A stretch of DNA of 64,000 nucleotides, taken from the NCBI GenBank assembly GCA_030390025.1, contig CM059431.1, positions 156,800,001 to 156,864,000 of the forward strand, read 5' to 3'. Numbering within the stretch: position 1 is the first letter of the stretch; each line of letters opens with the position of its first letter. Below the pieces are notes generated by a model. It saw only the letters and a program-made list of their open reading frames with translations, was not told the origin of the DNA and made no database searches. Source of the DNA: Squalus acanthias (lineage: Eukaryota). A program made the translations under genes and the position numbers. Of the stretch, positions 1-64,000 are shown piece after piece.

Positions 1-430
1 TAGAAAACTTGGCAACGTATTAAATACGCAGAGGCCCAGGTATCTCAGGGGCGCATGTGGTTCGCAAGCGTCTCTGTGATCACGTCTGCCATGGGGAACC
101 AATCAAGGAAGGGATCTGTCAAAAGTATGAATATGGATTACTTAAAATTAAAACGACATTAAATTACATTTTTTATACCATAATGTAATTTTAGGAAAAA
201 AAGATTAATTGAAGTTTTTACCGGGCAAAAAATGAACTTGGCTTTTTTAAAAGTATTTTCAAATTCTAAATGAGTGATAAAATGTAATTTTTTAACAGGT
301 GTAAGATTTTTAAAGGCTTTCAGCAGGCTAAAGTTATGCAGAAGGCACAAATCTCTGCCCGAGGAGGCTCCTCTCCCGGGCATCCATGCGATCTGTCAAG
401 AGGTTTCTTGACAGATCGCAAGTGCTGGGA
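1..430. mobile_element. Fragment of a non-autonomous PIF/Harbinger-type element (MITE), cut by the window edge and by the adjacent CR1
   Basis: Colinear similarity to the TIR/TSD-bounded MITE at 46096-46781 (GATCACGT..CCATGGGGA.CCAATCA block, AT-rich core, GATCT.TCAAG..TGACAGATCG hairpin at 387-420). Confidence 0.65.
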
Positions 431-3400
431 TTTAGAATTAAAACTAGATCTAGTAATTAGTTAAAAACCAAACTATAATCTAATTAAATTAAATAAATCA
501 ATTTTAATTAACTAATTAAATAAAAGAAGGTTATATAGCAATGGAAGTGCAGGTGGTGTGCCACACCTACTGCATGTGGTAGTATACGGAGAGTATCGCG
601 ATTCTGGATGAACACGTCTGCATTAAGTGTCTGCATCTCGAGGAACTTCAGCTCTGAGTTGTTGAGCTTGACTCGGAGGGGAAACATTGCGGGGCTTCAG
701 GAAGGGGTTGATTTTTCTGCAAATTTTGATCCAGGAGGCAGTCACATCCCTTATGTTAGGTAGTGATAAAGGTCTATTTCATGATCAGGGATAGGAGGGT
801 GTGACTGCAACTCAGGCAGGTAAGGGGATCACAGGTTCAATGCTGGAGGAGCCTTAGCCTTTGCCTTTGTCCAACAGGTATGAGATACTTGCTGCCTTTG
901 TGGATGAGGGCCAAGTCTGCAGGATGGATGAGCGAACTGATCACGGCACCGTGTTACCTGAGGTCGTTTAGTTGGTGGGGGGTGGGGGGGGGCGGGTGAA
1001 AAGGAATGTAGTTTTGGTAGTTGACATTATAGTCAGGGGTTAGGTACTGTTCTCTGCAGCCGTGACCGGTAGATCTGAAGGCTATGTTGTCTGGCCGGTG
1101 CCTGGGCTAAGGATATCTCCTGGAGGCTGGAAAATAAATTGGAGTGGAGGGGGAGGATCCAGTGATCATGGCCCACGTCGGAACCATCGACATATGTAGA
1201 ACCAGGAGTGAGGTTTTGTTGAGAGAATTTTGATGAGCCAGGGTCCAAATTTAAATGCAGAACATCAAAATTAATAATCTCTAGATTTTTACCTGAGCCA
1301 CGAGGAGACTGACATAGGGGCAAGCAGATCAGATAGTTAGGTACGTGGCTGAAAGAGTGATGTGGCAGAAAGGGGTTTCCATTCATGGGGCTCTGGCACT
1401 TGTCAAAGAGGGAGCTGTTCCGTTGGCAGTGTCGCCATTTAACCAAGGCTGGGTCCAGTGTCCTGGCGTATCGAATAACTGGGGCTGTAGAGAGGACTTT
1501 AAATTTAAAAAGCGGGGGAAGATTCAGGGGAGGGAAAATTATAAAACTAAAGAGAGAATTCAAGGCAATGGAGCAATGTTCTAATTTGGTTAAAGAGAAG
1601 CAGAATGTGACAGGAAGGGACAGAGTTTAATAGTAATAGTGCATCAGCAATTAAGGTTAACGCAGGTAATAATGGTAAAAAAGTTAAAATTAACAGCTTT
1701 TTATCTGAATACTCGAAACATTCGTAAAAATGTAGAAGAATTAGTAGCAAACAGAGAAAAATGGCTTGGATGCATTAGCCATTGGAGAGATGTGTTGCAT
1801 GGTGACCAAGGTTTGGAATTAAATATTCCAGGTTACCTGAGGTTTCGAAAGACACGCAAAATGGAAAAAAAAGGAGGGGAGGGTGAAGCTCTCATAATGA
1901 AGCGTGACCTTTTGGACAGTAGTGAGAAAGGATCTTGGCTTGAAGGATCAGGAAGGGGATGCATTGGTTGTGATCTCCCAAATTTCACGAGATTCTAGAA
2001 CGATCCCAGCGGTTTGCAAGGTAGCAAATATAACTCCATTATTCAAGAAAGGAGTGAGAGAGAAAATAGGGAACTACAGGACAGATGAACTGTCATCAGT
2101 CGTTGGGAAATGCTAGTATCCATTAGTAAGGAAGTGGTAAGTGGCAGTTAGAAAATCATAATATGATCAGGCAGAATCAGCATGGTTTTAAGAAAGGCAA
2201 ATCGTGTTTAACAAATTTATTAGCGTTTTTTGAGGGTGTAACTAGCAGGTAAGGTGAACCAGTGGATATAGTATATTTGGATTTCCAAAAGACTTTATTT
2301 AGGGTGCCAACTAAAAAGTTGCTAGGCAAGATATGTCTCATGGTATTGGGGGTAATATATTAGCAGCGATAGAGGATTGGTTAATCGATAGAAAACAGAG
2401 AGCAGGGATAAATGGGTCATTTTCCGGTTGGCAGGCTGTCGCTAGTGGGGTGCCGCAAGGATCAGTGCTCGGGCCTCAGCTATTTACAATGTATATTAAT
2501 GATTTAGATGAAAGGACCGAGCGCAATTTATCCAAGTTTGCTTAGGATACAAAGCTAGGTGGGAAAGTATGCTGCGAGGAGGACACAAAGAGCCTACAGA
2601 GGGATATAGATAGGTTAAGTCAGTGGGCAATGAGGTGGCAGATGAAGTATAGTGTGGGGAAATTTGAGGTAGGTACCACTTTGGTAGGAAGAATCGAAAG
2701 ACAGTTTTTTTTTAAATGGTGCGGAACTATTCAATTTAATATTCAGTGAGATTTAGTTGATCTTGTACAGGAAACAAAGAAAGTTAGCATGCAGGTACAG
2801 CAAGCAATTAGGAAGGCAAATGGAAAGGCGCTGGAATACTAGAGTAATGAAGTATTACGTCAATTGTACAGCGCTTTTGTGTGACCACACCTGGAGTATT
2901 GTGCACAGTTGTATTCTCATTTTCTGAGGAAGAACATACATGCCTTAGAGGCGGTGCAAAGGTAGTTAACTAAATTGATCCCTGGGATGAGAGGGTTGTC
3001 CTAAAGGGAGAGGTTGAGTAAATTGGGCCTATACTCTCCGGAGTTTAGAAGAATGAGAGGTGATCTCATTGAAATATATAAGTTTCTGGGGGGATTCGCA
3101 TATTGGATGCCGAGAACTTGTTGCGCCTGGCTGGAGAGCCTAGATCTCGAGGGCACAATCTTGGGATAAAATGTCGGCCATTTAAGACAGAAATGAGGAG
3201 GATTTACTTCACTAAAAATGTTATGAATCATTGGAATTATCTACCCGAAATGGATGTGAATGCTGAGTCGTTGAGTATGTTCAAGACTGAGATGGATAGA
3301 TTTGTGGACTCTTGAGGAATCAAGGGATATGGAGATCGTGTGGGAAATTGGAGTTGTGGTCGAAGATCAGCCATTATCTAATTGAATGGCGGAGTTGACT

Positions 3401-3448
3401 GCTTCTGCCGTTTGGCCGATTACTGCTCCTAATTATTATGTTCTTATG
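431..3448 (+). mobile_element. CR1 LINE, decayed: ORF1 (Cys-motif/zipper + SGNH esterase) from ~541, ORF2 with an internal EN-to-RT deletion near 1955, 3' tail
   Basis: Peptide remnants [39 protein letters not shown]; short-repeat tail TATTATGTTCTTATG at ~3434-3448; many stops and frameshifts. Confidence 0.9.
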
Positions 3449-3887
3449 CTGATGATGCTGCTACATACCTGTTTCCCCATCCACCACAAAGTATACACAA
3501 AGCTATTCTAAGGACTCCAGCTGCACACTGAGTATGCGCACAATCCAACTTTACCTGCACAGCCGTTGCAATGTTATATTCGCTGATTATAATTTCATAC
3601 TTCTGAAATGCTACCGACAACAATGAACCAGCAGCTGGCTATTAGTTCTCTTCTATAATCTTTTCCGTTTGGTTACACGTCTTCAGGTTAAAAAGTCCAG
3701 GAGTTGTATTTTCTTATGTTGAAATTTCACTGAATTACCGACTCATTCCACGGTTCAGTTACGTCCCCTCAATCTTGATTCACCCATCAGAGGGGAAAGT
3801 TTTTCTCCACCTAACCTATTGATTCCTTTTATCATTTTAAGCATCTCCCTCAGATCCACCGTCAATCTTCTATACTCAAGGGAACAC

Positions 3888-5340
3888 AAAGGACAGGAGG
3901 ACTGGAGAGTGGCGAATGTTGTTCATCTCTTCAAGAAAGGAAATAGGAATGACCCTCGTAATTATAGGCCGGTTAGTCTTACTTCGGTCGTTGGTAAGAT
4001 AATGTAAAAAGGTCCTGAGGGATGGGATTTATGACAATTTGGAAAGATGCAACTTAATCCGGGATAGTCAACACGAATTCGTGAAGGGTAGGTCTTGCCT
4101 AACAAATTTGATTGAATTCTTTGAGGAGGTAACTAAGTGTGTAGATGAAGGCAGAGCAGTTGATGTCGTATACATGGATTTTAGTAAGGCGTTTGATATG
4201 TTTCCCCATGGTCGGCTCATGAAGAAAGTAAGGAGTTGTGGGATAGAGGGAAATTTTGCCGATTGGATAAGTAACTGGCTATCTCATAGAAGGCAGAGGG
4301 TGGTGGTGGAGGAATTTTTTTTTGGACTGGAGACCAGGTACCAGCGGTGTGTCACAGGGGTCGGTGCTGGGTCCTCTGCTGTTTGTGATTTTTATCAATG
4401 ACTTGGAGGAGGGGACTAAAGTGTGGATCAGTAAATTTGCTGATGAAACCAAGATTGGTGGAGTAGTGGATGAGGTGGAGGGCTGTTGTAGGCTGCAAAG
4501 TGACATTAATAGGATGCAGAGCTGGGCCGAAAAATGGCAGATGGAATTTAACCCTGATCAGTGCGAGGTGATTCATTTTAGTAGGGCAAATATGAATAAG
4601 GATTACAGGGTTAACGGCAGGGTTCTGAGGAATGTGGAGGAACAGAGGGATCTGGGGGTTCATATCCACAGATCTCTGAAGGTTGCCACTCAAGTGGATA
4701 GAGCAGTAAAGAAGGCCTATAGTGTGTTAGCGTTTATTAACAAGGGGTTTGAGTTTCAGAACCGTGAGGTTATGCTGCAACTGTACAGGACCTTGGTGAA
4801 ACCACATTTGGAATATTGTGTGCAGTTCTGGTCACCTCACTATATGAAGGACGTGGAAGCATTGGAAAGAGTGCAACGGTGATTTACCAGGATGCTGACT
4901 GGTTTGGGGGGGGGGGTCTTATGAGGAAAGATTGAGGGAGCTAGGGCTTTTCTCTTTACAGCGGAGGAGGATGAGAGGCGAATTAATAGAGGTTTATAAG
5001 ATGATGAGGGGGATAGATAGAGTGGATGTTCAGAGACTATTTCCTCGGGTGGATGTAGCTGTTACAAGGGGGCATAACTATAAGGTGCATGGGGGGAGAT
5101 ATAGAAGGTTGTCCGAGGTAGATTCTTTACTCAGAGAGTGGTTGGGGTGTGGAATGGACTGCCTGCTGTGATAGTGGAGTCGGACACTTTAGGAACTTTC
5201 AAGCGGTTATTGGATAAGCACATGGAGCACACCAGAGTGATAGGGAGTGGGAAAGCATGATCTTGGTTTCGGACAATGCTCGGCACAATATCGAGGGCCG
5301 AAGGGATGTACTGTGCTGTACTGTTCTATGTTCTATGTTC
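3888..5340 (+). mobile_element. 5'-truncated CR1 LINE (RT and 3' UTR), inserted into an older minus-strand CR1
   Basis: NYRPVSLTSVVGK, YMDFSKAFD, QGSVLGPLLFVIFINDL, FADET; tail (TTCTATG)n; 3' part nearly identical to 38347-39057. Confidence 0.92.
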
Positions 5341-6060
5341 AAAAGCAAGATATGCAACCTTTCAATTTGAGTACATACACTTTATCCATACGCTGCCTCC
5401 GATCTTACTAACAATTTCCAAACTAAGTCGAACAACTTGCCTCCACTGCCATGCCCTCCTATTTTTTGCAATTAACTTTTACGTGGCACGTTATCGAATG
5501 CCTTCTGGAAATCCACATCGCCCTTCTGCTATTCCCACTCTACGACTTTAAAAACCCTTGGGTGGAAAACATCCAGTCGTGGAAATGTTTCTATCCTTTG
5601 CCCCATTATTTTCTCCATTTCCATGTTTACTAATATGAATACAGTCAGTTCCTCCACTTGCTGCATTCTTACTTCACCTTCTGTCAATAGCATTGTGACC
5701 TGCCCCACTATTGTGAAAACCAACACAAAGTATTCTTTCAATAAATCTGCTATTACCTTGCTGGATATTAACATATCACACGTACCTTTCTTAATGGGCC
5801 CATATCTCCCTCAGCCGCTCTCTTATTCTTAATATAGTTATACATGTTTTATTATTAGCCTTTATAGTGCTAGCAAGTCATTTTTCTTGGATCCTTTTGG
5901 CAGTTATGAATATTTTCTTCTTGTTCATTTGTTGTTTTCTTTATTATTCCGCTAGCTATATTACCGTATTTCTTTAATGTGTGTCAGTCCCTTCCTTGAG
6001 ATTTGTACTGTATCTTATCTCACATGTTGACCATGGTTTTTGCGCTTTATAAATATGTTT
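5341..6060 (-). mobile_element. Old, degraded CR1 fragments (continuing the piece at ~3760-3887)
   Basis: Minus-strand remnants such as PRLDVFHPRVFKVV and DVDFQKAFD-like sequence. Confidence 0.6.
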
Positions 6061-6074
6061 TGGATGCCCAGCTA

Positions 6075-6375
6075 TGTCCTGTCTACAAAATTAAGACAGA
6101 TTCAATCCAAACAATTACCGGCCGAACAGCTACCCCTCAATGATCAACACATTGATGGATGGACTCCTCAATAGGGCCATCAAGCAACATTCACTCATCA
6201 ATAACCTGCTCACCGACGCTCAGTTCGGTGGTACCTGGAATCCTCTGTTCCCGACATGCTTACAGGTGCAAGAGTTAAATGCCAGAGAAGAGGTGACTGT
6301 ACCAAGAAGGCTGCATTTGCCTCGGATTGCCTCGGATTGGCACCAAGGAGCTTTCTGAGGTCAATGCGAGTCAAA
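6075..6375 (+). mobile_element. Short RTEX-like LINE RT fragment
   Basis: AIKQHSLINNLLTDAQFG and WHQG remnants, homologous to the 16350-16620 part of the element at 14385-17635. Confidence 0.6.
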
Positions 6376-7000
6376 CTAATGCCTCCGGTGGCAAAAACTT
6401 TGGATTTCGGTAAGGGTTAATCGCTCTGTTTTATGTTGAAGTTATCGAACTGCATCTTAAGGTTCAAAGTGATGTCATAAAAGATAACATATTTAAATAC
6501 TATTTCCAACAGTGGCATTTTAGTCTTTGGGTTTACATTTGGAAGTATTACTCTGTTAAATGTCGCTGCTTCCCGTATATTCATTGCTGAAAATAATGCA
6601 TTCTTAACTGATCCATAATTGATACTATAAATTTTCAATATCATTGAACGACTACCAAGATAAACGGGGATTACTACATTACGGTATATTAAAGCACTAT
6701 GATTGTGCTGATTGCATTGTGGGTACTTGTGCTGCGGCTTTTCATTAAGGTTCCAGGGTATCAGGTTAAGTTTGCGTTGTTAGCTCAGCAGGTTAATGAA
6801 CACACACTAGGTAAAGTTCAGTTACATATCACAGTCATAAACACGACTTTCAGCCTGATCAGTACCATATCTCCTTGCACTGTTCTGTGGTACAGGGCTG
6901 AAACTGAATCACAAGCATTCTCATTCGATTTACATGTTTCTGGTGAATAACTGATATTTTAACCAAAGTTATTAATTGTTTGTGTGGAAACAATTATGAT

Positions 7001-7040
7001 TCCGCCCCCGCCCCCAGTCGCCCCCGCCCTCCCCCCGCGG
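7001..7040. promoter_or_regulatory. Cluster of GC boxes (CCGCCC) in a non-repetitive island; candidate promoter
   Basis: TCCGCCCCCGCCCCCAGTCGCCCCCGCCCTCCCCCCGCGG; IRF-type GAAA motifs nearby at 7521-7833. Confidence 0.3.
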
Positions 7041-8198
7041 TCCAGAAAACCCCACAGCGAAATCGGGTTCCACAGTCGGATTCAGTTCAGTGCCTCAATA
7101 CTATTTTATTGCTGACCATAAAACTTCTATATTATCAGAATATAAAAGGCAACAGATAGCAACGGACAAAGATCGTTGTGAGTTACTTTCGGTCAAATAT
7201 ATAGGGAAGGGCAGTGAACTCTCTGTGTTGAAACGTTAAGTGTTTGGAAATAACTTCCATTTCGATCATTAGCTGATTCTTTCTCCAGAGTCCTACTCTG
7301 TAAATGAACTACATTCGATTCCTGGCTCTATTACACTCGGTAGCAGGCCCTTATTACTGCTATCCAACCCTTGTTGCCATGAAGGTGTGAAATTGCCATC
7401 GCAGGTTATTATCCTATTAGCAACAGAACAATGAGCACATTATCCTGCAGATGATCTCCAGTTAATGAGTTACAGTCTCGGCCTTGATCAAAATCTTCGC
7501 ACGCATTAGGATCAGGCTCCGAGTTTCACTTGCTGCAGCTGAATCAGAAAATTAGTTTTGGTAAACAAGTGAAGTTTCCGCTTCATCAGCCTATCAACTT
7601 CTATTTGTGGTGCTCTAATTTTATCTTTTGATTTAATCTTTATTGGAAATGTTTGGGAGCTAATTCCATTCGTTGTGATACTGGAAATTCAGAAACATAA
7701 ATTAATTGACTCCTCGGTTCCTGATATCTCAGCTATTGAAATCTGGCTGCTTCTATTGATCCTTTCCCAAAGTTTCATAATTTTAATACATCTATCATGT
7801 CGTTCCATAATATGTGTTGTTAAAGTGAAAGAGTTGCATCTTTTCAAGTATTTCTTTGCAACTGTTTTTCCTGATACCAGGCAGTATCGTCATGAGTATC
7901 ATTTGTACACGCACGTGCTGCACAATATCCGTCATTAATCCTGCAGCTCGATAGTGCACACAGAGTTCTAATAGAGATTTAATTAATGTTTTATATGGGC
8001 TCACTATTATCTCATTTATTTTATTTTATAACTCTGGTGGTTAAACCTAGAATTCAATTCGTTAATCCACTGCCTTTTCAACTTGAGGTGCTGCTTTTTG
8101 TATCCCGTGAACGTGTTCTCTCCAAATCGTTCTGCTTTACCACAGTACCGAATCTAATTCCATTCAGTGCACAATTACAGCTGATATTTTACCAATAT

Positions 8199-8963
8199 CT
8201 TCTTCTTCTTCTTCTTAGGCAGTCCCTCGTACCAAGGATGACTTTCTTCCTCATTAAAAATGCGTTATCAGGTGACTGATGAGTCCAATGCGGGACCTAC
8301 AGTCTATGTCACAGGTGGGCCAGACGGTGGTTGAAGGGGCGGTTGGGCTGGGTGCGTGGGTTGACGAGCACTCATTGCGCTGCTTGCGCTTGACTTCCGA
8401 TTGATCCCGGCGAAGAGACTCGAGGTGTTCGACGACTTCCTGGATGCTTCTCCTCCACTTTGTGCGGTCTTAGGCCAGGGATTCCCGGGAGCCTACTATC
8501 AACAATGGTAGACGTCGAAGACGAAGTCCAACACCGCCTTCACTGTGCCAGTGCAGCCTTCGGTCGCTAGAGGAAGAGAGTGTTTGAAGACCAGGACCTC
8601 AATCCCGGCACTATGCTCATGGTCTACAGAGCAGCAGTGATAGCCGCCCTTCTGTATGCCTCAGAGGCATGATCAATGTACAACAGGCACCTCAAAGCAC
8701 TGGAGAGGTAGCACCAACGCTGCCTCGGCAAGATCCTGCAATTCAATAGGCACGATAGGCGCACCAATGGCAGTGTTTTCGCTCAGGCCAACATCCCCAG
8801 CATCGAAGCTTTGAGCACGCTCGATCAGCTCAGATGGACGGTTCATATCGTCCGCATGCCCGATAGGAGACTCCCAAAACAAGCGCTCTACTCGGAGCTC
8901 CGACACGGCAAGACAGACACAGGTGGGCAGAGGAAACGGTTCAAGGACACCCTCAAAGCTTCC
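8199..8963. mobile_element. RTE (BovB-like) LINE insertion with 5' inversion: 3' end on minus (8199-~8490), inverted internal piece on plus (~8486-8963)
   Basis: (CTT)n tail at 8199; plus part reads GSLLSTMVDVEDEVQHRL...RFKDTLKAS; minus part reads ESLA*DRTKWRRSI; 11-bp TSD TTTACCAATAT at 8188-8198 and 8964-8974. Confidence 0.85.
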
Positions 8964-9434
8964 TTTACCAATATATACCACACTTTCTGACATTGATTCT
9001 GCCTGTCCTTTGTTTTTAACAAATCCCACATCTTTTCAATTTCCCTTTGCAGTTTCCTCTGGTGTAAATAAGTAACAGTACTCCACATTTTCGCACCAGC
9101 TGCAAATTCTGATCATGACATATAATCAAGTGAGTAATAGATTATAATAGTGGCCGCAGAACTGAAACCTGCGAAGCAGCACCACTACTTTCCACAACTT
9201 GTTTGCAGAACAATACTTGAAAGTTGACGGTAACTTCAATGCAATTTTCAAGTAAATTCAAGATGAGTGTATCTGAGAAGTAATAATACACCAATGTATC
9301 CTTTTAGGACATATATATAGAACACATACATATATGAGTGCCGGTGCCCCACAAGATCACGCTGACCAACAGCTACTCGACGCACTTTTTGCAGTCAGTC
9401 ACTAGTCTAACGTTAATTTGCAGAAGAGACTCAT

Positions 9435-12400
9435 TTTGCGGCATGGATTTGTGAAAGGTATATCATGCCTGACAAATCCGATTTTTTTTTTGAGGAGGTG
9501 ACTAAATTAGTGGACAGGGGTACGTGAATGGATGTTATTCATATGGACAGAAGAACATAAGAACACAAGAAATAGGATCAAGAGTAGGCTATTCGGCCCT
9601 TCGAGCCTGCTCCGCTATTCAAAGACGTCATGGCTGATCTTCTGCCTTAACTCCATTACCCGGCACTATCGCCATATCCCTTGATGCCCTTACTAGTCAG
9701 AATCTATCGACTTCTGTATTGAATATACCCAATGACTGAGCCTCCACAACTCTCTGGGGTAGTCAATTCCAAGGATTCACCACCCTCTGTGTGAAGAAAT
9801 GCCTTCTCATCTCAGTCCTGAATGGACTAAGCTTTATCTTGAGGCTGTGGCCCCTGGTTCTAGGCACCCCAGCTGAAGGAAATATTCTCCCAACATTCAT
9901 CCTATCAAGCCCTGTAATAATTATGTATGCTTCAATGAGATCCCCTCTCATTCTTCTGAATTCAAGAGAATACAGGCCTAGTTTACTCAAACTCTTCTCA
10001 TACGACTGTCCCACCATCCCACGAATCAATCTCGTGAACCTTCGTTGCACTCCCTCTATGGCAAGTATATCCTTCCTTAGGTAAAGAGAACTAAAGTGTA
10101 CACAGAACTCCAGGTGTGGTCTCACAAAGGCCCTATATAATGGGAGTAAGACTTCTTTACTCCTGTACTCAAATCCTCTTTTAATGAAGGCCAGCATACA
10201 ATTTGGCTTCCTGATGGCTTGCTGCACATGCACATTCACTTTCAGTGGCTCATGCACAAGGACACCCAGGTTCCCTTTGAGCATCTGCATTCCGCAATCT
10301 TTCACCTTTTAGGAAATACGCTGCCTTTCTGTTTTTTCTACCAAAGTCGATAACTTCACATTTATCCACGTTATATTCCGTCTGCAATGTTCTCGCCCAC
10401 TCACTGAGCCTGTCGAAATCCCCTTGAAGCATCTTCACATCCTCTTCGCAACTGACACTGCCACCTAGTTTTGTATCGTCAGCAAATTTGGAAATATTAC
10501 ATTTATTCCCCTCATGCAAATCATTGATTTTGATTGTGAATAGCTGTGGCCCAAGCACCGATCCTTGCGGTACCCCAATAGTCACAGCCTGCCATTCTGA
10601 CAAAGACCCGTTTATCCCTACTTTTTGTTTTCTGTCTGTTAACGAATTCTCAATCCATGCTTGTGTATTACCCACAATTCCATGTGCCCTAATTTTGTTC
10701 ACCATCTCTTGTTTTGGACCTTATCGAAAATCTTCTGAAAATCCAGATACACCACATCTACTGTTTCCCCTAATCTACTCCAGTAATTACATCCTCAAAG
10801 AACTCCAATATGTATGTCAAACAGGATTTCCCTTACATAAATCCATGTTGACTCTGCCCAATCTTACTATTAGTTTCTAAGTGCCCAGTTATTGCATCCT
10901 TTATAATTGATTCCAGCATTTTACCATGGCCAACATTTCCCTTATACCCTTGAGTTTCCTCTGTTTAGATAGAAGACTCTAGTTTCAGATTGGACTGCAT
11001 CATTCTCAAGTTTAAAGTAAAATTCAATCATATTATGTTGACTTGTACCTTAAGGCCCCTTTACCACAAGATTATTGATTAGCCCTTTCTCACGACACAG
11101 TACCAGATGCAGAATAGCCTGTTCCCTGGTTGGTTCCTCCACATACAGATCGAGGAAAACATTTTGCATGCATTCCAAGAATTCGTCCTCCACATCATTA
11201 GTGGTAATTTGATTTGCCCACTCAATATGTAGATTAAAGTCCCCCATGATTAGCGTATTGTCCATGTCACATGCACTTCTAATATCTTGATTGATACTGT
11301 GCCATACATTACCATTACTGTTTGGTGGCCTATACACAAATCCCACCAATTTTTTCCGCCCTTTGCTGTTTCTTAGCTCCACCCAAAGTGATTTCAGTTC
11401 GACATCACGATCTGCCAAGCCAAGATCTTTTATCTCTACCGTACCAATCTCGTCCCTTAATCACAGCGCAACGCCACTTCCTTTTCCTTTTTGTCTGTCC
11501 TTCCTAAATGTTGAGTACCCTGCAACATTCAGTTCCCAGCTTTGGTTACCCTGCAAGCATGTCTCTGTAATGGCAATTACATCATACCCATTTACTTCTA
11601 TTAGTGCCATTAATTCATCCACATTTTTGTGAATGCTACGAACATTTAGATACAGTACCTTCAACTTTGCCTGTTTAATATTTCTCTGCACTTTGAACCT
11701 CTTTACTGTTGGCCTTTGTTTCTGCTTCCTATTGTTTTGCTGACTACTTTTCTAACTTGCACTTCCAGCTTTGTTTCTTTCCGTTCTGGGCCCACACTTA
11801 GGTTCCCAGCCCCCTGAAAAATTAGGTTAAATCCTTCCCAACAGTACTAGCAAACCCCCCTGAGAGGATGTTGGTCCCGCTTCTGCCGAGGTTTAACCCG
11901 TCCAGCTATTACACGCCCCACCTTCCCCAGAATCAGTCCCAAAGCCTCAGGAATTTAAATCCCTCCCTCCTACACCATCTCTCCAGCCACGCATTCATCT
12001 GGTCTATTCTCCTATTTATGCTCCCGCAAGCACGTGTCACTGGGAGTAATCCTGTGATTGCTACCTTTGAGGTACTGCTTTTTAATTTATTTTCTAACTC
12101 CCTCTAATTTGCTTGCAGGATCTCGTCCCTCTTTCTACCTATGTCGTTGTGACCGATATGGACCACGACCTCTGGCTGTTCATACTCCCCCTTCAGAATG
12201 TCCGGCATTGACATCCTTGACCTGTCACCGGGGAGGCAACACACCATCCTGGAGTCACGTCTGCGGCCACAGAAATGTCTATCTGTTCCCCTTACGAGAG
12301 TATCCCCTATCACTATTGCTCTCCCACTCTTTTTCCTCCCCTCCTGTGCAGCTGAGCCACTCGTTGTGCATGGACTTGGCTCTTGCTGCATTCCCCTGAG

Positions 12401-13655
12401 AAATCACCTCCCCCAGCAAATCCAAAAAGGAAAATCTGTTGGAGAGCGAGATGGACCCAGGTGACTCCTGCACTACCTTCCTCGTTCTTGTACTCTTTCT
12501 GGCGGTCACCCATTCTCTGTCTCCCTATGCCCTCTGTAACTGCGATGTGACCACCTCGTTATACTTCCAGATGGCATTTGATAAATTCCCACATAAGAGG
12601 CTGTTAGCTAAAGTAGATGCCCACGGAATTGAGGACAAATTATCGACCTGGTCAGGAAATTAGCTGACCGGCAGGAGACACGCAGTAGGATTAATAGCTA
12701 GGAAACACATTGGCAGGAGGTGACTAGTAGTACCGGGCAGCCTCAACTATTCACAGTATTTATTAACACTTAGATGATTGCATAGAATTATCCAAATTTG
12801 CCGATGACAGTGCAGATGAAAGCATAACATTACAAAGGAATATCGACAGATTAAATGTCTGGGTAAAGCTGTGGCAAATCGATTTCAATGCTGGCAAATA
12901 TGAGTTCATCCACTTTGGACCTAAACAGGACAGAACAGGGCACTTTCTAAATGGTGAAAATCTAAAAACAGTGGATGTCCACAGAGAATTAGGGGTCCAG
13001 GTACATAGATTATTAAAATGTCATGAACAGGTAAAGACAATAATCAAAAAGACGAATGGAATGCTGACCTTTACATGTAGAGGACTATAATACAAGGGGT
13101 TTAGAAGTTATGCTGCAGCTGTACAAAACGCTGGTTAGACCACACCTGGAGTGCTGTGAGAAGTTCTAGGCACCACAATTCAGGAAGGATATATTGGCCT
13201 TGGAGGGAGTGCAGCGTAGGTTTACCAGAATGATACCTGGTCTACAAGGGATAAGTTACGCGGAGAGAATACACAAATTAAGGTGGTATTCCCTAGAATT
13301 TATAAGGTTAAGGGGTGATCTGATCGAAGTTTTCAAGTTATTAAGGGGAGCAAACATGGTAGATAGAGAGAAACTATTTCCGCTGGTAGGGGATTCTTGG
13401 ACGAGGGGGGCATAGTGTAAAAATAGAGCCAGATGTTTCTGGAGTGAATTTAGGAAACACTTCTACACACAAAGGCTGGTAGAAGTTTGGAACTCTCTTC
13501 TGCAAACGTCAAGTGATGCTACATCAATTGTTAATTTAAAGTTTGAGATTGACAGCGTTTATTTAAGCAAAAAATATTAAGTGATATGTGCAGAAGGCGA
13601 GCCATGATCTCATTGAATTTCGGAACAGGCCCGAGGTGTTCAATGGCCTAGTCCT
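9435..13655 (+). mobile_element. CR1 LINE RT/3' fragment split by a nested CR1 (pieces 9435-9548 and ~12565-13655)
   Basis: HMD|FQMAFDK motif is interrupted at 9548 and resumes at ~12565; downstream EGVQRRFTRMIPG. Confidence 0.85.
9549..12562 (-). mobile_element. CR1 LINE (ORF1 esterase part, EN, internally deleted, RT, tail) nested in another CR1
   Basis: VIGDTLVRG/CCLPG (ORF1), YDVIAITET, GDFN (EN), [14 protein letters not shown] (RT); tail reads (AAGAACAT)n on plus at 9551. Confidence 0.92.
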
Positions 13656-14375
13656 CATCCAATGTTTCTAAGTGGTTTGTCTCTGTGCCAATTCGCGCGT
13701 GGCTCAGGTAAAAATTTGCTTTTCAATTTGTACCCTAGCTCCTCCAACCTCCTCAGCAGAACTTCATCCCTAATTATGCCTGTTTCGTTGTTCCGACTCA
13801 AAACATTACTATTGGAACCTCCTCGCCCTGCTCCAAATTCTTCGCCAGTCACGAGGAGATGTCCTTAATCCTGGCACCGGGCAAACAACAGAGCCTTCTG
13901 GACTGTTGGTCATGGCTGCAGAGAGCAGGATCTATCCCGTGAATTCTACTAGCCCCTACAACTACTATATTGATTTTCGCTCCCTCCCCTGCACTGTAAT
14001 GCCAGCTGTACCACGGTACCGAGTTCAATTTGCCCATTCACCGTGCAATATTTAATCGCCTCCACACCGGTACCTGTTCGAACAGGACAAAATCTAAGGC
14101 TCCTTCAACACTGCCTCTGAAGTCCCCTTACCTGTTTGAATCGAATGCACATCCTCATTTTCTGTCTACTAACCACATGTGAACCACTACCTAACCTAAG
14201 GCTGTGGCTTTCTCTTGGGTCTAAGTGACATCTCCCCCTGCATGGCACATCACAATGTCTGCACCTTAGACTCCAGCTCAACAACTCTAATCCGACGTTT
14301 TTCGAGTGAGACAATCTTACTGCAGATGTGGTTGTCCAGGTTCACGCTGATTCCACAAAATCCCACATGCTGCAG
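13656..14375 (-). mobile_element. CR1 ORF1 (SGNH esterase) fragment
   Basis: VVVGASRIHG...LCCLPGARIKDISS; EELGYKLKSK; PEPRANW. Confidence 0.75.
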
Positions 14376-14384
14376 ATAAACAGG

Positions 14385-17300
14385 GCACGCAGCATACTAT
14401 AGAAAGAGCTAAGCGATGCTAAACCAATGGATCAGGTCAAAGCTCTGCAGTCCTGCAACTTCCAATTGTGAATGGTTTTCGATATGTAAACAAGTAGCGG
14501 TAGATGGAGTCTTTGTCAGCTTCCCCATCCTAAATGATGGCGGACGATAGCATGATGGTTATATTACTGGACTAGCAATTCAGAGGCCTGGACTAATGAT
14601 CCAGATTATAGGTAGTTCATATCCAAAAAGGGAGCTGTGGAATTTAAATTAAGTTAATTAAAACAAATATGGAATTAAAAAGCCAGTATGAGTAATGGTG
14701 ACCAAGAAACTACCGGATTGTCGTAACAACCCACCTGGTTCAATAATGTCCTTCATGGAAGGTAATCTGCCGTCTGGCCAATATGTGATTCGAGAGAGAG
14801 TACAAGAGTTAACGTTTCTTCCGAGCTGGAAAACGTTGGAGATATAATAGGTTTTAAGCAAGTACAGAGGCAGGGAAAGGTTTATCCTGAAAAGCGCCCC
14901 TCGCTGACATTTGGGGACGTGTGCCAAAATTGGGAGAGCTGACCCACAGACTAGTCAAGCAAGAACCCTGTCATAATCATAATCACAGTATTATACCTTT
15001 CAGGCAACGCCCCGGATTCCTCCAGCACGATCCCTGAGTATGTCCTGTCCCACCGCAGGACGCACCCAACCGCGTTGGCGGCACAGTGGTTCATAGTCAG
15101 GAGACTGTTGACCTGGGAGTACTCAACATTGACTCTCGACCCCATGGAGTATCATGGCATCAGGTCAAGCATGTGCAACGAAACCTCCTGCTGATTATCA
15201 CCTACCGCCTTACCTTAGCTGATGAATCCTCCAAGTTGAATACCACTTGGAGGAAGCACTGAGGATAGGAATAGTACAGAACCTACTCTGGGTATAAGAT
15301 TTCAATGTCGACCACGAAGAATGGCTCGGACGCGCCACTACTGACCTAGCTGGCCGAGTCCTGAAGGATGTAGCTGCAGTCTACGGCAGGTGGCGACAGA
15401 ATCAACACGAGGGGAAAAGAAGGACTTGACCCCGTCCTCGCCAACCTACCTGTCGTAAATGCATCTGGCTAGGACAGTATTGGTAACAATGACCACCGCA
15501 CAGTCATTGTGGTGACGAGGTCCCGTCATGAAACTGAGGAAACCCTCCATCATGTTGTGTGGTAGTACCGCAGTGCTAAATGGGATAGGTTCAGAACAGA
15601 TCTAGCAGCTCAAAGCTTGGCATCTATGAGGCGCTGTGGTCCATCAGCAGCAGCGGAATTGTATTCCACCACAATCTGTAAAGTCACGGCCCAGCATATC
15701 CCTAACTCTGCGATTACTGTCAAGCCAGGGGACCAACTTTGGGTCAATGGGGAGTGTAGAAGAGCATGCCAGGAGCAGCACCAGGCGTGCCTAAAAATCG
15801 GTTACAATCTGGTGCAGCTTCAACACCGGGCAGCATAAGTGTTAAACGCGCAAGCACTAGGCTATAGAAAGAATTAAGCGATACCACAACGAACGGATGA
15901 TATCAATGCTCTGCAGTCCCATTGTATCCAGTAGTGAATAACGATGGAAAATTAAACAACTAGGAGCAGACGCCAAGAACATCCCCTTTCAATCATGGTG
16001 GGGCTCAGCAGATGATTGCAAAATGCAAGGCTGAGTCGTTCGCAACCATCTCCTCATACGTGCCGAGGCGATGATCCATATTGATCTCCTCCTGAGGTCA
16101 CCGCCATCAGAGAAGCCAGTCCTCAGTCGCCAGTCCACAGCCAATTCCATTCACTCCACGTGATATTAAAGAACGGCTGAGCGCACTGAATACAGCAATG
16201 GCGAGAGGCAGCTGAATGCTGTGGTGCTGAATACTTGTGCTCCAAAATTGGACGTGCCTATAGCCAAGTTGTACAGTTCAGTACAGCTACAATAATGGCA
16301 TTTACCCGACAATGTGGAAAACTGCACATGTATGTCCTGTCTCAAAACGCAGGACAAATCCAATCCAGACAATTACCGCCCCATCACACTACTCTTAATC
16401 ATCTGCAAAGTGATGGAATATTTCGTCGACAGTGCTATCAAGCGGCAATTACTCACCAATAACGTGCTCAGGACAGCTCGGCTGCAGACATCATTACAGC
16501 CTTGGTCTAAACATGGATAAAAGCGCTGAATTCCGGAAGTGAGATGAGAGTGATTAACCTTGACAAAAAGGCAGCATTTGACCGAGTATGGTATCAAAGA
16601 GCCCGAGTAAAATTGAAGTCATGGTTAATCAGGGGAAATCTCTCCTCCGGCTGGATTCATACGTAACACGAAGGAAGATGTTTGTGGTTTTTGGAGGCCA
16701 ATCATCTCAGCCCCAGGAGATCACTGCAGGAGTTCCTCAGGGCAGTGACATATACCCTAATATCTTCAGCTGCTTCATCAATGAAATTCTCTCCATCATA
16801 TGATCAGAAGTGGGGATGTTCGCTGATGATTGCACAGTGTTCAGTTCCATTCGCTATTCCTCAGATAGTGAGGCTGTCTACGCATGCATGCAGCAAAACC
16901 TGGACGACATTCAGGCTTGCGCTAAGTGGCAAGTAATATTCGTGCCACACAAGTTCCAGGCAACGAATATCTCCAACAAGAGACGTCTAACCGCCACCTC
17001 ATGAAAATCAATGGCATTACCATCTTGGGGGTGACCAGTGACGAGAAAATTAACTGGACCAGCCACGTAAATATGTGGGTAAAAGAGCAGGTCAGAGGCT
17101 GGCTATTCTGTGGCGATTCAGGAGTGTGATGGATAATATCCTTCAATTGCCTGAATGAATGCAACTCTAACAACACTCAAGAAACTCGTCATAAAAAATA
17201 CAAAGCAGCCCGCTTGATTGGCACCCAGTCCAGAAACTTAAACTGCACTCCGTCCCCCACCGGCGTACCATGGCTGCAGTGCATACCATCTAAAAGATGC

Positions 17301-17635
17301 ACTGCAGCTCGCCAGCGCTTCTTCGACAGCACCGTCCAAACCGGCGAGCTCCACAGTCGAGAAGTGCAACGGCAGCAGGCAATGGGAAAACCATCACCTC
17401 CAAGTTCCCCTCCAAGTCACGTAACATCCGGACTTTCAAATATGCCATCGTTCCTCGGCGTCGCTGGATAAAAATCCTGGAACTCCCTCCATAACACACT
17501 GTGGGAGTACCTCCACCACATGGACTGCAGCAGTTCAAGAAGGCAGCTCAGCACCACCTTCTCAAGGGCAATTAGGGTCTTACAATAAATGCTGGTCTTA
17601 CCAGTGACGCCCAGATCACAGTAGCGAATGGAAGT
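14385..17635 (+). mobile_element. RTEX-like (RTE-X) LINE, decayed, with a tRNA-like 5' head at ~14550-14790 and an older fragment at 14385-14550
   Basis: NPDNYRPITLL, AFDRVW, GVPQGS, MFADDCT; 3' end CAATAAATGCTGGTCTTACCAGTGACGCCC; clade assignment from recognition only. Confidence 0.7.
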
Positions 17636-17649
17636 ATGTAATTGGGCCT

Positions 17650-18345
17650 GTAGATGTGTTATGCATAGCGTCATAGTAATCTGGGCTATTGAGCCCGCAG
17701 CAGGACAGAATACCCTGAGGAAATTGGGTCTGTAGAAGCTGAGTATACCTTGGGCTATGCAGAGGTTGAGAGTACCTGGACTATTGCATCTGTAGTTGGT
17801 TTGAATGCCGTGGGTTATGTAGAGGACCAGATTAGCTTGCTATATTGTTCCTGCAGAGGTTCAGAGTAGCCAACAATTACGAACCTGCAGAGCCACAGAC
17901 TCCCGTCATCTACAGAGAATCAGTGTGGCCTAGGCTACGGAAATGAGGAGGGACAGAATACCCTGGACTATTGAAGCTGTAGAGGGTCAGAATACCTGCG
18001 GCTATTGGGACTGCAGAAGCTCAGAGTAGCTTGGGCCATAGGGCTGCTAGGGTATAAGAGTAACCTGGGCAATCGAGCCTGCAGGGGCGCTAAGTACCAT
18101 GTGTATGGAGTTTGTGAGGACCCTGGTCTATGCAAAGGGACAGAGTGCCCTGGGCTATGCAGATGATCAGAGTTTCCTCGGCTATTGCTTTGTAGAGGGC
18201 CAGAGTACCATGGGCAATATACAGGTTCAGATGTCATGGAATCATGGGTATGTAGAGGTTTAGAGTACCCTGTGATATAGGGCCACATAATAGCAGAGCA
18301 CCCTGGGCTATGGAGCCTACAGAGGAGACGGGTATCCTGGACCAG
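17650..18345. repeat. Degenerate satellite, ~35-bp unit (CTGGGCTATTGGGCCTGYAGAGGGTCAGAGTACC) with ~26-27-bp variants
   Basis: Recurring GGGCTA / CAGAGTACC motifs; same family as 39900-45410 and 48655-49470. Confidence 0.85.
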
Positions 18346-18744
18346 GCAACGTTAGTTGGCAACCAGTTGGGAGAGGCACCAGATGTTTCCAGGTGCGCCC
18401 ATTTTGTAGAGGGGCTTTAAAGCAGCCATGCCTCCTTCTCATGATCACTATCTCGTTGCCACTGCTTAAAAGAGCAATTGAGTTGCTGTCATTCCGGAAT
18501 CCATCGTCTGGAATTTACTCTCCCTCACAGAACATGTGGTGTAGTCTAACACTAAAGAACACTCTGAAGAGGGACTGCACGTGTTTCTGCTTCAGTTGGA
18601 TCGGGGATATTTGGTGATAAATTGAACTTTTGAGTTGAGGGGAGGAAACAACATAAAGGTGTATGTGTGTATATTTTGGCCCGCTGTTGGTGAGGGTCCA
18701 TCTTTCCAGAGACTTCAGGACATTTTCGACGCCGGCACTTCAGC

Positions 18745-18915
18745 GTACTGTTCAATACATCGGACAGAACTCCCCAGCTCTTCTTACAAATTGTGCCATT
18801 GTTTCATTCAATTCCAGCTGAGAAGGGATATCTGGCCTCGATTTAATAGCTAATCCAAGAGATGGCACCTCAGACAGTGCAGCGCTCACTCAGTACTGTG
18901 CTGAGGTGTCAGCAA
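18745..18915 (-). mobile_element. Deu-domain SINE remnant (SacSINE1/AmnSINE-like)
   Basis: Minus strand reads CAGTACTGAGTGAGCGCTGCACTGTCTGAGGTGCCATCT...ATGGCACAATTTGTAAGAAGAG; paralogous to 51775-51945. Confidence 0.7.
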
Positions 18916-19789
18916 ATATACATCGCACCCCGTCGGTAGCCGTATCTCCAAATTGCTACAATATTACCGCGAAGAACTCGCCTCTGAGTCATTTCTACAA
19001 TTGAACTCACAGACGTACAGGCTGTATCTACAAGACACTTCGTGTAACTCAGGAAGATGCACCACCTGTAACTCCTGTTTCTCTCTGTCAGACCTGCAGG
19101 ATCAGTTTATTTACACTTCATTTGTGTCCTGAGCTGTCTAGCACTGGCTATTGAATGACCACATTCTGAACAGTGCGATCCACAATCCCTATCGACCTTG
19201 CATTAATAAATCAGTGCACGCAAATGTAACTCAATCTCCATTGCAAATGTCGTTTATTTTATTATTATTTCAATAATTTTTGGATTAGATGTTTTTGTAA
19301 TATATAAAACAATGTTATGTCTCTATGCAGGAACATTATACATTCTGATGTCCATTTTTCTAATTGACGCTGTGGATATCGTTCTTAAACTTTAATTACA
19401 CCCTCTGCCCTTTGGCGGCGCGGCAGCACCTTCCGATTATATTGTCCGACTCCATGCAAAGAAATCCCTTGGCATAAGTGAAGTCTTAATGTTGTTATTA
19501 TGTATCAAATGTAATGTGAAATAAAAATATTAATATAAAAATAAGGACAGAATGCACGCTTTTAAAATTGGGACTGAATTACATCTCTCCACCCCTGCTA
19601 ATAACACCTGTTCACTTCTGCAATTCGACTTCTCAACAACATTCTTGCCTCTGAGTAAGAAGGTGCAGAGTTCCAACGTCAATCGCAGCGAGCTGAGACC
19701 TAAGTTAAGGCTCTGAATTCTGTGACAACATCTAGCGGGATACTGCTCATTGAATAGCAGAACCATTACCGGTAGCTGCTGTCGTAAAA

Positions 19790-20160
19790 AAATTGGAGCA
19801 GTGGCTATGATGTAAAATTGTTGAACTCAGTGTTGAGTCCGGAAGGTGGCAAAGTGCATAATCAAAACATGATGTGCTATTCCTCCAGCTTCTGATGAGC
19901 TTCATTGCCCGAGTACAAAGAGGTCACAGTGAGATGGAGAATTAAAATGGCAATCAACCGGAAGTTCAGGGTCACACTTGCGGATTGAGCAGGAGTGTTC
20001 CCCAAAGCGATTACTGATTGTGCACTTGGACTCCCCAATGTAGTGGAGATCACATTCTGAACAGGGAATACAGTATAATGAATTGAAAGAAGTACTAGTG
20101 TATCTCTGTTTAGCCTGGAAGTAGTACTTGTGTCACTGGAAATTGGTAAGGGAGGAAATG
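19790..20160 (-). mobile_element. Penelope-like element GIY-YIG fragment
   Basis: Minus strand translates LYCIPCSECDLHYIGESK, homologous to the C-terminus of ORF 49491-51059. Confidence 0.75.
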
Positions 20161-20627
20161 GGTCTACTGAGCTGATTTATGTTATTTGTTCTCTTTGGAG
20201 CACGTCCCGACAACCTGTTGAAAAACGAAACTGATTTTATAGAGTAGGACCTAATTAATATATTTGCAAAAAACAATCTTCATAATAAGCAATTAGTTAT
20301 CGTGCAATTACAGTCAAATGATCCGATACATTGACCGACTTCAAAATTTTCAGTCCTTCTGCAGAGATTGATTGTTTGTCAAACTGAAAAATATTAAAAT
20401 AACGGGAAAAAAGTATTGATAATGAGTGGAATCTGCCGTTCACTGTCAGCACTGATATTATTAAATTCATTCAAAATAAATGTGTTTACTCATGTGAAGG
20501 AGATAAATTCGCCACAAAATAATGATTTCATTTTTCCCATATCTAGTCCATTCACATTAAAATATCGAAAATACATTTTACACGTGAAAGAAGATTTAAT
20601 TAATCAATAGATAACACGGAAACTCAC

Positions 20628-20819
20628 CTGATTTCCTTGAGATTAGCTCTACTCTGGATTAGACGGCGCATTGACGGAACACACTTGTCAGTCAGTCTGT
20701 TGGCCTCATCGTCATCCTGATCATCGTTACTCAGATCCAGTTTGATCAGTGAACCATTTTCACGGAGGGCAGAGACCAGATTTTCCACACAATCTTCTGT
20801 GAAATCGTTAGATTTTAAT
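20628..20819 (-). pseudogene. NLR copy 1, LRR exon (192 nt)
   Basis: cag|...|gtgag boundaries; LKSNDFTEDCVENLVSALRENGSLIKLDLSN...LKEI; paralogue of 55481-55672. Confidence 0.88.
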
Positions 20820-21086
20820 CTGCAGTGACATAAAAATAAACAGAAATTATATAAAACGCTCACACGTTAAAATATACGCCACTTGCTAATAATTACTGTG
20901 AAATTCCAGAATCGCTGTAAAAACCTTTTCATGATATGTGCATTTTCTTCCTGTTTCTAAATTATTTCCGTCTTAATATAAATTGAACAGTGAGTTGCCT
21001 GATCATCATTCACACACTAATTAGAATTATTAGATAGAAATAACTTTCTAGTTGTGCTGTTCGATATATTAAACATAATTACTCAC

Positions 21087-21173
21087 TCAAGTGTCTGTAT
21101 TTTACAATCATTTTTATTTAGAATGGCAGAGAGCCGTTTCACTCTCGAATCTCGCAACTTATTCTCATTGAGT
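21087..21173 (-). pseudogene. NLR copy 1, LRR exon (87 nt)
   Basis: tag|...|gtgag; LNENKLRDSRVKRLSAILNKNDCKIQTL; paralogue of 55943-56029. Confidence 0.88.
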
Positions 21174-21884
21174 CTAAACACAAATAATCAAAATCAGTAA
21201 TTAATTGGTAGCAATGCCACAGATATAAATATTCATAATTAAATAACACATTTAACTTGGGACAGTTTGGGCATTCAAGACGCGAATATAAGACCCTTAA
21301 TTCAAATTCAAATCTGTTATTTGCATTTAATTATTTAGATATAGCGCATGCGGTCAAATCAGTGACGATCACAAAGTGTAGTTGTTTTACCGGAAGTTAC
21401 TCTAATGCCCGTGGTCATGATTTAACCATAGATTATAAAATGATTACATTTAAAGTAGGCACTGAGTGGTTCGCAGTTTAAATGCTGTAAACTCGTGGTC
21501 TGTAACGAAGAGGAATCCACAACAAATGTCTCTCACAGAACGATTTTCTACATTAATAGGCGAATTTAGGGTAAAATTAGAGACCATCCCTTTAATCTTG
21601 TCTCTATTTTAGGAAAGACATCTATTTGATGCATTGAGGTTCACAAATGCCGTTAAATCATCCCCAAGTCTATTGGATAATCCACTGATGGGGATTGTAA
21701 CAGATCGCTCGAATGTGCATCAGAGCAGGTGGAGTGACATTCCCTCTCACCTTTCTTCCTCCGAACCTCTGATGATGCCCTGGCACAGCAGTGCGGCTGG
21801 AAAGAGTACTCAGAATTTGAGGTATCGCAGACGCGAACTCACATTTAACTGATGACACCGATTTAAGGTGATTGTCTAAAAAGC

Positions 21885-22140
21885 CAGTGGTGACATGTGG
21901 AAAATCATGGAGCGAGTTGTTATGATCTGGAATGTTCTGCCTGAAAGGCTGGTCGAAGCAGATTCAAAAGTAGCTTTCAAATGGAATTGTATAAATACAT
22001 AAAGGGGTTAATATGCAGGGCTCTGGGGAAAGAGCAGGGGAGTGTGCCTAATTGGAAAGGTCATTCGAAAAACCGGCACAGACACGATGGCCTGAACGGC
22101 CTCCTTCTATAGTGTAAGACTCTTTGAATCTGTGAAATGG
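21885..22140 (+). mobile_element. Old CR1 3'-end fragment in an NLR intron
   Basis: CR1 3' UTR-like sequence present at the same intronic position in copy 2 (56860-57185). Confidence 0.7.
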
Positions 22141-22495
22141 TTTGTTTTTCCCAATAGCGATATAATATATCATGATTAAAGGGTAGGGGAGTATATTTTA
22201 CTGATTAATCCAGATTCCCGCCTGGTGCGAAGAGGGAGCTGGATTCGGATGTATTATTGCCAACCTCAAACCTGATCTTATTAATTGAGTACCACAGCAC
22301 TTCCATGTATTACCCGAGCAGACACTCCGATGCCGTCTCTTACGGTTCAATTTCGCAAAGCAGAGAGTGGAATGAGAGATTGTTCCCATTAATTGAACGA
22401 ATTCAATCTATGTTTTTGCTTTTACCTAATATTATCCCAGAAGCCAGTAAAAAAATAATTGCTGATAATGCTAATTAACGGTTTCGGTGAATTAC

Positions 22496-25400
22496 CAGAG
22501 CGTTTTACATTTGTGTAGCACGAGAACTTTGTGGATTACTCATTTAGTGAGTTAAACACACCGCGGGTAAAGGCTAGGTCAGACAGTAAATGGGTGACCA
22601 AGAGGCAGGGCAATATCAGGAAGGTAGTGCAGGAGTCCCCTGCGGTCGTCTCCCTCCAAAACAGATATACCGTTTTGGATACTGTTGGGGGAAATGACCT
22701 ACCAGGGGAAGGCACCAGCAGCCAGCTTAATGGCACCATGGCTGGCTCTGCTGCACAGCAGGGCGGGAAAAAGAGTGGTAGTGCTATAATGATAGGGGAC
22801 TCAATTATAAGGGGAATAGACAGGAGTTTCTGTGGCCGCAACCGAGATTCCAGGATGGTATTTTGCCTCCCTGGTGCAAGGGTCAAGGATGTCTTGGAGC
22901 GGCTGCAGAACATTCTGGAAAGGGAGGGTGAAGAGCCAGTTGTCGTGGTGCATGTAGGTACCAACGATATAGGTAAAAAGCGGGAAGATGTCCTACAAGC
23001 AGAATATAGGGAGCTGGGAGCTAAATTGAAAAGTAGGACCTGAAAGGTAGTAATCTCTGGGTTGCTACCAGTGCCACGTGCTAATCAGAGTAGCATGAAC
23101 AGGATAGCGAGATTAAATACGTGGCTTGAGCAGTGGTGCAGGAGGGAGGGATTCAAATACCTGAGGCATTGGAACCAGATCTGGGGGAAGAGGGACCTGT
23201 ACAAAAGGCACGGTCTGCACTTGGGCAGGACTGGAACCGATGTCCTCGGGGTAATATTTGCTAAGGCAGTTCGGGAGGATTTAAACTAATATGGCAGGGG
23301 AATGGGAACCTATGTAGCGAAACAGGGGGAAGTAATATGCAGTCAGAAACAAATGTTAGAAGGGTGAGAAACAATAAAGGAAATCCGAGTAAACAAAGGC
23401 AAGAAACACAAAGGGCCATACTAAATCATAAGTCTAAAAGGACAAAGGGTGTTAATAAAACATGCCTAAAGGCTCTGTGTCTTAATGCAAGGAGTATCCG
23501 TAATAAGGTGGATGAATTGACTGTGCAAATTGATGTTAACGGATATGATGTGATTGGGATTACAGAGACGTGGCTCCAGAACAATCAAGGCTGGGAACTG
23601 AATATCGAGGGGTATTCAACATTCAGGAAGGATAGAATAAAAGGAAAAGGGGGTGGGGTAGCATTGCTGGTTAAAAAGGAGATTAATGCAATAGCTAGGA
23701 AGGACATTAGCTTGGAGGATGTGGAATCAATATGCGTTGAGCTGCAGAACACCAAAGGGCAGAAAACGTTAGTGGGGGTTGTATACAGATCTCCAAACAG
23801 TAGTAGTGAGTTGGGGGAGGGTATGAAACAGGAAATCAGAGGTGCATGCAAAAAAGGCGCAGCAGTTATCATGGGTGACTTTAATATGCATATAGATTGG
23901 GCTACTCAAACTGGAAGCAATACGGTGGAGGAGGATTTCCTAGATTGTTTATGGGATGGTTTCCTAAACCAATATGTTGAGGAACCAACTAGAGGGGAGG
24001 CCATCCTGGACTGGGTGTTGTGTAATGAGGAAGGACTAATCAGCAATCTTGGGGAAGAGTGACCATAGTATGGTGGAGTTCTACATTAGGATGGAGAAGG
24101 AAACAGTTAATTCAGAGACCATGGTCCAGAACTTAAATAAGGGCAACTTTGAGGGTATGAGGCGTGAATTGGCGAGGTTAGATTGGCAAGCGATATTTAA
24201 GGGGTTATCAGTGGAAGGGCAATGGCAGACATTTAGAGATCGCATGGATGAACTACAGCAATTGTACATCCCTGTCTGGCGTAAAAATAAAAAAGGGAAG
24301 GTGGCTCAAACATGGCTAACAAGGGAAATCAGGGATAGTATTAAAATCAAGGGAGTGGCATACAAATTGGCCAGAAGCAGCAGCAAACCCGGGGACTGGG
24401 AGATCTTTCAAACTCAGCAGAGGAGGACGAAGGGTTTGATTAGGGCAGGGAAAATAAAATATGAAAGGAAGCTTGCGGAGAACATTAAAACGGACTGCAA
24501 AAGCTTCTATAAATATGTAAAAAGAAAGAGGTTAGTAAAAACAAACGTAGGTCCCCTGCAGTCAGAAACAGGGGAAGTCATAATGGGCAACGGGAAATGG
24601 CAGATCAATTGAACAAGTACTTTGGTTCGGTGTTTACTGTGTAGGACACAAACAACCTTCCAAAAATAAAAGAGATCAAAGGATCTGGTAAGAGGGAGGA
24701 GCTGAGGGAAATCCTTATCAGTCGGGAAAAGGTGTTGGGGTAATTGATGGGACTGAAGGCTGATAAATCCCCAGGGCCTGATGGTCTGCATCCCAGAGTA
24801 CTTAAAGAGGTGGCCTTGGAAATAGTGGATGCATTGACGATCATTTTCCAACATTCCTTAGACTCTGGATCAGTTCCCAAGGAGTGGAGGGTGGCTAATG
24901 TAACCCCTCTTTTTAAAAAAGGAGGGAGGGAGAAAGCAGGGAATTATAGACTGGTCAGCCTGACATCGGTGGTGGGTAAAATGATGGAATCAATTATTAA
25001 AGATGTCATAACAGACCATTTGGAAAGTGGCGACTTGATAGGTCCAAGTCAGCATGGATTTGTGAAAGGGAAATCATGCTTGACAAATCTTCTGGAATTT
25101 TTTGAGGATGTTTCCAATAGGGTGGACGGGGGGGAACCAGTAGATGTCGTGTATTTGGACTTTCAGAAGGCCTTCGACAAGGTCTCACACAAGAGATTGG
25201 TGTGCAAAGTTAAAGCATATGGGATTGGGGGTAATGTGTTGACGTGGATTGAGAACTGTTTGGCACACAGGAAACAAAGCGTAGGAGTAAATGGGTACTT
25301 TTCAGAATGGCAGGCAGTGACCAGCGGGGTACCGCAGGGTTCGGTGCTGGGGCCCCAGCTGTTTACATTATATATTAATGATTTGGACGAAGGGATTAAT

Positions 25401-27383
25401 TGTAATATCTCCAAATTTGCGGATGACACTAAATTGGGAGGCAGTGTGAACAATGAGGAGGATGCTAGGAGGCTACAGAGTGACTTGGACAGGTTGGGTG
25501 AATGGGCAAATGTATGGCAGATGAAATACAATGTGGATAAATGTGAGGTTATCCACTTTGGTGGTAAAAATAGGGAGGCAGACTATTACCTGAATGGTGG
25601 CAGAATAGGGAAAGGGGAGGTGCAACGAGACCTGGGCGTCATGGTACATCAGTCACTGAAGGTGGGAAGGCAAGTGCAGCAGGCAGTCAAGAAAGCAAAT
25701 GGCATGATGGCCTTCATAGCAAGGGGATTTGAGTACAGGAGTAGGGAGGTGATGCTACAGTTGTACAGGGCCTTGGTGAGGCCACACCTGGAATATTGTG
25801 TGCAGTTTTGGTCTCCTAACTTGAGGAAGGACATTCTTGCTATTGAGGGAGTGCAATGAAGGTTCACTAGATTGATTCCTGGGATGGCCAGACTGACATA
25901 TCAAGAAAGAGTGGATCAACTGAACTTGTATCCTCTGGAGTTCAGAAGAATGAAGGGGGATCTTATAGAGACGTTTAAAATCCTGGCTGGTTTCGACAAA
26001 TTAGATGCGGGCAGAATGTTTCCAATGTTAGGGAAAACTAAAACCAGGGGACACAGTCTAAGGATAAAGGGGAAGCCATTTAAGACTGAGAAGAGGAGGA
26101 ACTTGTTCACCCAGAGAGTGGTGAATCTGTGGAATTCTCTACCACAGAAGGTTGTTGAGGCCAGTTCGCTAAATAAATTCAAAAGTGAGTTATATAAAAT
26201 ACTCACAACTAGGGGGATCAAGGGGTATGGCGAGAAAGCAGAGATGGGGTACTGAGGTAGCATGTTCAGCCATGATCGCATTGAATGGCGGTGCAGGCTC
26301 GAAGGACCGAATGGTCCATTCCTGCACCTATTTTCTATGTTTCTATGTTTCTATGTTTCAGCTGATGGATGCATTCATCTTGTATCCCACAGGTACTGAG
26401 ATTCAACTCTTCTATCATTTCAACGGCCATTAGTGCGTTTGACAGATCCGCACAGTCAGAAGGTTTAAGTGGACACTGTTTAAATTTCATTGTCTTTATC
26501 GGTATTATTGCGGCCTTCATCAGTTCTATGTCTCCAAATTCAAGAAAATAATGCTATATCTTTAAGAATGTCCTTTGGCTTTGCCCATCTTCCAAGTTCG
26601 GAACACGTCTTTTGTCATGTTCTGTGAGCCAATCCGGCACACACGCGGTTGCTTCAGAAGGAAATTCCCCCAATTTTCTTTAAAGCTGATCAGTTGAATT
26701 CCGTGAGGAGTGACCGACAAGAAAACGTGAAAATATATTGAACCTCTCGTCAGAGCACGTGCACAATTCATTGAGCAATCGTGTCAGCCCATTTCCTGGT
26801 GTGCTGAGTCTTTTCATCAGTGCAGCGACAAAGTCCTGCACGACGGAGTGAGTGAATGTGTAGACAACACTGCACAGACCTTCGTCTCGAATCTCCATCA
26901 TAAACGCAGAGATAAGATTGGAAAGTTCGAGTTGATTTAATTTTTCGGTTTTTAAGACAACGGTTTTCTTACAAATACCCTCGTAGGCCAAAATGTCCAG
27001 TTTCAGCAACATTTCGCGAGAGGTTTCCACGTCACAGCCGCATCTCTCTAAAAGGCTTGTGATGTACGCACAGAACACCTGTCTGCTGGTTGGGACGGAT
27101 AATGGTCTCTCCCGCGATCATTGTGCTCGGTGTGACTCTAATAATGAAGCGAGAACCGAGCAGTACAGAGGATTATAGCACATGGTGCAGAGTGTGTCAT
27201 TCTGCTGAATGCACTCGATTACATCTGTCGCAAATTGTTCAGCTCCAAAATAAAGGCGACAATATTGTTTTATGTTCTCAGAGGTGAAACCCAGGATTTC
27301 GAACCTTTGAATGATGTTTTGCTTTACCAGAGACTCCAGTTTCCACGGACGGCTTGTGATCAGTACTGAGCAGCCTTGGAGCA
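22496..27383 (-). pseudogene. NLR copy 1 NACHT exon remnant (22496-22522 and ~26355-27383), split by a CR1, with its 5' half missing
   Basis: GCSVLITSRP, EILGF, YTFTHSVVQDFVAA align with the copy 2 exon; in-frame stops at ~27118, ~26680 and ~26553; no Walker A/B found in the window for this copy. Confidence 0.9.
22523..26359 (+). mobile_element. Comparatively young CR1 LINE (partial ORF1 esterase, near-complete ORF2 EN-RT with a few stops and frameshifts)
   Basis: [55 protein letters not shown]; tail (TTTCTATG)n. Confidence 0.95.
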
Positions 27384-29200
27384 CAGGGGAAGTTGGAGAT
27401 GTTGGTGTTCCCATGCATCTGCTGCATTCTAGATGGTAGAGGTCGCGGGTCTGGGTGGTGCTGCCGAAGAAACCTTGGCGAGTTGCTGCAGTCCATCTTA
27501 TACATGGTACAGAATGCATCACGATATGTCGGTGGTGGAGTGCCTGAATGTTGAATGTGGTTGATGGGGTGCCAATTAAGCTAGATTCTCTATCCTGGAT
27601 GGTATAGAGCTTCTTGAGTGTTGTTTGAGCTGCACTTATCCTGGCAAGTGGAGAATATTCCATCAAACTCCTGACTTGTGCATTGTAGATGGTGGGAAGG
27701 CTTTGGGGAATCAGGAGGTGAGACACTCGCCACAGCCTCTGACCTGCTCTTGTTGCCACAGTATTTTTGTAGCTGGTCCAGTTAAGTTTATGGTTAATTG
27801 TGACCCCAGGATGTTGAGGGTGGGTGATTGAGTAGGTTATTGTTGAGTAAGTGTCGCTTGACAGCACGGTCGCCGACACCTTCCATCAATTTGCTAATGA
27901 TTGAGAGTGGACTGATGGGGCGGTATTTGGCCTATTTGGATTTGTCCTACTGTTTGTAGACAGCACATACCTTTGCAGTTTTCCACATTGTCGGGTCGAT
28001 GCCAATGGTTTAGCTGTACCAGAACAGTTTGGCTAGAGGTGCGGCTAGTTCTGAACCACAAGTCTTCAGCACGACAGCTGGGATGTTGTCCGGGCCTTGG
28101 CCTTTGTTTTATCAAGTGAACTCAACCTCTTTTTGATATCACGTGAAGTGAATCGAATTGGCTGAAGACTGGTGTCTGTGATGATGAGGACCTCAGGAGG
28201 AGGCCGATATGGATCATCCACTCAGCAATTCTTGCTGAAGATGGTTGCAAACGCTTCAGATTTGTCTTTTGCACTTGCGTGATGGGCTGCACCATCATTA
28301 AGGATGGGCATATTCATGGAGCCTCCTCCTTCCGTTAGTTGCTTAATTGTCCACGACCATTCATGATTAGATGTGGTAGGTTTGCAGAGCTTTGATTTGA
28401 GCCTTTGTTTGTGGGATCGCTTTGCTCTGTTTATGGCATGCTGCTTCCGCTATTGAGCTGGCATCTAGTCCTCTGTTGCTGCTTCCCTCGGTTGGTACCT
28501 CATTTTTAGGTACGCCTGGTGCTGCTCTTGGCATGCTCTTCTGCACTCCTCATAGAACCAGGGTTGGTACGCTGGCTTGAGGTAATGGTAGAGTGGGGAA
28601 TATGCTGGGCCAGGAGGTTACAGGTTTTTTGGAGTACAATTCTGCTGCTGCTGCTGCTGAGGAGCAGTGATTCCTCAGCTGATGGAGGGCGGCAGGTGGT
28701 AATAAGTAGGAGGTTTCCTTTTGCATACTGGACCTGAAGCCTAGAGTATTCCTGGGGTCCGCAGTCAATGTAGAAAACTCCCAGGGCCACTCCTTCCCGA
28801 CTGCATACCATTGTGCCGCCACCTGTGGTTGGTCATTCCTGCCGGTAACACAAAACATACTGATGATGATGGAGGAGTCTAGGACATTGGCTGAAATATA
28901 TGATTCTTTGAGTATGACTGTTTCAGGCTGTTGCTTGACTCGTCTGTGTGACAGCACTCGCAGTTTTTTGACAAGTCCCCAGATATTAGTGAGGAGGAAT
29001 TTGCAGGGTCGACTGGGCTGGGTGTGTCTTTGTCCTGTCTGAAGCCGGTGCCGACTTTGATGTCGGCTGGCCGTGCGGTTTGAGTGTTATTATTTTTCTT
29101 GTAGCGGTTTGTTGCAACTGAGAGGCTTGCTAGGCCATTTCACAGGGCAGTTAAGAGTCAACCACATTTCTGTGTGTCTGAAGTCACCTATAGGTCAGAC
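27384..29200 (-). mobile_element. RTEX-like LINE, internally deleted, abutting the broken NACHT exon
   Basis: YNAQVRSLMEYSPL, KLNWTS; EN remnants; 5' head (GGTTGACTCTTAACTGCCCTGTGAAATGGCCTAGCAAG on minus) at ~29110-29200. Confidence 0.75.
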
Positions 29201-29224
29201 TATGTGTGGTAAATACTATGGATT

Positions 29225-29530
29225 ACCGGCCTAGTCTTCTCAAGCGTTCCTAATTGGAGACTGCCCATCCCAGGAATCAGTCTAGTGAACGTTCTTTGCA
29301 CTCCCACTCAGGCAAGTATATCTTTGCTTAAGTAAAGAACCAGATACTGTACTCAGTACTCCAGGTGTGGTCTCACCAAGGCTCTATATATTTACAGTAA
29401 GACTCCTTTACTCATGTAGTCCAATCCTTTTGTAATCAAGGCTAACATATCAGTTGCTTTCCTGAATGCTTCCTGATCCTGCATGTTAAATTTCAATGAT
29501 TCGTAGTCAAGAACACCCTGATACCCTCTG
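29225..29530 (-). mobile_element. CR1 RT fragment
   Basis: Minus strand ALVRPHLEY motif. Confidence 0.75.
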
Positions 29531-30253
29531 AATAACAAGCGCTAAAACCTGCAAATTGCAATCTGTCAAGAATCATCTTGACAGATCGTTCGCATCCACA
29601 GGAGTGGAAGCACTGCTGGCACAGATCTGCGATACTTAATCAACTACTGGCCAGCAGCTGCGGACGAAACCGCTGCGACAGATAAAAGCAGGCGAACAGC
29701 CTGCATTCTATCTGAAGAAGCAGCAGGAAGAAGATGTGGAGAGCAGCGGGCTCGGAAACGGGACATTGATAGCTGTGAACGTGAACAAAGTTCTTGTTAC
29801 AACGGCTGATTTAAGTTTCTGACATCTTTAATTTGTTAAATATTTCATTGGTTTTGGATATTGTTCTGAGGAGTGCAGGTAATGTGGACAAGATAATCAT
29901 TCTATTCAGTTAGATTTCATTTTTTATAAGTTTAAAAATGTACTTTAAAAATCTGTGCTTCACATTTAATAACGTTTAAAATAATTTTGCCAGAATATAT
30001 GAATTATCAAAATATTAACTTATGCTGTTGAACAACTTTATTTATGACTTTGTGAAAATGTTAATAGTCTTCTCGGGCGGTGATATTCGTCAGGCGGGTA
30101 TGACGGGTGGCCAATCCGATACCGTTCGTTTTGCACCACCGCCCGAGGTAAATTTCTACTCACTCACTTTTCTTTAAATGAATTTTACAACTCGTTCCAT
30201 TTTTCACTACATGTACTTCGTGTGTTTAAAGAGGAATACTGTGAGGGAGAAAC

Positions 30254-31403
30254 ATGCCTCTTGACGATGTTGCCCAGATCTTCTGTGTGATTCTGGCACA
30301 TAGTATCGAAAACGCCAGGGAACAACAAAATAGACTGATGAATCATCACCGTCGACGGATGAGCAGGAACTACTTCCCATCAGAGAGAGTGTACAAGGAG
30401 AGGCTGTCCTTTGAGATAATGTCGGAGGAGTTATGTGTGCGGAGGCTGTGATTTAGCAAAGAGGCAATCGGCCGATTATGTGACATGTTAAAGGACGTCC
30501 TTCATACAACCTCGAAGACCCGCACTGCCTCGTCTGTGTCGATAAAGGTAACCACAGCACTGAACTGCTTTGAACACAGGTCATTTCAGTCAGTGATGGA
30601 TAGTAGGTGACATTTCAAACGTCACCCAGAGCGCTCGAGGGCCTACATTAACCAGGTCACAGATGCCATATTCTGCAGGGCTACTGAGTTCATAGACTTC
30701 GACTTGTCGACTCGGCAGCAAAAGGAAAGGGCCCTTGTATTTTATAGGATTGCTGAATTCGTTAAAGTGATTGGGGCAGTCGATGTTACCCATTTTGCAT
30801 TGATGGCACCAATTGATGAACCTCTGGCATATATCAACAGGAAGGGGTATCATTCATTAAATGTAATGATCGTCTGTGATGCGCAATTCAGGATCCTAAA
30901 AGTGAATGCTAATCATCTGGGGAAGTGCTCATTACTTCGTCTTCCTCGGACTTACATGGCGCCCTCAGCACATTGTCTCCACGATCTGCATGGATATTGG
31001 TCGACAAGGGCTACCCGTTAAACCTGTGGCAGATGACACCGTAGCACAGGACCAATAATGAGGCTCAGGAGAGATACAACCAGGCACACATGTCCACACG
31101 GAATGTGGTGGAGAGGACATCGGGGTTCAGAAATCACGCTTCCGGTGCCTGAACAGGTGAGGGGGAAATTTTCAGTACACTCCTCTGAAATTGTCAAGGA
31201 TTGTGGTGCCCTGTTGCGCTTTGCACAACTTTCCCCTGTGGAAAGGACTGATCCTTAACCCTGCTTGCGAGCTCCCTGCTGAAATGGAGGATATGGACGT
31301 TGCCAATGTCCCTGTGGCCAAGTCTGATGGGGATGAGCGAAGTGCAGCCGAAAGCAAAGCTGCGAGGGAACTGCTCGTAGCCAACACGTTCACCAGGCGA
31401 TAG
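30254..31403 (+). pseudogene. Harbinger DDE transposase (HARBI1-like), disrupted
   Basis: RVYKERLSF, VIGAVDVTHF, YINRKGYHSLNVMIVCD, LVDKGYPL, YNQAHMSTRNVVER, CCALHNF; stops and frameshifts. Confidence 0.9.
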
Positions 31404-31869
31404 TGTCGCCTTGTAGCTCCCCCTCCCCCAGCAAAGCACAGAAAAGAACAGACACAATTTAAAGGGAAACAGTGAACTTTTATTGCAACATCAACGATTT
31501 TGATGCACTTTTTTGATGTTCTTAGTCTTTAAAAACAAATTGTTACCTAGCTATTTTCTACTTTGTAAACATTTGCAAAGAAAAATGGTTGATAAAAAAC
31601 TTAAACAGTTTAAATTGACATTTAGTGTTTCTTAATGCAATAAAGAAAATTCAAGATGTAAACTAGCCATTTTCTACTTTTGAAACAGTTGTATTGATAA
31701 ATTGCTTGTTAATAAAAAAGTAGATTTTTTAACGTGATTAGAGGCTATAATTTAGAAACGAAATGACTAAATAACTATCAATAACAAATATGCATTTCAA
31801 GAGATAACAGAACACCAACATTTAAATAATAGCGAACATTAAAGAATTGACAGCAATGAGCCCTCGCAT

Positions 31870-33174
31870 CTGTGCCTGATGGTCGAAGGAGGCGTACTGT
31901 GCAAAAGGTGGCACCCTACTGTCTCCTGCGCTTTCCTCTTTGCCGTGACCGGAGCCCACTCATGCCAAGTGAAAGGCCCCTGTGTACCACCTCTTGCCCT
32001 TCAGCAACTGCTGCTGCTGCTGCTGCTGCAAATGAAAGGCAACATTTTCTTCCAACCTAATTGGCGGAGCTGCTAGCTCGTGGGCCTGCAACGTGTCTGC
32101 GCTGGGAGCAGGCAAGGGGGGTGGTGCGGGATTCAAAAGAACGGCAGCCGAAGCTGTTGTTCTTAACTGCAATATTTGAACGAGAGACTAGTTAACCTGA
32201 TTAAGCGCCAGAAGAACATTGGCCCATCACATCAGAAAAGCTGCATAAGCCATGGCAAGCTCATGAACATTTGTCTGTGCAGTTGCATCGGACTGATTGA
32301 TGATCTGTCGACCTGTGTCCAAATTATTGCATATATGGCTCACAAGAAAATAAATATCCTCATTCATAGAGGGAAGAGGGTCAAGTTTCTTCGCATGAAG
32401 AGTAAACATATATTGCCTCAACCCTTCAACCTGTTGCACCTGAATTTCTATGGCATTGTGTTGCGTTAATCGTCTTGCTACTTCTCCCACGTGCTCTGCA
32501 GTATCAGGTTGGTGTCTGGCTTTGGAACGACAGTCATCTGTGCCTGGCACAGAGCCAGAGCGGCCAGGAGTTGGAGAGGTGGCGTGCAGACATCCAGGGT
32601 CCAATCTCTCCCCTTCCACTAGCTGACAATCCACAAATTCCTCCTGTTCCACCACACTTACAGCTCGCACTGCATCTGTAAGCCGTTCCCCAATGCCTTC
32701 TGTAGCCGCAGACTCTCCGCACTGTTCATCCCCTGTGTGCAAAGACAAATGTACGACTGTGGGAAGGAAACAATAAACATTTACAAATTTGAAGCGCGAA
32801 ATGCCACATCACAGAAGCTGATATTCAACACACACCTTACATTTTTGAACATACAGCTGGACAGACCAACTCACCTTTCCATACTCCAATGTCTGATTGG
32901 GCACCATATACTGAACTGCCACCACTGATTCCAAGCAAGTGTGCGGCACTTGGCTCTTGCTCGAATGATGCCAAAAGAGTGACAATACCACAACCTGTCA
33001 TGGTACGCTCTCTGGTATCATGCAAAATTTTACTCTCAATTGAAAACAGAAATGAAAATCAAACTTCAGTTTTATCTGCAGAGACCACTCACCCTCCTGC
33101 TTTGGAAAGAGGACCAGATGCTGCTTTGGAGACAGGGTATTGTTCACCAATGAAATTTCACACCTCAAATCTGT
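31870..33174 (-). pseudogene. Probable Harbinger second gene (Myb/SANT-type partner), 3' exons only
   Basis: Convergent with the transposase; splice-like ag/gtgag sites at ~33174/33092, ~32874 and ~32732; low-complexity helical/Pro-rich frame continues through stops; the Myb domain itself is not seen. Confidence 0.5.
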
Positions 33175-33366
33175 GCAGTACAGATCAGATGTTTACAAGC
33201 ACAATAGATGACCCTGACTGGCTCCAAAGCCATTATATTTTACGATTAGCTCAGATGCCTGGATAATGAAGTCACTTCACAATAGCTATGCAAATAAACA
33301 GTTTTAAAATAGTAAAGTTAAATTTTTACACATTTTACAGTTGACATTTCTAATAATTGTGCAAAT

Positions 33367-34266
33367 TGTAGGAAAGGCTGATAGATAGAGATATTTACTA
33401 GACGAGAACAATATAAATATAAATTAAATTTAAGCCATTGACCAAATAATATTACCCATAATTACTGCTGGGTAAGTAACAAGCTAAGACTTGTTCAAAA
33501 TCCAGCTGCAAAGACAGTCAAAAGCAGTTTTGACTAATTTCTGATAACAAACAGCTACACGCTGCGAGTGATGGTTAAATTTCTAAATAACATATTATGA
33601 TGCTAAGTAGAAATTAGAATGTGCTTAACAAAATTAATTGCAAAGATATTTAAAAAATAATTAATATATGGACATAAAATGAGAGAGATTCTGGAGATAA
33701 GGTATTTATCTGGTAAATTAAAGTGAGATAGTCTGGATACCTCAAGACTAGTGAAACAGCGCTGATACGGGCCCTTGGTATAAAGGCCTTGCACCAGGGA
33801 GGCAGGAAATTAAAGAGAAATGGTAAATTCCAATGGGGTGAAAAACAATATAACAGGACAGCAGGATAGGGTTGCCGTAAAAATACTGGAAAGGCGGGAT
33901 GCTACCTTTGTCTGAGTGACAATGTTATTTTGACCATTATAACCAATTATAAAAGGTGATTTTGTTAAAGACCATATATGGACACTTGCCAAGCCAACTT
34001 TTGATAAGAAAAGTGTTAAAACCTCAATAGCCAAAGAACAACTTTACACAGACGTACTGCGAGAACAAAGGAACAGCATTAAGATGACATCATCTTTGTC
34101 AGAGAGTTTCCAGAGACCTAGGGCTGCGAGCTGCTCGTTAAAATTATCGCCTAATGTTAAGTATGTATACGCTGTAAGCTTAATAAATCTTGATCTATTG
34201 CTCAAACATACTGGCTGCTGCCTATTGGTGTCTTGTCCAATAACTCAGACATGATTAAATCTTATA
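33367..34266 (+). repeat. 5' LTR (~0.9 kb)
   Basis: Starts TGTAGGAAAGGCTGATAG; CCAAT/TATAAAA at 33943-33954; AATAAA at 34182-34187; colinear with 38080-39622. Confidence 0.88.
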
Positions 34267-34269
34267 AAT

Positions 34270-34287
34270 AGGCACCCCAGATGGGAC
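34270..34287 (+). promoter_or_regulatory. Primer-binding site complementary to the tRNA-Arg(CCT) 3' end
   Basis: AGGCACCCCAGATGGGAC versus expected TGGCACCCCAGATGGGAC (17/18), located directly after the LTR. Confidence 0.8.
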
Positions 34288-34449
34288 AAGATTAAACGGC
34301 TATTATTATGTAATAGATCGGACCTCGAAAGTAGCTTCCTGTTCAGCTGCTGCTCTTGAGGAGGGATAAACCCCGTGGGGAGTGGGGAGTGCCCGTGAAT
34401 TACGCGCCGATAGGTATTGATGTTAGTGGTCTGTTAGAAAAATCACCAA

Positions 34450-34944
34450 ATGGCTAGTAAATGTTTTGTTAATGCAAATAAGAGTAAGTTAGACTGAGGC
34501 GGCTGTGCAGAGGAAGTAAAGTTATTATTGATTGAACTTTTAACCAAAGGAGACCCATTCCCCTTTGAAGAAGTGTCAAACTTTATTCCGGAACGTGTGA
34601 ATCAGGTAAAACACAATGAGTTAAGAGAGAAACATAGCCAGGTGTTTTGGCATAAAGTGCAGGAGAGAGATAGAGAGATAAAGAACGAAAAATATATAAT
34701 TTGCAGGCTGACCAACCTGAAAACTCAGCAAAGGAAGGAAAAATACAAGGATTTGGAAAGCCAGGAAAAGCTGCTGAGATACCGATTTAAAAAGAGGGAA
34801 AAAAAAGAGAAATTTAAAATTTTACCGACATGGAAGATATTAACTTCTGAGCCGAGACAAATAAAACACAAGATTTGCTGTGTGAAAGGAACCTTAAAAA
34901 ATCCTGGAATTTCAGTTTGTGTTAAAGTGTGCGTTAAAGTGTAA
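34450..34944 (+). pseudogene. gag-like N-terminal remnant of the LTR element (charged, coiled-coil-like)
   Basis: First long frame after the PBS: MASKCFVNANKSKLD*GGCAEEVKLLLIELLTKGDPFPFEEV...; one internal TGA; identity inferred from position. Confidence 0.5.
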
Positions 34945-36397
34945 AAGTTCTCCTGACTATGAATGTTTAAGAATTTACAGTGTTTTGTTTGCATGAAAGT
35001 CTGTCTTTAAAATAAAGATTCTGCTATGTGTGTTTTAGCTCCACTCACATCTCCGTGTTAAAAGCGTTTAAAACTTGTGTCTTTTCATGGATTTTGGAAG
35101 TTTTAAAAATGTGCGAATAAGATTGTTCCTTCACAATTTAAAAAAAAACTTTGATCTACAAATTAAGTTAAGCTGGTGTGTAAAAACGTAGAAGAACAAC
35201 AAAAAGTTTATTTAACAAAAGATTAAGTTCCAGTCTAAGATTTAACGTTTGAATCGCGGTTGCTATGGTGATATTTTCCAAAGCAGTTTGATTTGATTTG
35301 TTTAAAAGTGGAAAACTATTTTTACTCCAGTTATATTCAATGTTTTTACAGTATTTTAGAAAGACATCTGAAGAAAGGACAATAAGAAATATGCAATAAT
35401 TAATTTTTTTCTGCAAGCATGTACTATTTTATTTTGTTTTATCTGTTCTGTTCGTGATTAGTTAATAAAATGTTGATCTGAATTAGATTGGAATTATTAA
35501 AGGTAATTAACCTGTTAAATTGTGAAAACACAACTGTCTTTTTCGAGCGGGAAAGTTTTTTAAAATTTACTTGAAGTGACGCAATTGCATGCGCCTGACA
35601 ATGTTTCGCTCCACCTTCTTAAAATGCTGCAAAGCAGTTAACCCTTAGCACTGACAACTTTTTAGCATCACCAAGCAACAACTTTAGTATGACATTTAAA
35701 TATATTGGACATTATTACATTTAAGTTTCTTAATTTTAAGTTATTAATTCCCCACAGTGACAGAAGGAAAATTATGATCTGATTAATGAACCCTTTGGAC
35801 GCTGGGTAATGTCACAATAGATTTTCTTCTTTCTTTTGTTATATGGAAGTTACCTTGTAAACTAATTGCAGCACTTCTGTATCTAATGTTAAAACACTGT
35901 GCAAGCCACCTAGCCTGGGAATCACTTGTTTCTGAAATTGGAAATGAAAGATAAATTGATAGAAATTAAATTGAACATTGAGAAAACCTGTCAGATCAAC
36001 AATATTGCTTTTGCATTTTGGGATAATTTTGTAATATCAAAATGGAATCAGGCACTATATATCGGGGTTACTTTGGGGAAAATAAAATATCCTCTAAAAT
36101 AATGATAAATAAAAAGTGTTAATAACTTGGTCCAAGTGAGAATGTTTGATCTATGCTTTCAATCTTAAATATTGTACTGGACAGTAGAGTTCCTCTAGGC
36201 ACATGTATGAGATATGAATGGTAATTAATGGGATGTGTAAAATTGAGAGAGGAAGTGATTGAGGGTGTGAGATAGAAACAGGAGTATTACACCACCAATT
36301 GGGAATTTTGCAAACTTTCCAGTAAGAGTCAGGAAAGTTTAGTTAAGAATAGTAAATTGATAGCTTTCTCTTGGAGACTTTTGTGTCCCTGCTTACA

Positions 36398-37570
36398 ATG
36401 GACATTTTAAGAACACTCAATTTAATAGTCTGGCTATTATCCAAGGCATCAGAACCATGCGGTGAAAGATGAACAAAGACCTCCAGACAAGCTTTTGATA
36501 AGATCACCTGAAAGCCCGAGAAAGGCTTGTATCGGATGGCACTTGTGGCACGATATTGAGATACCGATATGAGTGTGCAAATGTAATTTGTTACGTATGA
36601 AGCAATTACCATCCGCAAATGCGTGTTGAATCTGCACTGAACAACAAGTATCAGACATGCTCAGTTACTTTACAACAGCAAGACATGAAATGGCTAATGT
36701 GGCTCAGGAGAGCGAGACAACATTTAAAGCATTGAGACATAATCCATCGTGAAAATATCTAATTAATGAATCAATCAGAATAGAGTTAAACACACTGGCA
36801 CCTGTTAGAGGGAATGAAATTGAATTTGAAGTGGAGAGTTACATGAAATTTGGATTGGGACAATTAAGGGCTAAGGAGTAATCATGCTTACTAAGAATTG
36901 TCCACAAGATGGATACGAGTAAAATAGATATCTGGAGAAGCTTGTAAGTTCATGATTTCTTGATTAGATGTTAAACTGTAATGTTGCTTGAAATGATTCT
37001 AAAACTGAATTTAACTGTAACTGTTTAGTTATGTTTTGTAGATAACAGAGCATGGGAAAAACAGCACGAATCCAGTATGAGGTGGTTTTGGTGGTGCTAC
37101 CTGTGTCACTACTACCGCAACCACCATGCTTTACGGGTCTAACAGGAACTGTCCCATCAACCAACATATTTTACTCAATATCAAAACCTATGCTCAAGTG
37201 AAACTGACAGTAAATGAGTTACTTAAGTATGAGCTTCACAATTATGTCTCACAATTCGGATACGACATTCCCTTGTTGTCTAATGGTTTCAGTGAGCTCG
37301 TGATGCGACTGAATTCCTCCCTAAAGCATTTTTATGATTTGGAGCAATACAACTCGAGAATGGATATTGAAATTTACCGCATAAGGGACGACACACACTG
37401 GTGGGATATTGGGCTTGATATATCAGCTCACTCTTAGGTTTGGGTTATTTCACATGCTCTGATAGTTCTCCAATTTGTAATGATAGTTTATATGATATAT
37501 ATATATTTTTTTTATCTGTGTAGTAAGACTTTGATACATATGCCAATTGTATACTCATGCCTATGACTAA
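36398..37570 (+). pseudogene. env-like membrane glycoprotein remnant
   Basis: Possible signal peptide at 36398; C-terminal frame CVTTT..YG..CP.., heptad-like helix with an NSS sequon, HWWDIG, then hydrophobic VISHALIVLQFVMIVYMIYIYFFYLC. Confidence 0.55.
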
Positions 37571-38079
37571 CCAGCACCAACAAATTAATTGAGCACATCG
37601 AAAGAGAAGCTCCGAAGCAACGTAGAGGAGACCCCAGGCGGGGTAACATAAGGAAAGATAGATGAAACGGAGGAGATCCCAGCCGGGGCAGAACTGGAAC
37701 ATCATAACAGTGAATTGAAATTAAGTAAAGGGTCCGATCAGAGCCGTTACAGCCAGATCAAAGATGCAGCAATAATAGCAGCAGGCGGAGGAGAAATGCT
37801 AGACTGGGACGCACTAGAAGGGAAGGCATAGTAGCAGGGCCGACATGATGGTTGAGCAGACCCGGGACTGACCCTCACCAATGAGAATAGGCGGTCGGCC
37901 CCTGTGAGTATCATTGTTAGCACCCAGGCCTATAATGAAAAGGGGGATAAAACCACATTTGAGAAGCGCTCCGTTCCCCTCAATTAGAGGACTCCGATTT
38001 GCAGCAACGCTTGTCAGACAATATATTGAGGTAGTCGAAGAATCAATGTTTAAAGCATTTCATCCTCGAGGTTTGGACT

Positions 38080-39622
38080 TGTACGAAAGGCTGATAGTTA
38101 GAGATACTTAGTAGACGAGAATTATATATGTATAACTTCAAGTGTAGACATTGACCAAATAATATTACCCATAATTACTCCTGGGTAAATACAAAGCTAA
38201 GACTTTGTCAAAATGCAGCTGCGCAGGACAGCCAAAAGCAGTTTTGACTAAGTTTTGATAACATACAGCCACAGACTGCAAGTGAAGGTTAAATTGCTAC
38301 AAAAAAAATTATAATGTTCAGTAGAAATTAGAATTCGCTTACCAACGTGAGGAACAGAGTGATCTGGGGGTTCATATTGACAGATCTCTGAAGGTTGCCA
38401 CTCAAGTGGATAGAGCAGTAAAGAAGGCCTATAGTGTGTTAGCGTTTATTAACAAGGGGTTTGAGTTTAAGAACCGTGAGGTTATGCTGCAACTGTACAG
38501 GACCTTGGTGAGACCTCATTTGGAATATTGTGTGCAGTTCTGGTCACCTCACTATAGGAAGGATGTGGAAGCATTGGAAAGAGTGCAAAGGAGATTTACC
38601 AGGATGCTGCCTGGGTTGGGGGGGAGGTCTTATGAGGAAAGATTGAGGGAGCTAGGTCTTTTCTCTTTAGAGCGGAGGAGGATGAGAGGCGACTTAATAG
38701 AGGTTTATAAGATGATGAGGGGGATAGATAGAGCGGATGTTCAGAGACTATTTCCTCGGGTGGATGTAGCTGTTACAAGGGGGCATAACTATAATGTGCA
38801 TGGGGGGAGATATAGAAGGGATGTCCGAGGTAGATTCTTTACTCAGAGAGTGATTGGGGTGTGGAATGGACTGCCTGCTGTGATAGTGGAGTCGGACACT
38901 TTAGGAACGTTCAAGCGGTTATTGGATAAGCACATGTAGCACCCCAGAATGATAGGGAGTGGGATAGCTTGATCTTGGTTTCGGACAATGCTCGGCACAA
39001 CATCGAGGGCCGAAGGGCCTGTACTGTGCTGTACTGTTCTATTTTCTATGTTCTATGTAAAACTAATTGCAACGAGATTCAAAAAATATTTAGTATAAGG
39101 ACATAAAATGAGAGAGATCGTGGAGATAAGGTATTTATTTGATAGATTAAAGTGAGATAGTTTGGATACCTCAAGACTAGTGAAACAGCGCTGATATGGG
39201 CCCTTGGTATAAAGGCCATGTACCAGGGAAGCTAGAAAAGAAAGAGATAAAGTAAATTCCAATGGGGTGGAAACTATGAACAGGATAATACTGAACATGG
39301 GATAGTTGGTGGAAAATTACTGGAAAGGTGGGATGCTAACTTAGTCTGAGTGACAATGGTATTTTGACCATTAGAACCAATTATAAAAGGTGATTTTGTT
39401 AAAGACCATACATGGACACTGAACAAACCAACTTTGGATAAGAAAAGGGTTAAAACCTCGACACTCAAAGAACAGCTTTACACAGACTCACTGGGAGAAC
39501 AAAGGAACAGACTTAAGACGACGTCATCTGTGTCCGAAAGGTTCCAGAGACCTAGGGCTGCGAGCTACACGTTAAAACTATCGCCTAATATTAAATATAT
39601 TAGGCTGTATGCTTAATAAATC
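38080..39622 (+). repeat. 3' LTR, interrupted by a CR1 and truncated just after its AATAAA
   Basis: Starts TGTACGAAAGGCTGATAG; matches the 5' LTR on both sides of the CR1 up to AATAAA at 39615-39620. Confidence 0.88.
38347..39057 (+). mobile_element. 5'-truncated CR1 inserted in the 3' LTR
   Basis: ORF 38406-38939 LVRPHLEYCVQFWSP; (TTCTATG)n tail; nearly identical to ~4638-5340. Confidence 0.93.
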
Positions 39623-39624
39623 AG

Positions 39625-39895
39625 AAATCATTAAAATCTTGCAACTCCATCTACCCGCCTTGGTTCTGTAACCGTTAATACCATTGCCTAGCTAAAATAT
39701 CACCAACTCAGTTTAGAAATGTCCAGTTGACTGAGCCTCAACACAATGGTTTCCGGAAAGAGTTTCATATTTCCATTGGCTTTTGTGTGAAGAAGTGCTT
39801 TCAGACATCACACCTGAACGGCGTAGCTGAAATGTTAAGTTTCTGCCCGTTTATTCAGGACTCTGCCACCAGCGGAAATAGATTTTTTCTATTAC
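39625..39895 (-). mobile_element. Old CR1 3' fragment
   Basis: Reverse complement resembles the CR1 C-terminus (RCDV*KHFFTQK...MEI). Confidence 0.6.
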
Positions 39896-39899
39896 AGCT

Positions 39900-42800
39900 A
39901 GTCTGTGCGAGTGTTTCGAATCTGGCCTTAATACGTGGGCCATTGAGACTTTCGATGGTCAGAGTATCCTGCGCATTTCCATTTGTAGCCGCTCAAAGTA
40001 CACGGGGATTTTGGGCCTGCAAAGCTTCAGAATGCTCTGCGCTATTGGGTCTGCCGAGCGACAGATATTGTGGACTCTTGGATCTATGGAGTGTCAAAGT
40101 ACCCTGGAATATTAGGCCTGCAGAGTGTCAGTGTAGATTGGGATATTGAGCCAATAGTATGTCAGGGTACCCTCGGCTAAGCAGAGGATTAGAGTAACCT
40201 GGGCAACACTGAAGATAAGATTACGATATGATATCGGGCGTTTTGTTCAGAGTATCTGGAAAACTAGGCTTTGAGCCTGTGGAATATCAGAGTACCTGAG
40301 ATGAATTCAGAGATTCAATCAGTGTAATCTCTAAAAGACCAGAGTACACTGACCTATAAAGCGGGTCAGAAAAACATGGCTATTTAACGTGCAGATGGCT
40401 AGAATACCTGCGCCACTGAATCTGGAGAGGCTCAGAATAACAGCGATGTTGAAATCTAAAGAGTATCAGACTTCCTGGGCTTTTGATTCTGTAGCGGGTC
40501 AAAGTTCCCTGGACTATTGACGTTTTAAACTCTCAGAGTAGCCTGGACTATTGGGACTTAAATGCTTCAGAGAACGCTGGGCTACTGGGCTGGGTCATAG
40601 TACCTGGGCAATATGCCATGTAAAGGGTCATATCAGCTTGGCTATTGAGCTTGTAGACTGTCAGTGTACTCTGAGCTATCGGTCCTGCAGCCATTCAGCG
40701 TACGCTGGGCTATTGAGTCTGTAGAGTGTCAGAATAGGCTGGACTATACTGTGGATGAGATTTCCGTCAGCTATTGAGTCTGCTGAAAGTCAGCGTACCT
40801 GAGCTATTGGCCTTGTAAAGAGTCAGATTACACTCGGCTATGCAAAGGTCAAAGTAACCTGGACTATTAAATCGACGGTGGGTCAGAGCCTTATGCAGTA
40901 TTCAGCATTTAGAGGATCAGAGTAACCTGGGATATTGGGCATGTAGAGGGTCAAAGTGCCCTGGGACATTTGTTCTGCGAAGGTTTACTGTGCCCTGGGC
41001 TATTGGCCTTTTGATGGTAAGATTTTCCTCAGCTATTTTATATATAACGATTCCGCGTCCCCTGGCAATAATACAGCCAGAGTTCCTGGGAAATTGGATA
41101 TTTAGTGGATCAAAGTATGCTTGGTTATCGGACCGTTAGAGGGTCAGAATTCCCTGGGCTATTGTGTTATTTGAGGTCCAAATTACCCTGGGCTATTGGG
41201 CCATCAGAGGATCAAAGTACCCCGAGCTATTGGGTCAAGAGATGGGCAGAGTACACTGGGATACTTGTTCTGTGGAGGGTCAGTGTGCCCTGGGCTATTG
41301 GCCTTTAGATGGTCTGAGTTTCCTGGGATATTTTAAACATAACGAGTCAGCGTCCCGTGGCAATAATAGGGTCAGAGTACCTGGGCTATTGAGAATTTAG
41401 AGAATCCAAGTACGCTTGGTTATTGGGCATTTGAAGGTCAAATTTCCTCGGGCTATTTTGTCATTAGAGGCCCAAACAAGCCTGGGCTATTGGGCATTCG
41501 AGGGGCAGAGTCCCCGGGGAAAATCAGAGGATCAGGGAACCCTGGGCTACTGGGCTTTCAGTGTCAAAGTACCCTGGGCTATTGGGCCTTTTGAGGATCA
41601 GAGCACCAGGGGCTGTTGGGTCTATAGAGTGGCAGAGTACCTTGGGCGAATCAGAGGGTCAGAAAACGCTGGGCTACTGGGCTTTTAGTGTCAAAGTACC
41701 CTGGGCTATTGAAACTGTAGAAGGTCAGAGTAAACTGAGCTATTGAGCCTGTGTTGTTTCAGATTAACCTGGGATAGGAGGTCTTCAGAGGCTCAGCGTA
41801 CCCTTAACTTTTGAGACTGTAGAGGTTCACAGTACCCTGACATATACGTATTGTCAGAGTACCTTGTCTATTGGGCTTGCAGAGGGCGAGAGCACTATGG
41901 GCAATGTAAAGGGTTAGATTAAGCAGAGCTATTGGTCCTGCAGAGTGTAAGTGTACCCTGAGATTTGCAGAGGGTAACAGTAACTTGAAGAGGGTTACAG
42001 GTCATCTGGCTATTTTGCCTAAAGTCGTTCATACTTCCCTGAGCGACTAATTCCGTAGATTGCCACAATAACGGGCTATTGAGCCTGTGTGGTTCAGAGT
42101 AACCAGGGATATTTGGCCTGTAAAGCTTCATAGTACCCTGGGCTATTGATTCTGTAGAGGGCCAGAGTACACTGGGATATTGGGACTATAACGTGTCAGA
42201 ATATCCTTGGCTATTGAAGCCGTAGAAGGTCAGAGTATACTGGAATATTGGGCTGTTGAGGGTAAGAATAGACTAGGATATTGGGGTTTTAGAAGGGCTG
42301 AAAAATTGGGCATTAAGCGTGACAGAGAACTTGGGATATTGGCCATTAAACTGGTTAGAGAGCCGGGGATATTGGTCATTAAGTGGGTAATAGAGCCTCG
42401 GTTATTGGGCATTAAGCGCGTCAGACAGCCTAGGATAGTGGGCAGTAAGCGGGTCAGAGAACCTGGGATATAGGGCCTAAAGTGGCTCTGAGTTCCCTGA
42501 GCGTAGAGGGCCAAATCACCGGGCTATTGAGCCTGCGTAGGTCAGAGTAACCCGGGATATAGGGCCTGTAGAAATTCATACTAACCTGGGCTATTGAATC
42601 TGTAGAGTGCCAGAATGCCTTGGGTCTTGAATATGTAGAGGGTCAGAGTACACTGCGATATTGGGCCTCTGGAGGATAGGAATACGCGGGGACGTTGGGG
42701 TTTTAGGAGGTCAGAGTACGTTGAGAAATTGAGCATTAAGCTGTCAGAGAGCCTGTGATATTGGGCATTAAGCGGATCAGAGAGCCTGGGATATTGGGTA

Positions 42801-45410
42801 TTAAGCGGGTCAGAGAGCCTGGGTTATTGAGCATTAAGTGCATCAGAGAAACTTGGATATTTTGCCTTTAGAGGATCTGATTTCCCTCAACTTTCAGCCT
42901 GTGGAAAGTCAGCGTACCTGAGCTGTCGCGCCGAAAAATGATCAGCGTACACTGATGATAAAGAGGGACAGACTAATATGGCTGTAGGGCGTGTACATGA
43001 TTAGAATAACTGTGCTACTGATTCTGTACAAGGTCAGAATACCTGGGCTATTGAATCGACAGAGGGTCAGAGTACCATGAACTAATGAACCTGTTGTTGG
43101 CCAGAGTACCCTGGACTATGTTGTTGGTGTACACTGGGCTTATGAGTCTGTATAGGGTCAGTATTCCTGGGCGATTTAGACTACAGAGGATCATCGTATC
43201 ATGAGCTATTGGTCTTCTAGAGGGTCAGAATTATATGGTCTATTGGGTCTGCAGAGGGCCTGAGTACCTTGGGCTATACAGAAGATCCGTCAGGTACTGA
43301 TCCTATCGAAAGTCGGAGTACCTCAGCAATTGGGCCTGTAAAGGACCAGAGTACCTGACCCATATAGTAGGATACAGTATGATGATCTATTAGGCCTTTA
43401 CAATGTCAAATTGCACTGAGATGTGGGAAATGGAGTGTCAGATTACACTGGGCTATTGGAAGGCTAAGATTAAACTGAGCTTTTGGCCCTGTTGAGGCTC
43501 AGATTACTCTGGAATTTTCAGAGGGCCTGAGTACGTTGGGCTATGAAGAGGACCACATATCGTGGGGTATTTGACTGAGAGAGGGTTAGATTATCCTGGG
43601 CTTTGGATCCTTTACAGGATCACAGTACCACGGGCTATTGGAACTATAGAGGGTCAGTGATCCCTGGCAATAAGAGAGTCAGAGTACCGTGGGGTATTTG
43701 ACCAGAAGAGGGTCAGAGTATTCTGGGCATTGGGTCCTTTAAAGGATCACTGGACCATGGGCTATTGGTACTATAGAGGGTCAGTGAGCTCTGGCAATAG
43801 AGAGTCAGAGTACCTGTGCTATTGGCCCTGTGGGGGGTCAGACAATCCTAGGCTATTGGACATGTTAGGGGTCAGTATACCCTGGTATATTAGGTCGGTA
43901 GAATGTCAGAGCATCATGGTGTATAGGTCTAGTTGAGCATCAGAGTAAACTTCTCTATTTGGACTGTGAAGCGTCAGGGTACCCGGTACTTTTTGAGGAA
44001 GCAGAGGGGCAGAATACTCTGGGAAATTTGGGCTATAAAGGGTCAGAGTACCGTGAAGATTTGGATCGGCAGAGGTTCAGAGTAAACTGGCCTACAAAGA
44101 GTGTCAGAGTACCGTGGGCTACACAGAGTGTCAGAGTACCCTTGGCTGCACAGAGTGTCAGAGTACCGTGGGCTACACAGAGTGACAGAGTACACTGGGC
44201 TTCACAGAGTGTCAGAGTACACCGGACTACACAGAGTGACAGAGTACCCTTGGCTACACAGAGTGTCAGAGTACCGTGGGCTGCACAGACAAACAGAGTA
44301 CACTGGACGACACGGAGTGTCATAGTACCTTGGACTACACAGAGTTTCAGAGTACCGTGTACTACACAGAGTGTCAGAGTAACCTGGTCTATGTATCCTG
44401 TAGACGGTAAGAGTACCTAGGTCATTGAGCATGCAGAGAGTCAGATTATCCAGTGTAATGCGGAGAGTCAGACTAAAATAGGCTATGCAGATGGTCAGAG
44501 TAACCTGCGATATTGGGAGGACTAGATTGCTCTGGGCTGTATAGAACGTCCGAGTATCCTGGGATATTAGGCCTCTCGGAGGACAGATTACCCTGGTCTA
44601 TTGGGCCTGCAGAGAGTAGGTGTCCGCTAGGCCATTCAGAGACTCAGAGTATCCTGGGCTATAAAGAGGTTCAAATTATCCTTGGCTATTTAGGCCTCTG
44701 GAGTATAAGATTACACCTGGATATTGGGCATTTAGAGGTACAGATTATCCTGGGCTAATGTCCTGCAGAGGTCAAAGTACTCTCAGTTTTGAGCCTGCAG
44801 AGGGTCAGAGTAGCTCAGCTATTGGGTGTGTAAAATATCAGAGTACCTTTGCTATAAAGAGGCTCGGAGTACTGCGGGCCTTTGGGGTATGCGTGTCAGA
44901 AAACCATGGGCTGTTCAGAGGGATAAAGTACCCTGGGTTAGTGGGTCTGTATAGGTTCCATATACCCGGGGCACTTAAGGAAGTAGAGGGTAAGCTTAGT
45001 TCGGTCAATTTTGCCTATAAAGGATCAATGTACGCTAGTTAATTGTGCCTGCAGATGATTAGAGCACCCTGACCTACACAAAGTTGTCTGAGCTATTGGC
45101 CTGCAGTGGGTCAAAGAACACTCAGATATTGAGCCTGCAGAGGGACAGAGTAGCTGGGCTATAGGGCGTGTAAATTGTCAAAGTACCCTGGGCTATAAAG
45201 AGTTTCGGAGTACCCCGGGATATTGGGTTATGCAGAGTGTCAGAATATCATGGGCTGTTCAGAGTTGTATTGTAGCCTGGGCTAGTGGGTCTGTATTGGG
45301 TCAGATTACCCTGATATATCGGGTATGTCAGTGGAGTGTCAGAGGAACTGGGGCGATTGAGCAGGTAGAGGGTCAGAGTAGCGTGGGCAAATGTGCCTAT
45401 CAGTTAAGAA
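39900..45410. repeat. Large degenerate satellite array (~35-bp unit; 33- and 27-bp sub-arrays; higher-order duplications)
   Basis: Recurrent CTGGGCTATTG..CTGTAGAGGGTCAGAGTACC throughout. Confidence 0.92.
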
Positions 45411-46095
45411 TAGTACTCGATCAAAGGAAGAGGCTTATAAAGGTGCCAAAAAGAGTAGTAAGCCTGAGGATTGGGAGGATTTTAAAATTCAGCAAAGGAG
45501 GAAATATAAATTGATAAAGAAAGGGAAAATATAACATGAGAGTAAACAAGCGAGAGACATAAAAACAGACTGTAAAAGCTTCTATAGGTATGCATAAAGG
45601 AAAAGATTAGCGAAAGTAAATGCGGGTCCGTTACAGGCTGAGACAGGATAAATTATGATGGGGAATAAGGATTTATCAGAGAAATGAAACAAATACTTTG
45701 TCTCTATCTTCACGGAAGAAAACGCCAAAATATTCCCGGTAATAGTGGTAAGCAAGGGTCTAGCGAGAATGAGGAAGTGAAAGATATTAATATTAGTAGT
45801 ACTGGAGAAATTAATAGGACTGAAAGCCGATAAATCCCCTGAACCTGATGGCCTACATAATAGGGTTTTGAAAGATTTGGCTTTGGAGATAGTAGATGCA
45901 TTGGTTGTCATTTTCCAAAATTTCTTATATTCTACAACGGTTTCCGCGGATTGGAAGGTAGCAAATGTATCCCCAAATTTAAGAAAGGAGGGGGAGAGAA
46001 AACGGGGAACGAAAGACCAGTTAGCCTGATGTCAGAAGGAGGGAAAATGCTCGAATCTATTATTATGGACTTGGGAACAGGGCACTTAGAAAATT

Positions 46096-46781
46096 TGGCA
46101 CAGATATTCCGATCGCAGGCCTCCCTCGGGAAAAATCTGCGCCCTTACCGAATGACTCCACACTCCGGGACGCGCACATTTCCGATGCTGGGTCTCTCCA
46201 GACTCCAAGTGCGCAGTACCCACGTATCCCAGAGGTGCATGTCGTTCGAAGCGTCCCTGGGATCACGTGGGCCATGGGGAGCCAATCACAGAAGGGAAAC
46301 ACCATTCATAGACTAGACAGGAAGACCTGTCAAATACATGAATGGAGATCACCACAAAACATAATAAAACTTTAAATATTTTTTTTAAAAATCACATTTT
46401 TAAAATGTCTTGAAATTACTATAAATTAACTATTTTAAACAAAAATTTAAATATAAAATAAACTTACCATTTTTTAAAGTTTTTTTAAATGATAAATCAT
46501 TGAAATTAAAAAAAAAAACTTTTTTTCAACTCTTATCCTGGTAAACCAGGCATAAGAATTGTAAGGGCTTTCTGCAGGGCGAGGGTCTCCAAAATGCGGA
46601 ACTATCCGCTCGCAGAGGCCCTTCTTTAGGGCAGTCGGAGGATCTATCAAGAGCTTTCATGACAGATCGGAAAATCCGTTTTCCAGCGCATGCGCAGTGC
46701 ATGCCTGACACCGGCATTTCCGATGTCCCTGCGGTGACTACACAGCGCCTACCCACCCGTAGGGCACGGAATACACGGCCC
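46096..46781. mobile_element. Harbinger-type MITE A
   Basis: Interrupts the CR1; 3-bp TSD ATT; imperfect TIRs TGGCACAGATATTCCG / CGGAATACACGGCCC. Confidence 0.75.
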
Positions 46782-47145
46782 ATTTATAGGATTGGCCAGA
46801 GTCAACACGGATTTATGAAAGGGACATCGGTTGGACATTTTTGAGATTGTAACGAGCAGAATAGATAAGGGGGAACCAGTGGATGTGTTGTATTTGGATT
46901 TTCAGTAGGCATTCGATAATGTGCCACACAAGAGGTTATTAATTAAAATTAGGGCTCATGGGTTTGGGGGCTACATTCAAGCATGGATTGAGGATTGGTT
47001 AACTGGCAGAAAACAGAGAGTAGGAATAAATGGGTCATTTACGGGTTGGCAGGCTGTAAATAGTGCGGTACCGCTAGGATCAGTGCTTCGGCCTCAGCTA
47101 TTCACAATCTACATCAATGATTTGGATGAGCGGACCAAATGTAAT

Positions 47146-47889
47146 GGCCCAAAAATTAGTGTTGCTACGCGAGAGTACGCACTGTGTACTCTCGCGTATT
47201 CTGTCTCCAATTGACGGTTTTCTGCATGCACTGCGCATGCGCTGAAAACCGGCACTTGGTGATTTCAAAAGGGGGCGGTTCCTAGGTGAACCGCGTGCGC
47301 GCTACAGGCTGCGCGCACGCAGTGCACTTAGTGCTTTGAACGCGCAGGTAAGTATGGAAGATTTTGCACATAAAGAAAGGAGGCGTAAGACCCTCTTTTA
47401 ACAAGGTAAGTAGATAATTAAGTATTATTTTGAATTTTTTTCAACAGGTATATCTTTTTGAGAGACTTTAAAGAAAGGTAAGTTTATTTTTATAACTTTT
47501 TAAAAGATTTAAAACATTTTCAAAAATTTAATTTTTTGTTTAAAATGGTTAATTTATTTAAAAATACTTATTTTATTAATGTGATGGTTTTTTTTTAAAA
47601 TTTAATTGAGGTTTAGCTGTTCTTTTGGGGGGGTATAAATTCATAGCTTTCACAGCACTTATTGTGAAAGCTATGAATGAAAGATGGTGTGCTGCCATTG
47701 GCTCTAACTGAGTCACGTGATCCCACAGCTCGCACGAATTAACTGCGTCTGTGGGATACGGAAGCCCTGCACAGCTGCTGTCCATAACATCAAGTTCGTG
47801 CGAGCTGGGAATGAAAAAGCCAGCGCGCAGTGAGCGATCGCGGGGAAGCCTTACCCTCGCACGAAGGCTCGCTCACTAATTTTTGGGCC
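47146..47889. mobile_element. Harbinger-type MITE B
   Basis: Perfect 16-bp TIR GGCCCAAAAATTAGTG / CACTAATTTTTGGGCC; 3-bp TSD AAT; removal restores CR1 TGTAATATTTCC. Confidence 0.92.
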
Positions 47890-48654
47890 AATATTTCCTT
47901 GTTTGCTGATGATGCAAAACTGGGTGGGAATGTAATTTGTGAACAGGATGCAATGAGGTTTCAAGGTAATATGCACAGGCTAAGTGAGTGGGCAAGAACA
48001 TGGCAAATGGAATAGAATGTGGTGAAATGTGAAGTTATCCACTTTGGTAGGAAAATACAAAAGCAGAGTATTTTTTTAATGGCGAGAGATTGGGAAATGT
48101 TGGTGTTCAGTGGAACCTGGGTCTCCTTGTACACGAATCACTCATTGTTAACATGCAGGTACAACAAGCAATTAGGAAAGCAAATGATATGTTGGCCGTT
48201 ATTAGAAGAATATTTTTAGAAGTGTAAAGACGTCTTACTGCTGTTAGATAGGGCCCTGGTGAGACCACACCTGTGTGTACAGTTTTGTTCTCCTTTCCTA
48301 AGGAAGGATATACTTGCATAGAGGGAGTGCAACGAAGGTTAACCAGGATGGTCCCTGGAATGGGGGGATTGTCCTAAACGGACAGATTGAGTAGACTAGG
48401 CCTATATTCTCTAGAATTTAGAAGAATGAGAGCTGATCTCATTGAAACATCCACAATTCTTACAGGGCTTTACCGGAAGATGCAAAGATGATATTTCCCC
48501 TGGCTGGGCATTCTAGAAGCAGTGGTCACAATCTCAGAATAAGGGGACGGCCATTTAAGTTTGAGATGAGGAGATATGTCTTCACTCTGAGGGTGGAGGA
48601 TCTTTGGAAGGGCCAAATGGCCTAATCCTGCTCATATTTTTTATGTTCTTATGA

Positions 48655-49470
48655 AGGGTCACTGTACACTGGTATACTTTGCCTGCAGATGGTCAGAGTC
48701 CAGTGGGCAATACAGAGTTCCAGATCAGACACTCCTATTTGGCCTGTAGAGGGTCAGATAAAATGGGCTATTGGGCATGCAGAGGGTCAGATTACCCTGG
48801 GTTTTGCAGAGGTTCAGAATAACCTGGGATATACAGCGGGTCAGAGTACATTGGTTTATTGGGCCTGTGGTGGACCAGATCACCCTGATCAATTAATTGT
48901 GTCAGGTAAACCTGGGCTATTGGGCCTTTAGATGGACTGCGGACGCTGGTCTTATGGCCTGCAAAGTGTAAATGTACCCTGGGCTATACAGAGGTTCAGA
49001 GTATCCTGGGCTATAGGGCCTTTAGAGGGTCAGCATACCCTCAGGTATTGAGCCTGCGAAGTATCCGAGTAACTGTGCTATTGTGGCGTGTAAATTTTCG
49101 GAGAACCCAGGTCTGAAAAGATAGTCAGAGTACCCTGGACTTTTGGGTATGCAGAATGTCAGAGTAACCAAGGCTATTGGACTCTGCAGAGGATCATATT
49201 ATCCTGGGCTATGGGGTAATGCAGTGTGTCATATTAACTTGGTCTATGGTGCACTAGAGGGTCAGAGTATCCTCGGCTATTGGGCCTATAGATCGTCGGT
49301 GTTACCTGGTCTTTTTGGATTTTCAGACAATCTATATAATCTGGAATAGTAAGCTGTCGAAGATCAGAGTACCCAGGTCTATTGGACATTGAGATGCTCA
49401 GAGCCCCCTTGGTTATGTAGCGTTAGCTGGGAGCCTGGTGATTGATGCGGCATAGTTTCTAAGAGCGTCC
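48655..49470. repeat. Continuation of the ~35-bp satellite
   Basis: Same unit as 39900-45410. Confidence 0.88.
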
Positions 49471-49490
49471 CTTGTGTACAGGGTTTATCA

Positions 49491-51059
49491 ATGGGCCAGG
49501 CCTCTCACTACCAATCACTATCTTTCACCAACGTTTCAGCCGGCTCTTGCCCCACGGAACTTATCTCTTCCTATCTCGACTCTATTTTTTCTCCCCTTAT
49601 CCAGTCTCTTCCCACCTACATCCGCGATTCCTCTGACGCCCTCCGCCACTTTAACAGTTTCCAGTTTCCTGGCCCCAACCGCCTTCTTTTCACCATGGAC
49701 ATACAATCCCTCTGCACCTCCATCCCCCGCCAGGATGGCCTGAGTGCGCTCCGCTTCTTCCTTGAAAAGAGGCCCAACCAGTCCCCATCCACCGCCACCC
49801 TCCTCCGCCTGGCTAAACTTGTTCTCACGTTGAACAACTTCTCCTTTGACTCCACTCATTTCCTCCAAATCAAAAGTGTTGCTATGGGTACCCGCATGGG
49901 TCCTAGCTATTCCTGCCTTTTCGTGGGTTATGTGGAACACTCTTTGTTACAGTCCTACTCGAGTCCCCTCCCTCATCTCTTTTTCCGGTACATTGACGAC
50001 TGTATCGGTGCCGTTTCCTGCTCTCGTCCTGAACTAGACAATTGTATTCACTTTGCCTCCAATTTCCACCCTTCCCTAACCTTCACATGGTCCATCTCCG
50101 ACTCTTCCCTTCCCTTCCTCGACTTCTCTATCTACATCTCTGGGGATAGGTTATTGACCAACATTCACTTCAAGCCCACTGACTCCCACAGCTACCTACA
50201 CTACACTTCCTCCCACCCCGCCTCCTGTAAGGACTCTATTCCCTTCTCCCAGTTTCTCCATCTCCGCCGCATCTGCTCCGACGATGCCACCTTCCATACC
50301 AGTGCTTCCAACATGTCTTCCTTTTTCCTCAAACGAGGATTCCCCTCTACCGTGGTCGACACGGCCCTCGACCGTGTCCGTTCTATCTCTCGCACTTCTG
50401 CCCTCACCCCAGACCCTCCCTGCCGGAACCACGATAGAGTTCACCTTGTCCTCACTTTTCACAACACCAGCCTCCACATTCAACGAATCATCGTCCGCCA
50501 TTTCTGCCACCTCCAACGTGATCCCACCACCAAACGTATCTTCCCATCACCTCCCCTTTCAGCATTCCATAGGGACCGCTCCCTCCGAGACACCCTAGTC
50601 CACTCCTCTATCACCCCGAGTACCCCTTCCCCTTCGCCCGGCACCTTCCCGTGCAAGCGCTGGAGATGCAACACCTGCCTTTATACATCCCCCATTTCCA
50701 CTCTCCAGGGCCCCAAACACCACTTCCAGGTGAAACAGCGATTTTCTTGTACTTCTTGCAATCTAGTATACTGTATTCGCTGCTCACGATGTGGTCTCCT
50801 CTACATTGGGGAGACCAAACGCAGATTGGGTGACCGCTTTGCAGAACACCTATATGCCGTCCATAAGGGTGATCCCGAGCCCCCGGTCGCTTGTCATTTT
50901 AACTCACCTCTCCACGCCCACTCAGACCTCACCGTCCTCGAACTCGTGCATTGTTTCCCGGAAGCTCAGCGTAAGCTCGAGGAACAGCACCTCATCTTCC
51001 GATTAGGCACTTTACAGCCTTCTGGACTCAATATCGAGTTCAACAATTTCAGATCATAA
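49491..51059 (+). mobile_element. Penelope-like element (Neptune-type) ORF: RT + Cys linker + GIY-YIG endonuclease; 5'-truncated but uninterrupted for 522 codons; 3' UTR to ~51490
   Basis: TMDIQSL, AMGTRMGPSY, RYIDD, KPTD, CKRWRCNTC, LVYCIRCSRCGLLYIGET..L.DRFAEH, PSGLN. Confidence 0.93.
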
Positions 51060-51073
51060 CCTCGGCCCCCACC

Positions 51074-51085
51074 ATATATATATAA

Positions 51086-51128
<43 letters not shown>
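51074..51128. repeat. (TA)n microsatellite in the Penelope 3' UTR
   Basis: Directly visible. Confidence 0.95.
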
Positions 51129-51131
<3 letters not shown>

Positions 51132-51387
51132 TATATCCACCCTTTTGGTTTGTGCCTTTTCCCTTTTTATCTCTCTCTCCCCCCACAGCAGCTGTCTCTC
51201 ATTCTGCCAGTATTTCATACTTCACACTTCTAGCCACCTTTTGTTTCTTAACCTGTCCTATTTCCATCTCGTCTTTCCTTGAGCATCTCTTAATGTCTCT
51301 ACTTACCATAGACCACCCCTTTTGTTCTTTTATTCCTCCCCCAGCCTCCCCCTTGCTTTTTTATCTGTTTCATTTCCTGCTTTTTTC

Positions 51388-51428
51388 CCTGTTCTGACGA
51401 ATGGCTTCGACCTGAAACGTTAACTCTG
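51388..51428 (+). ncRNA. Minimal hammerhead-ribozyme-like motif in the Penelope 3' region (degenerate)
   Basis: CTGACGA (51394-51400), short imperfect stem II, then GAAACGTTA with a palindromic stem III. Confidence 0.55.
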
Positions 51429-51516
51429 TTTCTCTCGCCACGGATGTTGCCTGGCCTGTTGAGTTTTTCCAGCGTTTTCTGCTGTTGTTACTATCTTCTG
51501 GCTCTTGCTTACAAAT

Positions 51517-51667
51517 TTAGATGTATCGTCTGAAATTTTCTATCACTCGCGATAACAGCTTGACATACACGCTATGCAGGCTCACAATAAAAACACTCTG
51601 CAGAGGGATTGTAGGAGTTTCTGCATCAGTTGGATCAGGGCCATTACGTGATAGATTGACAGCTTGT
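51517..51667 (-). CDS. Candidate terminal coding exon of NLR copy 2
   Basis: Polypyrimidine-ccag acceptor in phase with the 55481 donor; NLSRNGPDPTDAETPTIPLQSV matches copy 1 NLSPNIPDPTEAETRAVPLQSV (~18555-18625) with several synonymous changes. Confidence 0.4.
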
Positions 51668-51774
51668 CTGGCACGGAAAAAATACATAAATGTGCATTTA
51701 GGGCCGCTGTTGGCGAATGTCCATCTTTCCAGATATTGGGCACAATATCGAGGCTGACACTCCAGTGAGGGATT

Positions 51775-51945
51775 GTAGGTGTACTGTCCAGGATACGGGG
51801 AGCTTCCCTGATCTCCCTTCAAATAGTGCCATGGGATCTTTTACATCAACATGAGCGGGAAGGCAGGGCATCGGTTTAACGTCTTAACCGGAAAACGGCA
51901 CCACGGACAGTACTGCAGTCCGTCAGTACTGCATTGCCGTGTCAT
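51775..51945 (-). mobile_element. Deu-domain SINE remnant
   Basis: Minus strand GCAGTACTGA...GGTGCCGTTTT...GACGTTAAACCGA...GTAAAAGATCCCATGGCACTATTTGAAG. Confidence 0.8.
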
Positions 51946-51950
51946 CACGT

Positions 51951-52374
51951 GGGCAACACGGTGGCATAGTGGTTAGCACTGGTGCCTCACAGCGCCAGGG
52001 ACCCGGGTTCGAATCTGACCTCGGGTGACTGCCTGTGTGGAGTTTGCACATTCTCCCCGTGTCTGCGTGGGTTTCCTCCGGGTGCTCCGGTTTCCTCCCA
52101 CAGTCCAAAAATGTGCGGGTTAGGTTGATTTGGCTATGATAAATTGACCCTTAGTGTTAGGGGGGGATTAAATATGTGGGGTTATGGGGATAGGATGGGA
52201 TATGTTAGGGGGAATTAAATACGTGGGGTTACGGGGGTAGGGTGGGATATGTGTAATGTGGGGACAGGGTACTGGATTTGAATGATCAGCCATGATCGTA
52301 TTGAATGGTGGAGCAGGCTCGACGGGCCGAATGGCCTACTCCTGCTCCTAGATTCTATGTTGCTATGTTTCTAT
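51951..52374 (+). mobile_element. HE1/V-SINE (tRNA-derived head, V domain, CR1-derived tail)
   Basis: A box TGGCATAGTGG, B box GGTTCGAATC, V domain TGTGGAGTTTGCACATTCTCCCCGTGTCTGCGTGGGTTTCCTCCGGGTGCTCCGGTTTCCTCCCACA, CR1-type tail. Confidence 0.92.
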
Positions 52375-54119
52375 CAAATAGCTCCAATTTGCCACAATAT
52401 TACCGAACAGAACTGACAATCGTGCCAAAATCAGTTTCTTTACACTTTTCATTTGTGCTGGGCTGTCCAGCACTCAGTCATGAGTGAGAATATTCTGAAC
52501 ATTCTGATCCAGAATACCTCTCTTGCGTAATTAAATCAGCATTCCATTGAAAACGTCGTTCATTTTCATATTAATTTGCATGATTTGCATGAGATGATTT
52601 TGTAATAAATTAAAATCTTTTGTCTCTGCGCACCTACATTATACATTCAGATGTCCACATTTCTAATTGATATTGTGGATCTAGTTCTTACGCGTTAATT
52701 ACAACCTCCGAACAGTGGCGGCGCTGCAGCGCCTACAAATATCATTGTCCAGCTCCTTGCCGAGAAATCGCATGGCCTTAAGTGAACTCTGCTGATCAGC
52801 AAGCTAAATTGTAAATTGCTTTACTAATATGAATCACAAGTAATAGAGATACAACAGATTATTATAAAATATAGGACGGAATGCCTGCCTTTAAAATTGG
52901 ATTGGAATAAGATCTGCCCACACCTGGTAATAATTCCTCTTCAATTCTGGACTTCGATTTCATGGAAACATTCTTGCTCTGAATCACAAAGTATAGGATT
53001 CAAAAACCGATCGCAGCTAGCTGAAACCTGGGCTGCGGCACTGAATTCTGTGATAACAACCAGCGGCCTACTCACCTCTAGTGGGTGTAGATAGCAAACT
53101 CCTCCTGAGCATATCGGTCATAACAGCCCTTAAAAACATTCCAGACCTCGAGTACCGAATCACTCTATTCGCAGGTATCAAGCTGGTTATGGACATTGAA
53201 AGGGTATTGCATCGAACCCTGTCAGACTGTAACTTATCCTCCGAATCCTTCCACAACTTCACCCACAATCTCAGACTTCACCTGATTTTCACTGGAAAAA
53301 TCTTCTCTATGATTTCATCTCATTTTGCAACAACTTTTTCAGTTATAATTTCCTGCGCAGTCATGTGTAGTATAAACATTCCCTTTAATTTGTCACGCTG
53401 TAATATTGGCCTGCAGCCAGTGCTGATGACAGAGCAACTCGATTTTGAAACGCCCGGATATTAAGCCTGACCAACAGAAAAACTGGTTGTTCTACCAACT
53501 CTCTTTCGCTAATAACAATATTGCTGTGTGAGTAGATATTTAGCCATCAGTAAAATCAAGGTGTTTTTAAGCTTTTTTCAATAAAACGTGGATATAGGAT
53601 TTTATAACCAGAAATAATTTGATACGGAAATGAGAGACAATCATGATGACTCATTATATGTATCTGTTAGCAGGAAATGTGCAAATGGGTAAGAATTTTA
53701 ATATATTATTATGCATATACAGATGAGGGTAGTATAGGACCAATCAGATGAAGTGGTTGGGAATATGTGAGGTGATTCTTCTTCGGAAACTACTTGTGCT
53801 TCCTGATTTATTAACGTTAAAAGTCAATTAAATTCCTGTCTTATTTCGCAGGTTCTTTTTGACAACAAGTTGGAAAATACTTTCCGAAAACTAAGGACAT
53901 ATTGGATGATTGTTAAGATAAGACGAAGTAAATTTGAAATCGCCGCCTTATCTTGGTTGGAGTAACATTTTTAGGGGACACATCATCATTTGTATGTATA
54001 AGTTAGAATCATATGTTTTCGATTTTAAGATAAGTTTATTTATTGATTTTTTCAATGAAATGTATTTCATCAAAGTTGTATACATATTTGGCACAGTATG
54101 TGAAACAATATCTTAGAAA

Positions 54120-54590
54120 ATTCATAGAATCATGGAATCTTACAGCACAGAAGGGAAAGTACCAGAAGGTCGTGCCTGTACCGGTTCTTTGAAAGACCTG
54201 TCCAATTTAGTTCCACACCCCAGATTTTTATCCATAATCCTGCAAATTAGTCCTCTTCCAATGCATTCTCTATATTGTATATGGTTTTGTACAGTACTCT
54301 GTACATGACATTTATCATAAACTTCCACTTTCTGTTTTATTTTAACGTCTATTTCCTTTCGAAGCGCTACCTTTCCTCCTTACGTGAGGATGCTTCATTT
54401 GTACCCTTTACATATATATATATCTGCCACGAAGGCCTGCTATTGCTAATTTACTGTTCTCCGGACCAATATTTGTTTCCAGTCCAGCTAAGCTAGATCC
54501 CTTCTCAAATCACTGAACTTGGTTCTCTCCCAGGTGTGTACTTTCACCTTTGCATCCCTTTGATACTTTCCATAACAACTTTAAATATAT
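54120..54590 (-). mobile_element. Old CR1 fragments (3' tail ~54120-54270; ORF2 piece ~54420-54590)
   Basis: CR1 3' UTR reverse complement; KFSDLRRDLA*LDW remnant. Confidence 0.55.
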
Positions 54591-55480
54591 GAAAATAAAA
54601 TATAAAACGAGTTTAGGTTGAAGAAGTTTCAATTAATTAAGAAAGGGAATAATATGTTCTAATAAATCTTGTTACCCAATACAGTTAAAAAATAATACCA
54701 AATGAATCGATAATATTGTCACATCGATCTCAAAGACGACATTAAGGGAAGCAGTGGATAATCAGAATGCCTGAGCTCCCCTCTCCCTTGAATGTACAGA
54801 GCAGGTGAGCAGGGCGATTAATGCGGGTTAAACCCGAAACACTTGTGGCATTGATAGTAATCAGTGAGAGCTTTTGTTTTAATGGAATCCTTTCATTATT
54901 TGGCGCACGGTTCACGCTCCCAGTATCTCTATGTTGAATGTTGACACTGCGCCCCTGCCCCCACCAGTCGGTAGCCGTGAGTTTAAATCCACCCCCCCCC
55001 CCCCGACATTACACAGTTCCTATTGTGTGTGTTTTTTTTCATCTGAGCACCTCCCGACAACGTGAAAAAAATTAGCCTGATTCTAATGAGTATAACCGGG
55101 AAAAATACTTAAAATATTTACATAAAACAGTATTCATGGTAAACAATCCTTCATTCTTTAAGTACAGTGAAATTATCCTATATATTGATTGACGTCAGAA
55201 TTTGCTTATCTTCTGCAATGTGCTGATTGTGTATCAACCTGAAAAAATATTAAGATAACGAAAAATATTATCAATAGGAAGTATTCTGTTGCCTGTGAAT
55301 AGCGATATCGTTAGATTCATTCAAAACAAACGTTTTTACTCGTATGATGGACACCAATTCTCCAGAAAAAAATGAGTTTATTCATTTTCCATTAACAGTT
55401 CAGTTATTAAGTAAAATATGAAAATATATTTTAAACGTCAAAGAACATAAAAATAATAAAAAGGTAACACGGAAACTCAC

Positions 55481-55672
55481 CTGATTTCCTTGAGATTAGC
55501 TCTATTCCGGATGAGACTGCGCAATGCCGGAACATGCTTCTCTGTCAATCTGTTGGCCTGTTCGCCATCCTGATTATCGTTACTGAGATCCAGCTCCATC
55601 AGTGAACGGTTTACATGGAGAGCAGAGAGCAGACTTTCCACACAATCATCAGTGAGACCATTAGATTTTAAA
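55481..55672 (-). CDS. NLR copy 2, LRR exon (192 nt)
   Basis: cag|...|gtgag; LKSNGLTDDCVESLLSALHVNRSLMELDLSN...LKEI; ribonuclease-inhibitor-type LRR; phase 2-2. Confidence 0.9.
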
Positions 55673-55942
55673 CTGCAGTGATCGAAAAATAAACAGAGCT
55701 TACATAAGAAACACACAGTCACGTTAAATTTTCACCACTTGCAAATAATTACTGTGGAATTCCAAAATCACGGGCAGAATCCTGTTCCTGATGTCTGCAT
55801 AACGTCCCGCTTTCAAAATGACTTCTGCCTTAAGGTAAATTGAATAGTGAGATTGACTGAGCATCATTATCACAGTAATTATGTATATTATACATAGTTA
55901 ACTCTCTAGTGGTGCTGTTCGATATTTTTCAAAATTACTCAC

Positions 55943-56029
55943 TCCAGTCTCATCATTTTACACCCATTTTTCTTCAGAACTGCGGAGAGCCGTTTTACTC
56001 CCGAATCTCCCAGTTTATTCTCATTGAGT
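55943..56029 (-). CDS. NLR copy 2, LRR exon (87 nt)
   Basis: tag|...|gtgag; LNENKLGDSGVKRLSAVLKKNGCKMMRL; phase 2-2. Confidence 0.9.
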
Positions 56030-56859
56030 CTAACAACAAATAAATAAAATCATTAATGGATTTTGAATAAAGTATCAGACAGGACATATTATCAATTAAT
56101 AATATATTTGACGTGGGAAACTTTGGACATCCAAGAATATAATACACATAATTCCAATTCAAATCTATGATTTGAATTAATTTAATTGCATGGAGCACAA
56201 GTGGTAAATGAATGGCAATCACAGAGTGTGGTTGTTTAACTGGAAGTTACTCGAATGCCCGTGGTCAAGTTTGAACCAAACATTATAAAACGGTTACGTA
56301 AAGAAGGCACTGAGTAGTTGGCAGTTTACATGGTGTAAACTGGTGGTCTGCAACGAGCAGGAATCCCCAACAAAATGTCTCTCACAAGACAATTCCCTTC
56401 ATCAAAAGGATAATTTAGGGTTAAATTAGGGACCGTCCCACCGACCTTGTCTCTATTTGAGGAAAGTTATCTATTTGACGCACTGAGTTTCAAAATGCAC
56501 TTAAATCATTCTCAATTTTATTGGAGAATCCACTGATGTGGATTGTAAAAGATCGCTCGAATGTGCATAAGAACAGGTGGAGAGACATTCCCTCTCATTT
56601 TTCCTCTCTCCCGACCTCTGATGATGCCTTGGAACAGCAGTGCTGCTAGAAAGAGCATTCAGAAGTTGAGGAATGGCAGACACGAACCCACATGGAACTG
56701 TCTCAGTTGGTATCATTGTGCTCAACAACAACGTTATTAGATCCGAAAATCCGCTCGGATCGAAGAATTGGGAACTTTCTGACGGTACATCTATAACTCG
56801 CTTGTAAATTAATCAAACTTTGTTTACAGTTTAAAAAAAAAAAAACATTTTCTTACTGA

Positions 56860-57185
56860 TCATGATCCAGTGGCAAAAGTGTCGTTAACCAGAGGACGCA
56901 GACTGAAGGTAATTGCGATAAAAAGCCATATGGGAGAAGAGGGACAAAAATTCGACAACGGGTTATGATGATCCGAAATGCACTGCCTGAAAAGCTGGAG
57001 GAAGCAGATCCAATAGTACCTTTCAAAAGGGAATTGCAAAAATATTTGAAGGAGATAGAATTGCAGGGCAATGGAGAAAGAGCAGGCAGTGGAACTGATT
57101 GGATAGTTCTTTCGAAAAAACAGAACAGGCACGATGGGCTGAACGAGCTCCTTCTGTGCTGTAAGATTCTGTGATTCTGTGAAAT
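56860..57185 (+). mobile_element. Old CR1 3'-end fragment in an NLR intron
   Basis: TRGRRLKV...RVMMIRNALP; paralogous to 21885-22140. Confidence 0.75.
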
Positions 57186-57532
57186 GGTGTTATATCCCAA
57201 CACAAATCTAATATATGGTGATTAGGAGGATATTTTACTGATTAATCCAGAATCCCCCGTGGTACGAAAAGTGCGCACGTTTCGGATATGATGTTGCCAA
57301 CACCCATTCTAATTTAATTAAATGAGCACCAAAGCTTTTTCAAGTATTACCCGAACAGACACTCCGGTGCCGTCTCTTAGCGTCCCATTTAGCACAGCAG
57401 AGAATGGAATGAGAGAATGTGCCCATTAATTGATCGAATTCAGTAGATGTTTTTGCTTTTAAGTAATATTATACCTCATGCCAGTAAAACAGTTATTGTT
57501 TATAATGTTATTAATCGATTTTCATGAATTAC

Positions 57533-59252
57533 CTGAGTATTTTACATCTGTGTAGCACCGGCTCCAGCTGATGGATGCCTTCATCTTGTACACCACATCT
57601 ACTGAGATTCAGCTCTTCCAAGACTTCAACCGCCATTATTGCGATTGAAAGAACTGCACAGTCAGAAGGTTTAAGAGGACACTGTGTGAATTTCATTGTC
57701 GTCATCGGTGGTAAAGCGGCCTTCATCAGTTTTAAGTCGCCAAATTCATGAAAATAATGCAATATCTTGAAGAATGTCCTTTGGCTTTGCCCATCTTCCA
57801 AGTCCTGTACATATCTTCTGACATTTTCTGTTAGCCAGTTCGACACAGACGGGAATGCTTCAGAAGGAAATACCCCCATTTTTCTTTCAAGCTGATAAGT
57901 TGAATTCCTTGAGGAAAGACCAACAAGAAACCGTAAAAATGTTTTAAATCTGTCGTCAGTGCACTCGTGCCATTCTTTGAGCAATCGTGTCAGTCCATTT
58001 CCTGGTGTGCTTAGAAATGTCATAATTGCAGCGACAAAGTCCTGCATAACGGAGTGAGTGAATGTGTACACAACACTGCCCAGGCCTTCGTCTCGAATCT
58101 CCATCATCAACGCAGAGCTAACATTGGAAAGTTCGAGTCTGTCTTGATTGATTTGTTCTTTCTTGAACACAACGAATTTGTTGCAAATTCCCTTGTAGGC
58201 CAAGTCGCCCAGTTTCAGCAACATTTCGCGAGAGTTTTCCGCGTCGCAGCCGCATCTCTCGAAAAGGCTTGTGACGTACGTGGAGAACACCCGTGTGCTG
58301 GTTATGACGAAAAATGGTCTCTCCCCCGCTCCTTGTGCCCGTTGTGACTCGAATAATGAAGCGAGGACCGAGCAGTACAGAGGGTTAGAGCACATGGTGT
58401 ACAATGTCTCATTCTGTTCAATGTACTCGATTACATCTATCGCAAACTGCTCATCTCCAAAATAACGGCGAAAATACTGTTTTATTTGCTCAGAGGTGAA
58501 ACCCAGGATTTCGACCGTTGGAATTATGTTTGCCTTTTCCAGAGACTCCAGCTTCCACGGCCGGCTTGTGATCAGTACTGAGCAGCCCTTGAGCAGTTCC
58601 CCCTGTATGAGGCAGCGCACAATGTCTGACACATCACAGCAGCACTCGGGATCGAAACACTGATTTCGGGTGTCGTTTTTTCTCCGAAGATCTGTGAAAT
58701 CGATGGGTTGCCGAAATTCATCTAAATCATCAAACATGAACAATATTTTTCCGGGTTCTTTCCACAAAAGTTCCAACTCAGTTTCGAAATCGGGGTAGGA
58801 ATCCAGAATCAGTCTATTTAGACTTGTATTTTCTTTTATTAAATTCAATTGTTGAACTTTAAAAGGAAAGACAACTTTAAACTGTTGGTACATTTTCCCT
58901 GCGGCCCAGTCACGGATTATCTTCTGTATCATGGTGCTTTTCCCAATCCCCGCGGCCCCAATTACCGCAGTTGTCCCAGAGCTGCCTGTTTTATCGAAAC
59001 TCAACAATTGATCCAGCTGAATCTCTTCCAGTTCATTCTCGAAGTTTTTCCTCTGTAATTCTTCACGCTCTCTACCTCGGGCCTTCAGTTCATTTTCTAC
59101 TTGTCTCAGCTCACGCAGGGAAGCAAAAATCGTTGCTTTAGTATATTTTTCATCCAGAAAATATCTTCGACATCTTTCTTTTCCTTCAGTGGAGTTGACT
59201 GTTATTTTCTCGTTCTGTTTGCGGAGAGTGTCTTTGTGCTGTCGTTCTATCT
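57533..59252 (-). CDS. NLR copy 2 main exon: FISNA-like region, NACHT NTPase, WH/HD2, first LRR (NLRP3/NLRC3-like family)
   Basis: Frame is open upstream of the listed ORF to the acceptor tattcaag| (EIERQHKDTLRKQ...); Walker A GAAGIGKST, Walker B ILFMFDDLDE, VLITSRP, EILGF, FTHSVMQDFVAA; donor AG|gtaatt. Confidence 0.93.
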
Positions 59253-59561
59253 CTTGAATATGAACAACGTCATTGGTGTAGTCATTGTAAATCAGGAGAC
59301 AAATATTTAACAGATCAGTGTTTTGATGAAGAATCTAATCATCAAGAAATATAAACAATATCTAAAATATCTCAGCAATGAGTGATTCCTTAATTAATTT
59401 ACAGTTTATTGCCCAGACACTCATAGAATAAAAGAACAGTAGCATTTCGGAAGTACCAGGAAAATGTAACATGTAGCAAGCTTGAGGATTGTGTGACGTT
59501 TGCTGTTGGATTTTCAACTTCTGGTAATGCGATTTCTAAACTTCTATATAAATTGCAAAGT

Positions 59562-59975
59562 ACATCTTGCTGGTATTTTATGTTCACAGGTCAATTTGGG
59601 TTATGAACGACTCCTGGTTTCGTCGTGCAACAAACAATGATGGGGAAACTCGGGTCTGGGCAGAAAACGAGTTCAGTCATTATATTCTAACCCCGGGGAT
59701 TCCATTTGTTCTGATTCTGCTGTTCAATGCTTTAACCGTTAGAAACATTTTAGTTGCCAGCGGAGCCCGCAGGAGACTCCGGGGTCAGAGCAGTGGGGAG
59801 AATCGCAGAGACCCAGGGATGGAAAGCCGAAGGAAATCCATAATTTTACTGCCTGTTATGTCAGGTAATTACATATTATTATGGACTGTCTTTATGGTCC
59901 ATTATATTTGGGGCAAATGTGTTTTTTTGCGTTTCAGTCTGTATTACTACCTAGTTATTTTACAAGAAGTTTGCT
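59562..59975 (+). pseudogene. GPR139/GPR142-like GPCR fragment (end of TM4 to start of TM7), antisense within an NLR intron
   Basis: WYFMFTG, a frameshift, then HYILTPGIPFVLILLFNALTVRNILVASGARRRLR...DPGMESRRKSIILL...ILLW. Confidence 0.8.
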
Positions 59976-60130
59976 ATTCTTTTCTATATATATTTACACA
60001 AACACAAAAATATTTACATGTACATATACATAAAATACAGATGTACACATACATTGGTATCAATATTTGAATTTACCATATTTTGAAGCGCAGTGGAGAT
60101 TTCTTACACCCATAGATACTGATAATAGCA

Positions 60131-60319
60131 ATGGTGAAACCTCCGCTCCAAATAGGTAAACGAATTATGAGACCAGCGCATGACACAAACGACATTAAGT
60201 CAGGCCGGCCGATATTCAGTTCCATTGGTCAATGGAAAGCAACATCGGACTGAGTGCATAACGGAAGTCAGATCTAATACCGCCCGTGTTGCATCCCCGC
60301 CCAATTCAATTTTCACCCA
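60131..60319. mobile_element. Small palindromic MITE, degenerate
   Basis: Ends GGTGAAA / TTTTCACCC; central palindrome TTCCATTGGTCAATGGAA. Confidence 0.55.
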
Positions 60320-60560
60320 CATGATGTTAAACTAACCATTTTCACAATAAGTCAAAATCAGTCAGCTTGCCTATATGCATTGCCACGTTGATGCATGAAC
60401 AATTTGCATTTCGATAAGTTAACTGAAATATGGCATGTAAATTTTGCGATGTCAATAACGTTTTGTGAAACAAGTGGAAATAATCCGTAGTGACCTCATT
60501 ATATTGTATCTCATTGTTTGGTTATATTGTAATTGTACATTTGTCAAATATAATTGATAC

Positions 60561-60742
60561 GGGGTGAAATTGGCCATGGGCGGAGGACGAAAACTAGTGG
60601 TATTGCATCGACCGCCTGTTATAAGCTTCGCTCAATATTCAGATCCATTGACTTTAATAGAACGGATAATCTGCCGTGTGTTAATTCGGTCGGAAATGCG
60701 ATTCTGCCTGTTTTGCGTCCCTGCCCCTGACGTACATCACCC
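60561..60742. mobile_element. Small palindromic MITE, same family as 60131-60319
   Basis: GGGGTGAAATT...GGACGAAAAC versus GTTTTGCGTCC...ATCACCC; centre TCCATTGACTTTAATAGAA. Confidence 0.55.
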
Positions 60743-60829
60743 TAACAAAATTTAAGTTCAAATCAATTTCTCGTCATAAATAATAAACATTGTTATTTTG
60801 ACGGTAAATTAGATTCGGATACCACCTAC

Positions 60830-61028
60830 CTTCTAGATCAAGTTTTCCCTCTGTATCTCTGGTCAGCATCTCTAACAATGTCGCTCTCAATTTGGGGTTT
60901 GTTTTCTGCAATTGAAAAAAAATGCTCCAGAGTTCTCTTTCTCTCCGATCTCCCTTTTCCAGCGCGGCATTGAAAATGAATTTGGATGCATCGTTTCTGC
61001 GCTGACTTTCAGCTAAAATTGTGATTGT
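60830..61028 (-). CDS. NLR copy 2 upstream exon (199 nt), probably the second half of a death-fold (CARD-like) domain
   Basis: ttttatttttag|TITILAESQRRNDASKFIFNAALEKGDRRERELWSIFFQLQKTNPKLRATLLEMLTRDTEGKLDLE G|gtagg; phase 1 joins the NACHT exon in frame; missing from the ORF track. Confidence 0.75.
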
Positions 61029-61194
61029 CTAAAAATAAAATATATTGCAATCATATGTAGCGAAGAAATTATCGTTATCGCAAAGGAAGCGTTTTTTTCT
61101 CAGAATCGGGTGTTAATGCAGAAAACACTTAAATGCATCATTAGTGAGACGGAGGGCGTGAAATACATTGAAAATTAAGTAGAAACTATAGGAA

Positions 61195-61520
61195 CTCACG
61201 TAGCAGAGCGTCCCAAGACGCTTCAGAGGATTATTACCAAACAACATTTAACATCAAGCTTCAGAGGTAGATATTCGGACAGATGAAAGAAGCTTGGCCA
61301 TAGAGATACATTTTAAAGCGAGTCTTAGAGAAGAGAGAGTTAGAGATTCAGAGAGGTTTAGGGACGGAATTCCAGAACTTAGGGTCTAAACCGCTGAATG
61401 TACGGCAGGCAATGGTGGAGCTATGAAAATGGGGGATGCACAAGAGGCCTGAATCGGACGAGCGCCGGGATCTCGACAGGATTCTAGAATTGGAAAAAGG
61501 TTACAGAAATAGAAAGGACC
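61195..61520 (-). mobile_element. L2-type LINE 3' fragment
   Basis: Reverse complement resembles an L2 C-terminus (PKFWNSVP..L...FKMYL); recognition only. Confidence 0.55.
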
Positions 61521-62356
61521 AGCGTTGAGTCACCCAGTTCGCCTGGATTTTCAGTCATTATATCTAGGCACTTTATCTCCCAATCCTGACCTTATATAAG
61601 GCACGTCGATCACATCTATATATCATAACCGCAGACAATCTGTACCTTGAAATAATGAGCTCATTCACAGTACTTTGTTTATTCACATTTGTGTAACATA
61701 ACTGAGGAGATATTGGACAAATCGAGAAGATTCACTTCATAGATTAGTTAGGGATTTTTTAAGAAATGGGACATTATGACATTCCTGGGGAGAGAGGATG
61801 TGGCCTCGGGAGATGTCCCTGAGCATTGTGCCGAAGTAGGTGTGGGATTAAAGAAGAAGTAGAATGGAAGAAAAGACGTGGATATGTTCAGTAGAAATTG
61901 TTTAAATCCGCGCCACCTGCAGTGGCTCGATCCTGTTGGATGGCTTACTGGAAACGCACGGCCGATTTGATAGAGAACCGGCAGAAAATCTCGGCACTGA
62001 TCTGAGGGAAATTCCTACAGTTCATTTTTATATGCCAGTTAATGCCAGTTAATTTATTCACATGGCATTTGAAGTATGTGGTTATTACAGTTTTGATCTA
62101 GCTTCAGGTTTTCCACTGGGACTGTAATGAGGATGCGTGATGCTTGCGCTGCTCGCTGTGTCATTTCGAAGGATCTTGGCTACTGGAATTACATTAACTG
62201 CAAGAAGTTTCGCAGTGAATTCTCAGAGCTGATTTCAGTGGTGATCCCCAGGTTACTCATGGTGGCAGAACGCCGATGGCAATGCCATTGAATATCAACA
62301 GCAATTGGTTATAATTTCTCTATTTGCATGCAGCAAGTACCAGGGACTTAGGCGGC

Positions 62357-64000
62357 ATAAATAAGAACATAAGAACATAAGAAATAGGAGAAGGAGTAGG
62401 CCAATCGGCCTCTCGAGCCTGCTCCGACATTCAATAAGATCATGGGTGATCTGATCCTAAGCTCAAATCTAAAGAACACAAGAAGTAGGAGCAGGACCCG
62501 GCCACTCAGCCCCTGGGCCCGCTCCGTCACACACAGGGCCTTGACCGATCCGAACTCAGCCTCATGTCCAATTTCCTGCCCGCTCTCCGTAAACCCTAAT
62601 TCTCTTTACTTCTAGGAAACTGTCTATCTCTGTTTTAAATTTATTTAATGATGTAGCTTCCACAACATCCTGGGGCAGCAAATTCCACAGATCCACTACC
62701 CTCTGAGTGAAGAAGTTTCTCCTCATCTCAGTTTTGAAAGAGCAGCCCCTTATTCTAAGATTATGCCCCCTAGTTCTAGTTTCACCCATCCTTGGGAACA
62801 TCCTTACCGCATTCACCCGATCAAGCCCCTTCACAATCTTATATGTTTCAATAAGATCGGCTCTCATTCTTTTGAACTACAATGAGTGGAGTCCCAATCT
62901 ACTCAACCTCTCCTCATATGTCCAGCCCCTCATCCCCGGGATTAACCGAGTGAACCTTCTTTGTACTACTTCGAGAGCAAGTATGTATTTTCTTAAGTAT
63001 GGACACCAAAACTGTATGCAGTATTCCAGGTGCGGTCTCACCAATACCTTATATAACTGCAGCAACGCCTCCCTGTTTTTATAATCTATCACCCAAGCAA
63101 TAAAAGCCAACATTCCGTTGGCCTTCTTGATCACCTGCTGCACCTGCATACTAACTTTTTGATTTGCTTGCACTATGACACCCAGATCCCTTTGTACTGC
63201 AGTACTTTCCTGTTTCTCGCCATTAAGATAATAACTTGGTCTCTGATTTTTCCTGCCAAAGTGCATAACCTCACATTTTCCAATATTGTATTGCATCTGC
63301 CAAGTCTCCACACACTCACCCAGCCTGTCTATATCCCCTGGTAGTATTTTTATGTCCTCCTCACTTTCTACTTTCCCTCCCATCTTTGTATCATCTGCAA
63401 ACTTTGATATGTTACACTCGGTCCTCTCCTCCAAATCGTTAATATAGATTGTAAAGAGTTGGGGACCCAGCACCGACCCCTGCGGAACACCACTGTCTAC
63501 TGGTTCCCATTCCGAGAATGAACCATTTATCCCAACTCTCTGCTTCCTGTTAGATAACCAATCCTCCACCCATGCCAAAATATTACCCCCAATCCAGTGA
63601 TTTTTTATCTTGAGCAATAATCGTTGATGTGGCATCTTGTCGAATGCCTTCTGGAAGTCTAAATTCACTATGTCCACTGGTTCCCCTTTATCCACCCTGT
63701 ACGTTATGTCTTCAAAGAACTCAATCAAATTTGTCAGACATGACTTCCCCTTCATAAAGCCATGCTGACTTTGTCTATTAAATGTTCCGTTACTGTCTCC
63801 TTAATAATAGACTCCAAAATTTTACCCACCACAGATTTTAGGCTAACTGGTCTATAATTTTCAGCCTTCTGCCTGCTACCCTTTTTAAATAAGGGTGTTA
63901 CATTAGTTGTTTTCCAATCTGCCGGGACCTTTGCTGAGTCCAGGGAATTTTGGAAAATGATTACCAAAGCATCCACAATCCCTACTGCGACTTCCCTCAA
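62357..64000 (-). mobile_element. CR1 LINE RT and 3' UTR, running off the window
   Basis: [33 protein letters not shown]; (AAGAACAT)n tail on plus at ~62363. Confidence 0.93.

What the first reader, a model, noticed from the sequence alone, without database searches (positions are those of the whole stretch)
33367..39622. Long-LTR, tRNA-Arg-primed, pol-less retrovirus-like element, possibly a chondrichthyan lokiretrovirus relative
Seen: ~0.9-kb LTR pair with TATA and AATAAA, a 17/18 PBS match to tRNA-Arg(CCT), a charged helical gag-position frame at 34450, about 1.4 kb of AT-rich sequence with no RT/IN motifs I can find, and a membrane-protein remnant before the 3' LTR. The LTRs differ clearly (9 mismatches in the best ~130 bp, more elsewhere), so the insertion is old. 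Established: lokiretroviruses are a retrovirus sister lineage whose Env resembles paramyxo/pneumovirus F proteins. Inference: neither remnant shows motifs I associate with gamma/epsilon ERVs, so this could be a non-autonomous member of that lineage or of an undescribed one.
Basis: partly seen in the sequence, partly recalled or inferred. Interest (0 to 1): 0.75.

Follow-up and report, generated by a model that had tools for sequence, protein, structure and literature searches.

The report
Decayed pol-less shark endogenous retrovirus
This is an old, broken copy of a many-copy retrovirus-like family of sharks and rays that has lost its enzymes and kept only the tail of a paramyxovirus-F-type envelope gene, which does not by itself make it a lokiretrovirus.

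Summary
The element is real: 5' LTR 33367-34266, a 17/18 tRNA-Arg(CCT) primer site, a short gag-position frame, 2.1 kb with no pol trace, an env tail, and a 3' LTR 38080-39643. LTR divergence is 13.9%. The env tail matches 6 proteins of 1.84 billion; the 5 named ones are all from sharks or rays. Their fuller forms look like F-type fusogens (Atlas 0.93-0.94; weak Foldseek hits to pneumovirus F and foamy Env). Contigs of four other runs cover the whole interior, so this is a multi-copy non-autonomous family, most likely copied by a helper's Gag-Pol. Loki membership could not be tested because no RT was found. It is disfavoured: F-like Env also occurs in foamy viruses and errantiviruses, and Wang and Han found Loki in 0 of 6 chondrichthyan genomes. 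A snakehead-retrovirus-like origin fits best, partly by recall. The scan already noted young F-type-Env and pol-less families elsewhere in this genome.

The parts
33367..34266 (+). 5' LTR, 900 bp, TG..TA ends (inverted terminal 7-mers decayed); TATA box 33948, poly(A) signal 34182
34270..34287 (+). Primer-binding site, 17/18 to tRNA-Arg(CCT); contains an ATG at 34281 that is followed by a stop four codons later
34450..34944 (+). gag-position frame, 164 codons, one internal stop at codon 16, charged; no capsid part and no homolog found
34945..36203 (+). AT-rich spacer (30.7% GC), stop density as in shuffles, no pol trace; present in contigs of four other runs
36204..36947 (+). Stop-poor frame (9 stops in 247 codons, not significant); possible decayed accessory ORF or pol tail; no match to Pfam, PDB or the Env family
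37081..37578 (+). env remnant: last ~165 residues (membrane-proximal ectodomain, WW motif, transmembrane helix) of an F-type Env; aligns to residues 555-714 of the 739-aa relative P0009; stops at codons 119 and 162; the front ~550 residues are missing
37579..38066 (+). 0.5-kb stretch between env and the 3' LTR (48% GC), where SnRV and foamy-like viruses carry accessory ORFs; no significant frame here (P=0.70)
38067..38079 (+). Polypurine-tract position, ending GGTTTGGACT before the LTR
   Evidence: compared by eye
38080..39643 (+). 3' LTR, 851 bp without the insert, TG..CA ends, 57-bp deletion after the poly(A) signal
38346..39058 (+). Younger 5'-truncated LINE fragment inside the 3' LTR (CR1-type by recall of its motifs and tail; no Pfam hit), 95.5% identical to window 4637-5340

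Best explanation
A dead copy of a non-autonomous endogenous retrovirus family of elasmobranchs. Its ancestor was a complex retrovirus with a tRNA-Arg primer and an F-type Env. A deletion derivative lost protease, RT, integrase, most of gag and the front three quarters of env, but kept the signals needed in cis: LTR promoter and poly(A) site, PBS, PPT and presumably a packaging signal near the gag start. Its RNA was packaged, reverse-transcribed and integrated by Gag-Pol of an intact helper in the same germ line, so it spread as a retrotransposon, not by infection. This copy then decayed by about 7% per LTR, took a LINE in its 3' LTR, and had one end rearranged. Shown: anatomy, loss of pol, Env homology, many related copies in other samples. 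Inferred: helper-driven copying, packaging signal, order of events. Clade of the helper, not shown: SnRV-like/class III about 0.5, Loki about 0.15, foamy-like about 0.12, epsilon with F-type Env about 0.13, own lineage or gypsy-type about 0.1.
For: LTR, PBS and signals. No Pfam family in 6 of 6 frames. Env tail: 6 hits at E<=1e-3 among 1.84 billion proteins, best 3.9e-11; 5 of the 6 are named and all 5 are sharks or rays; a profile built without the window's sequence hits only 37090-37500 in the six frames of the window (i-E 3.9e-30) and scores 100 bits against at most 3.9 for 500 shuffles. F type of the relatives: Atlas Baculo_F 0.94 and Fusion_gly F0 0.93 for P0010; weak Baculo_F on P0008, E 0.0011; Foldseek with the P0009 model gives paramyxovirus F0 first, E 1.8e-6, and pneumovirus F and foamy Env in the top ten of PDB, E>=2.4e-3. 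Family: in 4 of 4 laid runs (4 organisms, 4 studies) all 30 bins are covered, up to 79 contigs show one place, and single contigs span the gag-frame/spacer border (34720-35048), the border before env (36867-37091) and the PPT/LTR border (38051-38268) at about 85-90% identity. SnRV-like lean: the PPT end resembles that of the SnRV-clade CmiERV lineage I and not Loki-Bsp or the foamy GGGTG (by eye); SnRV has an ORF between env and the 3' LTR; 2843 of 4861 chondrichthyan ERV RT loci are clade III (PMC11089739 Table 2); by recall only, SnRV uses a tRNA-Arg primer and its Env has an Ig-like head on an F-type body, like P0009.
Against: No helper or pol-bearing relative was obtained (no genome). No contig spans the whole element, so a uniform pol-less family structure is pieced together from short bridges; one contig leaves the window sequence after 36878, so some copies differ there. 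No target-site duplication. Both AlphaFold models are poor (pLDDT 37.5); the second gave no Foldseek hit under 0.001 and VIA returned only generic helical hairpins. Atlas recognition for P0010 was 1641, under the 2300 mark. The F-type call concerns relatives at 26-35% identity, not the remnant alone (Atlas blank). The SnRV link is mostly recall; the one published SnRV-clade shark ERV that I read has a different PBS and a gamma-type Env, which also shows that env does not fix the pol clade.
Confidence: 0.8

Rival explanations
1. Non-autonomous lokiretrovirus (lokiortervirus), the first from cartilaginous fishes, comparable to zebrafish Bhikhari.
For: F-type Env in the family; Loki Env is F-like (PMC7947760 sections read); pol-less Loki derivatives with coiled-coil Gag exist (PMC12067270 passages); earlier scan notes name Loki Env as closest known (unchecked).
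Against: 0 of 6 chondrichthyan genomes Loki-positive, among them Chiloscyllium punctatum, the species whose proteome holds the full-length relative P0009 (that it is the same assembly is my recall). No Arg(CCT) PBS string in the Loki dataset text (line breaks and a cut file could hide one). Loki-Bsp PPT is A5G6A and its Env has no long head before the F2 strand (by eye, 1 of 24 consensus sequences). F-like Env is not specific.
Confidence: 0.15
2. Derivative of a foamy-like ERV (shark FLERV or CFEFV type).
For: Foamy Env is F-like and appears among the Foldseek hits (8rm1, E 5.5e-3); fish foamy-like ERVs have ORFs between pol and env and after env; shark FLERVs are known, some from pol only.
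Against: No GGGTG at the PPT/LTR border, said to be shared by all fish foamy-like ERVs; their PBS types are Lys, Asn, Thr (window). The CFEFV paper could not be read.
Confidence: 0.12
3. Derivative of an epsilon-related ERV that carries a WDSV/WEHV-type, non-gamma Env.
For: WEHV1 Env ranks 7th in the viral Foldseek search, E 2.1e-3, probability 0.21; 2018 of 4861 chondrichthyan RT loci are clade I.
Against: The hit is weak on a poor model; the published epsilon-like CmiERV that I read has a gamma-type Env, a different PBS and a purine-rich PPT (by eye).
Confidence: 0.13
4. The two ends are not from one insertion: the locus is a recombinant of two copies of similar age, or lost one flank, so the LTR distance is not an insertion date.
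For: No 4-6-bp duplication. The 3' flank starts in the middle of a repeat: 79 and 164 contigs leave the window sequence at 39643 with a shared other upstream sequence, and a 16-mer of it has 6 matches in the window, none beside the 5' LTR.
Against: Stops in the two frames (1 in 164 and 2 in 165 codons) are about what 7% neutral decay would give (rough estimate, not computed in a call), so the age scale is right either way. This reading adds to the best explanation and does not replace it.
Confidence: 0.55

Closest known systems
Snakehead retrovirus and SnRV-clade ERVs (clade Huo; CmiERV lineage I). PMC12193657 introduction and passages, PMC4422223 part 1 and supplement parts 1-2, PMC6001957 passages read
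   Same: Stretch between env and 3' LTR where SnRV has its 3'ORF; about 0.8-0.9-kb LTR and similar PPT end in CmiERV lineage I; by recall only, tRNA-Arg primer and Ig-headed F-type Env in SnRV
   Different: No pol, truncated gag and env; CmiERV lineage I has another PBS and a gamma-type Env; no sequence comparison with SnRV could be run
Lokiretroviruses and Bhikhari. PMC7947760 parts 1-2 of 4 and supplement parts and searches, PMC9040795 and PMC12067270 passages read
   Same: F-type Env; long LTRs; pol-less derivatives exist
   Different: Not reported in 6 of 6 chondrichthyan genomes; other PPT; no Arg(CCT) PBS string found in the dataset; Bhikhari keeps a whole gag and no env, this element keeps neither whole
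Foamy viruses and fish foamy-like ERVs. PMC11468914 and PMC5512871 passages, PMC5210030 passages and section 3.4, PMC10699275 part 1 and passages read; PMC9972966 not held, title seen in a reference list only
   Same: F-like Env core; extra ORFs around env; long LTRs
   Different: GGGTG border absent; PBS is Arg, not Lys/Asn/Thr
Non-autonomous ERV partners in general (MaLR/ERV-L, ETn/MusD, VL30/MLV recalled; ENS-1/ENS-3 and Bik-2 in PMC12067270 passages)
   Same: Keeps LTRs, PBS and PPT, lacks enzymes, many copies
   Different: Keeps a fragment of an F-type env; helper not identified

Membership tests
Non-autonomous ERV / LTR element | Paired LTRs with TG..CA ends, promoter and poly(A) signal | tested here: met
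   the 5' LTR ends TA instead of CA
Non-autonomous ERV / LTR element | tRNA primer-binding site behind the 5' LTR | tested here: met
   17/18 to tRNA-Arg-CCT-4-1, 3 bases behind the LTR
Non-autonomous ERV / LTR element | No PR/RT/RH/IN | tested here: met
   0 Pfam families in 6 of 6 frames; no YXDD, D(T/S)GA or GPY/F motif in the 3 forward frames; interior only 3.8 kb
Non-autonomous ERV / LTR element | Deleted form is itself multi-copy | tested here: met
   30 of 30 bins covered in 4 of 4 runs, many distinct contigs per place, internal borders bridged; no contig spans the whole
Non-autonomous ERV / LTR element | Target-site duplication | tested here: not met
   flanks differ; 3' flank is a cut repeat
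Non-autonomous ERV / LTR element | Autonomous helper with the same LTR and PBS | not testable with these tools
   no genome; collection scans empty
Lokiretrovirus | RT in the Loki clade | not testable with these tools
   no RT here, no pol-linked relative
Lokiretrovirus | Env similar to Mononegavirales F | tested here: met
   on relatives P0009/P0010; low-confidence models; not specific to Loki
Lokiretrovirus | gag, pol with tether and second RNase H, env | tested here: not met
   pol and capsid absent; expected in any deletion derivative, so it does not exclude Loki ancestry
Lokiretrovirus | PBS and PPT like published Loki elements | tested here: inconclusive
   no Arg(CCT) PBS string in the dataset text; PPT differs from the 1 of 24 consensus sequences read
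SnRV-like ERV (clade Huo) | RT in the SnRV clade | not testable with these tools
   no RT obtained
SnRV-like ERV (clade Huo) | Env homologous in layout to SnRV Env; tRNA-Arg primer | not testable with these tools
   SnRV sequence not retrievable; resemblance is recalled
SnRV-like ERV (clade Huo) | ORF between env and 3' LTR | tested here: inconclusive
   0.5-kb stretch present, no significant frame, P=0.70
Foamy-like ERV | GGGTG at the PPT/LTR border | tested here: not met
   border reads GGACT|TG; one decayed copy only
Foamy-like ERV | tRNA-Lys (or Asn, Thr) primer | tested here: not met
   Arg(CCT)
Gamma-type Env ERVs (incl. the published CmiERVs read) | Immunosuppressive LQNR motif and CX6CC before the membrane anchor | tested here: not met
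   neither motif in the forward frames; PBS string absent from the CmiERV dataset
Described Repbase/Dfam family | Match to a library entry | not testable with these tools
   no such library is held

The most novel reading that the evidence does not exclude
The helper of this family, and the elasmobranch-wide Env lineage it belongs to (sharks, sawshark, skate; Ig-like head on an F-type body), has an RT that sits with lokiretroviruses or on a branch of its own. It would then be the first chondrichthyan member of the sister group of retroviruses, or a new deep lineage, and this pol-less family would be its retrotransposing satellite shared by several species.
Probability: 0.22. Interest if true: 0.62.

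Novelty: new member of a known kind. Interest (0 to 1): 0.3.

Why it matters
As a locus it is an ordinary fossil. What it adds: the F-type Env lineage is spread over at least five elasmobranch genera and produced an old, multi-copy, enzyme-less satellite. It also shows that an F-like Env cannot be used to call a shark element a lokiretrovirus. If the helper proves SnRV-like, F-type Env would be tied to a third retroviral clade beside foamy viruses and Loki, which favours an ancestral F-type envelope over independent captures. That question is better answered from the young intact copies that the scan has already noted than from this one.

Tried and rejected
No whole genome is held, so copy number and helper could not be counted in the host. 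Word-index protein searches: env tail against longer proteins, 0 of 257 candidates; gag frame, 0 of 463; Env alignment against 904-2580-aa proteins to find pol-env fusions, 1 of 6938, the known P0007. Env searches of viral and metagenome contigs: 0 confirmed of 10, 30 and 266 pattern matches. PBS pattern scans: 31 viral and 10 metagenome loci, none similar to the element beyond the pattern; those examined were phage tRNA ends or bacterial DNA. Atlas on the remnant: no usable hit. PDB sequence searches: gag frame and 36204 frame 0 hits; Env profile only E>=0.31, with antibody heavy chains on the front part. The 36204-36947 frame as part of Env: rejected; it was never searched against the large protein sets. 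A coding U3: stops are shared between both LTRs and the stop test gave P=0.07; rejected. A spliced env exon at 37043: not among the 2 strong acceptors found. Second model and VIA search uninformative. No RNA holder listed; run X16 is only guessed to be RNA, so nothing is said on expression. Depth figures were not used to rank parts. LTR dating in years rejected: no target duplication, and the rate assumed in PMC4422223 (2.2e-10) would give about 350 million years, which the nearly open frames contradict. Paper searches listed no description of this family; subscription papers, the CFEFV paper, Repbase and Dfam were not seen. Scan look-ups by place and sequence found no look-alike; 'snakehead' occurs in no earlier finding.
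Full report
Observation. The window holds an LTR element from 33367 to 39643. The 5' LTR is 900 bp; the 3' LTR is 851 bp once a 713-bp insert is set aside. Each LTR has TATAAAA and AATAAA in register. Three bases behind the 5' LTR lies an 18-mer that matches the 3' end of human tRNA-Arg-CCT-4-1, as printed in PMC11929888, at 17 of 18 places. The label CR1-type for the LINE is recalled; Pfam gave nothing.

Interior. Between the LTRs lie 3.8 kb, too little for gag-pol-env. Read with X at stops, none of the six frames matches a Pfam family, and the forward frames hold no YXDD, protease, GPY/F, zinc-knuckle, LQNR or CX6CC motif. Two frames are more open than dinucleotide shuffles: 34450-34944 (1 stop in 164 codons, P=0.032) and 37081-37578 (2 in 165, P=0.006). 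The spacer 34945-36203 (30.7% GC, P=0.38), the frame 36204-36947 (P=0.68) and the stretch after env (P=0.70) are not (seven regions tested, no correction). The first frame is charged (47% in residues 50-125) and sits where gag begins, but it has no homolog in Pfam, PDB or a word-index search, so 'gag' is a positional label.

The env remnant. A full phmmer scan of 1.84 billion representatives gave 6 hits at E<=0.001. Five have names: Heptranchias perlo, Rhinoraja longicauda, Pristiophorus japonicus, Heterodontus francisci and Chiloscyllium punctatum; the sixth is an unnamed Logan protein. Two are host gene models that have absorbed an env piece. P0009 is a 739-residue protein that UniRef calls Ig-like domain-containing, with a basic cleavage site, long helices and a membrane anchor. 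The remnant aligns to its residues 555-714 at 26% and to the others at 27-35%. A profile made without the window's sequence finds only 37090-37500 in the whole window and scores 100 bits against at most 3.9 for 500 shuffles. No other part of Env is found upstream. So the element keeps the last quarter of env and cannot make a fusion protein.

Type of Env. P0010, a 448-residue relative, is placed by the ESM Atlas with Baculo_F (0.94) and paramyxovirus F0 (0.93) clusters, though with low recognition. The AlphaFold model of P0009 is poor (pLDDT 37.5); Foldseek still ranks a paramyxovirus F0 first among viral models (E 1.8e-6, TM 0.14-0.18) with WEHV1 Env seventh, and pneumovirus F and foamy-virus Env fill the top ten in PDB (E 2.4e-3 or weaker). 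A second model and a VIA search added nothing. These weak lines agree on an F-type class I fusogen, as do earlier unchecked notes of this scan on young elements in the same genome.

A family, not a one-off. Seventeen runs share 5-14% of the sampled words. I laid 4 of the 17, from four organisms and four studies: all 30 bins are covered in all four, dozens of distinct contigs lie on single places (up to 79), and single contigs of 220-360 bases at about 85-90% identity cross the end of the gag frame, the spacer, the border before env and the PPT/LTR border. No contig spans the element, and at least one leaves it after 36878, so variants exist. The simplest reading is a deleted form that multiplied and is shared by several elasmobranchs.

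How it most likely worked. Shown: the cis signals are present and the enzymes are absent. Inferred from what is known of non-autonomous ERVs (Bik-2 and ENS-1 in PMC12067270; MaLR, ETn and VL30 by recall): the LTR drove a transcript that a helper's Gag packaged; the helper's RT primed on tRNA-Arg at the PBS, and its integrase inserted the copy. Without a working Env or capsid of its own it moved inside germ cells. The kept gag start may hold the packaging signal; the kept env tail may be a passenger next to the PPT. After insertion this copy decayed, gained the LINE, and probably exchanged or lost a flank: the 3' flank begins in the middle of a repeat whose other half is not at the 5' end. The LTR distance is therefore a family age scale and not a clean insertion date.

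Which clade. This needs an RT, and I obtained none: no genome is held, and protein, viral-contig and metagenome searches gave no pol-linked relative. Indirect evidence goes against Loki. An F-like Env is shared by foamy viruses (PMC11468914) and errantiviruses (PMC13524379). Wang and Han screened six chondrichthyan genomes and found Loki in none, C. punctatum included, although that species encodes P0009. Their dataset text holds no Arg(CCT) PBS string, and the one Loki consensus that I read has a different PPT. Foamy-like fish ERVs have a GGGTG border and Lys, Asn or Thr primers, which this copy lacks. The PPT end is closest to that of the SnRV-clade CmiERV lineage I, SnRV has an ORF between env and LTR, and most chondrichthyan ERV RTs are clade III. 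From memory only, SnRV uses a tRNA-Arg primer and its Env begins with an Ig-like domain on an F-type body; no call confirmed this. Against leaning on Env at all: CmiERV lineage I joins an SnRV-clade pol to a gamma-type Env. I put SnRV-like at about 0.5, Loki 0.15, epsilon 0.13, foamy-like 0.12, other 0.1.

Novelty and verdict. Ten paper searches listed no description of this family, and it is not one of the published CmiERVs by PBS or, for the two read, by Env; the CFEFV paper, Repbase and Dfam were not seen. The scan has already noted an Ig-headed F-type Env and a young pol-less family in this genome; no look-alike of this DNA was indexed. The locus is a new member of a known kind, a decayed non-autonomous ERV. 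The open question, the RT clade behind the elasmobranch F-type Env, is real but is better asked of intact copies. Interest 0.3.

Noticed in passing
window:34281-34295: The PBS contains an ATG that opens MGQD and then stops; an earlier scan note (e1-7806816) reports a PBS-overlapping gag start in another tRNA-Arg-primed family of this genome.
   Followed up: no
window:39950-44700, also 17954-18185 and 48777-49285: Long degenerate satellite with 27-, 33- and 34-bp units and 127-bp higher-order repeats.
   Followed up: no
window:4637-5340, 9877-10210, 13104-13240, 25653-25887, 29264-29397, 48250-48432, 62761-63128: Further LINE copies related to the insert in the 3' LTR, from 95% down to 64% identity; long open LINE-like frames at 24744-25856, 49446-51056, 59334-57532 and 63800-62880.
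   Followed up: partly
P0007 and P0008: Two shark gene models join a piece of this Env family to host genes (a cadherin-related protein in Pristiophorus, an fbxo15 isoform in Heterodontus); probably exonised or mis-annotated ERV pieces.
   Followed up: no
window:33367-34266 vs 38080-39643; 38349-39053 vs 4637-5340: Transversions outnumber transitions in both pairs (66:50 and 21:8), unusual for neutral decay in vertebrates; could be a local mutation pattern or assembly error.
   Followed up: no
window:36204-36947: Stop-poor frame with a cysteine cluster, covered by contigs in all four runs; not significant in the stop test and without match in Pfam, PDB or the Env family; not searched in the large protein sets.
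   Followed up: partly
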